DNA of 61,015 bases, counting the filler, from Hausera hauseri (lineage: Eukaryota), in NCBI GenBank assembly GCA_046269625.1. It is 10 parts of 10 records of this genome, joined end to end, with 100 filler letters (N's around TTAATTAATTAA, not from the genome) between each part and the next. Parts side by side here need not be neighbours in the genome. Positions count along the whole stretch, not along the records: positions 1 to 12,659 come from JBJURY010020008.1; 9 more parts are not named here. One strand, 5' to 3'. The translations under genes and the position numbers were made by a program. The notes under the pieces were generated by a model, which was given only the letters and a program-made list of their open reading frames with translations, was not told the origin of the DNA and searched no databases. This document shows positions 1 to 61,015 of this stretch, one piece after another (the first letter of the stretch is position 1; each line of letters opens with the position of its first letter).

Positions 1-2
1 TT

Positions 3-764
3 GGATGTAGAAGTGAAAACTACAATCCTATAATGATAACAGAAATACATCCAGAGGCAAGAGCACAGGCAACAGTGGAGAATATCCTAAGGGAACTAGA
101 ACCACGCGGAGTAGAAGAAATCTCTACGGGTGATACGCAAGATGTCACAGTTCAAACGGAAGCCAAGAAAAGAGGTAGGCCGAAAGGGACGAAAGTAAGT
201 GACATTCATAACAGAAAAGATAGAAACGAAGAAATAGTAAGACGATTATTATTATCAGGAACAAATGGCACTCTCGAATCAGTAGATATAGACCCACTAC
301 TAAGAACGTTATTGGCTAAGCTGCATACGTCATTTGCTTCATTTGACATGCAGGCAATAATCCCAGACGAACTGTTCACAACGATACGTAATAATATGTT
401 ACGAATAAGTAGGCAATTCTATGAAAACTTCGAGGAAGAACGGATAAATGAAACGCATGAACTGGATATTTTAGAAAAAATGTTTGCAACTGGAATTACG
501 CGCGAGAAAGCTCGAACGGTGATATCATATCTTCTATATAAAATAATAGTAATTAATCACCAAACTCAAAATCGAGAAGAAATTGAGCTGAATATAAGGA
601 CAGCCGTAAAGATTTTGAAAGATACGTTAGGCTATTGGGCTCAATGTAGAGGTGGATGGTTGACTAGCCTGATGACCAATATAATAAGGTCAGGGGAACA
701 AGGAAGAGTAACAGATACGCCAACTGCGACACAACCCAACATCTCTAGATCAAGCACAACAGGT
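3..764 (+). pseudogene. Polyprotein region upstream of the glycoprotein; helical, with AT-hook-like KKRGRPKG
   Basis: Frame is open from nt 3. Colinear with contig-7 ORF 43306-44397: EARAQATVENIL/KARTEQCVGQIM, KKRGRPKG/RPVGRPKK, LLYKIIVIN/LLYLAIKIN. Confidence 0.7.
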
Positions 765-2656
765 ATGTCAATGATGGAGATTATTCAAATCCTCCTAATA
801 ACGTCATTATTAATGCCAAAAGCTGTAGGTAGAGTAGCTTATGACTGCTCTAAACCTAGTGAAGGTCAAAAGTACTCTCTAGTGGATTTGGAGAAATGCC
901 CAGCTGACCCAGAACAGTTAACGACGACAAGTGGTCTGATATACTGGGTATATCAAGAATCCGAATTTATAAAAGGGAAAGTCAGGGAATGTTATGTAAA
1001 AAGATCATTTTTCCTGTTTAATTGTGCCTATTATTCTGGAAATTCCGCCATAACCGAGCCTACGACACCTCTCGAACCAATTATTATATCGGGAGCAGAA
1101 TGTCAAGATGTTTTTAAGATTGGTATCATAACTATACAAAACGCGCATATACCAGCAGTTCGAAATCGACTAAGTATACCAAAATATTTAAGGCAGGAAG
1201 AATAGATAAAACAATGGAAGGCACTTGCAAAGGAGTGGATTACGACGTGGGAGGTACTATTGCGCCTAGAACGGAAACCATAGAAGATTATCAGATCCAG
1301 TTAAAAGAATATGAAGTATTATTCGACTCACAGGCAAAATTGATGACGACTATAAGTGAGTGCGAGTATGATAACGACGAATGTGATACTGGGAAATCGA
1401 AAATGACATTGGAAACCACTGCAAGTAAATGCCAGTTGACGCTATTAAAGAAAGGAAAGTTTAACAAGACGGTAGGAAAAACGGCGGAAAAAGAAACAGC
1501 GACATATAAAGAAGAAACAAAGGAAGTGAAGATGACGGAAGTGGCTACAATCGTATATTCGAAAAATCCGGAAGACATGATGCGATTTAAAATCACGGGA
1601 GTAGCAACTAAGTGTAGTGAAAAGATATCAAAAACTAACTACAAGGGTATCTTAGCAAGAAAAGAAATACCCGGTGCGAAAACCAAAATAGAAAAGAAAG
1701 ACATAAAGTTGACGCAATATTTCGATAATAAGATTGACTTTCTAATCAATTACGTAAGGAAAGAAATTAGAGGTTTATATAGAGAAATAATAATGAATGA
1801 ATGTAAGCTGAATTAGGAAATAATGCGCAATAAAATGGCATTGGTAATAACGAATCTGGACATGGTAGAGCCCGTAATGCCCTTCGGCGACGGAATCATT
1901 GGTAGAGTGATTGGCGAGGTACTGATAACAATAGAATTCAAGAAGGTAAAAGTATCAATCAGACCAACAGAAGAAAACACAATGGAATTACCTGTGGTTT
2001 ACCATACAGAACCGAGATATGTGATGCCAGTAACCAGAATATTATTAGATATTATTGTGAAGCCTACTCCACTATACAATTGCACCTTCATTATGCCGCC
2101 AATGTTTAAGATCGACAACGATAAATGGATTAGAACGCCTAAAAGAGAAGCAGTGCCCAAACCGAAGACGTTAAGTTTGATTAATCTGCAAAAAAATCAA
2201 AAATTCAAACCGCTAACGGGAATATCTCAGGGAGGAATTTACACACAATAAAATCTAGAGGATTATCGACGAATGTTGTTGTTTCCCCCACAAAGACAAA
2301 GAGTGATAACAGAACTGACTAGGAGAGTAATGTGGGATGGCGAAGGATCACCGCAATGGGAAAACCTTATGGGTAAGGACTATCTAAAGAGGGTAACAAG
2401 AAACGTTATGGAAACGATGTGGGGAAAGTACTTATATTTTGGCCAAGCAGCTTCCGGTTTTCTAGCTATATGTTTTATTATTAGCGCCATACGGACAGTA
2501 TTTACGGAACTAGGTAAAGCCTGTGGAATACATGCAGCAGTAGGATGCTCATGAAAAATTTTAATAGCGGTAATACCAGCAGTAGCAAGTTGTTTCTTAG
2601 CAAACCATGATGCACGATGGAAGAGGAAGATACTACAAAGGAAAGACATAAAATAA
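765..2656 (+). pseudogene. Chuvirus-like (class III fusion) glycoprotein: internal signal peptide, ectodomain, TM
   Basis: Signal IIQILLITSLLMPKAVG|RVAYDC, then chuvirus-G-type motifs YDC..YSLVDLEKC, AGRID..GTCKG, YFDNKIDF..LYREII..EC, GEVL, ELPVVY, PPMFKI..W, GGIY, FP, WGKYLYFGQAASGFLAICFII. One frameshift at ~1160-1190; stops at 1814, 2249, 2552. Confidence 0.85.
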
Positions 2657-2896
2657 TCCCTGTATAGTATACATGATGATAATGATGCCGAATATAGTCA
2701 AATGAAGACAAAGAAACGAGTAGCTAGAATCAAACAATTAGTGCTAAAGACACGGGAGCCGAAGTATATACTAAAGTTAATAACTGACCTACCCCGTCTA
2801 GATCCTGTGGATGAATATCATAGACAGTTGTATAATGAACAACCGTTAATAAATCCTTCACCTCCCCGATACGTAGTATATACAGGACTATAGCCT

Positions 2897-3475
2897 ATGC
2901 GTCAAGTGCAACAGATAAAACAGAGTTTTGATGAAAATTTGACTCCCTATGAACACAAACCTAAGTACACTGTTGACGATAAAAATGAAAGACAACCATC
3001 TATAAGACCAGAAATAAAAATAGAGGTGAACGGATATCCAATGACGGCTTTACTAGACACAGGATCTACAACAACGATAATGGGAAGGAGCCAATTGCCA
3101 AAGGAATTAAAAAGAAAGTTACGAAGACCAACTACTACATTAATAAACGTAGGAGCATTCGGTACAGAAGAGGAAATCAAGATGGTCTTAGATGCCAAAA
3201 TTAAGATCGGTGAACAAATGTTGAAACATACTATAAGGATAGCAGATAATTTGACTAACGAGATTTTAATTGGGTGCGATATATTAAATCAACTGGATAA
3301 CGATTACATAGATATGAGAACGTGTCAAATTAAGCCGTTCGATGAAGATCGTAACGAGGGAATGGTTTCTATAACAAGAGACATTACGATTCCACCGCGA
3401 TCCGAGGTAGTGGTACATGAAAAAATAGAAAGTCGTGTTGTACCAGAGATTATATATTTTGAACCGTCCCCATAG
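2897..3475 (+). pseudogene. Retropepsin (aspartic protease) plus Gypsy PR-RT linker
   Basis: ALLDTGS (Asp codon 3056-3058), ILIGCDIL, IPPRSE linker. Confidence 0.92.
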
Positions 3476-3679
3476 GTTATTAAGAAATATAAATTTTTAA
3501 TCGCCCCTCACGTAGATAAAGTAAGAGATGGAAGAGTCCACTTACGAATTTGTAACACAACAAACAAAGAAAAACGATTACGGAAGTGTACCAGACTGGG
3601 AAAAATAACGATTACTGAAGAAATAATAAAAGAAGAAATCTGCCAAATAATATCAGATATATATAAAATAGAAAAGATA

Positions 3680-5183
3680 ATGACAGATAAACTGAAAAGG
3701 AAACCAGAGGAAGACAAAAGAAGAAATAAAACCACGAACATCGATTGGAACGAGAGATTACAAAAATGCGAAATTCTAAGTAATGAAGAGAAGGAGATAT
3801 TAATCGAATTATTGGAAAAGAATAATAGTCGATTTGCACAAACTGACTATGATCTAGGCACGATGAAGGTAATACAGCATGCCATTAAGTTGAAGGACGG
3901 CCAAGACAAGCCAATTAAGAAAAGACCGTATCGATTAGCATACGATAAAAAACAGGAAACACGTAAGATAATAAAAGAAATGAGAGAAAACGAGATAATC
4001 CGACTAAGCTGTTCCCCATGGACGGCGCTTGTGGTAATGGTCAAAAAGAAAGATGGAACTATTAGATTTTGCATAGACTATAGAGCCTTAAACAAAATAA
4101 CAGAGACTGATACATATCCCTTACCAAGAATTGACGCGATACAAGATAAACTACACGGATCGACCATATTCACAACTATCAATATACAAAAGGGTTATTG
4201 GCAAGTGGAGGTGAAAGAAGAAGATAAAGTAAAAACGGCTTTCTCAATTGGAGAAGGGCTATGGGATTTTAATAGGATGCCATTTGGATTAAAGAATGGA
4301 CCACCAACGTTTCAGAGAGGAACAGAACTTCTATTATTAGATGCTCCACATGCCATGGTATATATAGATGACGTAATAATAGCATCACCAAATTTTCAAC
4401 ATCTAAAGGATCTACAGGATCTTTTTGATAGATGCGAAATAATGGGTTTAAAGATAAATCCCAAGAAATGTTCATATGCACAAGCAGAGGTAGATTGCCT
4501 CAGACATAGTGTATAGACATGGTGTAAAACCTCAGGACAAGCTTTTAGGAAAAATAAGAAATTTTCCTAAGCCAGGTACAGTTAGAGAATTACGTCAATT
4601 TCTAGGTTTAACAAACTATTACCGAAGATTCATAAAGGATTTTAGCAACATTGCAAAACCGCTGTATGAATTATTACGTGAAGATCTAGATAAAGTTATA
4701 TGGTCGAACGAATGTCAAAAAGCTTTTGAATATTTAAAAGATAGACTATTAACGGCTCTCATATTAATCTATCCAGACATGACTAAACAATTTATTTTGG
4801 CAACAGACGCAAGTGATTATGGAGTAGGAGCAGTACTATCCCAGAAGGGCGAAGATGGAAAGGAACACCCTGTAGCTTATGCGTCATGAAAACTTAATAA
4901 GCATCAGAAGAAATATGCTGTAATAAAAAAGTTATTAGCAGTAATATTTGCCTTGGAAGTGTTTTCACCCTGTATTAGTGAAAATAAACCGATCTTAATT
5001 TATACGAATCATAGACCGCTCCAATGGCTAAAGCAGCATGAGAATCCAAATTGCAGACTACTACGATGGGCTCTAAAGTTACAACCGTACACATTGAATT
5101 TCCAGTATAAACCTGGATCGCGAAATGCCAACGCCGACTACTTATCGAAAATACCCGATAAATCAGAAACAAAAAGGCAGTAG
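3680..5183 (+). pseudogene. Reverse transcriptase and RNase H (frameshifted)
   Basis: RPYR, SPW, RFCIDYRALN, YPLPRID, RMPFGLKNGP, YIDD (4361-4372), RQFLGLTNYYRRFI, TDASDYGVGAVLSQ, KPGSRNANADYLS. Confidence 0.95.
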
Positions 5184-5200
5184 TCGCAGCTGTATGGAGT

Positions 5201-6296
5201 ATGGATGGATCAGTCGAGAAAATTAAGGCAAATCAAAATGAAGATGTAGAAATAAGGGCCATTAGAAAATACATAAAAGACAAAACCATATTAGTTGACA
5301 TAGAGTTAACCCGTCATCTGGCTCGATTTAGTGAAGCTTACGAGGAAAAAGAAGGATTTCTATATTTTATTAGCCAAAACGGACCTGCATTAGTAATTCC
5401 TAGAAAAAATAGAGCAGTTTTACTGACTCAGTATCACGATGGATTACTTGGTGGACACCAATCGGCCAATAAGACACTAAACAAACTAAAACGGAAATAC
5501 TTTTGGCTAACGATAATGAAAGACGTACAGGAATGGTGCGAGAGCTGCAACCTGTATGGTACCCGGAAAAACACGGGATCAAAATTCAAAGAGCCACTAA
5601 AGGTATGGGACAACCCTCCAGCGCCATTCGAGTTTACCGCAATGGATATAACGGGGCCATTACCGTTGACACGAAATGGAAACAAATATATTTTAGTCTT
5701 CATCGACTATTTCACTAGATGGGCTCTTGCTCTGCCAATGCCTGATATGAAGGCAGACACAATTGCTGAGAGATTTGTGGAAAATATAGTATTTAATTAC
5801 GGAGCCCCAAGGATCCTCTTGACTGATCAAGCTGCAAATTTAACTGGAACTGTAATGCAGTCCATATACGACATCCTGAAGATATTAAAATTACGATCCA
5901 CGCCGGGACATCCGGAGAATAATGGAATGGTTGAGATATATTGGAGATTTAAAAGGAAAATTAAAAACGGTGGTAAATACTAGGCAAGACGATTGGGACG
6001 AATATATCAATACGTGTTTTCGTAAATCGGACATCTGTTCATGAAGCTACTAAGGAGACACCGTTCTACTTAATGTATTTCCTGGATGCAAGATTACCGA
6101 TTGATCTAGATTTTAATGTAAAACCAATTTCCCATTTAATAGAAATAGAAGATTATAAGCAGTTGATGCAGGAACGTCTAAGTTAGATAGGCCCTATAAA
6201 GGACCGTATGAAGTAGAAAAAGTAGGTCTACCGAATATTTGCTTAAAAAAGAATAAAACCTTTGTAAAGGTCCACGTTAATAGATGTAAGCCCGCT
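5201..6296 (+). pseudogene. Integrase (degenerate HHCC, DDE core, GPY/F tail)
   Basis: HDGLLGGH..CESC, MDITGPLP, IDYFTRW, LTDQA, HPENNGMVE; YKGPYEV..VHVNRCKP at ~6190-6295. Confidence 0.92.
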
Positions 6297-6395
6297 GCCA
6301 AGGAGAGCAAACTAAGAAAAGGTGAAAAAGAGTCGGTATGTAGCATTAGTGACAAAGTAATCGAAATAGATTCAATAAATAAACTCCAGATAAAG

Positions 6396-7427
6396 AATGT
6401 CCTATTACTAATCATTATCTTGTTATCTCCAATAGTGATAGGACAGATGACGAATTCAGAAATCGAACGAGCAGAAATGAGACCTGCCATAGCTATACAA
6501 GAAGATTTGTTAATGAAAGCTTTACAATGTAAAATAACATATTCAGAGAAAGGACAGAAAGTAATAATTTGGAGTATGTTAAACCTAATGCCATCGACAT
6601 ATATAATGGGAATACACATGATACCTTGGCATGATAACAAAAGAGACCCTAATGAGAAACAGTACAGTTGTCTATTCCACGCAGGAACCAATCATACAGA
6701 ATGTCCGGTGCACGACTCAGGCGTTCACTACATATACCTTACGCTCATAAGGAAGGAAGGAGATTATTATGGAAGTCAGAAAACGCAATTTTTTAGATCA
6801 ATAGTAGTCCCTACTAGACAACAGATGAACGAAACGTTATTAGATGAAATAATACTCAACCAAATGATAGCAGGACCCATGGGATTCAAAAGCGGAAGAA
6901 GTTGCATTAAGATTATCACAATGATACGATTAGAAAATACCCGAAGAATGACAATAAAACTAATAGAAACAGTAATCCCAGAAGTCAGAGTCTGCAGGAT
7001 TAAAGGCAATCAACAACGAGTGTGTTGTACTGTTATGAGAGGTAAAATATACCACGTCTATTATCTTCTGTTTCGAAAAAGGAATGGTAAATTCAGATAT
7101 CCGGTAGAACTAAAATGACCCACAATGTTCATACGGTATAAAAATCAAAAACAGTACGATGATATACAAGAAAGAATCACGACGCCATCTGTGCAATCCT
7201 CGGCTGATAAAAAAGAGATGACTATCTTACTTAAACCCTACGCTTCATATTATCATCAAAAACGTTCCATATGGGATAACGTAACTATCATAGTGTTGAG
7301 GCTTGATTCGACCGACTCCTCGCATGATCAGAGAAACAATTTGAAAACCTTATCCATAATCACTTTGATATGTGAACCCTTTTTAATAACTAATAAATAT
7401 TTTGACATCTCAATTCTTAATTCTTAG
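6396..7427 (+). pseudogene. Second signal-peptide protein fused in frame after integrase (Cys-containing beta-rich repeats)
   Basis: The GPY/F frame reads without a stop into NVLLLIIILLSPIVIGQ. CLFHAG..EC and CRIKG..RVCC resemble contig-5 CSIHAG..PCC and CNFPY..RKCC. In-frame TGA at 7116-7118. Confidence 0.65.
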
Positions 7428-7781
7428 TTTATGTTAAAACCCTTTGATGGGTATCTATTCCTTCACTGCTGCATGTACACGAACTGTAACCATGAACAGC
7501 CGACAGTATGGGATGATTGAATGTTTTTAATTAAACGAAATTCCCCAAGAAATCTATTTCTAACGATTTTCGAGTCGTAGCAACCATTCTAATTAAATAA
7601 CGATTCTCAAATCGTAACAGTCACTCATGATACATGTATTTCTGCGAAATAATAGAGACGTCCGGAGACTAAGGTAGACAGAAACATCCGGAGATTGGTG
7701 TAGTGGTAATGTACATTAAAACGGATATGTGGTCCTGTGAAGCATTAGCGTAATGGTAAGGCAAATTAGAACGGATGTGGT

Positions 7782-7893
7782 CCCGTGAAGCATTATAGAA
7801 ATAGGAAATTAATGCCTGTCGAGAAATTAGTGTCTGTCCCGTGAAGCATTATAGAAATAGGAAATTAATGTCTGTCGAGAAATTAGTGTCTGT
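7782..7893. repeat. 56-bp tandem direct repeat (two copies, partial third at ~7720-7747)
   Basis: cccgtgaagcattatagaaataggaaattaatg(c/t)ctgtcgagaaattagtgtctgt occurs at 7782 and 7838. Confidence 0.9.
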
Positions 7894-8079
7894 CAAATTC
7901 TAAAAACAAAAATTGATTTTAGAAAACGGGACAAGAACAGAAAATCAATTTCCTGAAAACATCTAAGGTTGCGAGCAAAAATCAAAATTGATTTCAAAAA
8001 TCTATTTAGGAATTCAAAAGAAAACAGGAAACCAACAGGAAATTAGATTTTAAAAATCATTTTAAAACTAAGAACAACC

Positions 8080-8086
8080 TATAAAA
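8080..8086 (+). promoter_or_regulatory. Candidate TATA box
   Basis: cTATAAAAgg lies ~190 nt downstream of the tandem repeats. A short ATG exon with a GTAAAT donor follows at 8354-8408. Confidence 0.35.
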
Positions 8087-10481
8087 GGAAAAACAATTTT
8101 ACAGAAAGACACACAAAATTTTTACTTACTTATTCAATTGTTGCCTGTGTACTACGAATTAAAAGAATTTCCCTGTAATCATAGCAGGTTGAGTATAGGT
8201 TTCACTATACACTTTAACGAATAATTTATTAGTTAACTAAGATATCGGATATTCGAAGCTGTCAAAGAAAAAAGAAAGTATTATCTAAAGACAATTATTC
8301 CAAATTACAGAACTATTACTCTTTGTCCCAAATTTATCTTTGATAAAATCTACATGGCTAAACGACGAACAGAAGAGTTAAATGACCAGCAATCCACAAA
8401 TGGTAAATATTTAATTATCCCATACTTGTCGTTTAAACCATTTGTGAATTTTGTATATATAAATACATTTTTATAAATGAAAATTATGGTCTAATAAATT
8501 ATAATTGATTACCACTATGGTGGCCGAAAGGTAGGTATGTCCCAAAGAATTAGACGGTGTCAGACGAAGAATCGGCAACGACACAGCGATAGAAACAAAG
8601 TTCGTTCCGGGTAACTACGACTCGAAACCTGCCGCGTGACAAGAGATTCAATCATGCATGAAGATGTAGAACGACTTATGTGGGAGAATAGTAATGTCCG
8701 GAGCTGAGGGAGTCGCGATCTAATTAGCACGCGTGGACGAAATGATTCGAGGCGAAGTACAGATGCTAGACAGATTAGTAGTAATGATTAGTGTTATTGT
8801 ATCTATGCACGGTCACGTAGTTGTCAGATATAATTATTTCGTTATATTGCCATTGCACATAATTAATTTTAAATATGTTCTGGTTAATTATCGTTATTTA
8901 GAATTTATTATTTTATGTTTTGATAGTCCTTCAGGATTGTAGAGTATCAGTGTAGATTGTGAACCCTTTTACAAAATTGTATGATTAGAACTTGATAATT
9001 TTGACCTATTATAGTATTTTCTTCTAGTATGTGTGGGAATGATCGAGTAATCATTAGTGGGTTAAAGTTTTAATGTGTAAAAGGGAATTTAGAAAGGTCG
9101 TATAATGCTCAGATATTTTTGAACAATTATTGTCATTTTGAATTTATAGTTTTATATTTTCGTAAAGTTTTTAGGATGTGTAAAATATCAACAGATTGGG
9201 ACTTCGCTTATTGGCATGAATTTGGAGATATTGTCGTAGTGCGTTGTCTATTGCGTGACGGAATGGTTGGTCAATTATCAACAGAATAAAGTTTTGTATT
9301 GTAAAGATAATCTATAAAGGCTGTAGAATTATATAAAAAGTTAAGAAATTCATCTTGTGCCCAGGATTAGAATATAAAAAAAAAGTTAGGAGTCTCTGAA
9401 ACTTTATAATCTGAACATTTTAGAGGTGGATACCACCGGTAAAACTTATTATCTAACACTAAAAATATTAGTCTAATACATGATTAACTAAATATGCGAC
9501 ATGTTAACCCCATAAAATCAAGGAATGAAAGAACTAAATGTCTGAAGAGATTATAAACGAAAGATTAAATAAAAGAATAATCTCGAGTATTCGGCACATT
9601 TGTATTGATGACGGAGGTTATCGTTCTCTTATTCAAAGGATAATATAAGAATGGAAGACATATTAAATAAGTGTGGTTAAGAGACGATTTGAGAATAAAG
9701 AATACGCTGAAATTTAATGCGATAAAATGTTTAGTTCTGATCACACTTATAATAAACATGAAAAAAGGGGTAGCCCTGAACAAAGGAAATATGCACTACA
9801 AATAATAAGAATGTATCATACACTTTGGGAGAAGCAATGTAAATAGACCAATCTTGTAGAGTTTATATGGATGTATCGTGTACATAAATGAACCCTAGTC
9901 ATGAAGTTGTCAGTAAAGATATTAGTGCATAATTATGGCCACACTATAACAGACCAAAGGGCCAGCAAGGATACAACAGATAAAAATTTATAATGGAGGT
10001 TGTCAAAATCTTCGTACTGGAAATTTTGAATATTATAATAATCTAGAAAAATTATTGGTATACAATAGAACGTGTTATGCAGGTACATATTCTATACGAT
10101 AAGCGCATCCTAGGTGATGAAATAATAAGAAGAAACCATGGAATGATTCCATGAATATTATTAAACCTGTTGAAATTAGATTCATAATCTTATTACTTAC
10201 GACTTTGTTCGATAATGCTAAAACAAGGAAAGAAGGAATAATAATAGGTTATATAATAAAAGTGGTGCGAAAATCTGGTAACAAGAAAGAACTATTTGGA
10301 CATAAAATTTAGAAGTAAAGGGCGCTGGATCTTAACATGGGTCAGACCGCCCCAAGAACTCACGATTCTAAAGGATGATAGACGTAATGCCCTACAAGAT
10401 TAACAAGGACAAAAATAATCATTTATATGTTAGTGTGCACTGATTTGTAGAAATACTATAGCCATAACCTAACATATAAAC

Positions 10482-10499
10482 TGGTGCCCCGAGTGAGGA
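10482..10499 (+). promoter_or_regulatory. Primer-binding site complementary to elongator tRNA-Met 3' end
   Basis: TGGTGCCCCGAGTGAGGA versus the complement of the metazoan tRNA-Met(e) 3' end as recalled, TGGTGCCCCGTGTGAGGA (1 mismatch). Confidence 0.7.
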
Positions 10500-10547
10500 C
10501 ATGCTCGAGGGTTAAATTGATATAATTAGTAGAATTATTCTTAACAG

Positions 10548-10868
10548 GTGGTTATTGTGCATATTTTATCAGATATCAGAACCAAGACCACAAAATGTCC
10601 AATATGTTATGACACCCTCGGACTACGATATGCCTTATTCCGGTGCACACACATCATGTGTACCAAGTGTGCTGACCAGTGGTTGTCGAAGAAACAGCAC
10701 TGTCCCTTTTGTAGAAGAACAACCAGCAGCTACAATTGCCTAGGAGTCACCACAGTAGTGATCCTTGATGATGAAGAAGAGGATGAAGAGATAACTGTTG
10801 CAATTAATGAATACCCAGCCGATCTGTATGTAGTCGGCCCAAATGGACTAGTATATATGGAGATATGA
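10548..10868 (+). CDS. RING finger protein with acidic tail
   Basis: CPIC..CTHIMCTKC..W..CPFCR. The frame starts directly after acceptor-like ttcttaacAG (10546-10547). Confidence 0.85.
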   Translation: MVIVHILSDIRTKTTKCPICYDTLGLRYALFRCTHIMCTKCADQWLSKKQHCPFCRRTTSSYNCLGVTTVVILDDEEEDEEITVAINEYPADLYVVGPNGLVYMEI

Positions 10869-10985
10869 GATTACAATATATGTTTATTTCTTGAATTGTT
10901 CTAGTAAAGGGTATTTCATGATTATTAGAGGAAAGGATAATTGATTAAAATAATAATTCAATAAATTAAATAGCAATAGTTTTAG

Positions 10986-11221
10986 GCTGTGCTATCTGCA
11001 AGAAACTTACAGCAGCTTATAATGAAGAGGAGAATTCCTGCCCATTGTGCTACCTCGTCGAAAAAATGAAACAACGAGAAGATCTATTCGAGTGTGCATA
11101 TTGTGGAGAGGAGGCCAATATAAGTATTATGGTTATGGACTCGAACTGTTTTTTGATATGTCCTATCTGCTCCCTGTCGTGGAGTGATTTGGAGGAAATT
11201 GGCAAACTGACTAATTTGTAA
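10986..11221 (+). CDS. Small four-CxxC zinc-binding protein/exon (absent from ORF track)
   Basis: After ttttAG the frame reads CAIC..CPLC..CAYC..CPIC..stop, with AATAAA overlapping the stop. Confidence 0.55.
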
Positions 11222-11431
11222 TAAAAGTAAATTAACTGCTGTGTCTCACGAAATTTGGTTTTGCATTACATGTGTGCCCTAATAAGTGGAATCATGAATT
11301 TAAAATGATTAACGATATATAGAAGTTGTTTTATTGGAAGAACCTGTTATTTGTCAATGAATGAATACTTGTAATAAACTATTACCATTTAAGGTAACGA
11401 AAACAGAAATGAAAATAGAAGTGAAGATAGG

Positions 11432-11854
11432 ATGGAACCGGAAAAATGCCCAATCTGCCTCGAAGAGATAATGCAAGAAAAAACTACACTGCCGTGTAAA
11501 CATAGTTATTGCAGTCCTTGCATCAGCATCTGGTTGGGGGAGCACAACAATTGCCCCTGTTGCCGAAGAGATTGTACTTTCTGTTGGGTATGCTCCAAAT
11601 TAATAGCAGAGGATTTGGCCACCCTATCATGTAGGCATATGTTTTGCCAGTCATGTATACTTGAATACCTAACTTGTTGCCAATTGTGCCCCTATTGTTT
11701 GGAAACAGTAGATTTTTACACTACAGAAGGAGTGATCACGTATCTGAATGTGAACGGTCAAACTTCTATCGCTTTAGTGATTGATGAGGACGACGGCAGT
11801 TGGCCAGAAGCGTGGAGAAATCCACAACCATACACACTGCTGGATATAAACTAA
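11432..11854 (+). CDS. Tandem double-RING protein
   Basis: CPIC..CKHSYCSPC..W..CPCCR, then CWVC..CRHMFCQSC..CPYC. AATAAA follows at ~11867. Confidence 0.88.
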   Translation: MEPEKCPICLEEIMQEKTTLPCKHSYCSPCISIWLGEHNNCPCCRRDCTFCWVCSKLIAEDLATLSCRHMFCQSCILEYLTCCQLCPYCLETVDFYTTEGVITYLNVNGQTSIALVIDEDDGSWPEAWRNPQPYTLLDIN

Positions 11855-11915
11855 AAACAATTTATTAATAAAATTAATTGTGATAAATCGTTTTATTCCC
11901 TTTTATTATTTTAAG

Positions 11916-12199
11916 ATCTGAACTCCATACCCATACTATCACATGGATTCCGACAAAGGACAATACACCAATATTCAGTCTATAACCCAAATGGAGTTTT
12001 TACCACAATAGGAAAGGAATGTACCATTTGCCTTAATAACTATTCAATCAAGCCCGTACAGCTGGTCTCTTGTAAACACCAGTTTTGTCGCTGCTGTATA
12101 AGGGAATGGTTTCTCCAAAATAACACTTGTCCGACGTGCCGTACCATTAATAAACTATTCTTGTACGAGAACAAATATTATACAATAAAGAATTTATAA
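11916..12199 (+). CDS. RING finger protein/exon (absent from ORF track)
   Basis: After ttattattttaAG the frame reads GKECTICLNN..SCKHQFCRCCIREW..TCPTCR to TAA at 12197-12199. Confidence 0.8.
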
Positions 12200-12261
12200 A
12201 TAGAATTTGTTTAAAGTTTTGACTTTTAGAAATATAATGTATTGTAGATGAGATACAGAAA

Positions 12262-12659
12262 ATGAAAAAAGTTCAATTTCAAACTCCCAGATACAGTGAA
12301 TATACAAGACCAGCACAACCTAATACGGTACAGTACATGCTGCATTACCAAAATAGACAATTTGGACCGTCAGCGTTTATTAAAAGATTGACAAGCTACT
12401 CCAGAATGACAGTATTGGACAACTCCATGAGAGATACACAGAACAGGAAAATATCATTCCTCGAATATCCAAATTCACCCGTTCCAGGGGAATTAGCACA
12501 ATTATATGCCAATGCCGGACTATTCCGAACTCCAACAGGACAAATAATATGTATATATTGTCAGGGAGAATTTCAGTATGAACAGATAAAGGATCGACCC
12601 AAAGAAAAACATAAGAAATTACGCCCAACTTGTCCTTACTCGTTGAACGTGGAAGTAAG
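12262..12659 (+). CDS. BIR-domain (IAP-like) protein, truncated by contig end
   Basis: RKISF.EYP..LYANAGLF..CIYC..D.P.EKHKKLRPTCPY matches the BIR C-x2-C-x16-H-x6-C pattern. Confidence 0.82.
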
Positions 12660-12759
12660 NNNNNNNNNNNNNNNNNNNNNNNNNNNNNNNNNNNNNNNNN
12701 NNNTTAATTAATTAANNNNNNNNNNNNNNNNNNNNNNNNNNNNNNNNNNNNNNNNNNNN
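12660..12759. other. Artificial contig spacer (also 17172-17271, 23662-23761, 29541-29640, 36272-36371, 40853-40952, 46361-46460, 51288-51387, 56756-56855)
   Basis: Identical 100-nt N-run with central TTAATTAATTAA (stops in all six frames). Confidence 0.99.
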
Positions 12760-15700
12760 CTTTAACGAAAATTCTATAGGTAATCACAAGCCTTCTGACT
12801 TTCTGCAGACCTCTATTTCACACATAAGTGCTCTTGGTGTTACCCCCACCAACAATGCATACTTGATTCGTCGTTGTTTCCTCTCCTCCTTGCCTACTTC
12901 CATCAGAACTCTCCTTACTATCGTTGATGACTCGACGGCGATTGAAAAACTTGCCCTATTAGCTTATAAAAGTTTCGAAATTTTACAAACTAACAACTCT
13001 CACAACCCGTAGCTGCAGCAACCACGCATACTCCATCGTACGAAGACAAGACTGTTTTCGCACAGCAACTACAATTAATGCAGAAACAATACTATACTCT
13101 ACAATATTCACTTTCTGCCATCACGGCCCAACTAAGTAATCTGTCTATGTCTCGGCGAGGTGTGACCCGTGAATCGCATGAGCGTAGCCTCTCCAGGCAC
13201 TCATTTTGTTCTAAATCTTCTGGAGGACGAATGATTTGTTTTTATCACTATAAATTTCGTAGAAACGCAGAAAAATGTCTCTTAGTCTGTAAATTTTATG
13301 ACGAGCGTTTTACGGTGGACAGCCGTATCTGTATTTATCACATAAAATTTCACTCTCTAACCAGATCGGATGTAAACATTGAAAAAACAATTTCAGTTTT
13401 TCTTCATCTTCTTCTCCCCTCCTTCTTTTTATCATTCATCTTCTTTTCCTCCACAATCTTCAAAACACTAAAAACGCCGCCAGATGTCACGGCACATTCT
13501 GGCATATGCAATACCGTTCAGTCTTCTGGCCGTCTTAACACCGCCTCCGCAGTTTTTCTGTTAAAACTGCACTGTTCTCTAGCAATGCTCCACATATCGA
13601 TTTTCTTATCGATTCAGGAGCTGCCTTTTCACTCCTCTCTTTGTCATTCGTCCCTATATCCACGGCAGTTTCTTCTCCCCGCTTTTCACTGTCAGTGGTC
13701 AACCTTTGCGAATCGCAGGTACCACGGAACTGATTTTTACATTTTCAAACTTACTAGGTACGTTTGTCTGGAAATTCCACGTGGCCAATATTAAATCGCC
13801 AATAACCGGCTCAGATTTTTTGGCCACACACGACCTGCTAGTTGACTGCAAGTATGGCTGTTTGCTACGTAGAGACTCCGTCGTGAACGTTAACAATAGC
13901 CTACCAATCAGCTCAACAGGCACTTCGTCTGCGAACTCACATGTGAATTTGGCAAATTGCTCGTGGGTTGATAACGATACATTTAGTAGTTTATCTATTT
14001 TCTCAATTACATCTCAAACATTGAAGTCGATTTTAAAACAATCCGTTAAACCGAATGTTAATGGCGGCGATGTCGTTTGTTCTTCGCCAATTACAGTCAC
14101 CGTCTCCTCTGGTAAGATGCCTCAATCATTTTTATCACTAGATTCCAATCTCAAATCCTAGATCATTTCTTGTTCTCGCATACTTAAAAAAAACTCTAGT
14201 TTTAAGCCCCCATCAACAACTTATCACCATATTGTCACCCAACACCAAAGACCTATCATACAAAAGGTGAGACAATTATCTCCTTGTAGACGAAAAGCCG
14301 TGGAATTAGAGTTTAACGAACTCGAAAAATCTGGTACCATTCGGAGGTTAAAATCACCATGGGCTTCACAATTACATGTAGTAGCAAAAAAGGACGGTAC
14401 TTTTCGACCATGTGGCGACTACCTTCAAGTAAACAATCTAACAATCATGGATGCTTACCCATTACCGCTCATAAAAGACATCTTGCGCAGTCTTAACAAC
14501 AGCAGTACGTATTCCACAATAGATCTGCACAAAGCCTACCATCAAACTCCCGTTGCACCCGATGACATTCCAAAGACTGCTGTCATCACTCCATTTGTCC
14601 TTAACGAATACATCTTTATGCCATTCGGTTTACGTAAAGCAGCCCAAACCTTTCAACGCCACATCGACACCGTTCTCTCAGGCCTTGATTTTGCTCATCC
14701 TTATATCGATAACATATTAGTTGCCTCCAACTCCGTCAAACAGCACCATGAACATCTCCGAATTATTTTTCACAGACTACATCATAGCAACTTACAAGTT
14801 AACTTCTCCAAGTGCAACTTCCTTCAGAAACGTGTGAATTTCTTAGGCCACATCATCACTCCTCACGGCCACTTTCCACAACCTGATCGAATACAGCAAT
14901 TGAAAAATGTAATACTACCAAAGACCATTACAGATATGAGGAGTTTTCTTGGCACACTACATTTCGTCCATAAATACGTACCGCATTGCTCTGAGCTTAC
15001 AGTACCTTTCGCACACCTCTCATCTGGAAAGAAAAGACAGTTAATCCAATGGACTCCCGACTTAGCCACCAAATTCGATCACTTACATGAAGGCCTAAAA
15101 ACCGTCGAAATACTGGCCTATCAAAAACCCGACGCGGAGCTAATACTTACCACCGATGCCCCTACCACAGCTACTGGTGCAATACTACACCAAATTTCCA
15201 ACGGCGTCGATGAACCTTTGGAATTTTACTCTCGAAAACTCACACAACCAGAAAGCCGATATTTTACTAGCCATAGTTCTGGCAGTAAAACACTTCAAGC
15301 ATCTCCTCCTCTCTAGTCCATTTATCATTCAAACGGACCACAAGCCTTTGCTACACATCATGTCACTAAAACAGCCATCACCGAGGCAGGAACGACAGGT
15401 ATCGTAGCTGTCTACATTTAGTTTTGTTATAAAGTATATTTCAGGTACTGAGAATTTGGTCGCGGATTTCCTATCGCGGTAGATCGGCTCAATTACGGTT
15501 TAACCCATATTTTCTACCGAAATTCTAAAGCTTAGCCAACCGTCTGCTGATATTCTTAGCTCTTTCAAATCCTTCGAAATCATTGATGGCATTGCATACG
15601 ACACATCTAACACCGGTAATAAAAAAATCATTCTCGTTCATTCTTTGCAGAAACCAGCTTTCCTTCACACGCATTCACTTCATCATCCAAGCTCGAAAGC

Positions 15701-16775
15701 CACGTTTCGTTTGCTCCAACGTCATGTAGTTTGGCCATCAATGCGCACAGATATACAGGGTTGGGTTAAGGAATGCGTCGCCTGTCAAAAATACAAAGTC
15801 AATAAACATCTTAAACCGTCGCTTTACTATTTCCCATGTACATCACGTTTTCATGCCGTTCATATTGATCTCGTTGGACCCTTACCTTCTGATAACGGTA
15901 TCAACATATTCTCACTATGATGGATCTTGCTTCTCGCTGGCCTGAAGCCGTTCCTCTCCGTTCAACAAACACTGATTCAGTCGCAGATGCCTTTATTAAA
16001 ACCTGGATCAGTCGTTTTGGATCCCCACGGCACATCATAACGGACCAAGGTCCGCAGTTCGAATCGGAACTCTTTAAATCGCTTGTTAAACGATTGAGAA
16101 TATCACATTTCCATACAACGCCGTACCATCCACAATCAAATGGCCTTTTTGAAAGGATCCATCGAACAATAAAAATTTCTTTAAAAATCTTGGCAGACAA
16201 TCATTGAAATTGGACGTCCATCCTACAGCTACCATCTTACGCCAAGACAAACCCTACAACGTCCACATTTCGAATCTTAAGCCCGCTTTCTTTGTTGACG
16301 ACAATCCGGATGCCTATTCTACTTCCAACCCTAACTCAACCCTAACTCCTTCCATTCCTTCCTCAAGCTTTCTCCACGACTTCGCTCCGTTGCAGCAACC
16401 ACTTTCCTCTCACACTAAATTATCCTCATCTTTCGCACCACTTACTGTATCTACATCGCTTATTCCATTTTTTCGCCTCTCTTGCTTGATTTATTCTCTT
16501 CACCATCTTCAACGTCTTCATCACAAGCAACACAGCACATTAAATAAGAAACCTTACAAAACGACTACCACAAAATATCGTTCAACAGCCAAGCACAAAT
16601 CAATCAAATAAGACATGCAGAGTGACATTTAGTACCTATAGTAGGGAAAAATCCGTAGACGGAATACAACGTCTCATACACACCAAAATCCAATAGGCAG
16701 TAAACATTTTTCTTTTGCGTTTTGAGTCTTTCTGTTTTGTTTTACAATTTCTTTTCTGCCACGGGGGGAGGGGTT
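12760..16775 (+). mobile_element. Decayed Ty3/Gypsy element, CsRn1-like (gag with CHCC knuckle, PR, RT, RH, IN, PPT)
   Basis: ICFYHYKF..AEKC..C; FLIDSGA-type protease site at ~13600; GSDFL; RPCGDY, MPFGLRKAAQTFQR, YIDN; TDHKPL; HIDLVGPLP, TDQGPQFES, YHPQSNGLFER; G-rich PPT at 16763-16772. Confidence 0.9.
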
Positions 16776-17271
16776 ATGCAGTGCCACGGTCTAGGATATG
16801 ACCCTCCATTTTTGGCAATCGGGTCACCTTTCCATGCAGCTAGGCCGGCACGGTTTTAGTCCTGCCTTTTTTCCTTTTGGCCTGTGTTTGTTTGGCAGCT
16901 GAACAGTCCCTATCGGTGTCAAATAAAATTAATATTCTTATTTGGTTGTTTAACAGGCTACCAATTTTTCTATCTTTTAATTTTGACCGTTTGTTTGATA
17001 ATCGTCGTTAAAAAGCCTGGATTGAAGTTGGAAATAATGAATGACAATATAAGCCCAACTAAAGCATGTCCAGCACATAAAAATACCCACTGAATTCATC
17101 GGTTTTGCATAGTCCTACAAAAAAACAACATATGAAAGCTAACTTAAGTTCCGTAAAATTTCTGGATTTCTNNNNNNNNNNNNNNNNNNNNNNNNNNNNN
17201 NNNNNNNNNNNNNNNTTAATTAATTAANNNNNNNNNNNNNNNNNNNNNNNNNNNNNNNNNNNNNNNNNNNN

Positions 17272-17670
17272 TGAGTTGTGAATGGCATGAGTTGTGAATG
17301 GCATGAGTTGTGAATGGCATGAGTTGTGAATGGCATGAGTTGTGAATGACATGAGTTGTGAATGGCATGAGTTTTGAATGTCATGAGTTGTGAATGGCAT
17401 GAGTTGTGAATGGCATGAGTTGTAAATGGCATGAGTTTTGAATAGCATGAGTTGTGAATGGCATGAGTTGTAAATGGCATGAGTTGTAAATGGCATGAGT
17501 TGTGAATGTAATGAGTTGTGAATGGCATGAGTTGTGAATGGCATGAGTTGTGAATGGCGTGAATTGTGGTATAACACAAGTTGTTATTTAGCACGAGTTC
17601 TGATTTGGCATGAGTTGTGATTTAGTACGAGTTGTGAATGACACGAGATATGATTTCCACGAGTTGCGAG
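17272..17670. repeat. 16-bp minisatellite (GAGTTGTGAATGGCAT)n, decaying rightward
   Basis: About 18 near-identical copies followed by degenerate ones. It produces spurious repetitive ORFs. Confidence 0.95.
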
Positions 17671-18899
17671 GTCTCCCTTTGGAAAATTTGCAATATAATT
17701 AGTTTAAATATTCACAGATTCATCTGAGGATGGCTATGATAGCCAAAACATGTCGTGGGAAAAATAAGTCTAATCCGGCCACAAAAAGCAAGATCTGCTT
17801 TCACTGGAATAATATAGTTGTAAGTTGGTAACACTTTGAACCCAATATTCTCAACGAATCGCTTATCCAACAAGCATTTGTCATGTAAAAATAGCATATA
17901 AATCTGAATTTGTTAAAAATAAAAACCAAAGTCTAAAAACAATTAGCACAATCGAATTCACCTTTTCCTTCAGAAAAACGTGAAAAGACAGTACTGTAAG
18001 GAACTGGAAATAAAATGGCATATCATCGGAATGTGTCTGAATTGAATTGGAAAAGTAAATAATTTAGGCACACACAGACAAATCAAATGTACTCTGGTCG
18101 ACATTAAATGGTTAAATATTGTCCAAAAATTTTCACTGAAATTCGTTTTGGATATTGGAACACCAGAAATTTGGATGCGTTCTCGTACTTCTTTTAAATG
18201 GGGTGATCTATATTTGAGAACAAACGAAAAATGAAAAGAAAATTAAAATTTGTAAATTTCACGAAAGTCACAAACAGAATAAAATATAAAAGAGACATTC
18301 ATACACAAAGACATTCGTTGATCTCGACTGGTCACACAAGTATTAGATAGAAACACTTTCGAAAAAAGGTTACATTAATAACCAATGATCAAATGTTAGT
18401 AGGAGGAAAATACCTGTTCTCCTCCACCCGGTGGGGCGGGGTAATCGATAAGTCGATATTGCACATGTGCCAATCCACAGTACATCCGGTGCACTATCTA
18501 TCGGTAAATGTGCATGGTAACGGCGCCTTCAGGCACCGTTGTTATGGCACTTTTGCACTTTGCACATATTGATCGCTGCACAGTACAATATTGATGGAAT
18601 CTATCGGAATAAAGTGCTAGATGATAGTGCACGTCAGTGCACATCGATTATTGCACAGTGTACCGATAGTATACATGTGCAAATGGGTGAAAACCAATAA
18701 TATTGGTTTTGCGATAATTCCAATATTGATGATTAGCATATGGCACCGGGTCAGTTCGAATGAAAAAACGGTGCTTTATACAAGTGTGCAATCAGAATTC
18801 AAATCGATCGAATGGTTTTTGAATATCAATTCGAAAATTTTGTGGCGAGAACCGGTTTAGCTTTTTTGCGCCCTAAGGAAACAAAATTCGATAATACAT

Positions 18900-19660
18900 T
18901 TAGCGAAGACAGATAGGAAACCGTGTATGGAGATTCCGAATATTAAGTCAGATATTCGAATTAGAAAAAAAAATTTACCCAATACCGAACTAAGCACTAT
19001 TCGAAAAATCTGATGACGTGGTTGGATTCCCCATGTGCGGAAACCTCTAACGATTTAAATTATTCCATAAACATGTACTATATAGTTAAAAAATCATTCA
19101 AGCAAATTAAGCAAAATGCACATTTTATGCTCAATGACGCGTAGATAGATGGGAAACAATATATGGAGAATCGGAATATGACGTCAAATAATTGAAAAGC
19201 GGTTCACAAGTCTAATATTTACATATTCGAACTCAAAAACTCGATCAACCATAAATTATTCGAAGAATCCGATCATTCCAATAGATTACCCATATGTGAA
19301 AACTTATACGAAAAACGAAATTGACACTATGCAATGAACCGTTGCCTATTAAAACAAGGTTTTCCAATAAATTAAAATTATGTAATTAATATTGTGTAAT
19401 TCGATGATGCTTGTTTGTTTTAATTAAGTGTGAAATCTTAACATGCGAATTTGAAGGTCAAGCGCGTTGAAATTGGCAAATCTTTAAGCGTAGACAGATA
19501 GGAAATCATAAATGGAGAATCTGAATCCGATGTCAGATATTCAAAACAAGTTTTCGAATCGAATAATTATCGATTCGAACTCGAAAACTCGGTAAACCAT
19601 AAATTATTCGAAGAATCTGATCAGTCCAATAGATTCCCCATATATGAAAATCCTAATTAA
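18900..19660. repeat. Three dispersed ~150-170-bp direct repeats upstream of the pPolB region
   Basis: gcg(t/a)agacagataggaaa..tatggagaatc.gaat..tattcgaagaatc.gat..gattcccatat recurs at ~18902, ~19138 and ~19488. Confidence 0.75.
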
Positions 19661-20381
19661 ATTTTAAATTTGGTGCGGTAAGCTTATGCAATTGATGCAT
19701 TTAAACAATTTATTATTGAATATTCGAAAATCAATAAAATTCAAATTAAAAATCAATAAATTTGAGATTTAAAAAATCAACAAATTTAACATTTGAATTT
19801 AAAAAGTCCATAAACGAGACAGTGTGCGTTGACATGGTTATAGTTTTCATTATTTCAGAAATAACTTCCAAGAATGGTAAGTTTTTTAATTGCAAATTAT
19901 ACAAAGATTGTATGACTCAGATTCATGATTCGCAGAATTGCCACAATGCGATGCAAAAGTATTTCAGTTACCATTACAACACGACTAAATACTATGTATA
20001 TCCTACATGTGAGGTAGTGTGCCAAACCCGTTATGATGAATTCTACAATGCCCATAAACAACATCTGACTTCCTTTACCAAGTCAAAGAAAGAGATATTC
20101 AATAAGAATATGCCAATGACATCATGCGCTGCTCAAAAAATACAAAGCTGTAGTTCATACACGTATTGCACATCCGCAACACAATCCGCAGAACTGTCAT
20201 GACACATTAAAGCGCTACTACGGACACACATTCAGCCGGATCCAATATTATATTTGCCCAGGATGCGAGACTGTATACGACGCATTATACAAGAACTTTT
20301 ATGAAAATGTCAAAGCTCATCTGACTGACTTCAAGTCAAAGTCCAAGAAGACGATCTTCAATAAGAAACATAATCCTGCTG

Positions 20382-23010
20382 TTGCAGCAGTACAGCAAGT
20401 TCCACACACTTCAACGCAGCACACTGGATCATCAGCGCAGCAGCAGACATTCCAAATACTCCACCAAAAGTCAAAGGCAGCGAGCAGTTGATATCGCAGC
20501 GTTGAAGAAAAAAGTCCGCAGATACGTTATTGCTGCAACTGATCAAACAACGCTCCCTAAGTTTCTGGAATGTACAAAGGATGAAACCATGGGGATTCTC
20601 CAAGACAACATGGTAGAGATCAAGGCCCTTAAAGTCAACTTAAAATTAGAGGCCACATACACCAATGTTGATGGCAAATAATCGAATAGGGCCCTCAAGA
20701 CTGAAAATAAGCCAATATTGGAAGCCACCAATATTTCAGAATGGATGCATGAGGAACGCACGAAGCTGATATGTGAAGCTTAGGAAAGCCAGAACAAGAA
20801 GAGAGGATGGATTCTGGCAACCATAAAGAGATTGCTTATCTTTGTGCACAAGTACTCCCCATGCAAGGCAGCTCCTATATACAGCTTCCGGAATGGATCG
20901 TTAAGAAAACCATACATCAATGTCCATAATGATGATTCAATGTGTTTCAAATACTCCATTCTTTCAAAACTCGTACAGGATCAGAAACATGCATGTCGAG
21001 TTTGGTTGTATAATGATCAACAGTGCAATTATGATTTCCAATGTATTACGTTCCCACCATCCTTAGATGAAATCAAGAAATTCGGGCGACTTAACAATAT
21101 ATCCATCAATATCTTTGGATTAGAGGAAAATAAATTCTATCCGCTACAAACATGTGATGCCGAATTGGAAGATCATAGGGATCTGCTCCTGCTAAACGAT
21201 GAGGAAAAGAGGCATTTCATATGGATCAAGAACCTTGAGCGTCTAGTGAGATCCCAAATTATAAAAGATGACTATAGAATTGAGATCTGCAAACGACGTC
21301 TGTCCCATTTCAGTGGCAAGTTTGCTCTGGAGAAACTTACAGATCACAACATATACTGCAACAAAAATATTGCATCAGGACAGAATTTCCCAAGGATGAC
21401 CATATAGAATTTAGAGTTCGAAAAGAAGCTCAAGGTTCCAATAGTCATCTATTGCGACTGAAGCAATCTTGAGTCCAGTTCAGAGTTGCAGTTCGAATCC
21501 GAAACAAAGCAGCACAACAGCATACCAATATCACGAAATCTCTTCATGTTGTATGTATGCAAAAGGACTGGACAAGGAACCATTTCTATTCAGGGGTCCA
21601 AATGCAGCAGCACATTTTATCAAGCGATTAGAAGAAATCGTCCATAAGATGGAAGTTATGTTGAAGCAACATAAGTTTTTGGATAAAATGACCATGTCAA
21701 AGGAACAAGAAGAATGGCGTGAGGCAACAACATGCTACTTTGCTCCAAATCCTTCACAGCGGAGAATCACAAAGTCAGGGATAACTGCCACTTTACAGGC
21801 AAATATCGAGGCGCAGCCTGCAACAATTGCAATCTACGATGCAGAACAATGACATTCGTGCCTGTAGTATGCCATAATCTCAGTGGTTATGATTCCCATT
21901 TCACAGTCCAAGAATTGAGAAACATTGAAGGTAACATCGATGTGATTCCCAACAGTGAGAAGAAATGTCACCTTTACGAAACATGTTGGAAAAGTCAGAC
22001 TCCGTTTCATAGACAGTCTCCAGTTCATGTCTTCACTTGACAGTTTAATGAGGAACCTCCCAGCAGAAGAACTGGAGGAGACGAAGCGGCTCTTTCCAAT
22101 TACATTTGAATTGCTCAAGAGGAAAGAAGTGTTTCCCTATGAATAAATTGCATCACGGGGATCACTAGATAAAACATCATGGCCGGCCAAGAAGGACTTT
22201 TATAGTCAACTCTCAAACAGTGATATCAGCGATGCGGATTATCAACACGCACGAAAGGGTCTAGGAAGCATTCAAATGTAGGACAATAGGAGAATATAGT
22301 GACATATCTCAAAACCGACGCGCTGCTGGTGACAGATGTCTTTGAAAGCTTCCAGAATGCCACACTTACAAGCCACAGGCTGGATCCAGCTCATTTTTTC
22401 ACAGCTCCAGAAATGAGTTGGGCAGTTATGCTGCGATATACCGGCATTAGACTGCAGATCTTGAAGGATTATGATATGATCCTCATGATCGAGCGAGGCA
22501 TTAGAGGTGGAATATGCCAGGCCATTCACCGGTATAGTGAGACCAACGAGTACATAGCCAAATATGACTCATCAAAGCCATTCTCGTATATCACATACTT
22601 GGATGCCAACAACCTCTATGGATGGGCAATGAGCGCCCCACTGCCGTATGATAACTTCAGATGGGTGAAGAATCAACAGAATCAACATCGAATTGGTCTG
22701 TTATTGGAAAAGGACCAAGAAGCTGATTGCTAAACCGAACTTCCACAACAGCACGATATATGCTAAAAATCTGGTCAGTATTCATATGCTAAAAACATCG
22801 CGAGTTCAACAAGCCAATTTATGTTATCAAAGAAAGTCAGCTTCGCTGACTGAGAGTTCTGCAAGAACAGACTCATAATATCAGAAATGAAGCGCATACA
22901 GTCTCATGACCATCAAACACAAATAGTAGCGCTGCAGAAGAGCTTGGACTGATTCGACGACAAACGGCACAATATGAAAGACGGAATCTACATACTGCCA
23001 CACGCATATG
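20382..23010 (+). pseudogene. Protein-primed family B DNA polymerase (Polinton/adintovirus type), fragmented, internally deleted
   Basis: NVHNDDSMCFKYSI, RDNCHFTGKYRGAAC..CNL, HNLSGYDSHF, RFIDSLQFM, FPYE, YLKTD..DVFE, RGIRGG, YLDANNLYGWAMS, then an abrupt jump to KLIAKPNF and terminal FDDKR. Confidence 0.9.
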
Positions 23011-23252
23011 CTGCATTACTGACATTGTAGCTGCATTTACATTGTTCTTATGTTGTTATGACTTTATTGTTCTTGTTGTATTGTTGTATCAATAAATCCT
23101 TAAAAATATTGTTGCATTCTTAAGTAATGTGAGATATATATCAAGTGAAACTAAATTTTAAATAGGTCAAGTAAAAGATACTATATAGGACAAGTAAATA
23201 TATTATTCGATAAATTAACAAATTAGAAATTCAAATTAAAAATAAATACAGC

Positions 23253-23513
23253 ATGTCATTACTTGTATTAATGTATCATTATTTCAAAATCAACATGGAT
23301 AAAATATGCCCAATCTGCTTTGAAGATATGAATGATAAGACCATGTGCCTCGCAACTCGCGACACGAATAGTTTCTGTGTGTGCTGTCTCCAAAAATGGC
23401 TGTGCCGAAAAATTTCTTGCCAAATATGCAGAACAAAGAAATATGTCATTGTGCAGGATGCCCAACACCAATGCTTATATGTCTCATGGGTAGAGTGCCT
23501 AAGAAGACTTTAA
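23253..23513 (+). pseudogene. Degenerate RING finger protein next to pPolB
   Basis: CPICFEDM..SFCVCCLQKW..CQICR. Confidence 0.65.
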
Positions 23514-23761
23514 GGAATCTTTGGCCTGATACTAACACTGACACAGAATATGATAGTGATGCAACGGTTATGTAATTTTGTTGTTTGACATAACGCTAAA
23601 CATTTTTATAAGCACAATGTGAACCATGTTTATGATAAATACATGTAATGATTTTTGGTATNNNNNNNNNNNNNNNNNNNNNNNNNNNNNNNNNNNNNNN
23701 NNNNNTTAATTAATTAANNNNNNNNNNNNNNNNNNNNNNNNNNNNNNNNNNNNNNNNNNNN

Positions 23762-25059
23762 TAGTCACCAAGGTACTTACCTTCTGCCATGCTTCACCCC
23801 TGTTTTGCCATCCGGGCATAAGTAAAACTACGGATATAATTAGGTCACAGTTCTGGTGGGGTTCCTTAGCTAAGGACGTTAGAGAATTCGTTGGGTCATG
23901 TATCCAATGCTCCCAGGCCAAACCCTCTCGGCGTCCTCCAGCGGGTCTCCTAAGGCCACTACTGATTCCTTCACGACCATGGTCTCACATCTCTATGGAC
24001 TTTGTTACTGGCCTACCACTGTCTGGGGGTAAGACTACCATTTTGACTGTTGTTGACAGATTCTCCAAGATGGTTCATCTGGTTGCACTGGAGAAGTTAC
24101 CCTCGGCTAAGGAACTGAGTGACATTATGATAAAGGAGGTCTTTAGACTCCATGGCCTTCCTAAGAACATCGTGTCCGACCGTGGTCCTCAGTTCATTTC
24201 CAAGTTTTGGTCGGAGTTTTGCACCACTCTCAATATTGAACTAAGTCTCTCTTCAGGTTTTCACCCCCAGACCGATGGCCAATCAGAACGAGCCAACCAA
24301 GAACTGGAGACCCGCCTGCGTATACTCTGCGGCAATGATGCAACCAAGTGGGCCAAGAATCTTCCCATTGTTGAACATGCGATGAACTCACTTCCTTCCA
24401 GCGCCACAGGTCTGTCCCCTTTTTATGTGCTATATGGTTTCCAACCACCAATCTTTGCCACCCAGGAACGAGCAGCCATGGTTCCATCGGCCTATCAGGC
24501 AGCCCAAAGATGCCAAAGGATCTGGAGAAGAGCCAGGCAACAACTATTAAGGTCCTCCGCAGTTTACACACGATCCTCCAACCGTCACAGAATTCCAGCG
24601 CCACATTATCAAGAAGGACAGAGAGTTTGGCTGTCAACCAAGGACCTACCCCTTCGTGTAGACTGCAGGAAACTGGCTCCCCGATTCATCGGTCCCTTCC
24701 CTATTTCCAAGGTGGTAAACCCAGTAGCTGTCAAGTTAAAACTCCCCAGTTGCATGAGAATCCACCCTACGTTTCATGTGTCCCGAGTCAAACCGGTCCA
24801 GTTTTCTCGATTCTTGCCCGCCTCCAGGCCCCCTCCACCCGCCCGACTCATCGATGGCGGCCCTGCTTTCACTGTTCGCCGCCTGATACGTTCTCGACGC
24901 TGGGGCAGAGGCACCCAGTACCTCGTCGACTGGGAGGGATATGGTCCTGAGGAAAGGTCATGGGTGCCAGCCCGGCACATCCTCGACAAGACCCTTATCA
25001 GTGATTTCCATCGCGACCATCCTAATCAGCCGGGTGGTCCGTCAAGAGCCGGACCGTAA
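23762..25059 (+). CDS. Chromovirus (sushi-like) integrase plus chromodomain, intact frame
   Basis: [57 protein letters not shown]; GC content is higher than in the other contigs. Confidence 0.95.
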
Positions 25060-25070
25060 GAGAGGGGTAC

Positions 25071-25881
25071 TGTAATGAATCACGTCTTTGTTTTGTTTTT
25101 AGTCCTAGTCACGTCATGTTCTCTCTCTGTCAATTTTTCCCTGCTCATTGTTTTGCCCCTCCCGTCACAGTTTAATCAACATCATGCAACTCACCTGGTA
25201 CTCCTAGTATTTAAGCTCCATGCCCACAGTCATCCAGCGCCAGATTAACGAACGGTTCTCCCAGTAGTTGTCCAGCATTCCTCCATGTCTTGTTTTGTCT
25301 GCCTCGTCACGACCCTCCTTCTGATCTCTGGTTTTACGTCTCCTGCCTTGCTCCTTGTCGGTACTGTATCGGACTCTGCCCTCCTGGTTCTGACCCACGC
25401 TCTTCCTCCTGGACCTCCGCTTCCTGCCTCGCCCCCTGCCGGTACCGTTTTGGACTCTGCCTCCTGGATCTCGACCTCTGCCTGCGTACCCCGACTACGA
25501 GATAAGTCTGCTCCCTCTAACTTGGTTCTGATCTCTGCCTGTATGTGTATGACCCACGCCTGCCTCCCGGAAATCCCTCAAGCGCGCTCTGCGCTCCGTA
25601 ACTCGAAACACGGAAGTACCCACAACAAGACCCGACCCGGACTCTCGAGGTCTTTCCGTGTCTCGTCCCAGATTCCACGGACACTCAGAAGGTTAGTGGC
25701 TAAGTTCCGTTTGAGATCTGCATCCTCGTACCAACTCGCCACTAAACTGTTTCTTTCCTGCATAGAGCTCGGGATCCCCGTGACGTCATCATCCAGAACC
25801 AGCTGCACATTCGTAAATAAAATTGTTAAACCTTTCTCTGTGTCTGGCACTTCAGTGAAACTCATCAACTCAATCATTACA
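25071..25881 (+). repeat. 3' LTR of the chromovirus
   Basis: PPT gagagggg immediately upstream; termini TGTAATGA...TCATTACA form a perfect 8-bp inverted repeat; AATAAA at ~25816. Confidence 0.88.
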
Positions 25882-26803
25882 GAAACACATGGATTTTATT
25901 TTGAAATCAGAAGTTTCAAAAAGAATATAGTGATAGAGTTTCAACCATAGAGATCAAAAGCTATTATTTCAATGTTTTCAGCTGTGTTTGGAGTTCGTCT
26001 TCACAGAATAATTTTTTTGCCTGACTTCCACATGAATCCACTGGATTCATTCACGCAATCACTTTCCTTCACGGTCTCCTTCCTCTGTGTCGCACCACAG
26101 CGGAGAGGAGGCTGTATAAATTGGATTGCAAACTAACTGCTGGAAACTGCGCAGCGGAGTGAAGACGCATGTAGTGTCAATGTGGAGTCATGGATAGACT
26201 GCACAGAAACTTTAAAAAAAACTTTTCTATGATAAAGATTTAACCTTTCATGTGTCTTCCTGTTGATACTCCTGAAGGTGGGACCTCTTAGGTCAGACAT
26301 TATATGTAACAAACTTTGTTTTGAAGACAGAATCTATCGATAAGACACTCCAGCTCTCGTTCTGTTTTAAACCATATGGCTACAATGATCAGAAAGCATG
26401 AAAAACTTATCTAGTCAGTTACAAAATTTCCTTCAGTAGTAGGTTGAGACAGTTGTGGATACAAGAACAGTCAACACTATAAAAAAGCTCTAAAATGTTT
26501 GCAATGTGTTGCAGTTTTTAGACAAATCTGCTCAATGCAGGTTTATCAATCTGTATTAGTAAACAGTTTGTGTAAGCATAACTATGAATTTATTTGTTTT
26601 TTTAAAACAGTTTAACACTTCTCATCAAAGTTGTGTGTGCCACCAAAAGCATAATGTATAATTTGACAGCAGCATTGCAAAATAGCCACAGGTCGCTGTA
26701 ACTAAAGCTACAAGTTATTAACTCGTTCATGAAACATTTTGGCCCAACTGTTAGTGCTTCATTAAAAACTGAATTTGCTCATTACTACTTGTGTGTTCCA
26801 CAG

Positions 26804-27021
26804 CATCCCCAGATGTGCTGCGTGACCTGATGAAGTTTTGGGTTGGGTGGGAACAGCCAACAAAGAATCTCAAGGCTGAGGTTGTAACATCAAGTTACCC
26901 AGTGGCCCTCACCTGCTTCTTCAAGTTGAAGCTCCCCAGCCACTACCAGACCTACAACAGTTTTCACCAGGACTTCATGATGGCACTAAGTTCCATAAGT
27001 TCTGGCTTTGGACTTGTATAG
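26804..27021 (+). CDS. Terminal exon of HECT-domain (G2E3-like) protein
   Basis: Acceptor ttccacAG; LMKFWVG..PVALTCFFKLKLP..Y..F..GFGLV-stop fits the HECT C-lobe with catalytic Cys. Confidence 0.75.
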
Positions 27022-28081
27022 GGCAAAATGTAAACTTCCTGCACCCAGTTTTGTTTTTGAAGGGTTTCATTTGAGTCTGTGGCATCACAATTATCTGTGA
27101 AGATCAAGATGTTTTCCCATAAGTTGCCTATATGGCAAGTTGTTCTGTCGTTTTATGAATGTTAATATAGCTGCTGGTGTCAGCTTTAACACTATAGTTC
27201 ACTTGGATTGTATATACATCTTTTAGCTGTTGTACTCAGTAATTTTAGTAATGGGTGGTGTTGAACAGTCTACACAATACATCCAGATGTTTATACAGCA
27301 GATTTTGTAATGCTTTTAAATTGGCCAATTTTCAAATTTGATTTTCAAAGCACCATCTTGTCCAGCACTGTTGCACCTTTACTGTTGTAAACTGTCCTGC
27401 TATATTTCATATTTTGAAAATATTTAAGAAATGTACAACTTGTTACATTTTATGAATAAAGTGCTTACATTGTTGAAAGTTTTTGTTTAATGGAACATGA
27501 TTGACCTTGTAGCCATTTAAATTGTGTAGAATAGCAGGGATAATCTTTAAATAATTAGTTTTTCACTAACAATGGCCTTTATGCATAAAAAGCTCAAGTA
27601 CAATTTTTTAAACTCGTGGCTGCTGAAAATGTTCCAATTCCAAAAAGACCTCAATGTCCAATGTATTAATTGTCTTACCTTTTGACATGTTATACAAAAA
27701 ATTTTTTCAAATTTGTTAAAGTATGAAATTTGACTTCCAATAATTGAGTTTTCTAATTACCAAGCTGCATCTGTTAAGACCTGGACATCCTATGCTGTAT
27801 GGAGGAAAAAAAAAACAAAGCAATGCAGTGATTTGACTGGAAGATAAGACATTCAGGTGACCCACCTTTCAAAAGTAGACATGGTAACTAGAGGACAGTA
27901 AGGATCTATTTTCTCTATTAAAATATGCCAAGGCAAATTTTGAATTTATAATTACAAAGTATGCATTTTTAGTGTTCATAATTGTATTGCAGAATGAGCG
28001 CATAACATAAGGCACATTCAATAACATTTAAGATGTCCCACAACTTTTATTCAATGTCAGAGAAAAGGCAAATGTTCTCAT

Positions 28082-28710
28082 TTATCTTTGTTCAAGAAGG
28101 TTCTCAACATATTGGACAGTGTTCAGATAAATGTCTGCTCCAAAACAGTCAGATTGCTGCAATGGATCAATGTAGTCTCGCAGTGCCGCCATTGCCAGCT
28201 CTGAAAGAGGACTGTCAAGTTCAGGGATATTGACCCCTGAATGATGCCCATTTGTGTAACCACTGTCCTCCCATGGAATTTCTGAGATGGGTAGTACCTG
28301 AGGGAATACAGAAAAAAGTAGTGTAAAGTGTAAACAAATATTAAAGGTTTAGTGTTAGTGTTCAAAAACAAAGCCTTACTTTTTTGCATTTGAATTTTAA
28401 TTGATTTAGAATGGACATTACTAATGCATTATTTACCTCAGGATTAGGATCTCCAACAGGGTTAAGGTCCTGGCCAACCTGCCACAACTGATTTGGTGTC
28501 AGGTTCTGCTCGGTCCTGATGGGATGGTTGTCCCATGCATCCCTGAAGACATCTAGGCTGGCCTGAATGCGGGGTAGGAAAGTGTAGTGGCAGCAGAATA
28601 AGTGCAGGGCACTACTGATGTCTAGGAAGTGTCCATCCTCAAGGGAATGCAGGATATTGTAGTACACTCCTGTAACACTCATGAACACGTCTCGCCAGAG
28701 GCGCTCAATC
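28082..28710 (-). CDS. Last two exons of integrase-core (rve-like) DDE transposase
   Basis: Exon 28710-28437 reads IERLWRDVF..HYTFLPRIQ..WDNHPIRTE..TPNQLW; GT-AG intron; exon 28297-28082 ends IDPLQQSDCFGADIY..stop. Confidence 0.75.
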
Positions 28711-29640
28711 CTGTAAAAAAAGAAAAAGGGGGAATTAATTTTTTAAAATTTTACTTTAAGATCTGTCCAATGTCCATCAATTATTTTAACACACTCCTTC
28801 ATAAAAAGGTCATGGGGGTCACTGTTGCCCCTATTCGGCTGTCACTATGTGATAGGTATGTATAAGTTGCAAGTCCATCACAAGGACAAAGAGACCAAAC
28901 ACACACTTTGTCCCTCACACGTAGGGACATTTGAGAATTACTAATTAGCCTAACATTCATGTTTTGGAGTTACTGTGTGAACTGTGTATATGTACTGTAT
29001 CTTTTTAGATCATTTGAATATAATAACTTTGTCCCAGTCATACATGGCACCCACGATTATTTAACTATTTAAAAGCCACCCCCTCAACATTTGTTTTTAA
29101 ATTTTATAACTTGTTTTGATTTATGTTGTGTGGCACTGACTCAGAGGAAATTCAGGTGCAATACCAATTATCGCCAGGAGATGGCAGTAGTGGCGCATGA
29201 GAGAAACAGAAGAGCAAGCTAAATGGCTGTCAGTTGAAAATTCCTTAACAGTACAATCAGTATCACAGCACAAAACAAAGCCACTGTTAAGTCAGTCAGA
29301 TTTCTCTTTTCACAGAATAAAATACATTACACTCATAGTCATTGCGTCTGCTCTCACGTGTGTAACACAGAATAAGTTGCCAATGTTTTCTACTAAGCAT
29401 TGTTTACATTCTAATATAACCAACTCATGGAGTGAGTATTGAAAAAAAGTTTTTAGCCATTATTCTAATGTTTTCCATCGTGGCGAGTAACATTTGGTGA
29501 AGATATTATTGCATGAACTTATAGTAGTAAAAGCCAACTTNNNNNNNNNNNNNNNNNNNNNNNNNNNNNNNNNNNNNNNNNNNNTTAATTAATTAANNNN
29601 NNNNNNNNNNNNNNNNNNNNNNNNNNNNNNNNNNNNNNNN

Positions 29641-31390
29641 GAACAAAAAGCTTTCGACGAGATGAAGAAAATATTAAGATACCCAGACTTTAACTTGCCC
29701 TTCATAATCAAGACGGACACCAGTAAAGAAGGTATTGGATATGAATTAGCACAGAAAAGAGAAGATGAAGAATTAGAGCACCCGATTGCTTATGGAGGAC
29801 GTTCCTTAAAAGAGGCCGAGAAAACCTATTCTGTTACTGAATTAGAAACTCTAGCTGTAAAAGAAGCACTTCAACACTTCATCGTTTATGTGTACGGGCA
29901 AAAGATTATAATTGTCACTAATCACAAAGCTGTTACGACCTTAAAGGGACGAGCAAATAATCCGACATGCAGACTTAACAGATGGACAGAAGAAATCTCC
30001 AGATATAATATTGAATTCCAGTATAAACCAGGGAATAAACAAGTAGACGCTGACGCATTATGAAGATTAAAGATCAAAACCAGTACAATTGCTGTAATGA
30101 AGAAAAGCAAACTCGAAGAGATAATAGATCCTCAACGCGCCTTGACAATGGATAAAGCAATTAAAATTTTGACAGAACAGAGAAGGGATAAAGTCATCCA
30201 ACAGATTATGGAATTTGTTAAAAAGGAAGTCATACCGAAGGGACGACAGTTACAGAAACATTTACACAAACACGGACATAAATATTGCGTCTTAAACGAC
30301 AAGAGCAACGAAGATATTTTATATTACTAGCGAAAAGGAAGAAAACTGATAGCTATTGCCAAAGATTTACGAACCGAAGTGTTAATGTCAGAGCACGACT
30401 TGTACTTAGCCGAACACATGTATTGGAAGAAGACATTAGAAAGGATAATGAATAAATACTTTTGGCCTAGTATCTATATTGATGTGAAGAATTGGGTGAA
30501 TGCTTGTGAAGTATGTGCGACTAAGCAGAAGAAGACGAAAAATTACATGGCCAAATTAAGACCAATTTATGTACCCGACAGGCCCATGCAAACCATGTCG
30601 ATGATATCGTAAGACCTCTTCCTACAACTCACAAGAGCAATAAGTATATTTTGACGTGTATTGACCGATTAACTCATTTTGTTGAGTTAATAGCATTAAT
30701 CGATGAAAAGGCCAAAACCTTAGCAGAAGCCGTAGTAAGAAAAATTATTTGCCGATACGGCCCCCCCAGACCAGATACTCAAGGATCGAGGAAGAAATTT
30801 TACAAGTGAATTATTCAAGAAAATCACTAAAATATTTTAAATCGAACGATTAGCGACTACTGGAATGGTGGAACGAATGAACGCAACTGTTATACGTATA
30901 TTATCGACAGTAGTAGCAAAAGACCGTAAAGATTGGGACGAATTTTTGGAAGGGATTCAGTTTGCTATTAATACCACACCATATCCAGCAACAGGATTCA
31001 CTCCATTTTTCATGATGTATGGACGCGCAGCTGTGTTGCCCACGGACTTAGAAATGACGCCATACACAATCAATCCCAAAGATTTAGAACAAAATTTCGC
31101 AGAAGTATTACAAACGCGATTGCAAAAGTGTTGGGAAATAGCCAAAAAATTATCCCAAGAATGTCAGGAGCAGTTTAAAAAGCAATATGATAAGAAGCCA
31201 AAACCGCATTATATAGAACAAGGAAATTGGGTTTATGTACATTACCAGGTAGCCAAGAAAGGCACCTTATTAAAATTAACTCGCACAGGCAGAGGACCGT
31301 ACGAATTACCAAGGTTACGCCAACCATAGTATTTATTAACAAAAATGGAAAGGAAGAAATCGAATCAGTACAGAGTTGTTAAGACAGAAA
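29641..31390 (+). pseudogene. RNase H and integrase
   Basis: KTDTSKEGIG, ELETLAV, TNHKA, KPGNKQVDADAL; H..AEH..CEVC; GMVERMN; TGFTPFFMMYGR; RGPY. Confidence 0.92.
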
Positions 31391-31449
31391 TACGGCCAAA
31401 TAAAAATTATAATCTACGTCAGCGTGAGATAAAAACTTCTTCAATAATT

Positions 31450-32712
31450 GCTAGACCGATATTATACGTTCAAATAGTTTTAGCATTATCGTTAATTGCT
31501 TTATATATTCCGAAAGCTAACTCCGAGCTGTCCAAAGAAGACGCAGGAAAACAAAAAGATACACAAAGTTTAAAATCAATGAGGGCCTACGGTGCATATT
31601 GGGAAAATCCGTGCGTTTGGTTTAAGGCAGATGACCCTGTTAAAAGCCGTGTAAAATTCCAAGTATTATTCATAGACCTAGGCAATGCTGCCCTAAGGTC
31701 GTGCAATTTTCCATATTGAGCAAAAAGGAAGTGTTGTATGTTAAATTTTGATTGAACATATACATACAAACTGCAAATGACCTACTATAATATACGTGGT
31801 ATTCAAGTTCATATACTTATGGAGCTCAATATAATCACGCCGAAACAGAATGAAACAAGTCAGGCTAAAACAGAGGAAATAATTCGAAGTACCGATCCGA
31901 ATATACAAATATTGGACAAGAACATTAACGGAATCTTCATAAATAAGGAAAAACAATGCATTCAAATAGATGCTCGTACAGGAGTAACTCTTAACCAGGA
32001 AATTAGTATTGTTTTCGAAGCAGTAAACGGAAAAACCCCGAGAATAAATTACTGTTCTATTCATGCCGGTGTACAACGCCCATGTTGTAGGTTACCAGTG
32101 AACCAAGAGTTGAAATTAAAATTCGACTTATGTGAAGTAAGGCCAAATAAAACAAACAAACATTTTCGGACTTACTATCCAAAGAATAGGATATGGAAGG
32201 TTCCGGTAAAAACAAACACTAAAATGCCGACTACTCGAGTTAGTGTCATTACCAGACCCGCTACGTCGGGCAATGAGCCTAAAAGAGAATTAGGAGGTAT
32301 ATCTGTGAAATATTCGGCGCAACAATCTAAGATTGTGTTCTTTGTGGAGGAAAAACAACATTACGACATACATATAAGTTGTCGAACAACCTATAATAAT
32401 CAAATTGTAACATTACTTAAAAACACTTATCAGACCGAATGTAGTTTGCTAAAACCGCAATCTGATTACATAGTACAAATATTTGCAGAAAATAAACAAA
32501 ACCAAACAATTACATTGCGTACCTTAGACGAAATTCCCGCAGAACCGCATATGTATGAAAATATAGATGATGAAATCACAACTCCAGTCACAACACAAAC
32601 ACCAATAGGATTAGCTACACTGCCGATCGTATTTATCTCTGCACTGTCAACGTTTTTTTCTTATTATATTAATTGCGATTTCTCGATTAGTTACCAAAAA
32701 CTGTTATTCTAA
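31450..32712 (+). pseudogene. Type I membrane protein with signal peptide, Cys repeats, fibronectin type III-like domain and TM
   Basis: ILYVQIVLALSLIALYIPKANS signal; LKPQSDYIVQIFAEN (FN3 L-x-P-x2-Y-x-V-x3-A-x-N motif, ~32440-32495); Thr-rich stalk; IGLATLPIVFISALSTFFSYYI TM. Confidence 0.7.
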
Positions 32713-32884
32713 GCGCCATAAAAATTCAGAACGGGAATTAAGGGAATTGGAAAACCCTGTAGATCCGTATGATAAAATAACCTGACAATTACAGATCAGG
32801 TTATTTTGTCATTAAACAAAGGAATGGTTTTGGTTTAAAACCATCCTTTGTTTTAAGATTAACCTTTATATTCTCATTTTCAGA

Positions 32885-33964
32885 TTGGTAAGTAGTCAGA
32901 ACCAGATGAACCCGAACCGACTTAGAATCGACACCGAGGAAACTACGAGTCGACTTAGTATCCACAAATTCTTGCAGCGATATGTGACCGTACGGATTCC
33001 GAATTCAAAGGCCATCTATCGGCAAATCAATACAGAATTGCAAGGAAAGAACTACGTTCAATGCGGGAAAGTTGGTGAGATACCAAACGGTCTGAAAGGA
33101 ACGACCGAGGAAGCCATAGCTATATATTTATATGCCGGGAGAGAGAATAAGGACGCCAGAGCATATCCTTTGCAACGGATCACCCAGTACCAGACAAACA
33201 AGGAACAGAAGATATATGTATATTTGGCCGACGGAGAAATCTATTATCGGCTGAAAGACCAAAAATGGGACTCTTTCCAAGGAAGGCAAAGCCGGTTTAG
33301 CATGTTTGAATTTGACACTAGAAATTTCCATAACTACAATCTGGAATTTCGTGTAGCCGCCTTACCTGTGAAAATGATGGTTGAAATAACTGAAGAGGAG
33401 ACAATATCCATCTCATTACCGCCCTTAGAGTTTAGGCAAAGGCCTACCTAAGACGAACAAGACACACATCTACATTCGTTCAGATTGGTAACCAATGGCA
33501 GGAGTATCAGGATTGCCGCAATAAACTATGGAGAAGGAGAAGAAGGAAATTATATCCCGATCGAAATATCCATCCGAGAAGAAAACGGGGCCAAAGTTTA
33601 TTCGAAAATCATTAACCCGAAAAGGAAAGTACTAGAAACTTATGCAGAAGTTACCGGGATTAAAAGAAAACAATTAAATCATGGAAAGGATTCTAAGATA
33701 GTGCAACAGGAAATAGCACAGTGCCTCTACGGATACGTTTTAGTGGGGTATCAAATAGAGAGGATGATAAAAAAATTAGCCATACCGGTAACACACATAG
33801 CCGGAGTGAGAGAGATAAAAACCCACCCGACTGTTACGAGACAAATGGAGATCAAGGTCAAAGAGAAGAACTTATCTACCACCAACCATGGAGAGCCGAT
33901 TCAAGCTTATGGTAGAAGCCATGGCTTGAGGAAATATAAAAATAAGCAGATTGTTGACCGGTAA
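32885..33964 (+). pseudogene. Accessory ORF with REX4/ISG20-like DEDDh exonuclease fold, catalytic acids lost
   Basis: Acceptor ttctcattttcAG at 32882-32883; one in-frame TAA at 33449. ISI.EENG.KVY..IINP...V......VTGI....L..G.....VQQEI...L.GYVLVG matches the REX4 pattern; AAINYG replaces A-x-DCE. Confidence 0.6.
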
Positions 33965-34182
33965 TCAAAGATCCCAATATCTAAGGGACATAAATGCTGG
34001 ATTAAACTGGAAACACGAATGGATTCCCAGTAACTCGGACAGAAACTTCGGAGTTTTCCCAAGCTGGAAGGAATCAGTACACGATACAGAAGCGCTACCG
34101 TCCTTACTCACAACCAAGAAGCGTCGAGACAACACCGAAGTGGAATTACTAAATAACTATACAAGGATTAAAAACGGAGAAA

Positions 34183-34521
34183 ATGGAAGATAAAGTACGT
34201 ACAGATGGAAAACGCAGTACAAGTTATGGCGCCACGGCAGATAATAATCTATTTAAGATACCTGAAGTTCCTCGGAAATGCATAGAAGAAAAACATAGAA
34301 TTTCAGAAATCGAAACAGGAAAAACAACGAAAAGGAAAACCGCCTTTTTCGATTACTTATTCAAGAAGAAAAGTAAAGAAGGAGAAAAAGGACTGAAAGA
34401 AGAACCCAGACAAGACAGAAAAGATTCAAAATCAAAACAACCAGCAGAAGAACCCTCAAAACCAGACATGCAGTCCCGAATTGAGAAGTCCACGAGAAAC
34501 CCAAGCAAACAGAAAGAATAA
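34183..34521 (+). CDS. Lys/Glu-rich ORF, possibly frameshifted tail of the preceding ORF
   Basis: Low-complexity and basic; AATAAA overlaps the stop. Confidence 0.35.
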   Translation: MEDKVRTDGKRSTSYGATADNNLFKIPEVPRKCIEEKHRISEIETGKTTKRKTAFFDYLFKKKSKEGEKGLKEEPRQDRKDSKSKQPAEEPSKPDMQSRIEKSTRNPSKQKE

Positions 34522-35008
34522 ATAACAGAAATAAACGTCCTACGGTAGAAGACATCCACGGAATATGTTCACTACACCACTACGGCAGATTATCCCAGGA
34601 TGCTAATAGCCACAGAATATTATAGCAAACAAAAAATTACGGAGGCAATATTTTTTGTAAAATTAATGCCTGCCAGACAAGTTTTTTGAGAACACGTATG
34701 TCTGGGAAAATCCTAAGATCGGAAAATACGTTGCTCCGATATTTCAGTCCAGACGAAAAGGTAAAATCTTAGTCCCTGTAGATAAGTCAATAAAACTGTT
34801 ATTAAAGAAGCAATATCAAAAATACCGATCGACTGATAAAGTTCCCGATTAAGATCGAGACACTATCAGCGATAGGACTCTAATACCTGTGGGATGCGAT
34901 CCCAAAAAGAGTTCCATAAATCCGAAATAAAAGAGAACCTCTGCTTATTTATACCAAGACGAAGACGGGTTGGTAATAGAACCCATAGAAATTATGCTAA
35001 GAGTTGAC

Positions 35009-35416
35009 ATGGACGACGAAAATTGGGAGAAAGAGGAAAATCAATGCCCAGTATGCGAGGCAAATTTGAAATAAGGGTACGTAGTGTTAAATAACCTCGA
35101 CTGCCGGCACAAATATTGCAGGGATTGCTTAGAGAAATGGACATTAGATAATGGGAAGACAATATGTCGTGTGTGCAGAGCGGAGGTTGCCGACTTAAAA
35201 TATTACCCAAACAGTAGCTACACTAGTATAGTTAGAATAAAGCCCTACCACAATTATGAACTCGAAACAAATCCCAGAGAAGATCAACCAAGTACCAGCT
35301 CTGGACCCAGTCTAAGGAGACCTATGGAATTGTTACGATGGCCTCGTTCTCACGGCTTCTCTCCTGACGCAATGGGCACATCCGAGGATGCCGTTCAGGG
35401 AGAAGAAATGTTGTAA
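35009..35416 (+). pseudogene. RING finger protein overlapping PPT and LTR start
   Basis: MDDENW..QCPVC (stop at 35072) ..CRHKYCRDC.EKW..CRVCR in one frame. Confidence 0.8.
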
Positions 35417-36096
35417 ATGGAGACAATACCGAACGCCATAACAACGAATATAAATAACATTGAATGTAAATATGTAATATAAATATTTAATCAACATTTC
35501 AGTTTATGATTTATGTTACTGGATGAAATTGTAACAAGACAAGAATGTAGTTATTGAATTATTAATCGACAAAACTAAAATTGAATAAGAAGTATCATAT
35601 AAAAAATTGAATAAAAACAATTGTAAATGATTAATTGATGAAATCCAACACTATATAAAGAAGAAATGTAAAAGAAAATCAGAACGTGTGAGCTGCGAAA
35701 TTTGGATTGAACTTGGAGAAACAATTGATCAAGACTTGATTACTGACTATCATCGTACCGTTGAGTTAGTGATTCTATAGATTGTATTCGTGTATCAGAA
35801 ATTAAAGTATTCGTTAAAGTTCGTTTTATTTTAAAATAATCTATAATTTGCATCGCCCCTTAAGGGTGATTAGACCATATTAAGGCAAAATTGAAACGTA
35901 AATTGTATAGATAAGAGAGACATTCTTAACTATCGGCACAAGACCGCATGCATCACCGGCATAGTAATTTTAAAATTGTTAAGGTACAGTCTGTCTACTC
36001 GATTACGGTAGATTGAACTGCATAAGATTCCGAAATTTCAAGTGAAACTATTGTTATATAGCGGGCGTTGAATAAGGGCCACCGCAATATATAACA
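35409..36096 (+). repeat. LTR of copy B
   Basis: PPT agggagaagaaa directly before TGTTGTA; ends TATAACA; TATATAAA at ~35652; PBS follows. Confidence 0.7.
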
Positions 36097-36098
36097 TT

Positions 36099-36115
36099 TG
36101 GCGACCCTAGCAGGA
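36099..36115 (+). promoter_or_regulatory. Primer-binding site (probably tRNA-Arg)
   Basis: TGGCGACCCTAGCAGGA begins 2 nt after ..AACA; its complement TCCTGCTAGGGTCGCCA resembles a tRNA-Arg acceptor end. Confidence 0.7.
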
Positions 36116-36371
36116 CAGCCTGTACCTCGCTAGGCTTACTATTGAGAGTTAATGAAAGACACACCTGCCAACAGCGCCACTATATCAAATAAATCGTTAT
36201 AGTTAAAATCAAAAATTAAATTTGGTATATAAGAATATTTACGGGGATAAGTAACGCAAAACTTTAATCGANNNNNNNNNNNNNNNNNNNNNNNNNNNNN
36301 NNNNNNNNNNNNNNNTTAATTAATTAANNNNNNNNNNNNNNNNNNNNNNNNNNNNNNNNNNNNNNNNNNNN

Positions 36372-37390
36372 AATTTGTTGCTGCAGGTGATAGAATAACC
36401 ATGCATTTGATACTGAAGTAGATATGAAATTAGTGGACACCTGCAACCATCGGTTGCTATTCCAAAGCTTTATCCGATATTCAGCAATGTTTCTATCTAT
36501 CTGATCTGTGCCACCCGGCCCGCAATTGTACTAATAAATTGCATCAGGCATGTCAACTGATATTTTCTTCTCTGCATCGGAATACCTTTGTGCCTGGTGT
36601 GTTGGTGCAACACCATACTTGTTCGAAGCTATCTGTACAACAGCATTATCTAACCATCGTATCAAGACCACTTTCTTTTTATGTGCACTAGAATAGATAA
36701 CTGTATGTGAACTAGTAGATCCACGAATCATCTTGTTAAAACTACCTTCGAGTGAACAGTTTTCGACTCTGTTCTGCCTTATGGTACCTGTACATCCGTA
36801 GCCAAGTCTGGTTATCTCATGTAGTAATGGAAATCCAGTAAAAAGTTGTGGATGAAAAACTCGAAGTCTCGATTTTAGAAACTGTCACGACGTTTCTCAG
36901 CAAAGGTCATGACAACACTAGCACTTAAACTTGTTTCACCATAGAATAAACCTGTCCCTTTACCTTGATATGGCTCTGTTGATATGAGATAACCACTAGC
37001 AGCATTCATAGACCATATGAAACCTCATCGAATGGGCTTTCCCTGAATTATCTGATTGCAACTGTGGTGACTGCAATATGAAACCATGCTTTCGTCTGCA
37101 TCCACAGCAACAGTATGCATCGTAAACATTTTATTCAAGTGAACAATTAGTGGTTTGAACTTAGCAAACTTGTCCGATGCATGAAGATTTTCATAATCGG
37201 CAAAGTGCAGATACTTTAGTATTTCTCGAAACCTGTTTCTATACATTGCTGCAGATATATCGTTTCTAACATCATCAACTTTACACTAGTACATATCTTC
37301 CTTTATTAGTGAGCTGTAACCTGATATCAGTAGAATTGCGAAGAAGACTTTGAGGTCCTAAAGAGTAGTGGAAAAATGAGAGTTCTGGAA
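36372..37390 (-). pseudogene. piggyBac transposase remnant
   Basis: RNRFREILKYLHFAD, DESMV, GKPIR*G, PYQG, NFFT, GTIRQNR, RWLDN, P.AI..YN..GG.D..D. Confidence 0.88.
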
Positions 37391-39439
37391 CAAAGACCTA
37401 CTCCACCCTCGATTTATTTGAATTGATGCGTTTGAACAAAAGTGAATTTCACAAATAGGCGTATCGGTATTTATTTTTATCCCCCTCTGATTGGGTGAAT
37501 CCGTGATTATATTGTAACCCACTACTGGGTGAATTTGTGATTATTTTTTATCCAGGATTAGGTGAATTCGTGCTTTTTTTATCCCAACAAATGTCACTCA
37601 GGCCAAGGCCAATTAAGTATTACGAATAATGTATTTCAAACAACAATAAATTTTATTAGTGTTTTTTTAAAATGACTGGCCGATGGCAATCATACAGTCG
37701 ACACATACATTACGTTGCTTAAAGTTAAGTATTTAATTAAATTAAATGAATTTACAAATATTTTAAGAAACTGTTAGGAAAATGAAAAATAATTTCATTG
37801 AAACGAATGATTATAAAATAGTTATTTCGGAATATGAAGCACCTGAACTAATCTAATATCGTGCATGCAGAAAATATTTTAAGATTTTGCCACTACTCAG
37901 TTCTCTTTCAAACAACATAGAGGTTATTGATGAATTATGTCAAGGTTTAACAAAATCTCATATCACAGCATATGGATATTAAATATATGTGGTAATGCAA
38001 TCAAATTCATATTTTATTGTGGGGTCTTTTGGCAGTTTCAGACTCATAAAAGCATGGCACATTCTGTAATAAACCATATAGATTAATTGAGTGTTTGAGA
38101 TCAATAGTGACTAAGGCTGACTGAATTCTTTCAAAAATAATATTTAGAGGTAATGTAAGTAGGTAGAAAAGAGCTCTCCACCGTACTTTTCTGATTGGTC
38201 CGCCTACCAGTTTTTCCCACTTGATTGCCTATTCTGAACATTTCACTGAAATTTTCTCACGACCCCCCCCCAGAAAGTGAGGTCGAGCAAAGAGGTTTGG
38301 ACCAGGTGAAATCGATAGCGCGTGTCGAGATGAGCAAAAGTTAACAGAGGTGCGGCTTACAGAAATGTAAGGGAGAGGCGCAAGAAGAGGAAGAAGCAAA
38401 ACAGGAAATTGTACACGTGTAACGCGAAACATGTAGCTAGAACTGAGGAAATGTGTACAAGGGGTAAATCGATATTGGCGACTGCAATGGACATTGTTGC
38501 AAGTCGGTCAGATCATGGGAATATTGGGAAAAATCGATGGGAAAATTTAAAATGGGTAAAATTTCCCCATGTTCAAGTTTGCCGGTGATTGAAATTGGTC
38601 TAATACACTGCCCATAAGACGAGGACAATGTCTTATTATAGCCTCTCGCGATCAGACTAATGGATCGGGGTGAAAAGTGCAACCAAACGAACGAACGAAC
38701 GAACCAACCAACCAACCAACCAAAAAAGCGCAATGACAAAATCAAAGTCAAAAATTGTCCTCTCCTAACCACTTACCAAGTGCTCAGATCGAGCTGAAAA
38801 TCAGTTTTCCCCACCTATCTCGCAATTCATAACACGTCACATGTCCTGCATGTCACCGGCGGAAATTGGCAGAGCTGGATGAGTCGACAAAAATTTTCTA
38901 GCTCGGCGAGAGTCGAAAAAGAAGCAAAAAAAGCAAAACAGGAAATGTTTTATGAGAAACGAGACACGAGTTACGAATTGTGCAATGTTTGGTGCCAATG
39001 TCAAATCAATGTCGCGGAATCGAATGCGCACAATTTCAATGCTGTCCGAAAATGGGAACATGGAGAAAAATTATGGGTAAATTACAAACTCTAAAAATCT
39101 CCCGTTGTTCAAGTCTACTGGTTGCGGAAATTGGTTGAGCACGTAGCTTATCAGTAGTTGAGCATTAAGCCGCCTCATGATCAGATCAATGGATCGGGGT
39201 GAAAAATACAACGAAAAAAGACACTGTCAAAAAGTCAAAATCATCACCATCATAATTATCGTTGTAAATGCGTTCGTTCGTTCATTCGTTTTGTAAAAAG
39301 TCGCGTGAATTTTATTTTGTACGATGAACTCATAATTGAGTACTACCACACACAAGGAGAATGGTTGTTGCATAACAAATTATTTCTCATGATTTTTTCG
39401 CTCTTTGGTACACAAAACAACAGCAATAAAATAATACAT

Positions 39440-39760
39440 ATATTTCACTAAAGTGCCTATAATGTTAGCTACAATAAGCAGTAATGTCCACATAGTACAT
39501 TCACTGGATTTTGATAATGAACTCGATTATATGCAACACCGCCGTTCAATTTGAGAAACTAACGATGACGGATAGTAAAATCTGAGAGGATCGAATATTC
39601 TGACGACGTTGGTTATAGGATGGACGTACACAGCAATCCAATGTTCGCCCGGCAAAGATGAAGTTTGCGTATTGACAATAAAGCCGCTAGTTTGTCGCAT
39701 ATCGCGTGGTTCACAGTCCAGTGGAAACGCCACGAAATTTCACGCTCAAGAGCAGTTTTC
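39440..39760 (-). pseudogene. Adenain-like cysteine protease (Polinton PRO)
   Basis: FIVNT..SLPGEHWIAV..IFDP and HYQNPVNVLCGHYC give the His/Asp/Gln/Cys catalytic set. Confidence 0.85.
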
Positions 39761-39869
39761 CGTAGTGACTGAGCTCGGTGGAGCTAAATGTGAAAATGTG
39801 ATTTAAGTATAATAGTAATAGTAATAAATTACTTCATATTACGACGGTGAGACTCAGCGGATTTTATTT

Positions 39870-40852
39870 ATGCAATAGCGGTTCCGTTTTTCGCTATTTC
39901 AACCTCGGCATCAAATACACCGTAAATGTACATCACGGTAGATTGCTCCAACGCTTTAGCAAAGTAAAACTACAGTCCCATATTTCGCTGCTGAGGTAGT
40001 TGGGTTTGTTCAACATCATAATCCGGAGCCAGCACGAAGGTGAAGAATGGATAGGTGGACTTGCACAAATCCATCGATATGCCATTGTTGACATTTTTGT
40101 TCAGCAAACCTATGTTACTCACGATAGATTGCATGTGTGAAAACGTAATCGCTTGTCTCAAAATCCTGCTTATATGTCTCAACGAAATCCGCATTCCAGC
40201 CCAAACTGATGTAATTCACATTGCTATGGGAAAACGTTTTCGAATCGGTGGTATAACTGCCCGTTTGTTCAGCAGTCGATTGAAATATAACGAGCACAAA
40301 TTTCGGAAATCGTATGTCGCCAAATAGTGCATCTTTGTAAAACATAGTTGATCCTTTGGGTATGGTGTAAAACACGAGTTTTGTGTGTTGTATCTGGTAA
40401 CAGGCATTTTTTCTTTTTCAAACTTAATCGATGTCCCATGAGCACAGACGGTTCTACTTTACACGACGTACGTATAATCGTGCATTGATAATTTTCAGTA
40501 TGGGTGTGAGATTTGCAACGGTGGTTTTCAAACAAAAGACATTGTCGCTGACTTTAAGCCGAATCATGGTTTTAACACCGGGAACTAGGTATTTCGGTTG
40601 AACAAAGGAGTCAAAGTACAGCGATCCACACATTGTAAGCGCTTTTGATTCTTCCACCCATGCCTAACGGTTTGCCGCTGTGTCGTCATATCCCATGGTT
40701 TTCGACAAATGAGTCGTTTTCGTGTCAGTACTGTAATTCAGAGCCGTTTCAATGAGTGCTTTTATACTGTATAGACTGGTGTTGCCTTCGATTTTGACGC
40801 TGTTTAGAGTCAGTGAAGCCTCCTGGAACAGTGTGAGAAAAAGGTAATTGGC
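39870..40852 (-). pseudogene. Polinton/adintovirus major capsid protein (double jelly-roll), frameshifted
   Basis: NYLFLTLF, KALIETALNYS, F.QPKYLVPGV..IRL, ARLYVRRVK, TIPKGS, GSY, FAKAL..YG.FD..EI; adjacent to adenain. Confidence 0.82.
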
Positions 40853-41410
40853 NNNNNNNNNNNNNNNNNNNNNNNNNNNNNNNNNNNNNNNNNNNNTTAA
40901 TTAATTAANNNNNNNNNNNNNNNNNNNNNNNNNNNNNNNNNNNNNNNNNNNNGATTGTTAGTATATGGTTCCATATTCCGGAAAGTTTTTAACCTTAGAT
41001 TTTCCCGGACAAGTGATTTAGTCTCCATATTTCGCGGTTCTCTCGGGAAATACAATATTCTGGGGTCATCCATGGGCAGTCGATAACACATTTTCTATGG
41101 GACTCCATAGCGTTTCGTTTCCTCATAGGGATCGTCTAAACTAATCGTCCTTTTATAGATTTCTGTCTGATAGAAGCTCATTTATTGTTTGTCACATTTT
41201 TCATAGACGAGAGCAGTAGGGGGTAGCATAGGCAATGGTGTTTAATGACAGAATACGCCTTATATCTGTCTATTCTTGCAAGTACTTCTCCTCCCTTAGG
41301 CTCGACATCATCTGAGTTATTTCCTCGTGTATCAGATTTTGTAATCTTCCGCTTGTATAAAAACATAGGTCTTCCTTTCCTTTTAAGATTGTGGTAACCG
41401 ACGTGGCGTT

Positions 41411-43270
41411 CTACGTCTGACTTCCATCTATTCTCTTCATATGTTTCAAGAACTTTCCAAAAGGCATTATAATTGCAGTTAGTATTTTACATGAAAATCC
41501 GGTCAACGTAAATATTTCATATCCATTTATTATTGCTTGGATGACGGCCTTAATCATTTTTATTAGGAAATATATCGCTAGAAATCCGGAAGCCGCTTGT
41601 CCGAAACTTAAAAATCTTCCCCAAATTTCATCGAGTATTTCCGTGGTTACTCGTTGGTAATGGTGTACTGCGAGCAAGGATTCCCGTTTAGCTTGATAGC
41701 GGGTGTCGTCCATTACGAAAGCCATGGCTCGATATAATTCATGAATCCGCTGTGGCAGAAAATCGCGAAATTGCCTGAAGGCTTCAATTTCTTTAGGCCT
41801 ATATATGCACTTTGACGAGATATCTTGAAACTTATCGTCGGTATTTCCTTTTGCGAGATTTGTTCCTGTTAATTTATTTAGAACGGTAGTAATGCCTCCA
41901 TTTGGTAAACTAACCCAATCCGTTTCACTCCGCCTAAACATGGGTTCTCCTAAGCTTGCTTTACAATCTTTAAGGATTGTCGGTTCAGTTGCATTACCTA
42001 ATAATACTCTAATGAGCGGCGTAGCTAATCTTGTAGTATTCTGGTAAATAACAGGAAGTTTCTGTATACAACGTTTTTCTTCAACGTTGATTGGTACATC
42101 TCGTTTCTCACATTTGTAAGTCAATAGGACTTTACCGGTAACTCTACCGAAAATTCCTTCTCTCATAGGAATTATTGGGGATGCCAACTCAGGATTAGCG
42201 TAAATAAGCGACAGTTTTGTTCTCATAATTTCCATACCCAATTTACAATCATTCGTTATCATTTTATGATATAATTCGGTTATTCCAACTTGTCCTTTGT
42301 AAGAGAAATAATTGTCTCGGTTTTTCAGGTAGTCCTCAATCCGAATATCATGCGTTTCTAGCTTGTAAGTCTTCTCATTTATTTCTGTTTCTGCGACGAA
42401 GAACGCTTCATAGTTGGTAGTGAACATCACTACTTCACAACAAGAAATTATTTCTTTTTTAATAAATTTTAGCCCATGCTGATCAGAGATTAATATAGTA
42501 GGCGTAGGATGTTCTGATACGTCTGCGCGTGTCCCTGAATTGGTATCAGATTTATCCACATATCGCTTTCCGGTGGTTTCACTAAATTTTAATTCTTTAA
42601 TCTTGATGAAATTACAGCTTCTTCCAGAGGGAGGTTCCAATATTATAACAGAACTTCTAAAAGCACAGGTTCCGTCTTGCAAGTGACATTTCTAATTTTT
42701 AGTTTATAACTTGGTGAGACTATGGAACATTACTTTCTGTGATCGCATCTCTGATTCTTAAAAATCCACGACTACCACATTTGCTTGTAATTCTTTTTCG
42801 ATGTCATATTCTGCTCCGTAACAATGTCCATTGTGCATATCTAACCTTCCGGCCACTACCTTGTACGCCCTAATTATCTTTCCTGGTTGCATTTCTAATT
42901 CCAGGAAATCCCATTGTACTCTTCCGGTTTCCTTAGCTTGTTTGCAATGCTGACATTCTAAGTTCATAGGAATTAGCGCAGTTGTCGGTTTAATTATTGA
43001 TGAATGCCCGTGTACTGATCCACAGTGGAAAATACTGCGAGATCGTCTCAACATACATTCCATTTTATCTAACGATATCAGCTCTTGTTGTTGGAACAGG
43101 AAATAATTTTTTTCTTTTGTTTTTATCTTGTGCGGTCTAGCATCTTCGCACACCTTCAGATCCAATAGGGAGTATCTCTGTCCCAATTTAAACTTATCTC
43201 AGTCGTAGACGGTAACTGCACTTATATGTTTTATTAACATCATCAAGGTGAATAGGCTGATTAACCAATT
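41411..43270 (-). pseudogene. Chuvirus-like glycoprotein, second divergent copy
   Basis: Signal WLISLFTLMMLIKHISA|VTVYD*, YSLLDLKVC, FHCGSVHGHSS, AGRLD.NGHCYG, LYHKMITNDC, LPVIY, WGRFLSFGQAASGFLAIYFLI. Confidence 0.85.
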
Positions 43271-43983
43271 TGATTCATTTTTCCGATAGCCAACATCCGT
43301 CGTTGTCAAATTACGCAACATATCATCACGTTTATTACTGGTCCGCCTGTCTTTTCTTTGTCATATAGCCTTGACCAATTTACTTCGCATGGCAATCTTC
43401 TTGCCGTTTTTCGTGCTAAACTTATAGATCTATTGACTTCATTCTCTCGATTAGGGTTTATTTTGATAGCTAAGTAGAGCAACATTTTTCTCAATTCCTC
43501 ATTGGTGTTTTCTACCATTATCTTTTCAATTACCAATTCATCGGTTAAGTTACTTTTTGACAGTTTAAAACATGAACTCCTCATCGTTTTAGCTGCTTCG
43601 AAAATTATCCTTTCTTTATCATCTAATACATCACCCCGAAGGCTCGAATAATTTACAATTCGTATTAAATTCTTCATTAACTCACTTAATTCCTCATTGT
43701 TTGTACTGAGAGTCGGAATTGACATCTGTCTCAGTTCTCTAATCATTTTTCCATTATAGTCAACTTTTTCTCGTGTCTTTTTAGGCCTACCGACTGGACG
43801 TTTTAGTCTCGGCCCTTTTGTTGTTATTTTGCTCAGTGGTACTAGGTTTATATCGTATTGTTCCTTGTCTTCATCCGTTTGTAAATACTTGAAATACATT
43901 GCAGTGTCTCGAACTCCCATAATCTGTCCTACACATTGTTCTGTCCTGGCCTTACACATGGCTTTTTCCTTTGTCTGCTCGTT

Positions 43984-44205
43984 AACTATCGTTGCTACTA
44001 TCCGATTTATTTCGACAGTGATAATCCCGATATCTATTAGTTGTTCTGGGTCGTCGAGTATTCGACCTCTAAAGTAAAATCTGTAAATTAGCTTATTTGT
44101 TCCGCCATTGCTTAATAACCACTCTCTTACATCATTTACATAGGAATATGTAGTTAACTCACATTCTTTTTCGTCCATCCATTCGGAAAATACCATTACT
44201 TTTAT
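43984..44205 (-). other. Ubiquitin-like domain within the polyprotein (ORF 43306-44397)
   Basis: Gapless manual alignment to ubiquitin residues 1-61 with identities at V5, E16, V26, G35, R42, F45, G47, L50, D52, L56, D58, I61. Confidence 0.65.
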
Positions 44206-44397
44206 CGCTACCTCTGGTTTAACCCTTAAGAATTTAGCGTATTTCTTAATCAATAGTTTTGGGACCGTGCTATAAATCGTATTCTCACTGGATAATTTAG
44301 TTAATGTTGGAATACGTTGTCTTAACATACTTTCAGTAATGTTTACGTTAAGTAATTCGATTAACTCTTTTTCAGCTAGCTGCGAATCCAGAAGCAT

Positions 44398-46253
44398 CTC
44401 CGCATTGAATGTCCTGTTCTGCAGACATGTTTCTATCTCATTTAGTTATACTAGAGTCACGAGTTTTTCGGCAAGTATTGCGTAGAAGTATGCATCCCAT
44501 TCGGGTTCGTTTTCGGCGTCTGGAAGTCCATAGTCTACCAAGGCTGTATTCGTTTGTTTCACGTTTTCCCTCATTTCTTTTAGTCTCGGTTGTATTTCCG
44601 TCATCTATGTAGTTCGAAACCCTACACCGTTTCCAGAGGCACATTAAATCATTTTCAGTAATTCGCCGAATTCGTTAGACTCGAAGAGTCCTTTTTGGTG
44701 CTAATCTGTTAATTCAATAATTACATCTTTTTGCCATCTTTGTACGAATTCTCGTTTATTTTTAATGTCTGATTCGAAAAACGCATATTTGTTTCGGTAA
44801 ATTTCGAATTCTTTTGCCAGTTTATCTAGCCTCGTCGCATCACTAGTTCGGACCATTCCGACAACTGATTGGCGATTATTGGCTTTGCCATTATAGCCTT
44901 ATCTAACATCTTATATGCATCTTTTAACTCATCATCCGGCCCTCTTAGGAAATTCATAATCCGACCGACATAACTAAACTCGTCCTTATATTCGTCCAAT
45001 TCTACGATACAAGCCTTTATTACGTATTGAGTCTCCTCATGATTTGGAGCCATGATTCGATTTCTCATGCTGTAAATCTGTGCTCGTTTTTCATTTTCTA
45101 TCTTGATTCGATTTTCTAGGTTTGTATACTGTTTGGGTATCGCAAATGCGATTTTTATCTTCTGCATCAAGGGAGGAATATCTACTGGGTCTATACCCAA
45201 TATTCCCAAATCAATATTGCTTCGGTTGCTAACTGGTTTCTCTCTAAGTCGATTAATCATTGCGCAACGAATCTCATCCATTATAAGTTTTAAATTACGG
45301 GTTACTCTCTTCAGCTTCAGGTTGGCTTCTAGGGTGGACAAAAGCGTTTGAGCTTTAGTGACTTTTACACCGACATTCTCCTCGTTTTTACTCCAAATTT
45401 CCGAAAATTCAACTTTACTTTTACTCAGTGATTCTAATTCATGCTTCCATTTTAACAATGTTTCAGGTGATACTTCTTCCGGTTGTCCTAAGTCGATTGC
45501 TTAAGCAAGTTTTCCTTTACTACATAATTTCAAACTTTTGTATAGTCTCTCAACATACTGTTGTTCTTTTTCGGATATGTCCACTTGCTCGCTAATCTGC
45601 TTAAGCCTTTCTAAATTTCGTTGTAGTATTTCTGGATCGTGACATCAAACTCTTATTTTCTTTAACTCATCGGCGTTTTTCCATGAACTTCGGACTTTCG
45701 ACTTTTTTGGATCAAAATCGCCAATGTTCACCGTTTTTTCCTCACTAGTGGGAAGTGGGCAAATCTGGTTAATTTCATTAATTGACTCTGTAGATTCTTT
45801 TACCTCGATAGGCGTCAATGGACCGATTTCCAGTGTATTTAAACTATATTCTACGTCGCTTTCCATAACAATGTTCGTATTTTCCGTTTCTTCTATTTTC
45901 TCTCTAGTTACTGGTGAGAGTGAACGACTTCTACGTTTCGTTTTTAACCAAGGGCTACGGCCTCTATTTTTCGTAATTTTAAGTAATAATGGTTCTATAA
46001 ATTTTTTTTCTGCTGCTTCGTCATCCGTAGACTTATCTACCTTTTCAACTGTAAACTCAAGCTCTGCATCTAAGTCGACTTCTGTTGATGTGCTTGGTTT
46101 ATCAGATGGTTTATTGCTTGTCGGAACACTCTTTTTCCGTGTCATATCAATTCGCTTGGGTGCTATCGCATGTTCGCACTCGGTTTCTGGTTCTGCTAAA
46201 CCATGATACACTTCTGGTAGTCTTAGCTTATCTCTATATTCTTTTTCGGCCAT
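44398..46253 (-). pseudogene. Unassigned N-terminal polyprotein region (disordered then helical; candidate Gag replacement)
   Basis: ORFs 45645-46253 and 44826-45458 share a frame; charged, helical composition; no CCHC. Confidence 0.55.
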
Positions 46254-46889
46254 CAGAACTTGTGTATTGGTAGTTTCAGGCTAAACATGTAGAAATTTTC
46301 AAAAGTTTTTTATATTAATAATAATACCTGTGTCTCCACGAACTCCATATTTTGCTAGATNNNNNNNNNNNNNNNNNNNNNNNNNNNNNNNNNNNNNNNN
46401 NNNNTTAATTAATTAANNNNNNNNNNNNNNNNNNNNNNNNNNNNNNNNNNNNNNNNNNNNGATGAAGAAGAACCTGGAAAAAAAAACGCAGCTAAATTAT
46501 TCTAAGCAATTCTCTTGAGTAGTTTCATGTGTAACGTTCAACTCCTCTTTTTATGTGTTATAATAAATTATGAATGGCGACGATATAAATGGAAAAAAAT
46601 CGAATTCGTTTACATGTATAGAAAATAATTTTTCTTTTATTTACTATATATTAAGGTGTTTCAGAAATATGAAAATTTTTGATTTTGAAAAACTTCAAAG
46701 CTTTTCAGATGAAACTTTTTATGCACGAAACAGGTACAAAAAACGTTGTTCTGTACAGTTACAAAAAGTTTATAATTTTTATGTATTCAAAATACCTCTG
46801 TCCCATTACAGCGTGATGCACATAAAACAATAGCTAAACGGTAACATTTATTTGAAATATAAGTGGCTAACAGCTTATATCAATTTAAT

Positions 46890-47858
46890 TTACAACAAAT
46901 TATTTACATATCTAATTAGAGCATTTCGCAAACTTTCCACAGAACTGCATTTTGACATCTTTTCATCAGCCAGTCTAAAAATTCTCTTCGCAACTTCATT
47001 TGTTGGCGGTTTATATTCCACTTTTTCTCTTAGTCCGTACTTTGAAAGAATATTATTTGCACCTTCCGATAGGATTGTTAGCTTGATCCAGTCCACCACA
47101 TCTCGAACACCAAACCACATTGGAGCCCACTGATAAGCAATAAATTGGTTTAAAAATAAGAGACTTTCATCGTCATATTCCAGTACTAATTCTGTCATTA
47201 GTGAATATATGGCCTTACTGTTCCATGCTTGCGTGAAATTTTTATGTATCTCCTTTCTCCAGTCTGCTTCAACGTTTTTACAGCCTCAGTAAGTTCTAAT
47301 AGATAACGATAATCATCACGTCGGTGTTCATTGCATGGAAGATCTTGAAAATCATCAACTGGTGATCTTTCTGTTTTATATTTATTTCTGTAATGGCTGC
47401 ATTTTACTTGCAAAATTGTAACGAAATTATACGGAATATGTGGACTCGTTGTTTCTAATTTCATCAAAAAATACTGCATTTCGTGCTTTAGAATCAGACC
47501 TAGTACATGCAGTCTACACGGTTCAATAGTAATATTTGGAAACCGTTTTGTTATTATTGCTAATACTCCGGTTTCTGAGCCAGTATTTGTCAGAAACAAT
47601 TCTTTTGATGTCCCATTTGCTAGTAACTGATAGCAGAAATTCAGAAATTGTAGCTGCTTTCTTATTTGGCAGTTCTTCAATTTCCACTACTTTGTTATCT
47701 ACGCAAAAGCATATCATCTCTCGTTTCTGACCATAAATATTTTTATATTGCTTCATGTCAAAGTACAAATTGTGGTTACCAGCATTTAGTGAGACATCAT
47801 CAGAAACGTGCTCAGATGCCTTTCCTATGGCTCGTGATAAGGTATCCATGATGCCCAC
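46890..47858 (-). pseudogene. DDE DNA transposase remnant with C-x2-H motif (superfamily uncertain)
   Basis: Across frameshifts: LPNKKAATI, IVSD..NTG...GV, PCRLHVLGLILKH, RDDYRYLLEL, FIAYQWAPMWF. Confidence 0.55.
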
Positions 47859-49099
47859 CGTGAGCTTGGTCCATTTCGGTCGGGCATGACGAGGCGTTCC
47901 GTTATTGCCGTATCGGATCCATAGTTAGGCCCTATTCTCCGCCTCGGAGAGTTTTGCCGGCAGATTCACAAAAAAGAACTTTCTTATTCTATTTCCATCT
48001 TATAGCAATATTGAATAAAATTTTGAAACAATTGTTTTTGGAGTTATTTTTTAGTTGTTTAATTTGGATTTAATTGCGGATTTTGTCCGAATGATTGTAT
48101 TTTACTATTCACGACAATATTACTTTTGTACATTTCAAAAGTCCCCTTTACAGATAATTGATTCCAATGTTGGGAGGTATGAAGTTGTGTTTGTGGGCAG
48201 ACTGGCTTTCCGAACAATTGCTTGTACCAAAACAATTTTATACCTTAAAAATACTATATTATACCAAACAAAATAATACACTGCAAAGCTACAATGGTGT
48301 CAAAAAACCGAATCAGACACTTTCTGGCGGTCAGACCACCATTTCTGATACTTGCCGGCAACGTGCAAAACAGAACAGTACGCTACAAAGCGAAGTAAAC
48401 TTAGTATTTGTGCGTAGATCGGTTGTTGGTTCTTTTCGTAACATTTTTGGCAAAATTTTGAGTTCTTATTCTCGAGTTCCATTCTTACATTATTTTGTAA
48501 TATATCATTGTAATACTGTTTATCATTTTATTTGAAGTACCCATTTTACATTTTTGCGTATGTACAAATAATAATTGTCCGTTTTATCTACGAAATTCCG
48601 CACTAAAACGACACTAAATATACATTGCAACAATAACCAGCGAAACAATAAAAATCAAGAAGTTTCCTCAAAAATGTGAAATTATACACAAACGCATCAC
48701 TTAGACGTAAAGCGTATTCGAACACCGAAAATATATTTCATAATGTCATTCATTTTATGTCATAACAGCCGAGTACTCAACGAAGAACTTGTAGCCACGG
48801 GATGTATGGAATGTGCTTGAAAAGTTTTTTGCAATCATCAGAATAAAGTATCCTCACTGAAATGCACCAATAAATCACAAATACATTTATTTGCTGGCGA
48901 AATGGTAATATCGAAAAAAGTATAGGACCAAACGATAACATCAATAATTCGGACAATATTACCACGACACCAGCTGAACACGCTTAAGGGCCAATCAAAC
49001 ATAAACGATCTGTTGAAGCTGTTACGCTCAGTGCACTTCATCATTGAGTCCTAATAAAATTTAATGTTGTAACGAAACATAATAAACGACATATTTACA

Positions 49100-50380
49100 T
49101 TGCCCTCTACTCCGTCCGTTCTTTCCTAACTAAACCGCAGTTACAAAACAATCTAACTGGAAATATTCCAACTCGCTGACCCATATACACAGCTGTACAA
49201 CGCAATCCTCAAACTAAGTGAATCGTCCATAGATACAATAATCAAACCTTTCTTCAACGATAATGCTATAGGCAGCCAAAAGCCATCCGAGTTCTTTCGT
49301 ACCTAAATGAATCATTTACAAACTTTGCATGTCATCATGCACCCCAACTCTGATCTTTTGAGATGTTACTTTTTTAATGCTTTACCCAATCGACGGTACT
49401 GGATAAACTAGCCAAACTTGCAGATAAAACTTACGTGATTTTACACCTAAACACAACCTATTATTTCTGAAGCGCTTACATCTAACGACAACACATTAGA
49501 ACATTAAATACAACAGTTGCGATCCGAAAACGCGACCCTACATACTACAATTAATGAAATCTGTGACTCAACGAAAGAGTTCTGCCTCCGATCCCACCAG
49601 CTCTGTACCCAGAGACTGATCGCCTTCGCGATCGTTGATCTGTCTTTACCATGATATATTTGTTCACAAAGCACAAAAATTTCATCTTTGGTGCCGATTT
49701 TACACCCAAAAGTATCAAAATAACAACGCTATTTGCATCTATCACGCAAAATTTAAGAACGATGCACGTAAATGTATCCTTTGTTGTACTTTTAGAAGCA
49801 GCACACAGCATATGAATGACGGACGTTCTATCTGGTCTTCTAACAGCCGTCCAAGTATACTGTTGCAAAAACTTCTCCTCCTGAGCTTACGGCGAGTCTT
49901 GTCGAAGGCCGTTCTTCACTTTTTACCAATCGACAACTTTCTTTTTCCGAAAACTCGTCAGAGATTTCCTCATCAATACAGGTGCAGCAATTTCTTTACA
50001 CCAGCTCACCTTCCAATTTCAACACGCTTCATTCAAAAACAAACCTCTTTTTACAGCTTCCGGTACATCTAGGCTTTCTTTTACCCTTCCAAAATTTACT
50101 TCAATATTTCAGTGGACATCGAAAAAACTACAGTTACCACACCTTTCGGCCTTTATGAATACTTGTACATGTCCTTCGGTTTGCGAAATGTCGCAGAATT
50201 TTCAGCGACACATTGACTCGATACTTTCAAATTTCACGTTTGCCCATCTTTACATAGATGACATCCTGGTCGTTTCGTCTTCAACCAAGCAGCATGAGGA
50301 ACATCTCCGTGCTATTTTCCAACGACTCAATCACCATAATCTTCAAATTAACTTCGAAAAATGTCACTTCTTCCAAAAGC
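49100..50380 (+). pseudogene. CsRn1-like Gypsy remnant (gag with two CHCC knuckles, PR and RT fragments)
   Basis: ICLYH..F..AQK and ICIYHAKF..ARKC..C; FLINTGA; TPFGLYEY..FGLRN; YIDDIL. Similar to the 12760-16775 element. Confidence 0.8.
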
Positions 50381-51022
50381 TGTTAGGGATTGTATTCTCA
50401 AACTTAGTTCGAGAAAATTGTTGTACTCTATTGCTAATAGTGATCGACAAATTATTTTACTAATTATTTGACTTACAATACAATTTTTATTATTTTGTTG
50501 GTTTGTCTCTCCACCAAGGCGGGATTATGTGTTGGGTTAAGGTTAGCCGTTGTAATCTTTTATCACTCTATTTAGGGCAACAAACCTCCCCCCTTCTCTG
50601 TGCCCTTCTCTCTTCCTTATTGTTCTTTTTAGTGCCTCTTTCAGTTCTGTTGAACCCGATACGCTGCACTCAGGCTTCTATAAATATATTCAATATGTTT
50701 CTGGTGCCTCGTGCTTCGTTTTCTTTCCAGAATCAATGCATATCTACATTTCCATCCAGCTGCTGACTGTCAATGTGGCAACGCTCAATGGGGGCGAGAA
50801 TCAGATTGGTACCAGTGTAACTCAGTACCCTGGCTGTTTTGATTCAGCTGTACACACATTACAGCAGCAGACCAACAGCCCTGTCTGCATTATTACTGTT
50901 GATGGATGTGTCCTATCTGAAGCATCCCTCTGAAGTATCAAGAATCGCTGACCTGTCTTTGTTAGACCTGGCTGGCCACAGGATTTATGGGCTTAATCTG
51001 GTTATGGTCTGCTGATGAAGCT

Positions 51023-51024
<2 letters not shown>

Positions 51025-51066
<42 letters not shown>

Positions 51067-51082
51067 GTGTGTGTGTGTGTGT
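51025..51082. repeat. (GT)n microsatellite
   Basis: About 29 GT units with one interruption. Confidence 0.97.
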
Positions 51083-51902
51083 ATGGGTAGGGGTTAGGAG
51101 TAAGGTGTGAATTGAGTTTAGGCCAGGTTTAGCTATGTACTGGGGTGGTTAGTTAAAGCAGGGGTTCTCATGCCATTTGGGTCTGGGGACCCCTAACAAG
51201 GGCAAAAAAACTTCCAGGGACCCCCTCATAAACCCCATGCTGTTTTAAAAGATATTGTCATTTCAACCCCTAAATGCCATGGGAATANNNNNNNNNNNNN
51301 NNNNNNNNNNNNNNNNNNNNNNNNNNNNNNNTTAATTAATTAANNNNNNNNNNNNNNNNNNNNNNNNNNNNNNNNNNNNNNNNNNNNTTTGGCCCGTTTG
51401 TCACATTAGTTTTAATTCGTTTTTGTAAATGGATTTTTCTTTCCAGTGAATCATTTAATCATCGCTTGAATTTATTATACGTTTGGAAGTCTAAACGATC
51501 ACAGAAATTCCACAGTTACCAATTAATTTCGACAAGAAGTTCATGATTGCGAAAATGTCGAAAAGCGTCGAAATTAGTGCATTGAATAAAAGGGGAATTT
51601 CGGATACTAAGGTTATTTCTCAACTGGAATACGGTAAAAAATCGTCTACTGATTCAAAGGATTCTGTGTTGCTTAATTCAATTGTTGAAGCCGTTATCCG
51701 AGGTGATATGGATCAAATTGCTTCATTGGTCTTATCGCAGCGTAACACTGATTCCAAAATCAAAAGTGCAGTAGACAAGCTTCTGTCGAATGTTGACGTT
51801 TCAACAGCAAATTCTAGTAATTCCTACTCTAACAATCTTACATCGCAATCATTGGACGTTGAAAATGAAATTAGAACAAGCATAAGCCACAGGTAGTGAA
51901 TC

Positions 51903-52885
51903 CTATCAGTCTTTGTTGTCGTGGCATAGCATGAGTAAATATGATTTGAGCGTGCGATGGAAATGTTCAATCACACCGTTCTCCTGTGGATGGTATGGCG
52001 ATGTGTGTATGTATTTGGAACCAAGAGATTTTTTCAACTGATTGAACATGGCTGATTTGAATAGGGCACTTTGATCTGATATAATGTTTGGAGTACTCCA
52101 AATCGAGAAAACCATGTATTTAATAATACTGAGGCAGCGCTTTAGGTTGTGGTTTGGCGAATTGCAATGCTTCGGTCCACCTCGTTTTTCTATCAAGAAT
52201 GGTTAGGTTATACTGATATCCGTTGCATTCGGGAAGTGGTCCTACTATATCCATATGGATGGTCTCAAACTGTGAGCCAGTAGGATAGTGCAATATTGAT
52301 GGCTGTATAGTCTTGTTAAACTTGTATTGTTGGCAATGTGAACATTCATTTGTCCAAACTTTATGTCGCTTAGCATTTGACGCTTTTCAGACTCTATATA
52401 ATAGGTTAGATGTAACTTTTGATCCAGAGTGATGCATATTATGGTTTGTATCGAATGCCTGTTTCCACAGGTTTTCTGCCAGAATGAGCCGTGGATAACC
52501 ATTGAGGACGGTGTTGTAGTGTATTCTACCTTGTGTCGAATGTTTTGAAGAACGTGATATCGTCTTCCTTCAGAGGATTCGATCAGAGAACTTCTTCCGT
52601 AGAAATTGGGTCGAAAGATAATGTCGATAGTCCCATTCTGGAAAAGAAATCAGCGACTGTATTATCTTTTCCCATCATGTGTTCTATCTGAAATGAAAAT
52701 TCCGATAGAAATGAAATGTGTCGCTCTTGACGAGGCGATGGGTTTTTGATACTCATCATGTGAATGAGTGGCTTGTGATCCATGGGAATTGTGAAACCAT
52801 TTCCTTCAATGAAGTGTCAGAAATGTTTGAAGGTAAGAATTATGTCTAATAATTCTCAATCGAAAGTTGAGTAGCGTTGCTCAGC
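51903..52885 (-). pseudogene. CsRn1-like Gypsy RNase H-integrase remnant
   Basis: DHKPL..SPRQERH, GKDNTVADFFSR, SDQ..F.S, SPYHPQENGVIEHFHRTLK. Confidence 0.85.
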
Positions 52886-55100
52886 TCAATGAATATTTTT
52901 ATTCTTAATTCATAAGTACTACAGGATTTATTTAATGATTTAATTTATTTTGTTGATAATCTTTAAATTTTGCCTTAGTATTGGACCAGATTGAAATTTT
53001 AGCTCACTTTATGCTGATGAAAGTTATTCATTCAAAATAGTTGCAATCTATAGACTTTCTTTCCATTTTGTCTGATTTTTGTGCCTCAAAGGAAGAATGT
53101 TACACAACAATAACTCTAATTACTCGGTATTGTTCAATGCAGTACCAAACTGCATGAGTTATTGGAAGCCATACTGGCCCGGGTATCTCCAAGGAAGAGG
53201 ACTTTCCTGCAAATCAGGGTTTTACAAGTTCTACAGGTTGTAAAAGTTCCAAATTTTAAGGCTAATTAACAGTTTATTGAAATAATTTACAAAGTTCACT
53301 AACAACCTAAAAAATTTGAAAAAAAAAACAAAATAAATTGTATATTTGCATGGAAATTTATCAGAAATAACTCTGCATACTGGATAATCCGCAAAATTTT
53401 TGGTACCAAATTGTACTTGCAAAGAACAGTACTGTACTGCCGCGGTCGCGGAAGCAACAATGTTTTAAGCCAAAACGCCAACAGCTGAACTGCTTTCGGG
53501 TCGGTTCTGACTGTAGGATCTGCTTTCACCCATCGGCTCATATTCGCTGGCTTTTAAATGACAAAGCACCGCTTCTGCTACAATGAAACACTTTGAAATA
53601 CCTTACCTCATATTCATACCTTCATCCAAATTATTATCACCTATCTCATTATCATCGTCGGTATCTTCAACACAATTCTCAATCTTCTTAAGAATTTTGG
53701 ATTTACAAGTTTTTTTTAAATATCGCCTTTGTTGCAGCAATTTGTATAAAGCAGCTTTCTTATCATCTTTGTTACATTTTATTGGAGTTGTGATTAACCT
53801 TTTCATATTCTCAAAATCCCAACAATTTTAATCCGATCTAAAAACAAGTTTTTCAACAACAGATAAATGTACAACAATTTCTCGTTTTCCTTTTTCTCTC
53901 TTTCTGTTTCGCATAAATGAGTAGTGAGGAAGGTAAATCTGAAAATGACTTTAGTTACTGATACCACCCAAGTACCGTGAATTTTGTGTGACAAAGTTAA
54001 CCGACATCATTTTTACAATTTTTTCAAGGTCAAACATGATACTTTGTGATTTATTAATTTACAGACAGTTTCGGAAGCATCATAGAACAATAAATTTTTT
54101 AGACATGTCTGCTAGCCTAACTTAATTTCTGGATCATTGTGTTCATTTTGCAGACAACGTTGTATCAAACTCAGTACAAGAATCACTGCTGCAATTTACA
54201 TTTGGTACGGTCATTGCATTCTGATTTTCCATTCAGCGTGGTCAAATTTGTTCTTGAGGACGTTTCGTTAATTAAATCAATTTTCAGTAGAAATCTATTA
54301 CATGTTATAACATCCCACAGATTCCCAAATCATCACACGTAATAAGAAACTTCGCACATTAAAGTCTCTCGATATCTTTCGTGTCGTTTACCAAAGATTT
54401 TTTAATTGGTAACATTTCCTACTGTATAATTTCACTTTTGGTCGAGGTTTATTGACTGTAATTTCGTATGATATTACTTTAGAAATGTTTTTATTATTTG
54501 ATCGGAAACATATCACTTGTTTTGATACAATTTTCTGAATACCGAATCAAATTGTAATTGTTTTCGGTGTAAAAGCTCTTTATCAATTATTTTTATTGTG
54601 CATTTATGCAAATCTAACCTTTTGAGTTTCCCTTCAGAGTTACGAGTTTTCTTTATGGTTTTTACATAATTTATGGCATCGTCTTAGATTCATTTGGAAA
54701 TGAATTTTCAAAGATATAATAATCAGAAAGGTCCGATGAGTCGTAACAGGATAAACATCTGGGAGTCACTGCAGTTGGAACCGCAACACTGTTGGATATT
54801 TGTAGACTTGAAAATTAAATCCCCATTGTCATGGAAGCAATTTACATAGAGAGTACGACGACCCTAGATCACAGGGGGTGGGTCGCTGTTCCCCAAAAGG
54901 TCGTTGGTTTGGGATGGAAGAGAAATTTTCACATCTTTGATGAATTGTATGCATGGAACCCAAAACCGAGAAGCACCATACTGTTAATCGAAGTTTTTTA
55001 AATTCTACAGGTTTTACAAGTACAAAATGTTATGCTGATTAATAATCATGAAAAAATGTTTGAAAAGAAAGCTAAAATTATGCATTACGGGCTTCGATAT

Positions 55101-55354
55101 TGTGGGGATATAATCGAGAACACAAATTCTAAATTTAAATTAGAAATATTTTTAAATTAAAAAAAAATTAATTTAAGAGTGTAATATTAAAAGCTTAATT
55201 AAAATTTAGAATTTGGGAAAATTGTTTGTGAAGTTTTGTTTCCAAATAAGTATTTTGGATTATAATAAAATTTTCAACAACTGGTGTTACTTTTCAATGA
55301 TCAAATTCTGATTTAGCGGGCATACCACGGGGCAGGGATTTTCCAACCCTACCA
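55101..55354 (+). repeat. Probable short 5' LTR followed by degenerate tRNA-Ser PBS (55359-55374)
   Basis: TGTGGGG...CCCTACCA termini, then TG(G)GCGACGAGG.TGGG, directly before gag. Confidence 0.55.
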
Positions 55355-55399
55355 AAGCTGGGCGACGAGGTGGGCGGCGTGGATGCGCCCGCGGCCAAC

Positions 55400-56755
55400 A
55401 TGGCGACTTACGCCACAATGGACATTTTCGCGAACCAATTGTTGCCCAACAAATTCAGGAAAGGCGACGACGTGGAGAAGTTCATTAAAGACTGTGAAAA
55501 ATTCTTCAAATATATGAACACACCGGCTGCGAAACGGGAAATTATGGTTGAATGCCTCTTGGAGGAAGATGCAGTAGAAAGATACAAGGCAGTAGATTCA
55601 AAGATAAAGAAATACCAAAACCGACTACGGAAGGCTTTCGCCCGATCCTCAACGCTATGTGAAGATCTAAAAGACGCGGTTGAGTGCAGAATGAATGGAG
55701 CGGAACCGGAGGCTTACTTCGAGCTAACCGAGAAAATTCTAAACAAATTCATGAAGCACAATCTTTCACGCGAGGCTCTGGAAGAGGAACTATTGTTCCA
55801 ATGTTGTATCAATAGAGAGATGAGAATAGAAATATGCCTCAGTGACAAACGGGACGCGGAAACCATAAAGGAGAAAATACGGAATATACACGAGGTAACG
55901 ATTAAGACAGAAGAAGTCAACACAGTTAAGGAGTATCCGGAGATCGGTAGAAGAAGCTACCAGGAAGTGGCAGCACAAAATATCAGAAAACCCGTTCCTA
56001 GAATCAACACGACTTCAACTAGAACACCAAATAGTAGATTAAAGTGTTGGACTTGCAAGAAGGAAGGACATACAAGCAGATTTTGCACTGTAGGGAGACC
56101 GATAAAATGCTTTGGATGCAGAAAAGAAGGATGCATAAACAAGCAGTGTCCCAAAAGAAAACCAATAAGATGCTGCGGATGTGGTCAGCTGGGGCACATC
56201 ACCTTAGCTGTGCGAGATGAAACCTTAGAGGACATACCGAAAAGGAGTGCTACACCAGGATGAAGATGAAAAGAGAATAAGGATGGGATACATACAAAGC
56301 TAAAAGAAGGTTCGGGATAATCAGAACAGAAAACGGGGGGACGTCGCAAACGTAGAGGAAGAGGAAACAGAATCGGAACAGTAGTTAGTTGCCCCAAAAG
56401 GCAGAGCCTCGATAAAAGTGGAGCAAATCGAGGCACTACAATATATTCAGTCTCCCATAATATCGTTATGTATAATAATCGTATTATATCAAACGGTATA
56501 GACGAATCAAAAAGAAGGGAACACGGAGATATAGTGATGGATAAAAGGACGCAGGAAAAAGTACGGAAATTTATGAAAACGGAAAATTTCTAGGAAGTAT
56601 TCTCCAACGGAATAGAGGAAAGTGGGAACGATACGCAGATCATCACGCTAGACGAATTGTATGTCAAACAGATATTATACAGGACGTTTAATGGAGGATC
56701 AGGGATCAGATTAAAGATACAAGAGAGATGGGAAGATTGCTTATTAGACACAGGG
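55400..56755 (+). pseudogene. Gypsy gag with three CCHC-type knuckles and start of protease
   Basis: CWTCKKEGHTSRFC, CFGCRKEGC..QC, CCGCGQLGH; CLLDTG at contig end. Confidence 0.85.
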
Positions 56756-57259
56756 NNNNNNNNNNNNNNNNNNNNNNNNNNNNNNNNNNNNNNNNNNNNT
56801 TAATTAATTAANNNNNNNNNNNNNNNNNNNNNNNNNNNNNNNNNNNNNNNNNNNNAGAGTTTTATCAAACCTATTCTTTTAAAGACATGCATTACAATAG
56901 TGATAGTTAATAAACATATTTCGACTTGCAAAAATAACATGTATCAAGAAAAATGAAAATATTGAAAAATCCATAAACTCTTTTCAAGTACTGTATTAGT
57001 GAGCATTATATTTTCACGTTTCGGATAATTTCTTATAAAAATCGCTATTTAACAGTGTTACATTTTATGCTCTTAAATTGTCCTGAGTACCTTATTCATG
57101 CAGTTTTAAATAACATCATTTTTATTATCATTTGTAATACTGAATGTGGAAATAAATTGAGCATGTGAGATATATTAAAAATTCCTTTTGCAACATTTGC
57201 TATTAAAAGTCGTGGAATCTGATGGTTTTCATAATAACAACGCAAAAATACGCTATTCA

Positions 57260-57560
57260 TTAAAACAGTTTTATTTGCAACAAACATGTATAAGAAAGAA
57301 TCATAAGAAACAACTGGTTAATAAGCGTAAATTTCAGTTGTAGCGTTTCGTCACTCTTGATTCTTTTCCTGAGTTCTTGTAACAATTTAACACATCTTTC
57401 TGCAAGAATAATTGTTCGCAAAACATTAATGCTAGGTTTCTTTTGACTCCAATGTATTTTTGAACACGTCATGACAGAAAAACATGTGAGATTCTCGATT
57501 GCCGCGGGCAAGGAAGCCGTCATCCATTAAATAGCAGAAAGTAAACTTATCAGTCTTGAT
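57260..57560 (-). pseudogene. Possible C-terminal fragment of a DDE transposase
   Basis: AERCVKLLQEL..LQL resembles the AERGVKL catalytic-Glu motif of the family seen at 46890-47858. Confidence 0.35.
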
Positions 57561-58100
57561 AATTCAATCTTGCTGTATGAAGAGAAAGATGATATTCACA
57601 ACTTTATAATGGGAAACTTCTTTTGTTCCTTGTAAAACTTATACGTATTAAATAAGTAAACAAAAACCTCAAATCGCCCCTTCATGTTTCCTCAAACATT
57701 TGGAGATGCATAACTTAGTATTCTGTATTCTCAATTTTCTTGCCATCAGAATGAAAACAAATATTTTCTCCTTCCAGTGGCATATTTTCCTAACTTGAGG
57801 TATCTATTGTCGCAGAACTTTATACGAGGTCTTTGCCCTAAAACCGTATGACTTGCTTTGAACTCTTACACGATGGATTGTCTTGTCAGAATTTGGAAAA
57901 TAATTGAAATAGTTGTAATTATTTATCAATTAATGTTCCGTTCAATTTATATTGGATACATAATACAAAGTGATAATAAAAGTGTATATTTTTCAATTGA
58001 GGAATTTTATAATCACCCCATATAGATGATACGTTAATTGACAAATTCATGAAAGATTATAATTGATTCATAATTTTTTAAAAACCCAATTCTGTCAGTC

Positions 58101-59012
58101 ATGAAAGATATGAAACAATATTCCTCCCAATCAGAATGTGGCAGTATTGAACCAGCTACTTTTTCCGTCAAATGGAGAAATGTCGTACTGAAAAATTTTG
58201 AAGCCGAACACAACCAAGCAAAAAACAAACAAGCTGTTGAAGATCAAAAAATGAATAATCTCAAAGAGAATTCTAATAACTATAACAAACTGGTAAAGGA
58301 TATATGCAGTTTTACCAATCCAAATCGAATTATGGGCGCCAAAATCCGATGTGAACTACCAAATGAATTTTTCGAAATCAAAATTACCGGACGAAATTGG
58401 AAAGCAGCCGAATGCAATCTTAGTATTGAAGTCTGTACTCCCGACGTGTGTATCGATTACCCGGGATATACTGCAAAACGGCGAATTTTTCGACATTACT
58501 TAGAAAATCTGAAAATTACCGACTTAATGCTCCTGCCGTTTATTGAAGACGACGCTCTCGATTTTGCCGGACTTATAAATCCACCATCTCCAATTCGATC
58601 GTCTGCTTTCAATCGCCATAGCTCGTTTTTTGAAGAGGATAAATTAGCATTGGCCGAGTTGCATGAAAAACCGAAGGCACCTATATTAGTAACATATTAC
58701 TACAAAGATCACGTAATGAAATTGCCCATAGTTCATCCGAATTTAAAATATTACCGAAAAATGTATCGGGAGTGCATTTTGGGTGATCCTTTTTTGGGCC
58801 GAATGTACGCTAAAAGAGACGATATGTGTCCAAAGGATCTGGCCAATTATTTGAATGATTTGGTTCAAGAACGTAAAGGTGGTCCAAATCAAATAGTATT
58901 CAAAGATGAAACATCCTATTGGGATTTATTCTTCAATATGTCAGTGAGTGTCCATATGACGGATATATCGTCTGAACTAGAAACTGATTTGTTTTACCAT
59001 ACAAGAAACTGA
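58101..59012 (+). CDS. Hypothetical protein, 303 aa, intronless
   Basis: Long open frame with normal composition in AT-rich DNA; no motif recognised. Confidence 0.55.
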   Translation: MKDMKQYSSQSECGSIEPATFSVKWRNVVLKNFEAEHNQAKNKQAVEDQKMNNLKENSNNYNKLVKDICSFTNPNRIMGAKIRCELPNEFFEIKITGRNWKAAECNLSIEVCTPDVCIDYPGYTAKRRIFRHYLENLKITDLMLLPFIEDDALDFAGLINPPSPIRSSAFNRHSSFFEEDKLALAELHEKPKAPILVTYYYKDHVMKLPIVHPNLKYYRKMYRECILGDPFLGRMYAKRDDMCPKDLANYLNDLVQERKGGPNQIVFKDETSYWDLFFNMSVSVHMTDISSELETDLFYHTRN

Positions 59013-59419
59013 TTGATGCTCATGATCCGGCATATGTCGAAGAAGTAATTTCTAATCTGATCATCAAACTAATCACTGATGAAATGAATCCATGCAGTAA
59101 TATCCGAAGGCGATTTATGAACTGTTTTATGGTGGCCAATAAAAATAATGTAGTTTCGTCACTGTTTTGCAGTCACCTTCCAAAATGGCTTAACATTCTG
59201 TCAAGGGGATTATTTAGTCCGTATTCACAAATTCGAGAAGATACGTGTTACTGTGTTGCGTTTATGTTTTCCGAAACCAAGTTCATCGTCGATCTGATTA
59301 AAGCGTGCACAACCGATTTCATATATGATTTTATCTGTATCATCTGTAAAGCCATCGATCATTACTCGATCATTACTCAGCGGCTGAGGTGGTTTGGTTT
59401 GATGTTATATTGTTGAAAG

Positions 59420-60140
59420 TGAAATACTCGCTCAACACTCGCAATTTGATTATATGAATTATTTTAACATTCGTATTTTTCAAAGTAGATTTTATGTCAG
59501 GTTTAGAAATTGGTTGAGTTAAATTGTTGTCAATAGCAAAATTGTGCGCTGATGAAATTGAACTTAACATATTCGAAACCGACAGAGCTTTAAAGTAAAC
59601 GGCGAGGCTTTTCATGAAATGACGCTGTCTGCAATCAACTAGTAAATTGTAGTGTGAAAGAAAATTAGATCCAAGAATTGGTCTTTGTACATTTGCAAGC
59701 ATGAATTTCCAAGAAAAGGTTTGGAAAAATTTGACAGAGAAAAGTGAGATGTACTGTGCCAATGGTGCGCAACGGTAGACCATTGGAGATAAATAATGAT
59801 TTACTGATTGAAGAAGATTATTGTGATTCATAATAGAGAGGAAGAACTAAGACTGCAGCTCCAGTGTTAATGAGAAAAGAGATGGAAGAGCTTTTGGATG
59901 TAATGGTAGCTTGTAGCGTAAAGACAGCAAAGAACGCGTTACGGCTGTTTAATGAAGCGTTTGTGCCTTGACCAGAGGTTGCCGTTGCTTCTTGTGGCGT
60001 TGTTAGTTTTTTGAAGGCATTGCTGAGCTTGATTGTGCCGAGGAATTGTAAAATTTACAACGTGGTAGGCATTTTCGAGCATTGCTGCGAAATTTATTAC
60101 GATAAATGAAGACGGCTTCATTTGACTTAAAATTTTGATT
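59420..60140 (-). pseudogene. CsRn1-like Gypsy gag/protease remnant
   Basis: FLINTGAA (degenerate DTG) and WKFMLANVQRPILGSNFLSHYNLLVD parallel 13706-13870. Confidence 0.75.
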
Positions 60141-61015
60141 ATAGAATCTTCATCATATACAGCATTTATTGGCGCGTTTCTTAAATTTTGATTGAAAAAA
60201 AAAAATCGTGCTGCGCACAGGAGAGTTGCTGCGCGAAGAACTATTCGATTTAGTTGGGAATTGTTTATTCCCAGGAAAAGATCTATGCGGTAATGTAAGT
60301 AGGAGGAAAGGAGGACATGGCACCACCCCCCCCCCCCACAGAGTCTTTCTCTTTCGATGAGCGGGCGCCCCTTCCAGTCATGCACCCCCCGCCGCGCAGA
60401 GATAACGGGGCTGTTATTATCTACTCCACTGCACATAACCTATAAAATTCAGTTTCCTTTATTAGAGTTTTATAGAAAAAATATCCTAGATTAGGGTAAT
60501 TACCTTAGAAGTGGCAACACTGCTGATATCACAATTTTAATATAAATGTCGTATAGTCATTATTAGGATTAATAAATCATTTTTTGGAAATTAACGCAGT
60601 TTATCTGTATTGTATTGATATGTAATTGTGTTTCCATAATGAGACATCTTATTTGACTTTAATTTTTTATTGAATTTCTACATAATATTTCTTAAATAAT
60701 TAAACCATTGCCGACTAATTTTAGCCTATTTAAGGCAATCATACAAGGTTAAATATAGAACACATCCATTTACTTAAAATTGGTTTAATTAATGTATAAA
60801 GAAAATATTTTTAACTCCCTTTACTATCTGTCAATGTCACATGAAAACTGAAATGTCTCTCCGCTTTAATCGTCCGTAATTCTCTTTTAAGTGTTCAATG
60901 TCAAAGGGATTTTGAAGTAACAGTTAACAAATGCAGAAAAAGTATTAACACGTTGACGACAATGTGTGTTTTTGAGTGTCTGCAGCATGGGGCAACGACG
61001 TTAAAGTTCATTTCC

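Follow-up and report, generated by a model that had tools for sequence, protein, structure and literature searches.

A decayed Ty3/gypsy element of Hausera hauseri whose class III envelope precedes protease and reverse transcriptase in frame

Does an envelope gene that lies upstream of, and in frame with, the pol genes of a gypsy-type retroelement represent an undescribed, env-first architecture, as a preliminary description of this locus proposed? The DNA analysed (the window, 61,015 nucleotides from Hausera hauseri, assembly GCA_046269625.1) consists of ten pieces with N spacers between them, and the retroelement is confined to the first piece, positions 1-12659. This contig is 12.7 kb long, its 5' edge lies inside an open reading frame (ORF), and the copy, truncated at both ends, shows neither Gag nor LTRs. 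The element belongs to a family with many copies in a fragmented assembly, and a related-locus search found no relatives at the DNA level among viral contigs or metagenome contigs. Its features are the following.

3..761 (+): upstream polyprotein part, in ORF 3-1205, open to the contig 5' end
near 174-188 (+): RGRPK motif, within 3..761
about 396-659 (+): Bcl-2-like domain (Pfam Bcl-2, E 0.022-0.055, under the curated cut-off)
762..815 (+, frame +3): internal signal-like hydrophobic helix ahead of the envelope ectodomain (hydropathy scan)
771..2644 (+): chuvirus/gB-type class III envelope glycoprotein (PF24664, AF2 model, Foldseek, profile search)
2432-2482 and 2525-2575 (+): hydrophobic segments of the envelope
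2645..3004 (+): decayed in-frame spacer from envelope to protease, with stops at 2654 and 2891
3005..3298 (+): retroviral-type aspartyl protease with DTG motif (PF00077, E 2e-11)
3365..3613 (+): dUTPase-like domain between protease and reverse transcriptase, with a stop at 3473 (weak PDB matches)
3872..4513 (+): Ty3/gypsy reverse transcriptase (PF00078, E 1.5e-27)
4701..5090 (+, frame +3): RNase H, with a stop at 4887 (PF17919, PF17917)
5396..6311 (+): frameshift-broken integrase (PF17921, PF00665; tblastn to P0003 and P0018), comprising zinc-binding part 5396-5572, core 5621-5914 and C-terminal GPY-type stretch 6174-6311
6375..7427 (+): second signal-like helix (6375-6425), then about 330 unannotated codons (hydropathy, frame openness)
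7727..7891 (+): short tandem repeats with 48-56 nt spacing, families D6 and D8, 3' of the coding region
10545..12636 (+): group of small ORFs on the element's strand, likely accessory (Pfam RING, BIR)

The reading frames show both how much of the polyprotein remains and how far this copy has decayed. ORF 3-1205 (frame +3) runs open to the 5' contig edge, with 256 stop-free codons ahead of the helix at 762-815, which is internal and does not start the product as had been supposed. A frameshift near 1170-1185 separates this frame, holding the glycoprotein's first ~130 residues, from frame +2, which holds its C-terminal two thirds, two hydrophobic segments, a spacer of ~150 codons, the protease and the reverse transcriptase. 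The earlier statement that everything from signal peptide to reverse transcriptase shares one frame thus stands for the latter stretch and fails for the signal peptide and the glycoprotein N-terminus. Between 1193 and 4516 frame +2 is interrupted solely by the six stops already reported (1814, 2249, 2552, 2654, 2891 and 3473), with a closing stop at 4514. More frameshifts occur near 4506, 5160-5215, 5935-6015 and 6180 on the way to RNase H and integrase. Because it carries at least eight in-frame stops and five frameshifts, this copy is unable to make the polyprotein.

The envelope, disrupted by the first of these frameshifts and by the stops at 1814, 2249 and 2552, is a chuvirus-like class III glycoprotein, as the preliminary description held. 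Four pieces of it match PF24664 (Monjiviricetes fusion) in order, over positions 1-584 of the 653 in the profile (E 1e-10, 1e-6, 6e-19 and 7e-14). An AF2 model of 1193-2551, with stops read as X, has a mean pLDDT of 84, and in a Foldseek search of the PDB herpesvirus gB accounted for every match listed (the best with E 2.5e-3 and probability 1.0), while none reached E<=0.001. A profile search also ranked gB at the top (E 0.003). In a quick tree built on 35 rows of 150 matches, both envelopes present in the window cluster with 13 polyprotein envelopes and away from 20 stand-alone glycoproteins (SH-aLRT 100). The second envelope element contains stops, and in the ~450 nt by which its contig extends 3' of the envelope no protease was recognised; the ORFs upstream of it (43306-46280) matched neither Gag nor, by blastp, any of the relatives.

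The pol genes had been called gypsy-type, and the Pfam matches agree. Against the PDB, the reverse transcriptase found Ty3 reverse transcriptase best (E 1e-44); the 8r0s enzymatic polyprotein (6e-29) and Pr125Pol chains (3e-18) came after it. Judged from sequence, the order protease, reverse transcriptase, RNase H, integrase together with a Ty3-like reverse transcriptase places the element in Ty3/gypsy (Metaviridae). The stretch 3365..3613 has no Pfam match; dUTPases were its top three PDB matches, weakly (best E 0.068), and a homologous stretch is present in the relatives P0003, P0006 and P0010.

We consider the locus to be, very probably, a decayed Ty3/gypsy copy whose class III envelope stands in frame before the protease, the reverse transcriptase, the RNase H and the integrase, most likely a giant element of the Burro type whose Gag lies past the contig 5' end. 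Burro1-4/GYPSM1 are Ty3/gypsy LTR retrotransposons of giant size from planarians of the Dugesiidae (Arkhipova & Yushenova 2019, PMC6431247, citing Grohme 2018 and Jurka 2007), with the single-polyprotein order Gag-Ubl-BCL2-env-PR-dUTPase-like-RT-RH-IN. Our assignment follows this domain order rather than a reverse transcriptase tree with Burro1. It is quite improbable that the element instead represents a separate GAG-ENV-POL gypsy lineage, nematode- or bryozoan-like, that reached the Burro order by convergence and lies outside the Burro clade. Such a lineage would be in keeping with the finding that GAG-ENV-POL elements are not monophyletic on a POL tree (PMC13524379) and with the position of the window envelope on a long branch outside its 13 relatives, and is opposed by what the element seems to have in common with Burro, namely Ubl, BCL2 and env in an uncommon succession, an insert similar to dUTPases and, further downstream, BIR. 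The motifs of envelope domains I-II also speak against it, since by eye, unscored, they resemble six Schmidtea sequences far more than ten bryozoan ones in Supplementary file 2 of PMC13524379.

Relatives in protein databases bear on whether the envelope truly comes first. From a HMMER search of 1.84 billion representatives, followed by a Pfam scan of the matches, we took 13 long homologs out of the best 150 matches (E<=1.1e-39 and at least 748 aa). A protease follows the envelope in the same ORF in 11/13 (in two of the 11 under the Pfam cut-off), upholding the claim of one polyprotein for envelope and pol; the ORF continues through reverse transcriptase and RNase H in five and through integrase in four. 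In the remaining two (P0004 and P0015) it stops just past the envelope, with no protease. P0094 has DUF5641 and then the envelope, i.e., a BEL/Pao layout with a 3' envelope.

On the upstream side, a helix comparable to that at 762-815 exceeds the same hydropathy threshold before the envelope in 8 of the 11 long relatives scanned. The closest relative of the 5' part among the matches listed is P0100, whose residues 521-923 are 41.5% identical to window 3-1175. Its upstream order is a dArc2-like capsid (25-178, E 0.007), a CCHC motif (197-212), a ubiquitin-like domain (473-522) and Bcl-2 (651-748). Like the Bcl-2 and dUTPase-like matches, the ubiquitin-like match scores under the curated cut-off. 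Bcl-2 matches directly before the envelope recur, all under cut-off, in the window (E 0.022), P0004 (0.00096) and P0100 (0.055), and a search of the PDB with profile A4 returned dArc2 first, the remaining 59 rows among the matches listed all being Bcl-2 family (best E 0.26). We take the RGRPK motif further upstream to be AT-hook-like.

An undescribed env-first, single-polyprotein metavirus, with Gag missing or elsewhere, is in light of these relatives very improbable. The contig itself shows no Gag, and in P0003 and P0002 only ~130-140 residues precede the envelope, with no Gag match in the Pfam scan, as would be expected of such an element; the 256 open codons ahead of the helix, in contrast, run off the contig, P0100 extends into Gag, and Gag markers precede the envelope in the same ORF in P0013 (Retrotrans_gag), P0020 (Ty3_capsid and CCHC, weak) and P0009 (CCHC). 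The envelope is therefore internal rather than first, and the layout with the envelope directly before the pol genes is already described (PMC6431247, PMC13524379), and the window probably holds a further, decayed member of a Burro-type family, the Gag of which is likely to lie past the contig 5' end.

The spacer between envelope and protease is where a chimeric join would be expected to show. Over 2552-3000 the three frames contain 20, 3 and 19 stops, and with only 3 in frame 2 this stretch is therefore decayed coding sequence. The spacer (2645..3004) has no Pfam family at E<0.1 and no Gag or LTR signal, in agreement with the earlier view that no Gag fits there. From the envelope motif to the protease we count 206 aa in the window and 142-189 aa in the four relatives in which both motifs were found. 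Contigs of other copies differ within the stop codons 2552, 2654 and 2891 at 99%, 99% and 52% of depth (set X1) and at >99%, 99% and 72% (set X2); these stops are not features of the family, and other copies mostly differ there. Across the spacer the aligned contigs show no row with an indel and only three low-depth joints, none of them supported as a chimeric join at ~2650-2900. Envelope and protease are bridged by overlapping contigs of other copies (X2 records 2562-2826, 2610-2836 and 2776-3102), none of which spans alone. Aligned depth drops about tenfold over 2640-2800, consistent with a fast-diverging spacer that sinks under the 80% threshold. On the evidence of these contigs and of the long relatives, the join is common to the family and not chimeric. 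To a chance juxtaposition or misassembly of one element's 3' envelope with another's pol we give almost no weight, since a many-copy repeat in a fragmented assembly, three spacer stops and the depth drop would suit it, yet the same reading frame stays open through the spacer, envelope and protease share an ORF in most long relatives, and other copies' contigs overlap across it.

Downstream of the integrase, the codons share the frame of its C-terminus, with a stop at 7116; across 423 codons, frame +3 has 2 stops and the other frames have 53 and 39. The region 6375..7427 has no Pfam match, and atlas matches for the window tail were all <0.83, leads only. A signal-led, unannotated domain follows the integrase in five elements, two in the window, at 6426-7427 and 31450-32700, and all three relatives with an ORF past the integrase. 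The tails of these relatives (P0003, P0006 and P0018) have no detectable similarity to one another or to the window, except for one extra protease, and a limited literature search for such a domain found no mention of fibronectin. It is conceivable, if rather unlikely, that Burro-type polyproteins cross the membrane twice, the second signal starting a second luminal, possibly Ig/Fn3-like protein that would evolve fast and bind receptors in partnership with the gB-like fusogen. If true, such double threading would mean two-glycoprotein, single-polyprotein infectious retroviruses of invertebrates.

Further 3', on the same strand and 3-5 kb downstream, lie four RING-finger ORFs, of which three score above cut-off and one is weak, and a BIR-domain ORF (E 5e-8) truncated by the contig end; neither ankyrin nor MATH was seen. 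Many contigs cover 10105-12630 and few cover 8421-10104. This cluster is likely the accessory region of the element.

For intact members we propose the following. A single long polyprotein would be translated, with the Gag, ubiquitin-like and Bcl-2-like domains remaining cytosolic. Through the internal helix the ectodomain would enter the ER and have its N-terminus released by signal peptidase there, and the C-terminal membrane anchor would bring the chain back to the cytosol, so that Pol would stay tethered to the envelope tail until the viral protease separates Gag, envelope tail and Pol. The trimeric gB-like protein may then mediate membrane fusion and cell-to-cell spread, and the Bcl-2, BIR and RING domains may restrain the death of host cells and divert ubiquitination. 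For testing such biology, the broken window copy offers no advantage over the intact Burro copies that laboratory planarians carry, animals in which BURRO1 is transcribed upon piwi knock-down (PMC8532177).

Among known systems, Anakin, a mosquito BEL/Pao element (Dezordi 2020, PMC7642597), has the same envelope family, PF24664. It has BEL/Pao pol with the envelope 3' of it, whereas the window has a Ty3-like reverse transcriptase with the envelope 5' of the protease, and an Anakin-type identity is rejected on these grounds. Cer1 (PMC10309623) and Troyka (PMC12440569) were compared and are not relevant to this element.

Burro is the closer comparison, presented in 2019 as the first case of an in-frame envelope between gag and pol (PMC6431247). 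Burro has a BCL2-like domain (in the window a weak candidate), then, as in the window, an in-frame envelope directly before the protease with neither gag nor LTR between, a dUTPase-like domain (again a weak candidate in the window), and the reverse transcriptase, the RNase H and the integrase, which the window has too. The Burro Gag with CCHC and the ubiquitin-like domain lie upstream; their counterpart is visible in P0100 and would lie off the contig in the window copy. According to the same review, the Burro envelope matches mononegavirus-type fusion glycoproteins, as does that of the window; extra motifs include BIR, which in the window lies in a downstream ORF probably tied to the element; tandem repeats and many copies occur in both; and decaying copies with stops and frameshifts, like ours, are mentioned for Dugesia japonica. 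Burro elements exceed 30 kb with LTRs, and ORF1 of Burro1 has 4,873 aa. P0100 differs in having ~790 residues before the envelope, with one CCHC and no MATH, Smc or ankyrin match, and may therefore be more compact than Burro1 ORF1. The review calls the Burro envelope gypsy-Env-like, whereas we describe that of the window as gB-like class III, and its Burro text carries no mention of a signal-led post-integrase domain. The Burro layout appears to mark a diverse clade, being common to envelope sequences only 27-35% identical.

GAG-ENV-POL gypsy elements with an HSV/gB-type envelope, or 'ancient errantiviruses', have been reported from Nematoda, Bryozoa and Platyhelminthes (Chary & Hayashi, PMC13524379). 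The window element is likewise one by its gB-like class III envelope 5' of gypsy pol, with Gag further upstream as seen in its relatives. That survey handles GAG, ENV and POL as ORFs, and Burro, polyprotein, in-frame and Bcl are all absent as words from its main text, which thus makes no link between GAG-ENV-POL elements and Burro. Our comparison suggests that what the 2019 review calls Burro and what the eLife survey lists as flatworm GAG-ENV-POL errantiviruses are one and the same.

The arrangement under study, an envelope gene (env) in frame before protease (PR), reverse transcriptase (RT), RNase H (RH) and integrase (IN), is real and lies on the first of the ten pieces of the window (positions 1-12659). 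Frame +2 runs through 1193-4516 with six internal stops, as listed in the preliminary description. Four successive pieces match Pfam's model of the Monjiviricetes fusion glycoprotein, covering profile positions 1-584 of 653; protease, RT, RNase H and integrase come next, in that order. The first glycoprotein piece and the signal-like helix are in frame +3, unlike the remainder, and because a frameshift near 1170-1185 parts this piece from the others, the earlier placement of the signal peptide in the same frame as 1193-4516 was wrong. Upstream of the helix, frame +3 is open for 256 codons, on to the contig edge. The env-protease spacer holds 3 stops in frame vs. 20 and 19 out of frame.

Further transposon fragments are present on the remaining pieces, so the window appears to consist of binned repetitive animal DNA. 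They include:

41411-46280, minus strand: second env, a distant one from the same clade (31% identity with the first window env)
29641-34521, plus strand: third gypsy fragment, with RH-IN, signal-like helix, weak Fn3-like ORF and later membrane helix
33452-33964, plus strand: DEDD-type exonuclease-like ORF of the third gypsy fragment (RNase_T, E 0.002)

Upstream of the second env lie decayed frames that span about 3 kb and include a GRPK motif; no Gag was recognised there, nor a protease in the ~450 nt remaining on its 3' side. A cluster of RING and BIR ORFs occupies 10545-12636 on the same strand as the element under study, and we infer that such genes may account for the joint, virus-like binning of repetitive animal contigs. 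A gypsy integrase at 23710-25059, with an apparent C-terminal chromodomain (by eye), is GC-rich (about 50%) whereas the other pieces are AT-rich, which may reflect a mixture of hosts in the bin. The window also holds a decayed fragment of protein-primed DNA polymerase B (20784-22733; PF03175, E 5e-5), which we take to be probably Polinton-like, and, at a contig start, a tandem array of a 16-nt unit (17272-17623).

The element belongs to a many-copy family: 31,387 and 3,918 contigs of two public sequencing runs (X1 and X2) match the window, mostly 80-95% alike, and summed depth in X1 reaches thousands over 1-6300 vs. about 30 over 8400-10100. Since X1 contains the same locus (its contigs are near-identical to the window over 8416-10346) and may be the window's source, it is not independent support. 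Other copies mostly differ at the linker stops: within these three codons, 99%, 99% and 52% of the depth departs from the window in X1, and >99%, 99% and 72% in X2. The aligned contigs gave no indel and just three joints, all of low depth; overlapping contigs cross the spacer, and no single contig covers it fully.

A profile built from the two window envs, searched against 1.84 billion representative proteins, matched 903 at E<=0.001. Among the best 150, 13 were long (748 residues or more, E<=1.1e-39); by Pfam, the ORF continues beyond env into a protease in 11 of these, with RT-RH in five and integrase in four, and in the other two, P0004 and P0015, it stops shortly past env. Two shorter matches (P0022, P0080) also have the env-protease fusion. 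Both window envs cluster with the 13 polyprotein envs in a quickly built 35-row tree (SH-aLRT 100), and 20 stand-alone glycoproteins fall outside. The env-pol join is a family trait, and the proposed union of env and pol in one polyprotein is supported. Several intact relatives (P0003, P0007, P0008, P0009, P0013, P0002) have two to four tandem aspartyl-protease domains after env, and P0003 another 3' of integrase. P0006, an env-PR-RT-RH-IN polyprotein of the same clade, is labelled at NCBI as a hypothetical protein from a Flavobacteriaceae MAG (HBK71150.1), a bacterial bin that probably took in animal repeat DNA. In P0070, RT-RNase H passes straight into a chuvirus-type glycoprotein, of which the C-terminal half is present; P0145 has an N-terminal glycoprotein and then ~960 unannotated residues.

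Modelled with AF2 from an 86-row alignment, and with X at stops, 1193-2551 reached a mean pLDDT of 84 and pTM 0.59. In Foldseek against PDB, all matches listed were herpesvirus gB (best E 2.5e-3, probability 1.0; none of those listed at E<=0.001), and gB also ranked first in the sequence profile search. Because of these results and the glycoprotein-family match, assignment to class III is well supported at the level of family and moderately so at that of the modelled fold. Among solved structures, the RT is nearest to Ty3.

The relatives do not bear out an env-first order. From residue 521 on, P0100 matches window 3-1175 (41.5% identity), and it also matches 1181-1783 (43%). A dArc2-like capsid and a CCHC knuckle lie within its residues 1-520, as does a weak ubiquitin-like match. 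Gag markers also precede env in P0013, P0020 and P0009, and in P0020 a single 2,146-aa ORF joins them to env, PR, RT, RH and IN. Judged by these sequences, Gag likely lies upstream of env. A weak Bcl-2 match falls in the P0100 segment common to the window; the Pfam signal (E 0.022 in the window, 0.00096 in P0004) and the PDB profile list for this region (dArc2 first, then weak Bcl-2-family chains) make a weak but consistent suggestion of such a domain. A dUTPase-like match between PR and RT is weak.

Past integrase, the frame stays open through another signal-like helix and then some 330 codons that lack annotation. The layout recurs in the window element at 29641-36271 and in the three relatives with an ORF extending beyond integrase (P0003, P0006 and P0018), and these three have an additional, later membrane helix. 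The tails compared had no detectable similarity, and an Fn3/Ig fold is weakly hinted at (31756-32709 matches Pfam NDNF with E 0.0097; Atlas scores under 0.83). No mention of a signal-led domain after integrase was found in the passages covered, from the text of the Burro section of PMC6431247 and from PMC13524379.

The domain order, in a single frame in intact relatives and decayed in the window copy, was directly observed. Given the topology and what is generally known of polyproteins, we infer that the helix, as an internal signal, would direct the ectodomain into the ER lumen, that a C-terminal anchor would bring Pol back into the cytosol, and that signal peptidase and the element's own protease would free the products. 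The gB-like trimer would mediate membrane fusion, and the Bcl-2, BIR and RING domains might target host cell death and ubiquitination.

The preliminary description did not recognise this architecture as described, yet it is already published for the planarian elements Burro/GYPSM1. According to the text of Arkhipova and Yushenova (2019, PMC6431247), these combine a Gag that has CCHC knuckles with a ubiquitin-like domain and BCL2; an env, matching fusion glycoproteins of mononegaviruses, sits between BCL2 and PR; a dUTPase-like domain separates PR from RT; and the extra motifs include BIR. Chary and Hayashi (PMC13524379) describe GAG-ENV-POL gypsy elements with gB-type env in nematodes, bryozoans and flatworms, including nine flatworm and ten bryozoan entries, and Schmidtea env sequences given there have motifs in common with the window env (by eye, unscored). 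The element is likely a new, though decayed, representative of Burro-type gypsy elements with the order Gag-env-pol.

Follow-up and report, generated by a model that had tools for sequence, protein, structure and literature searches.

The region that follows the integrase tail of a decayed Ty3/gypsy element in Hausera hauseri is best explained as what remains of a gene for a second protein of an element resembling Burro; the gene continues in frame from the integrase tail, and its product, predicted to be a signal-led type I membrane protein with fibronectin-like (FN3) repeats, would likely act in cell attachment beside a separate fusogen (probability of this reading roughly 0.55). That the region is a real element gene for an FN3-type surface protein is very probable, that the protein is made in frame with pol is likely, and attachment is slightly favoured over other roles.

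The window, that is, the whole 61,015-nucleotide stretch of DNA analyzed, is composed of ten contigs. An artificial linker of 100 bases (N44, a 12-base stop in all frames and N44) stands between each and the next, at 12660, 17172, 23662, 29541, 36272, 40853, 46361, 51288 and 56756. Because the joins are artificial, the two copies of the post-integrase gene, copy A and copy B, are not genomic neighbours. Copy A is on the first contig (1-12659), which begins inside the polyprotein. It is decayed, with many stops and frame changes along the element, and its gag, env and pol frames are not intact. A repeat search found no long direct repeat pair, and no tRNA genes were found in the window. Two public runs (X1 and X2) contain copy A as contigs. 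The features of both copies are as follows, with P0004 denoting a related database protein.

396..659, plus strand: copy A, Bcl-2-like helical domain, weak match (PF00452, E 0.022, 15.7 bits, under the cut-off of 31.4).
771..2614, plus strand: copy A, class III (Monjiviricetes/gB-type) fusion glycoprotein, decayed (PF24664, hydropathy).
771-830, plus strand: signal-like run of the copy A fusogen (hydropathy).
2447-2512 and 2546-2614, plus strand: two C-terminal hydrophobic segments of the copy A fusogen (hydropathy).
3005..5914, plus strand: copy A pol, decayed, with protease, RT, RNase H, integrase zinc finger and integrase core (Pfam RVP, RVT_1, RT_RNaseH, Integrase_H2C2, rve).
6173..6186, plus strand: frame change that parts the GPY/F tail from the integrase core (X1 contigs diverge at 6173 and 6179).
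6180..6398, plus strand: integrase GPY/F tail and linker, without stop and without Met.
6399..6443, plus strand: internal signal-like run, residues 81-95 of the frame (9 strongly hydrophobic residues followed by Pro -5, Val -3 and Gly -1, counted from the putative cut).
6522..6809, plus strand: domain 1, a beta-sandwich of predicted FN3/Ig-like type holding a Cys pair (single-sequence model).
6870..7115, plus strand: domain 2, carrying the C..C-x9-CC repeat (putative, from homology to FN3 domain 2 in P0004 and copy B).
7116..7118, plus strand: in-frame stop, at which most family contigs differ.
7119..7293, plus strand: same-frame continuation with a Ser/Thr-rich linker; no other part of the ORF is shared as widely (X1 depth).
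7294..7427, plus strand: end of the frame in copy A, without membrane helix (contigs leave at 7293; hydropathy).
31294..32712, plus strand: copy B, GPY, signal-like run, three-domain ectodomain, Thr-rich stalk and hydrophobic end in one frame.
31459-31509, plus strand: signal-like run of copy B (hydropathy).
32605-32661, plus strand: hydrophobic end of copy B (best 19-mer 1.86).

The pol domains of copy A lie in the order PR-RT-RH-IN (3005-5914, Pfam), which is that of Ty3/gypsy (Metaviridae), and the spacer of ~130 aa between PR and RT has no Pfam dUTPase match. The fusogen that the first-pass annotation had placed 5' of pol is borne out: PF24664 matches four ORF pieces at 771-2551 with E-values from 1e-6 to 6e-19 (1e-10, 1.2e-6, 6e-19 and 7e-14, Pfam), upstream of the protease, and from 1118 to RT the sequence keeps a single frame, interrupted by in-frame stops only. 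PF24664 is equated here with the gB type through the text on Chuviridae-like glycoproteins in PMC13524379. The weak PF00452 match directly precedes the fusogen, a position as in Burro. Summed contig depth, which is not copy number and is read as an abundance contrast only, is ~10,000 over the fusogen and pol versus ~30 at 8441-10128. This contrast marks a very abundant repeat, and the element is multicopy. The element is a multicopy Ty3/gypsy whose Monjiviricetes-type fusogen precedes pol. As a candidate for budding, the PPxY-like motif at 2861-2872 was rejected, since 7132 of 7148 X1 depth units differ at 2861.

Downstream of copy A lies a RING and BIR (IAP) cluster (10545-12659, with RINGs at 10545 and 11393 and a BIR at 12238-12657, E 1.2e-8); it is multicopy, but ~1.7 kb of low-depth DNA separates it from the copy A ORF. 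A third contig carries, at 41411-46280 on the minus strand, an acidic region and further frames, after which come a signal-like run and a fusogen of Monjiviricetes type (E 1.6e-41); there is no Bcl-2 match upstream of this fusogen, and pol is absent from the contig. The contig (40953-46360) was considered as another FN3 copy and ruled out, tblastn and profile searches finding only copies A and B. Elsewhere in the window, another contig has a chromovirus-type integrase with SH3 and chromodomain (23710-25059), fragments at 20784-22733 match DNA polymerase B (E 5e-5) and are possibly of Maverick/Polinton origin, and a 16-base tandem array stands at a contig start (17272-17620).

After pol, a stop-free frame of 319 aa (6159-7115) contains, with GPY at residue 15, what is taken by eye to be the GPY/F tail; Pfam gave no match for this tail. 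The earlier proposal of an in-frame fusion to the integrase C-terminus is upheld in that the tail is continuous with the ORF. However, tail and integrase core do not share a frame in copy A: frame 2 holds the core (5162-5983), frame 1 a later piece closed by the stop at 6184-6186, and frame 3 the tail. Copy A also lacks ~50 codons that precede GPY in copy B. From the tail the frame is open up to 7115, and an in-frame stop follows at 7116-7118, within the 6180..7427 interval of the first-pass annotation. The signal-like hydrophobic run reported after the tail is confirmed at 6399-6443. Its 15-residue hydropathy of 3.14 is the highest among the 77 stop-free window frames of at least 100 aa, and is matched by 2 of 1000 shuffles of the copy A ORF. 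The first Met of the frame is at 6447, downstream of the run. Cleavage of signals follows the (-3,-1) rule, on which basis a cut would fall after the run; small residues at -3 and -1, together with hydropathy, fit a signal in copy A, copy B and P0004 alike.

Two Cys-paired repeats follow in copy A, C-x10-C at 6669/6702 and C..C-x9-CC at 6903/6993/7023/7026. Near the end of the frame the best 19-mer hydropathy is 1.09, versus 1.86 in copy B and 2.26 in P0004, and there is no C-terminal membrane helix. Copy A retains domains 1 and 2 and the linker and is without the third domain and anchor, and 7294..7427 is probably not the C-terminus of the family protein.

In copy B, integrase, GPY, run, ectodomain, stalk and hydrophobic end follow one another in a single frame, with in-frame stops at 31327, 31717 and 31753. 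The frame is thus continuous from GPY/F to the run in both copies, the integrases of which are 26.5% identical. The first-pass annotation had called the repeats of copy A similar to those of copy B. Two repeats are present, and C..C-x9-CC is common to copy B and P0004, in each of which it occurs twice, but direct similarity between A and B is weak (BLASTP 24.6 bits, E 0.002); their local alignment score is reached by 2 of 1000 shuffles and their semi-global score by 181 of 1000. A profile of A and B searched against 1.84 billion representatives found a sole match, P0004 (479 aa, E 2e-28), and no named host protein. P0004 is an unnamed singleton on a 4.9-kb contig, recorded as a stand-alone protein, with its own Met directly before the signal. 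It matches copy B strongly (34% identity, 429 columns, E 3e-89) and copy A more distantly (22% identity, 152 columns, E 1e-7), with a second, internal match between the first Cys cluster of P0004 and the second of copy A. With a profile built from P0004 and copy B only, the copy A region is the best non-self match among 60 window frames (E 6.6e-4, the next being 0.69). This profile scores 14.2 bits on copy A, and 14.0 bits without the signal, versus a maximum of 7.5 in 1000 shuffles. The likeness of A and B is convincing only via P0004. The homology of A, B and P0004 is remote but real, and the Cys-paired repeats are two copies of a C..C-x9/10-C(C) module.

Other searches returned no further relatives. 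Word-index protein searches gave 0 of 739 candidates for copy A and 0 of 536 for copy B, locus scans for relatives of the ORF gave 0 of 139 metagenome contigs and 0 of 114 viral contigs, and PDB sequence searches gave nothing under E 0.27. A plasmid search with RT found three distant, uninformative records. One of 87 loci in an integrase scan (L001) was dropped, as its translation matches a short peptide only and has no integrase context.

The signal-like runs of the copy A fusogen (771-830), the copy B FN3 protein (31459-31520) and P0004 (residues 15-35) all end in Pro-Lys and small residues, as if these signal cassettes shared an origin. In P0004, residues 455-479 have basic residues after the membrane helix, and the tail ends in Tyr-x-x-hydrophobic, presumably a sorting motif. 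The FN3 gene of copy B is followed, at 32816-35416, by a frame of 211 aa, another that resembles an exonuclease (RNase_T, E 0.002) and a RING finger.

Structure prediction was not distinctive for copy A alone. Its single-sequence model has one beta-sandwich (pLDDT ~60-77) and a poor second half, with low confidence for domain 2 (6870..7115) and a low mean pLDDT of 50.4. Foldseek of this model against viral and PDB sets gave no match at E <= 0.001; the best VIA matches were an IL-9R complex (Z 7.9) and fibronectin FN3 (Z 7.8), and Atlas leads, all below 0.9, were to Ig/FN3-like domains. P0004, modelled on the three-sequence alignment, has three beta-sandwiches and a helix at 430-465, also at low mean pLDDT (52.9). 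Foldseek of this model gave 318 matches at E <= 0.001 (best 2.2e-9), and nearly all of the matches listed are tandem-FN3 proteins. VIA Z scores were 8.1-8.6, with residues 185-284 (domain 2) matching fibronectin FN3 at Z 8.6 (rmsd 2.3, 83 aligned) and domain 3 at Z 8.4, and Atlas gave fn3 in nine of the best ten rows (scores 0.83-0.85). Tied fold matches include IL-9R, IL-20R and gp130. Pfam fn3 has no match in A or P0004, and copy B matches NDNF FN3 under the cut-off (E 0.01-0.02). The copy A model also drew C2-domain rows, which were discounted in view of the FN3 matches of the better-supported P0004 model. As for a canonical env in this place, the post-integrase protein has no Pfam fusion match, and the fold matches listed are FN3-type, with no fusion fold among them. 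The tandem FN3 fold is carried over from P0004 to copy A on the strength of their homology, and the family product is predicted to have a signal, three FN3 domains, a stalk, one membrane helix and a short tail.

The defects of copy A look copy-specific. X1 contigs leave the copy A sequence at 6173 (22 contigs), 6179 (13) and 7293 (28), position 7116 in the stop differs from copy A in 1187 of 1207 X1 depth units and in 41 of 41 in X2, and no indel at a share of at least 25% is listed for 6180-7293, two single-contig cases excepted; for these reasons, the frame break, the stop and the missing end look private to copy A. Over the ORF, summed depth is ~800-3400 in most bins (minimum 247), which is far under that of pol, compared to the ~30 of 8441-10128. 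Depth drops about sevenfold at 6362 (~6000 to ~800), which argues that many family members are without this ORF or have a very different one, and rises about threefold at 7130-7321, to ~2800-3400 in X1. From this pattern, the N-terminal domains vary most among family members. Thirty-three variable sites, from 40 listed of 262, fall inside the frame. In 23 of these at least 90% of depth differs from copy A, and these private sites are spread evenly over codon positions (9, 8 and 6), whereas in the ten that vary within the family the third position predominates (7 of 10); this hints at selection, the sample being small and selected (40 of 262 sites). The post-integrase ORF is a real, family-level feature of the element, met here in a broken copy.

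Another reading, in which the ORF lies beside the integrase tail by chance (as a piece of a host gene or an unrelated repeat brought into frame through the decay of copy A), could appeal to the breaks that flank the region on both sides in copy A and to the weak direct A-B similarity. It is largely refuted, and very improbable: the ORF is multicopy, with contigs spanning 6317-6516 from the linker into the ORF, a homologue occupies the same place and frame in a lineage with 26.5%-identical integrase, and the one match among 1.84 billion representatives is P0004 rather than a host protein of known name. Less easily dismissed, if unlikely, is that a third ORF, separate from pol, encodes this FN3 membrane protein and is expressed from a start codon of its own or from a spliced or subgenomic RNA, the shared integrase frame being incidental or one of two routes. 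The env of Drosophila gypsy is expressed in this way, as a separate ORF from spliced or subgenomic RNA. The Met of P0004 right before a classical-looking signal and its record as a stand-alone protein agree with such an ORF, although P0004 may itself derive from a broken copy, since gene callers begin at the first start after any stop. In A and B alike, no Met immediately precedes the run. Copy B has three weak acceptor-like AG sites between GPY and the run; at that threshold none occurs in 6180-6400 of copy A. The fused form was not found among longer candidates (0 of 4973), and accessory ORFs of Burro may stand alone or join the polyprotein (PMC6431247, available text); against this, both distant copies are in frame, and 40 codons would be open by chance, in non-coding sequence of the composition of the flanks, with p 0.035.

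A further alternative, judged slightly less likely again than a separate ORF, accepts that the FN3 protein is made as described but has it act on the host cell, as a cytokine-receptor-like decoy, a re-infection blocker or an adhesion molecule between donor and target cell. With their Cys pairs the FN3 domains are reminiscent of the ectodomains of cytokine receptors, and the tied fold matches include IL-9R, IL-20R and gp130, but cytokine receptors rank no higher than fibronectin or adhesion-molecule folds. Further cargo of a host-modulating kind (Bcl-2-like, RING and BIR) is present on the contigs. In-frame synthesis with the structural polyprotein would favour packaging. Compared with pol, the N-terminal part is shared much less widely, which host conflict would predict, but fast change fits receptor binding equally. 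Attachment is the role preferred here: the element already has a class III fusogen, and stalked FN3 repeats are binding modules. With an in-frame attachment protein as the preferred reading, the two surface proteins postulated for the element are favoured by a post-integrase protein that is element-borne, homologous to that of copy B and represented by an intact relative modelled with signal, three FN3 domains and helix, but no intact polyprotein has been found: none of the 4973 candidates of 840-2395 aa carries the FN3 protein, which is weak evidence, as a Burro-sized protein would be longer. In outline the first-pass idea of two surface proteins stands, narrowed to an FN3-repeat protein for the second, whose attachment or immune-modulating role is putative.

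A mechanism can be proposed in which the element is translated into a single polyprotein. Of its two internal signals, the first would send the fusogen into the ER lumen and the fusogen anchor would return pol to the cytosol, which needs only one of the two C-terminal hydrophobic segments to span the membrane; because the fusogen ends in two such segments, of which perhaps only one spans, the side on which pol lies is an assumption. The second internal signal would then send the FN3 protein into the lumen, and signal peptidase would free the N-termini of both ectodomains. Polyproteins of flavi- and alphaviruses likewise switch between cytosol and lumen by internal signals. Pol would stay tethered at both ends until the element protease cuts, and for that reason capsid, enzymes and both surface proteins would gather at one membrane in a fixed ratio. 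The FN3 protein would bind a host surface protein and the class III fusogen would perform entry. Separate attachment and fusion proteins are known from paramyxoviruses (H, HN or G with F) and herpesviruses (gD with gB). Neither in sequence nor in fold did the FN3 protein show a link to those attachment proteins, and here, in contrast, the enzymes would lie between the two surface proteins. It is a tentative idea, with rather less than an even chance, that there are LTR retroelements with a two-protein entry machine of this kind, namely one signal-cut polyprotein that yields a class III fusogen from ahead of pol and, from behind integrase, a fibronectin-like protein for receptor binding, in which the fast-changing FN3 protein sets the cell type entered, e.g. 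stem cells.

The closest known system is that of the giant Burro/GYPSM1 elements of planarians, which also have MATH, ankyrin and Smc domains and which combine Bcl-2-like, mononegavirus-like env and PR-RT-RH-IN domains with BIR and RING cargo in one huge polyprotein (PMC6431247); env in frame before pol was published for Burro in 2019 in the same paper. Copy A shares with Burro a mononegavirus-like fusogen upstream of PR, the PR-RT-RH-IN order, very high copy number, and decayed fragments with stops and frameshifts. The sub-threshold Bcl-2-like match in the corresponding place and the BIR/RING cargo nearby, which may or may not be linked to the element, are possible further likenesses. It differs in that no membrane or FN3 protein is named after integrase in the available text of PMC6431247. 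The dUTPase-like domain found there by HHpred between PR and RT has no Pfam match in copy A. The element works like Burro, its membership of Burro is likely, and from the layout alone a flatworm host is probable.

Errantiviruses with a GAG-ENV-POL layout and a gB-type fusogen have been catalogued in Nematoda, Bryozoa and Platyhelminthes, with up to 215 copies in Schmidtea (PMC13524379). They share with copy A the gB-type fusogen upstream of pol in Ty3/gypsy, but in the accessible text of that paper they have one surface protein only, and the C-terminal extension discussed is a chromodomain. That catalogue is of intact copies only, and the frames of copy A are not intact. The same source describes env-bearing Ty3/gypsy elements with one surface protein and leaves the choice of target cell open for most. 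The word 'fibronectin' has no occurrence in the texts of PMC6431247 and PMC13524379, figures excluded, and 'accessory' has none in the text of PMC13524379. Thus the layout with fusogen before pol is already published (PMC6431247, PMC13524379), and a post-integrase FN3 protein was not found in the portions of the literature searched. More generally, that literature yielded no second or FN3 surface protein in an LTR element; its scope was text, and figures, as well as Grohme 2018, Sacco 2022 and Jurka 2007, lie outside it and may annotate the region. Troyka (PMC12440569, as far as its text was available) was set aside as not relevant.

Other systems are alike in part. LTR elements of bdelloid rotifers have an extra ORF3 after pol, including small membrane ORFs and DEDDy exonucleases (PMC5408684, text in part). 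The likeness is in varied post-pol cargo, copy B having an exonuclease-like ORF after the FN3 gene, but the bdelloid ORF3 is separate and replaces env, and is not a second surface protein beside an upstream fusogen. Drosophila Sas has three FN-III repeats and one membrane helix, and aims vesicles with Gag-related dArc1 capsids at Ptp10D-bearing cells; its tail binds dArc1 through a tyrosine motif (PMC10289811, text in part). The likeness of Sas to the FN3 protein is functional only, Sas being a host gene with added VWFC domains.

If the preferred reading is true, the FN3 protein would explain part of the unannotated half of the Burro polyprotein, and would be a concrete receptor-binding candidate for env-bearing Ty3/gypsy elements. 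If it is the attachment protein, the spread of such elements from soma to stem cells would become directly testable.

Follow-up and report, generated by a model that had tools for sequence, protein, structure and literature searches.

At positions 10482 to 12659 of a stretch of Hausera hauseri DNA (GCA_046269625.1) lies a compact run of RING-finger, CxxC and BIR reading frames that is probably an accessory cassette from the 5′ part of a giant, Burro-like Ty3/gypsy retroelement. The cassette begins at a primer-binding site (PBS), its RING and BIR domains have intact zinc ligands, both it and the env-pol region of the retroelement upstream (element A) are repeated, and the domains of element A stand in the Burro-type order. 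The original prediction had read the region as a “toolkit” of anti-apoptotic and ubiquitin genes at the 5′ internal end of a retroelement; the PBS is real, the DNA is repeated and a Burro-ordered LTR element does lie upstream, but no paired LTR was found in the window and the contig ends before any gag. The complete element would run LTR, PBS, cassette and then, likely, Gag-Ubl-Bcl-2-like-Env-Pol, with element A as the decayed 3′ half of a neighbouring or tandem copy on the same contig.

The window, by which we mean the whole stretch analyzed (61,015 nucleotides, filler included), consists of ten unplaced contigs with N spacers between them. The cassette forms the end of the first contig, which starts before position 1 and breaks off within the BIR frame at 12659. 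To judge repetition, contigs from four runs were aligned to positions 1 to 12659 and their depth was summed per bin; since summed depth is not copy number, and since one of the runs (X1) is possibly the sample behind the window, depth is used here solely to state that DNA is “repeated.”

The 5′ boundary of the cassette

The 18 nucleotides at 10482–10499 (+ strand), a canonical length for a PBS, match the complement of the 3′ end of human elongator tRNA-Met at 17 of 18 bases, the comparison being with the human sequence printed in a primer list (bioRxiv 10.1101/2020.12.02.402354), which may not equal the host's own tRNA-Met. It is the sole match in the window at three or fewer mismatches and had no counterpart in 100 shuffles, so the tRNA-Met PBS that had been proposed for the start of the cassette is borne out. 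The PBS-Met engineered into HIV is nearly identical in sequence (PMC1084362). We rejected initiator tRNA as the primer, as the initiator sequence given in the same primer list differs (bioRxiv 10.1101/2020.12.02.402354). ARAGORN reported no tRNA in the window, and the tRNA 3′ motif had no match in viral contigs.

The bin that contains the PBS (10129–10550) stands at 83x (X1) and 17x (X2) over the low-copy baseline. Its first half is low-copy, with one low-depth contig covering it up to 10346, and one X2 contig matches the sequence up to 10501 and diverges thereafter. At the resolution of a bin, this fits a common LTR end followed by the PBS; on the depth of this bin, the likely 3′ end of the LTR would be at 10347–10481 (+ strand). 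A self-comparison of 7119–12659 found no second LTR copy within the window, nor was a clear polypurine tract found, the purine runs being A-rich only.

Between element A and the PBS is a low-copy stretch (8416–10346, no strand assigned), represented by three long, near-identical contigs at a depth of 24–27 in X1; being low-copy, it is not an ordinary multi-copy LTR. Part of it (9500–10320) resembles decayed coding DNA, and six-frame Pfam searches together with one PDB search found no family in the stretch, only one C2H2-like motif (E 0.04).

Five zinc-domain frames

Behind the PBS follow five stop-to-stop frames, all on the + strand, which is also the strand of the upstream element. The first (10545–10868) encodes a RING-HC domain with an acidic tail (Pfam zf-RING_2, E 6e-10), the second (10970–11221) a zinc protein with four CxxC motifs and no Pfam family above the cut-off, the third (11393–11854) a double RING-HC (Pfam E 3e-15), the fourth (11915–12199) another RING-HC, here called RING4 (Pfam E 3e-11), and the fifth (12238–12659) a BIR domain (Pfam PF00653, E 1.2e-8) whose frame is cut by the contig end. 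Five co-oriented genes had been predicted; frames, order and strand hold up, but in three of the five (RING1, CxxC and RING4) the domain is not preceded by an in-frame ATG, and the BIR frame is incomplete.

All eight C3HC4 ligands are present in each of the four RINGs, which places them in the RING-HC class with putative ligase activity. They are 30–40% identical to one another and show no detectable DNA similarity; they are thus not the products of a recent duplication. The look-alikes of the CxxC protein (30 of 30) share no common Pfam family, and a double zinc ribbon is a weak lead.

The BIR domain scores 35.8 bits against a PF00653 cut-off of 22.9, and its zinc ligands, read from the sequence, are complete (Cx2C-x16-H-x6-C). 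The contig ends six codons past the last BIR cysteine, so the frame cannot be called a complete IAP. NAIP and livin are its best solved relatives in a PDB search; in the alignment, the W of NAIP and its DDP-like acidic residues, positions that presumably line the peptide-binding groove, have no counterpart in this BIR. A weak search for BIR among proteins of 232–2000 aa returned none of 37 candidates, and a single-sequence fold (pLDDT 41) was too poor for use. The nearest feature clusters are animal BIR proteins, and the clusters listed are 93–100% eukaryote.

This closeness to animal proteins, together with an out-of-frame ATG in RING4, would also be compatible with pieces of host RING and IAP genes that were captured as retrocopies and passively multiplied with no role in the element, the missing starts and acceptor-like sites being relics or decay. 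We consider such an origin very unlikely, since the five frames are open and their zinc ligands complete, whereas element A is full of breaks; five consecutive zinc- and ubiquitin-related modules, moreover, are not a random draw of host mRNAs, and the divergence among the RINGs speaks against recent duplication.

RING E3s and IAPs are common in large DNA viruses, which is what an integrated baculovirus, nudivirus or similar virus, with a PBS match arising by chance, has in its favour. Such an insertion is extremely improbable here: the contig has no further DNA-virus gene (Pfam), the 17/18 PBS match falls exactly at the cassette start, the listed clusters of BIR look-alikes are eukaryotic to the extent given above, and the cassette is repeated as a transposon would be. 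Viral-contig scans with P0029 (a relative of element A), the double RING and the BIR as queries, which find close relatives only, returned none, and phage records gave no match.

With the cassette read as element-borne, family knowledge suggests that the RINGs would bring in E2 enzymes and attach ubiquitin to host proteins of defence or cell death, and that the BIR protein, together with the Bcl-2-like domain of the polyprotein, would restrain caspase-driven death in the cells where the element replicates, as is reported for Burro1 B-IAP.

The decayed element upstream and its relatives

Element A occupies the front of the contig, on the + strand throughout. Its first part (1–800), which starts before the window, is the inner portion of a Gag-Env-Pol polyprotein and holds what we take to be an AT-hook-like motif as well as a Bcl-2-like helical region. 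A chuvirus/Monjiviricetes-type glycoprotein (env) follows in four frames (768–2554), ahead of pol, each piece matching PF24664 (E 1e-10, 1e-6, 6e-19 and 7e-14). Protease, RT, RNase H and integrase (2894–6311; Pfam and RT tree) stand in the Ty3/gypsy order PR-RT-RH-IN, interrupted by stops and frameshifts, and tblastn of intact relatives on element A goes through several frame changes. The segment between PR and RT, which we take to resemble a dUTPase, fits one in size but has no Pfam dUTPase match. The next part (6159–7118), without a Pfam match, consists of the integrase tail, a hydrophobic stretch and an orphan domain; its first 50–60 residues alone match most relatives. The last part (7119–8415), recognized by its depth, is repeated 3′ non-coding DNA with a 56-bp tandem duplication; here the summed depth drops from about 1160 to 124 in X1.

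The closest relative of the front part is P0289 (44% identical), with the order Gag, CCHC zinc knuckle, weak Ubl, glycoprotein. Element A aligns from P0289 residue 521, so that the window starts about 520 residues into the polyprotein. A mononegavirus-like env is thus placed between gag and pol, PF24664 preceding PR in element A itself and gag being supplied by P0289; Gag, env and pol as a single frame are found in the intact relatives only. Ubl matches in relatives are weak (E 0.03 in P0289, 0.018 in P0206, 4e-5 in P0211), and the counterpart in element A would precede the window. The Bcl-2-like region has two weak matches, to Pfam Bcl-2 (E 0.055) and to BOK in the PDB (E 0.077), and 4 of 20 relatives have Bcl-2 matches ahead of the glycoprotein (E 8e-5 to 0.012), all under the Pfam cut-off. 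Its single-sequence fold (pLDDT 47) was too poor to test for a Bcl-2 fold; Foldseek on this poor model found no match at E 0.001 (BOK ranked seventh, E 0.45), and there was no Bcl-2 protein among 50 VIA rows.

The same combination of glycoprotein and pol occurs in 13 proteins among the best 120 of 183 matches of 2966–5000 residues. The closest sequence relatives of element A are the env-bearing polyproteins P0029, P0194, P0206, P0208, P0210, P0211, P0213, P0214, P0216, P0220, P0222 and P0289, which resemble it in the RT core (up to 60% identical) and in the likely Gag-Ubl-env-pol order; unlike element A, most are intact single frames of 3000–4000 residues, and they have no RING or BIR inside. 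The order in P0211 is CCHC, Ubl, env, ankyrin, pol, and P0211 and P0323 are the only env-bearing relatives with ankyrin. Element A was also placed in a quick RT tree with 60 rows (58 relatives hand-picked from 240, with P0002 left out for its short cover, and with neither P0289 nor any named Burro protein among them). It falls in a group of 17 rows (SH-aLRT 98), whose other members are five shorter proteins and 11 of the 14 that bear the glycoprotein; the closest relatives named above, P0289 aside, belong to this one clade. A metagenome scan with the RT gave one distant locus.

Repetition of the cassette and of env-pol

Summed depth in X1 is 346–6978 over the cassette and 3693–29922 over env-pol, against 24–27 in the low-copy stretch. 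Relative to that stretch, the cassette bins stand at 11, 20, 119, 54 and 220x in X1 and at 7, 12, 48, 40 and 97x in X2, and the env-pol bins have medians of 370x (X1) and 106x (X2); over 30 bins the two runs agree closely (Spearman 0.975). In the comparison of cassette with pol that had been proposed as a check, both are repeated, the cassette at 11–220x in X1 and 7–97x in X2. Single-copy host DNA, which would have spoken against the original prediction, does not describe a cassette that is repeated in two runs.

The repetition is uneven. Within the cassette, depth peaks at the BIR bin in X1 and X2 alike. The first two frames are far less repeated than pol (11–20x vs. 370x in X1), so most members of the family either are without them or have diverged too far. 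A DNA joint from 11910 to 12206, seen in X1 and X2, reveals copies without the RING4 frame, and its clean absence from other copies is as expected for modular genes.

These patterns bear on whether the cassette belongs to the same element as the polyprotein. The contig end lies inside the BIR frame, and no contig or read connects BIR to gag; between the cassette and element A lie 1.9 kb of low-copy DNA; depth within the cassette varies 20-fold, some copies diverge just past the PBS, and a RING or BIR motif was found in none of 27 env-bearing relatives (in a scan of the polyproteins themselves). All of this would suit a separate, non-autonomous LTR element with the same PBS and LTR end, one that has no gag-pol and depends on the Burro-like family for mobilisation in trans. 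We nevertheless regard this as unlikely, given that the BIR bin comes near the env-pol depth (220x vs. 370x in X1 and 97x vs. 106x in X2), that accessory ORFs precede the polyprotein in Burro, and that the cassette is adjacent to element A on the same strand.

A possible splicing programme

If the cassette is indeed part of the Burro-like element, the question is how frames that have no start of their own would be expressed. Two bases past the PBS is an ATG that opens a candidate start mini-exon (10501–10510, + strand, predicted): ATG plus 7 nt, after which, at 10 nt, comes a weak GT donor in phase 1. Since some other copies diverge behind 10501, the mini-exon is not common to all copies.

A T-rich AG stands at the front of every frame. 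By a fixed score, the top AG was in phase 1 in all five of the intervals compared, with a joint chance of 0.014 given the AGs present or 0.004 given uniform phases, in a test that was post hoc, having been devised after the pattern was seen. For RING1, which has no ATG ahead of the RING, candidate acceptors end at 10572 (phase 1) and 10547 (phase 0), and the two are tied. The CxxC frame has no ATG before its first CxxC, and the BIR frame has its own at 12262; in both, the top AG (10928 and 12229, respectively) is followed by an in-frame stop, so that the next phase-1 AGs, ending at 10985 for CxxC and at 12247 for BIR, would be needed. A phase-1 acceptor (11393) coincides with the opening of the double RING frame, which has its own ATG at 11432. 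RING4 is without any in-frame ATG; its frame, too, begins right at an acceptor (11915, T-rich and in phase 1), from which 35 codons are open with no ATG (chance about 0.016). An out-of-frame ATG at 11943 means that decay could account for the missing start.

At the other end, three of the four complete frames have an AATAAA between −15 and +13 nt relative to the stop (it overlaps the stop in the CxxC frame and lies 13 nt past it in the double RING frame); in the remaining one it follows the stop at 92 nt. AATAAA occurs about twice per kb in the adjacent non-coding DNA.

Errantivirus env genes acquire a start codon through splicing. By the arrangement of its candidate sites, the cassette could work in a similar way: LTR transcripts would have a short ATG exon behind the PBS spliced to one of five acceptors, each frame would end near its own AATAAA, and the small RING E3 ligases, as well as the zinc and BIR proteins, would be made apart from the polyprotein. 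For an element-borne cassette, we rate such shared-start splicing as a serious possibility that falls somewhat short of even. The fuller proposal is more doubtful and is offered tentatively: a programme in the style of complex retroviruses within a Ty3/gypsy element, in which a start mini-exon would lead to five alternative terminal exons and a panel of RING and BIR proteins would be expressed apart from Gag-Env-Pol, its modules gained and lost among copies.

The same element-borne cassette might instead be expressed as an operon by spliced-leader trans-splicing, the terminal AUG of the leader supplying the starts; this differs from the proposal above in the expression step only and is counted within the preferred reading of the cassette. 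The flatworm spliced leader does end in AUG and can provide start codons (PMC9851317), the RING frame of RING1 is open for 106 codons from a good acceptor in phase 0 at 10547, and the units of acceptor, gene and AATAAA are operon-like. A leader AUG requires phase 0, however, and in that phase the CxxC, double RING and RING4 frames would give 27, 25 and 1 codons, with no domain; we judge this route quite unlikely.

Should the splicing model be true, ORF-based annotation would miss genes of this kind, because three of the five frames have no start codon. An expanded, modular RING/BIR panel in an element related to Burro would show that such cargo is rearranged between the polyprotein and stand-alone genes. 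The panel would also supply a small set of candidate anti-defence ligases, the substrates of which could indicate host restriction factors.

Relation to Burro and other env-bearing elements

The original prediction held that RING E3s and IAPs are typical of large DNA viruses and not of LTR retrotransposons. That RING/BIR cargo is carried by an LTR element is already known: planarian Burro elements carry BCL2-like and Ubl motifs, and their giant ORF1 is described with AIR1/RING, Smc, MATH, BIR and ankyrin motifs (PMC6431247); the RING and BIR region of Burro1 (B-IAP) is reported in PMC13465017, which cites Lee et al. (2026), to shield stem cells from apoptosis. The order of element A with RING/BIR cargo corresponds to the architecture published for Burro, and the premise of foreign genes was therefore wrong. 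With the Burro1 cargo reported to be protective of planarian stem cells (PMC13465017), retrotransposon-borne control of apoptosis is a live topic.

Burro elements are abundant, expressed and longer than 30 kb (PMC8532177, PMC11410931); their env, related to mononegavirus fusion proteins, lies between BCL2 and protease, MATH is in an upstream ORF in one species, and the upstream accessory ORFs may alternatively be subdomains of the polyprotein (PMC6431247). In likeness to Burro (GYPSM1), element A has its env between a weakly BCL2-like region and protease, and a weak Ubl match lies upstream in its close relatives; a high level of repetition is a further point in common, and the RING- and BIR-type frames, if borne by the element, would match Burro both in cargo and in having accessory ORFs before the polyprotein. 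The differences concern placement and extent. RING and BIR, like Smc, MATH and ankyrin, are within the giant ORF1 in Burro, whereas here RING and BIR are found in five short, separate frames behind the PBS, with four RINGs; P0289, the closest relative, has no more than roughly 520 residues before the point where the window starts, and no RING, BIR or MATH. Burro1 B-IAP is one region, whereas here separate RING frames precede the cut BIR frame; and Burro, at more than 30 kb, has long paired LTRs, whereas our contig is cut at both ends.

A second group of known elements, the GAG-ENV-POL errantiviruses with gB-type (chuvirus-like) env, is described from Nematoda, Bryozoa and Platyhelminthes (PMC13524379). 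They are likewise Ty3/gypsy elements with a chuvirus/gB-type env between gag and pol; in contrast to the present case, the main text of that paper contains no Burro, BIR, RING, apoptosis, accessory or “splic-” terms. In the literature surveyed, which was not selected for splicing, we found no description of a stand-alone RING array with a BIR directly behind a PBS, a layout that the Burro papers or their supplements may cover.

The best reading is thus that the element works like Burro: it is Burro-like in its domain order and stands apart from Burro proper in where its RING and BIR modules are placed.

Further retroelements and relatives of element A

Besides element A, the decayed Burro-like Ty3/gypsy element on the first contig, the window holds the 3' half of a further Ty3/gypsy element (29641-36271, + strand) with RNase H and integrase, in which a RING is located 3' of pol. 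This RING is broken and ends at 35416 (+ strand), with a purine run at 35397-35408; the same half carries a DEDD-like exonuclease (RNase_T, E 0.002) and two or three orphan frames, all on the + strand, as well as a TG...CA stretch some 690 bp long and, near 36099, a PBS-like site that differs from the primer-binding site at 10482.

A second glycoprotein-bearing element lies at 40953-46360 (- strand); in it, coding DNA extends for over 3 kb upstream of the glycoprotein, and one portion aligns with the ubiquitin-like region of P0213, P0214, and P0220, polyproteins related to element A. In element A itself (6159-7118, + strand), the integrase tail leads into a hydrophobic stretch and then about 220 residues without a family, and long extensions with hydrophobic stretches occupy the same place in the relatives P0005, P0010, P0011, P0013, and P0016. 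Several extra aspartyl-protease-like domains are present in the related polyproteins P0323, P0208, P0210, P0216, and P0220, with up to seven such stretches in P0323 (4844 aa).

Origin of the contigs

The low-copy, purine-rich DNA at 9500-10320 (+ strand) reads like a decayed gene; in six-frame Pfam searches and one PDB search of the low-copy stretch, the sole match was a C2H2-like motif (Pfam E 0.04). Near-identical pieces of this first contig (1-12659) occur at low depth in runs X1-X5, under differing organism codes and studies, a spread that might be the pattern of a parasite or passenger organism.

The contig at 23762-29540 holds a chromodomain Ty3/gypsy element with a GC content of 49-52% and an rva_4 integrase; it is unlike the remaining contigs and possibly represents another, perhaps fish-like, organism's DNA within the assembly. 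Another contig begins with a 16-bp tandem array (17272-17620). At 19750-22733 (+ strand) it carries a DNA polymerase B (PF03175, E 5e-5) in decayed form, which together with the adjoining frames is presumably Polinton-like.

Follow-up and report, generated by a model that had tools for sequence, protein, structure and literature searches.

A decayed, multi-copy contig of Hausera hauseri with a chuvirus-type glycoprotein gene probably belongs to a Burro-like Ty3/Gypsy family

Is an envelope gene ahead of pol a lasting trait of a retroelement family in Hausera hauseri, or the mark of a one-off viral insertion beside a Gypsy element? The window analyzed here, a 61,015-nt stretch of assembly GCA_046269625.1, consists of ten contigs with spacers between them, two of which bear on the question: contig 1, which holds copy A, and contig 7 (JBJURY010260954.1; 40953-46360). 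The original prediction regarded contig 7 as a highly diverged second copy, colinear with copy A from the region before the glycoprotein G (pre-G) through the signal peptide and the whole of G to the linker behind the transmembrane segment (TM), and took the envelope-first layout for a family trait.

The coding strand of contig 7 is the minus strand, and three consecutive frames span the contig:

44829..46253, minus strand: 5' coding stretch with an ATG at 46253; an acidic, Lys/Ser-rich part is followed by a likely coiled coil
44898-43309, minus strand: pre-G frame of 530 codons with 4 stops
43921..44220, minus strand: candidate ubiquitin/SUMO-like domain, weak (PF13881 E 0.038, below the cut-off)
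43369..43800, minus strand: helical domain homologous to the pre-G domain of copy A (p = 0.004), possibly Bcl-2-like
43208..43264, minus strand: internal signal-peptide-like hydrophobic stretch (Kyte-Doolittle 1.86), aligning with its counterpart in copy A
41414..43207, minus strand: chuvirus-type (Monjiviricetes) glycoprotein G in one frame (PF24664 E 8.1e-13 and 1.6e-41)
near 41584-41528, minus strand: TM of G, by hydropathy
near 41515-41460, minus strand: second hydrophobic stretch in the G tail, by hydropathy
40953..41413, minus strand: post-G region, degenerate, reaching the contig end without a protease

The first frame (46280-44829) comprises 484 codons with 2 stops, and no assignable family, Gag or CCHC motif was found in the 5' stretch within it. 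The pre-G frame is frameshifted relative to both the 5' stretch and the G frame, the latter (43360-41414) having 649 codons with 4 stops. There are ten stops and two frameshifts in total, and this copy is dead. No internal repeat was seen within the fragment. One YIDD does occur in contig 7, but in an unrelated frame.

Copy A is more complete at its downstream side and lies on the opposite strand of the window:

252..686, plus strand: candidate Bcl-2-like domain with BH1- and BH2-like motifs (PF00452 E 0.013, below the cut-off)
759..2620, plus strand: signal peptide, G and TM, with PF24664 in four pieces
2894..5980, plus strand: PR, RT, RNase H and integrase, in Ty3/Gypsy order

A single frame of copy A holds the C-terminal part of G, the linker and PR. 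Contig 1 also bears RING and BIR ORFs downstream of the integrase, perhaps outside the element.

Comparison of the two copies bore out the predicted colinearity of signal peptide and G. The signal-peptide-like stretch with N-terminal G (copy A 789-1122 against 43261-42925) gave 37 of 112 identical residues and a score of 154, where 2000 shuffles reached at most 50; G from its middle to its tail (copy A 1193-2573 against 42853-41470) gave 142/458 and a score of 551 against a shuffle maximum of 82, and the matched parts follow the same order. Identity across G was 31–33%, and the nucleotide-level search of contig 7 against the copy A contig returned no match at E ≤ 1e-5. Third positions of the G codons were 33–35% identical, with pS of 0.76–0.84 and dN of 0.65–0.86. 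Since synonymous sites are saturated, the two copies represent old, separate lineages: the split was ancient, purifying selection acted on both, and decay set in only afterwards. The proposed check by pairwise alignment thus confirmed homology, whereas the dN/dS that was to accompany it is numerically undefined because dS is saturated.

The two copies come from the same assembly and have their parts in the same order, as a recent, fast-diverged duplication of copy A would have it. This reading is contradicted by the nucleotide search, by the codon-position statistics just given and by the G identities, the G of copy A being as near to P0124, an intact relative described below (34%), as to contig 7 (31%), and we give it practically no weight.

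Among 3,324 and 3,474 candidates, word-based searches with the contig 7 G turned up no relative, and G alignments confirmed 0 of 98 and 0 of 145 pattern matches in viral and metagenome contigs. The search with the RT of copy A listed 120 proteins, the closest full-length matches lying at 51–56%; among the closest matches and their cluster members are two intact, single-frame proteins:

P0124 (3,735 aa): Gag-like N-terminus with CCHC (298), insert, G (to 1912), PR (2163), RT (2474), RH (2695) and IN (2930)
P0123 (2,226 aa): G (3-641), PR (736), RT (1052), RH and IN

Contig 7 matched the G of P0124 and P0123 at 27–28% (E 2e-77 and 8e-61), and the G pieces of copy A, contig 7 and these two proteins are about equidistant, with pairwise identities of 29–34%.

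An RT tree was built from 68 rows: 66 of the 124 fetched proteins (alignments of ≥200 residues at ≥46%), copy A and the RT of contig 2. Under midpoint rooting, copy A, itself a long branch (0.86), groups at 100/98 with P0123/P0042, P0124/P0015 and five further ENA proteins. Both sub-branches, like copy A, have G ahead of PR, an order that would most simply be ancestral. Five of the ten rows of this clade have no G in the recorded protein, with three beginning at or past the protease region, and in the protein records of P0019 and P0022 the 290-340 residues before the protease contained no G match. Because these five show no G, the G-before-PR label takes 3 changes on the tree and marks off no single branch, and some members of the clade may lack the layout.

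Upstream of G, colinearity was found in part. The pre-G segments (43791-43395 in contig 7, 174-612 in copy A) shared 37 of 129 aligned codons with a score of 61 (p = 0.004 by shuffling), a weak yet real similarity. Colinearity further upstream could hardly be judged: the copy A contig holds a mere ~255 codons ahead of its signal peptide, leaving the ~800 codons upstream of position 43800 in contig 7 with almost no counterpart. The helical domain of contig 7 gave no Bcl-2 hit of its own in the profile search and no direct match to residues 1001-1270 of P0124 (p = 0.66); its tie to that protein runs through copy A only, whose pre-G domain matches P0124 1075-1210 (p = 0.001) and BOK (E 0.04), with BH1- and BH2-like motifs aligned. 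The profile of the Bcl-2-like domain retrieved mostly Bcl-xL chains, at E 0.32 or worse and ranked under two unrelated hits. A basic GRPK motif within 43369..43800 is, we presume, AT-hook-like.

The segment around the candidate ubiquitin-like domain (44403-43921) matches P0124 761-921 (shuffle p = 0.001; BLASTP E 0.044 against the whole protein). A three-sequence profile of the domain retrieved ubiquitin-family chains in 5 of 5 PDB hits (E 0.086-1), and the single-sequence PDB search with the contig 7 domain gave no hit. AlphaFold models built for the question of ubiquitin-like and Bcl-2-like folds were poor (pLDDT 42.6 and 53.8). With these low-confidence insert models, Foldseek returned nothing at E ≤ 0.001 and Bcl-2-family chains at E 1.4-1.9 only, and the best VIA-align match was a generic helical bundle (Z 8.6), with Bcl-2 in 0 of 50 rows. 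The pre-G ORF of contig 7 had 0 phmmer hits against 1.84 billion representatives and no usable match in the ESM Atlas, and no MATH, ankyrin or BIR domain was seen in the insert. The ubiquitin-like and Bcl-2-like labels, for which all matches fall below curated cut-offs, are thus put forward as likely assignments from remote similarity.

These matches also bear on whether contig 7 stems from a free chuvirus-like RNA virus, a piece of which was endogenized and then multiplied as a repeat, without a retroelement body. PF24664 is a viral glycoprotein family, and Jingchuvirales glycoproteins adjoining LTR fragments are common according to the available text of PMC10084718. The region upstream of G, however, has counterparts in copy A and in the insert between Gag and G of P0124, nucleoprotein or polymerase families appeared in 0 of 8 contig 7 ORFs scanned, and the contig 7 G is as close to retroelement-fused G proteins as these are among themselves (retroelement G proteins being those compared). 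Nor do the scanned ORFs and the upstream flank place this G beside nucleoprotein, L polymerase or unrelated host DNA, the setting by which an endogenous Jingchuvirales element is recognized. A viral fragment is therefore very improbable.

Copies of contig 7 were counted in one run that shares 31% of the sampled words and may derive from the source sample or from a relative; no RNA run was among the runs listed as sharing these words. Placed at an 85% threshold, 12,666 contigs of the run cover 30 of 30 bins of contig 7, G included, a count of variant contigs and not a copy number or a tally of intact copies. By identity, 658 were at 99% or more, 2,040 at 95-99%, 5,447 at 90-95% and 4,521 below 90%, and transitions accounted for 607 of the 796 differing places. 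Summed depth ranged from 476 to 17,964, as against 5-12 for the longest listed pieces. Contig 7 belongs to a multi-copy family with many variant copies, of which G is an integral part. Together with the saturated pS and with intact relatives that fuse G to PR-RT-RH-IN, this upholds the prediction of an old, diversified lineage as opposed to a one-off insertion.

The linker fared differently. Similarity between contig 7 and copy A stops at the second hydrophobic stretch of the G tail (41468; control p = 0.005). Further downstream, three single frames gave p = 0.037 at best and nine frame pairs p = 0.026 at best against copy A, and the frameshift-tolerant test gave p = 0.24 (0.21 against P0123, 0.79 against P0124). 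On these tests, linker homology with copy A was rejected; the original prediction had itself named non-significant linker similarity as evidence against it. As predicted, contig 7 stops before PR: the protease motif is absent from all six frames, with a best profile E of 4.3. No pol remnant was found in the contig (best E 1.5), nor, up to its end at 46360, a CCHC knuckle or a match to the P0124 Gag, and an exact 24-base search of metagenome contigs with the downstream end gave 0 matches. Having neither pol nor Gag, contig 7 cannot by itself show an envelope-first layout; the trait is seen in copy A, P0123 and P0124. The conclusion drawn in the original prediction is probably right; its support comes from copy A together with the intact relatives, and the contig 7 linker contributes none.

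The lack of pol raises the alternative that the contig 7 family is a non-autonomous derivative in which pol was lost, the insert and G were retained, and relatives provide copying in trans. The contig runs 217 codons beyond the FGQAASG TM motif without a protease, and the first protease motif follows this motif after 204 codons in copy A, 191 in P0042 and 182 in P0124, distances that contig 7 exceeds by 13-35 codons. Its linker shows no homology, depth is minimal in the two end bins (476 and 528, against 902-17,964 in the interior), and just 13 of 12,666 records run over the contig ends. Linkers are, however, unmatched between pol-bearing elements too (P0042 against copy A, p = 0.088; P0124 against copy A, p = 0.27), and a second protease motif of P0124 lies 338 codons from the TM motif, so linker length is variable. 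End bins are depressed by edge effects and the 85% threshold, and an end bin is still ~50-fold deeper than the longest of the listed pieces. On balance, we consider a pol-less derivative unlikely.

We favor, with good confidence, the reading of contig 7 as a decayed copy from a Burro-like Gag-insert-G-Pol Ty3/Gypsy family with a chuvirus-type fusion gene. Burro/GYPSM1, a giant planarian Gypsy element with an internal region of up to 25 kb, is described in the available text of PMC6431247 (Arkhipova and Yushenova 2019) as encoding a single polyprotein in which env, in frame, separates gag from pol and matches arthropod and fish mononegavirus glycoproteins. Its order is Ubi2/SUMO-like, BCL2, env and PR, with RING and BIR motifs also present, and the weak signals of contig 7 and copy A stand in the same order before env; unlike Burro, the contig 7 insert showed no BIR. 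This likeness is drawn from the published description, as no Burro sequence was among the compared proteins. In P0124, env likewise lies in frame between Gag and PR within a single ORF, the arrangement that characterizes Burro. A literature search for Burro with Bcl-2 or apoptosis, with subscription journals mostly outside its scope, led to PMC6431247 as the descriptive paper used here.

As a member of such a family, contig 7 likely represents the middle part of an element with a single polyprotein of Gag, long insert, G and protease-RT-RNase H-integrase. In the complete element, Gag is expected upstream of 46360 and PR on the far side of 40953. Contig 5 of the window, which carries RH-IN and what follows, may be the 3' half of this family. 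The hydrophobic stretch before G would act as an internal signal that directs G into the ER lumen, and signal peptidase would cut G free of the cytosolic Gag-insert part. The TM would halt transfer and bring PR-Pol back to the cytosol, where the protease would free the enzymes; a cytosolic PR-Pol would require the second hydrophobic stretch to be amphipathic or re-entrant. The ubiquitin-like and Bcl-2-like domains of the insert would likely damp cell death during particle production.

A broader reading, doubtful when taken as a whole, is that the ubiquitin-like and Bcl-2-like domains, the internal signal and G form an ancient cassette between Gag and protease, common to Burro and a wider clade (copy A, contig 7 and P0124); that this wider Gypsy clade also has a second membrane protein after the integrase; that the signal remaining after cleavage tail-anchors the Bcl-2-like domain in the ER, yielding an enveloped retroelement with a built-in cell-death block; and that at least two anciently split families reside within one host genome. 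Should the cassette and the membrane protein after integrase prove general in the clade, the architecture of Burro would be older and more widespread than the planarian description suggests, and intact relatives such as P0124 would become models for routing Gag, envelope and Pol via one membrane-spanning polyprotein.

An envelope between gag and pol is already published, in the available texts of both PMC6431247 and PMC13524379, so the gain in layout is modest; what is new here is a further, deeply diverged and apparently high-copy family. PMC13524379 (Chary and Hayashi, eLife 2026) describes GAG-ENV-POL Ty3/gypsy errantiviruses with an HSV/gB-type env related to Chuviridae G, which are multi-copy and occur in Nematoda, Bryozoa and Platyhelminthes (9 flatworm rows, 6 from Schmidtea); the available main text makes no mention of Burro, Bcl or a polyprotein. 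These elements share with the family proposed here the Ty3/Gypsy affiliation, env before pol, a Chuviridae-related env and multiple copies, and contig 7 combines a chuvirus/gB-type G (PF24664) with a signal peptide-like stretch and a TM (hydropathy), as expected of their env. They are intact with three ORFs, whereas contig 7 is broken and fragmentary, lacking both gag and pol, and the comparison is by description. The same text cites Sacco et al. 2022 for non-canonical nematode ERVs whose ENV/POL order was flipped after capture of an RNA-virus glycoprotein, a likeness known by this citation only. Anakin, described as a mosquito BEL/Pao element (Dezordi et al. 2020) in the part of the source available, is an LTR element with the same Chuviridae glycoprotein family, but of another superfamily, as the copy A RT falls among Ty3/Gypsy relatives.

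Immediately past the integrase, copy A (the contig 1 element, in Ty3/Gypsy order with a chuvirus-type G), contig 5 and three relatives all have a stretch resembling a signal peptide and, after it, a domain that looks extracellular; a TM is also present in several of these regions. The relatives are P0123 and P0124, single-frame proteins with G before the protease, and P0019, a member of the copy A RT clade.

6159–7118, + strand: copy A, post-integrase signal-peptide-like and extracellular-looking region
31330–32709, + strand: contig 5, post-integrase signal-peptide-like and extracellular-looking region
C-termini of P0123, P0124 and P0019: post-integrase region of relatives

The P0123 C-terminus gave an Ig_3 match (E 9e-5), and comparison of the tails with one another returned no match past the integrase end. 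The region is possibly a second surface protein of the clade formed by copy A and its relatives.

The contig 5 RNase H–integrase is 31–33% identical to those of P0123 and P0124, with membrane-protein ORFs located 3′ of it.

29641–36271: contig 5, RNase H–integrase, then membrane-protein ORFs, a further ORF and a RING
35075: the contig 5 RING

The contig 5 ORF at 33452–33961, which had no Pfam match, looks DEDDh exonuclease-like when assessed by eye. Contig 5 could represent the 3′ half of a family resembling that of contig 7, a decayed G-bearing copy.

Downstream of copy A, further ORFs were found.

10545–12657, + strand: three ORFs with RING-finger matches and one BIR domain, downstream of the integrase

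Burro, a giant planarian Gypsy element (PMC6431247), carries RING/BIR motifs. Those near copy A occur downstream of the integrase and are candidate members of the element.

Short motifs were also observed between G and the protease: copy A and P0124 each have PPRY, and P0042, which groups with P0123 in the RT tree, has PSAP, PPAY and YPRL.

2861–2872, + strand: copy A G–protease linker, PPRY

All four are candidate late-domain-like motifs, and their presence would fit ESCRT-dependent budding; the three frames of contig 7 contained no PTAP/PSAP and no PPxY. Aspartic-protease motifs are arranged in tandem, two per polyprotein, in P0124 (~2020 and ~2178) and in P0022 (~170 and ~352), another member of the copy A RT clade. 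In P0019, a signal-plus-TM protein that is not G (residues 1–290) lies directly N-terminal to the protease.

Other elements were identified in the window.

20784–23510: contig 3, protein-primed-type DNA polymerase B fragments (PF03175, E 5e-5), RING nearby
23764–25056: contig 4, unbroken chromodomain-bearing Gypsy integrase
36534–36884: contig 6, piggyBac-like transposase fragment (PF13843)

The GC content of contig 4 is 42%, versus 34–39% in most other contigs. Since its Gypsy integrase with chromodomain looks fish-element-like by eye, the assembly may contain DNA from more than one animal.

Follow-up and report, generated by a model that had tools for sequence, protein, structure and literature searches.

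A candidate integral ubiquitin-like domain ahead of the glycoprotein in a decayed, very probably Burro-type retroelement

Does a short open segment of a decayed retroelement encode a ubiquitin-like domain (UBL), and if so, what could such a domain be doing ahead of a viral-type glycoprotein? The question is raised by positions 43984..44205 of the window, the whole stretch of 61,015 nucleotides of DNA analysed here, which is a string of short contigs with N spacers between them and is AT-rich, of animal type and rich in decayed Ty3/Gypsy pieces. The candidate sits on the minus strand of a 5.4-kb contig (40953-46360), and the coordinates, strand and translation given by the first-pass annotation proved correct, as positions 44205-43984 yield 74 residues that begin at residue 65 of a Met-started ORF (43306-44397) within an open stretch of 379 codons (Table 1). 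This open stretch belongs to a polyprotein gene that is broken, and the copy on this contig is interrupted by stops and one frame change between the pieces. The domain had been described as embedded in a polyprotein ahead of the glycoprotein; the order is as described, but the pieces do not form one open polyprotein.

The element is highly repeated. In one public run, 15,462 contig records fell on the stretch, covering all 30 bins, and most of them match at 80-95% identity. The copy here is decayed and represents a very common retroelement, the host of which is probably a flatworm. The two upstream ORFs, which belong to the same repeated element, have no Pfam match, and no Gag, MATH or BIR similarity was found in them. 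Moreover, the contig holds zero RING, BIR or pol ORFs and ends without pol, leaving env alone visible for the UBL-bearing copy, and no Gag knuckle, MATH domain or LTR was found on these 5.4 kb, which may end short of them.

Several other features of the window were also recorded. A tandem repeat with a unit of ~48 bases lies at 17272-17669, broken ORFs at 19750-22733 resemble by eye the protein-primed DNA polymerase B region of a Polinton-like element, and two adjoining ORFs of 312 and 142 aa, the second with a weak TPR-like match (E 0.0014), are located at 58074-59416. The contig at 23762-29540, which carries a chromodomain-bearing Ty3/Gypsy integrase, has a higher GC content, is depleted in CpG (observed/expected 0.49 vs 1.0-1.16 in four other stretches), and resembles vertebrate DNA that became mixed into the assembly.

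Table 1. Positions of the candidate domain, its neighbours and the features compared with them in the window.
Feature	Position	Strand	Evidence or remark
Candidate domain of the integral ubiquitin/SUMO-like kind (74 aa), without a C-terminal GG	43984..44205	-	PF13881, ESM, core pattern, third-position bias
Pair of ORFs upstream, of 224 and 211 aa, in the same repeated element as the UBL candidate	44826..46280	-	Family contigs cover both
Open stretch (379 codons) with the UBL candidate, basic patch and helical domain	43306..44445	-	
Basic AT-hook-like patch, common to copy A	43777..43803	-	PF02178 E 0.52 here, 0.11 in copy A; alignment
Helical domain collinear with the copy A Bcl-2-like domain, degenerate at the BH2-like end	43375..43758	-	
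Hydrophobic segment resembling a signal peptide, before the glycoprotein; its frame differs from that of the 379-codon ORF	43205..43267	-	Hydropathy scan
Glycoprotein N-terminal piece, class III fusogen type	42758..43198	-	PF24664 E 8e-13
Glycoprotein C-terminal piece with membrane anchor	41411..42691	-	PF24664 E 1.6e-41; hydropathy
Copy A, of a different family and contig: residues that may end the UBL domain, cut by the window edge	3..77	+	
Copy A: Bcl-2-like domain, BH2-like Trp/GGW end	354..701	+	PF00452 match under the cut-off, E 0.0048
Copy A: glycoprotein preceded by a signal-like segment and followed by protease, RT, RNase H and integrase; interrupted by stops	771..5983	+	
RING ORFs	10545-12199; 35075-35416		Downstream of pol genes
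BIR ORF	12238-12657		Downstream of pol genes

On the minus strand of the contig, the UBL candidate is followed by an AT-hook-like patch, a helical domain, a signal-like segment and a glycoprotein of the Monjiviricetes type. The signal-like segment has an equivalent position in copy A and in P0002, and PF24664 is found in copy A and in the present copy alike. In copy A, the glycoprotein precedes protease, RT, RNase H and integrase, and therefore env lies before pol. The basic patch and the helical domain align in order with those of copy A with a local score of 69, which was reached by one of 1000 shuffles, and BLASTP matched the two helical domains at 25% over 128 aa (E 0.045). The only PDB match of the copy A helical domain was BOK (E 0.031), with the BH2-like end included. 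The helical domain downstream of the UBL candidate gave no Bcl-2 match of its own in Pfam and no usable match in ESM Atlas, and a two-sequence profile of it retrieved nothing relevant from PDB; it is likely Bcl-2-like, as read through homology to copy A alone. This neighbour, which had been missed before, is the better functional clue.

The first codons of the window had also been placed at the equivalent domain end in copy A. This was borne out as a weak alignment, since the first 13, 18 and 25 residues of copy A each scored best at one anchor, in the last third of the domain, among all positions of the 379-aa ORF, but 13-25 residues prove no fold. Elsewhere in copy A, no Pfam match was obtained on 3290-3472, where the dUTPase-like domain that Burro-type elements have between protease and RT was sought. 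Past its integrase, ORFs at 6159-7427 contain a hydrophobic signal-like stretch and have no Pfam match. Downstream of pol, 10545-12657 holds a run of ORFs, of which three encode RINGs (two RINGs in one of them) and one a BIR. A third element (31330-35416) carries accessory ORFs after the integrase, namely FN3-like (E 0.0006-0.06) and RING ones, as well as a weak RNase T-type exonuclease match (E 0.002).

How far does the candidate resemble ubiquitin? The first-pass annotation had aligned it without gaps to residues 1-61 with 12 identities. The ungapped register stands, and the count lies within the range of 9-13 of 61 obtained against 97 distinct natural viral ubiquitins (11 in 47/97 and 12 in 25/97). 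However, the identity to ubiquitin, taken alone, is at chance level: when the 379-aa ORF was shuffled 300 times, at least 11 identities arose somewhere in 106 of the shuffles, and the gapped local score was equalled by 181 of 1000. The ungapped BLOSUM score stands out slightly, with 8 of 300 ORF shuffles equalling it. A profile of the 97 viral ubiquitins ranked the ORF ninth among 285 ORFs (E 5.3) and did not single it out, and searches of PDB sequences with the candidate found no UBL.

Among the likenesses to ubiquitin, the hydrophobic pattern is the real signal. As had been noted before, the candidate shares this pattern, with hydrophobic residues at 14 of the 16 positions that we take to form the ubiquitin core. 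The same level was reached by only 8 of 11,702 windows of 61 residues from the ORFs of the window, the candidate included. Two of these 61-residue windows attain the ungapped score of the candidate, and only the candidate itself shows the core pattern as well, in what is a post hoc comparison. In agreement with the earlier description, no GG follows the domain in the translation, and the hallmark of type I (conjugatable ubiquitin/SUMO) domains, the C-terminal di-glycine, is absent.

The surface of the candidate bears on what a UBL could do here. Proteasome-shuttle UBLs of the Rad23/Dsk2 type are characterized by a Leu8-Ile44-Val70 patch. This patch is not kept in the candidate, where the equivalents of Leu8 and Ile44 are Glu and Tyr in the ungapped register, the copy being decayed and carrying private changes. 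Canonical proteasome shuttling is thus doubtful, and the earlier proposal of a proteasome adaptor is weakened. In the same register, lysine is present at none of the seven ubiquitin lysine positions. Such changes, together with the strong divergence of copies A and C in the tail of the UBL domain, would suit a UBL that has no partner in the host and serves the polyprotein only as a structural spacer or an aid to folding. Nevertheless, the surface residues of a decayed copy may differ from those of its family, and the UBL stands among captures of a host-regulatory kind (Bcl-2-like here; in Burro, as far as the review describes it, also BIR, MATH and ankyrin; PMC6431247), and a spacer is considered rather unlikely.

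Profile searches point to the ubiquitin-type families. PF13881 (Rad60-SLD_2) is the sole Pfam family that matches the candidate, in three of seven whole-domain cuts (E 0.24, 0.12 and 0.046), with scores of 11.9-14.3 bits that are below the family cut-off of 23 bits; no Pfam match was found in the other four whole-domain cuts or in any of the six partial cuts. A Pfam search had been suggested as a check, and it did return a ubiquitin-type match, although to PF13881 and below threshold. Unrelated Pfam matches of similar E were obtained in at least 17 of 55 non-overlapping control tiles, and therefore the identity of the family, not the E-value, carries weight; none of these 55 tiles matched a ubiquitin-type family. 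As well, four of the eight ESM Atlas matches listed carry PF00240 and/or PF11976, with scores of 0.82-0.83 that, being below 0.9, serve as a lead only. No second UBL was seen when tiles of the contig were scanned with Pfam.

Structure prediction, the other check suggested, did not produce the expected fold. Single-sequence AlphaFold2 models of 108 and 76 residues had mean pLDDT values of 46.6 and 58.1; neither is a beta-grasp, and the helix is missing from both. Fold searches with the two models gave no ubiquitin-like chain among the matches listed and nothing above noise. Formally, this is the outcome that the first-pass annotation had named as a refutation, but both are low-confidence models built from a single sequence and cannot decide the fold. 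The 363/379-aa ORF had no homologue in a set of 5.8 billion sequences, among 1.84 billion representatives or in metagenome contigs. Glycoprotein baits retrieved no long polyprotein, one env fragment of 272 aa and nothing from viral contigs, and tblastn found relatives at none of 118 metagenome loci. With no homologue from which an alignment could be built, the beta-grasp fold is unconfirmed.

Variation within the repeat family offers information on the coding region. The variant places considered are 39 of the 43 in 43960-44230, and no indel is among those listed. Variants of intermediate share fall at the third codon position in 16 of 27 cases (p 0.005), and this preference indicates that the domain was constrained. 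The places at which the present copy stands almost alone are spread evenly over the codon positions (4, 4 and 4). The pattern shows a real, selected coding region together with a decaying copy, and it is silent on the fold.

A constrained domain of another fold, lying in the accessory region and resembling ubiquitin by coincidence, would fit the chance-level identity, the two models without a beta-grasp and the profile matches, all of which are sub-threshold. The pattern test is also post hoc, because the segment was picked for looking like ubiquitin. However, two unrelated methods, the Pfam HMM and language-model features, point to one clan, and the candidate falls where Burro elements are described as having a UBL (PMC6431247). 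We therefore hold coincidence to be unlikely. The likeliest reading, given converging weak evidence and the Burro precedent on one side and models that are not beta-grasp on the other, is that 43984..44205 is quite probably a real UBL, integral and non-conjugatable.

The element that carries this UBL is very probably a Burro-type, envelope-before-pol Ty3/Gypsy element, and a possible course of events can be outlined. Active copies would carry the UBL, basic patch, helical domain, signal-like segment and glycoprotein as a single polyprotein. Cleavage by signal peptidase and the element protease might then leave the part from the UBL to the Bcl-2-like domain, basic patch included, in the cytosol, where the UBL would not be conjugated and instead would bind a host partner, such as an E2/E3 or a ubiquitin/SUMO receptor. 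In this way the UBL may set the level or place of the Bcl-2-like piece, which could keep the host cell alive during replication of the element. The role of a docking surface that ties the Bcl-2-like piece to host ubiquitin/SUMO machinery is proposed tentatively, as one that we would not yet call probable. The whole explanation, that of a UBL in a Burro-type element docking the Bcl-2-like piece to this machinery, seems reasonably probable.

Parkin and cIAP provide UBL examples to which a further role might be likened, namely that of an adaptor for RING/BIR E3 ligases of the element itself. RING and BIR ORFs are indeed present downstream of pol genes in the window, and BIR and RING-type motifs are mentioned for Burro in the review (PMC6431247). 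However, no RING or BIR ORF occurs on the contig of the UBL candidate. The RING/BIR ORFs are on other contigs, beside element families with 25-36% glycoprotein identity to the present element, and no LTR pair was found that would place them inside an element. The tie to a RING cargo made in the first-pass annotation is therefore unsupported, and the adaptor role appears quite unlikely. A broader proposal, in which the host would be a parasitic flatworm, not a planarian, and several distant families (25-36% env identity) would keep a UBL, AT-hook and Bcl-2 cassette before env as an ancient conserved anti-death module, with the UBL recruiting the RING/IAP ligases of the element, is improbable. 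Finally, ubiquitin inserts in pestivirus polyproteins are cut by host deubiquitinases, and a UBL that precedes, within a polyprotein, a piece in need of release could act as such a processing signal, but because GG is missing past the domain, both here and in the matching tail of copy A, this cleavage is highly improbable.

The reading of an integral UBL beside a Bcl-2-like domain does not make this a new kind of element, and its value is that of a second, distant instance beside Burro. A constrained UBL-Bcl-2-env cassette in families so distant would argue that the cassette is an old component of envelope-bearing retroelements in flatworms, one under selection, and the divergent sequences are supplied for confirming the UBL fold. 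In the literature search, no paper was found that joins a ubiquitin-like domain, LTR retrotransposon, polyprotein and gag, and no functional study of the Burro UBL was found.

Compared with the integral (type II) UBLs of PF13881, PF11976 and PF00240, the candidate is similar in its length, core pattern and lack of GG, and in having an R-F-x-F-x-G strand and an L-x-D-x-G-I turn. It differs from them in that all of its scores are below the family cut-offs and the Ile44 patch is not kept. Among retroelements, the Troyka LTR element was considered and rejected, as it is described without an envelope gene (PMC12440569), whereas the element here has env. Chary and Hayashi (2026, PMC13524379) reported nine GAG-ENV-POL flatworm elements, the hosts being Schmidtea, Macrostomum and Prostheceraeus. 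The present element shares with Smed_errantivirus_1-6 a gB-type env before pol, and by eye its glycoprotein is similar to theirs. In copies A and C, both the spacing of the cysteines and the motifs agree by eye with the Platyhelminthes C1a env rows of that paper; a word search of its text and seven supplements gave neither 'ubiquitin' nor 'Bcl' (PMC13524379).

The closest counterpart is found in planarians, for which the UBL-Bcl-2-env layout has already been published. According to the account given in a review, MATH and BCL-2 flank a Ubi2/SUMO-like domain (PF11976) in the Burro/GYPSM1 polyproteins, and BCL-2 is succeeded by an env with mononegavirus fusion glycoprotein matches and then by protease (Arkhipova and Yushenova 2019, PMC6431247). 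There, Burro elements are giant gypsy-like LTR elements that also carry BIR, MATH, ankyrin and RING-type motifs, and the Ubi2/SUMO-like call is a single HHpred remark (PMC6431247). The best family of the present candidate is PF13881, in contrast to PF11976 in Burro, and the two are likened by domain order as described there. Burro-type elements have an N-terminal Gag with CCHC knuckles, a MATH domain and long LTRs (PMC6431247); none of these turned up on the 5.4-kb contig, which may stop short of them, and the present copy is broken. Similar to Burro as the review portrays it, the element has a high copy number and BIR and RING-type motifs in or near it, and it places a ubiquitin/SUMO-like candidate and a likely Bcl-2-like domain ahead of a mononegavirus-like glycoprotein, which in copy A stands before protease, RT, RNase H and integrase (PMC6431247).
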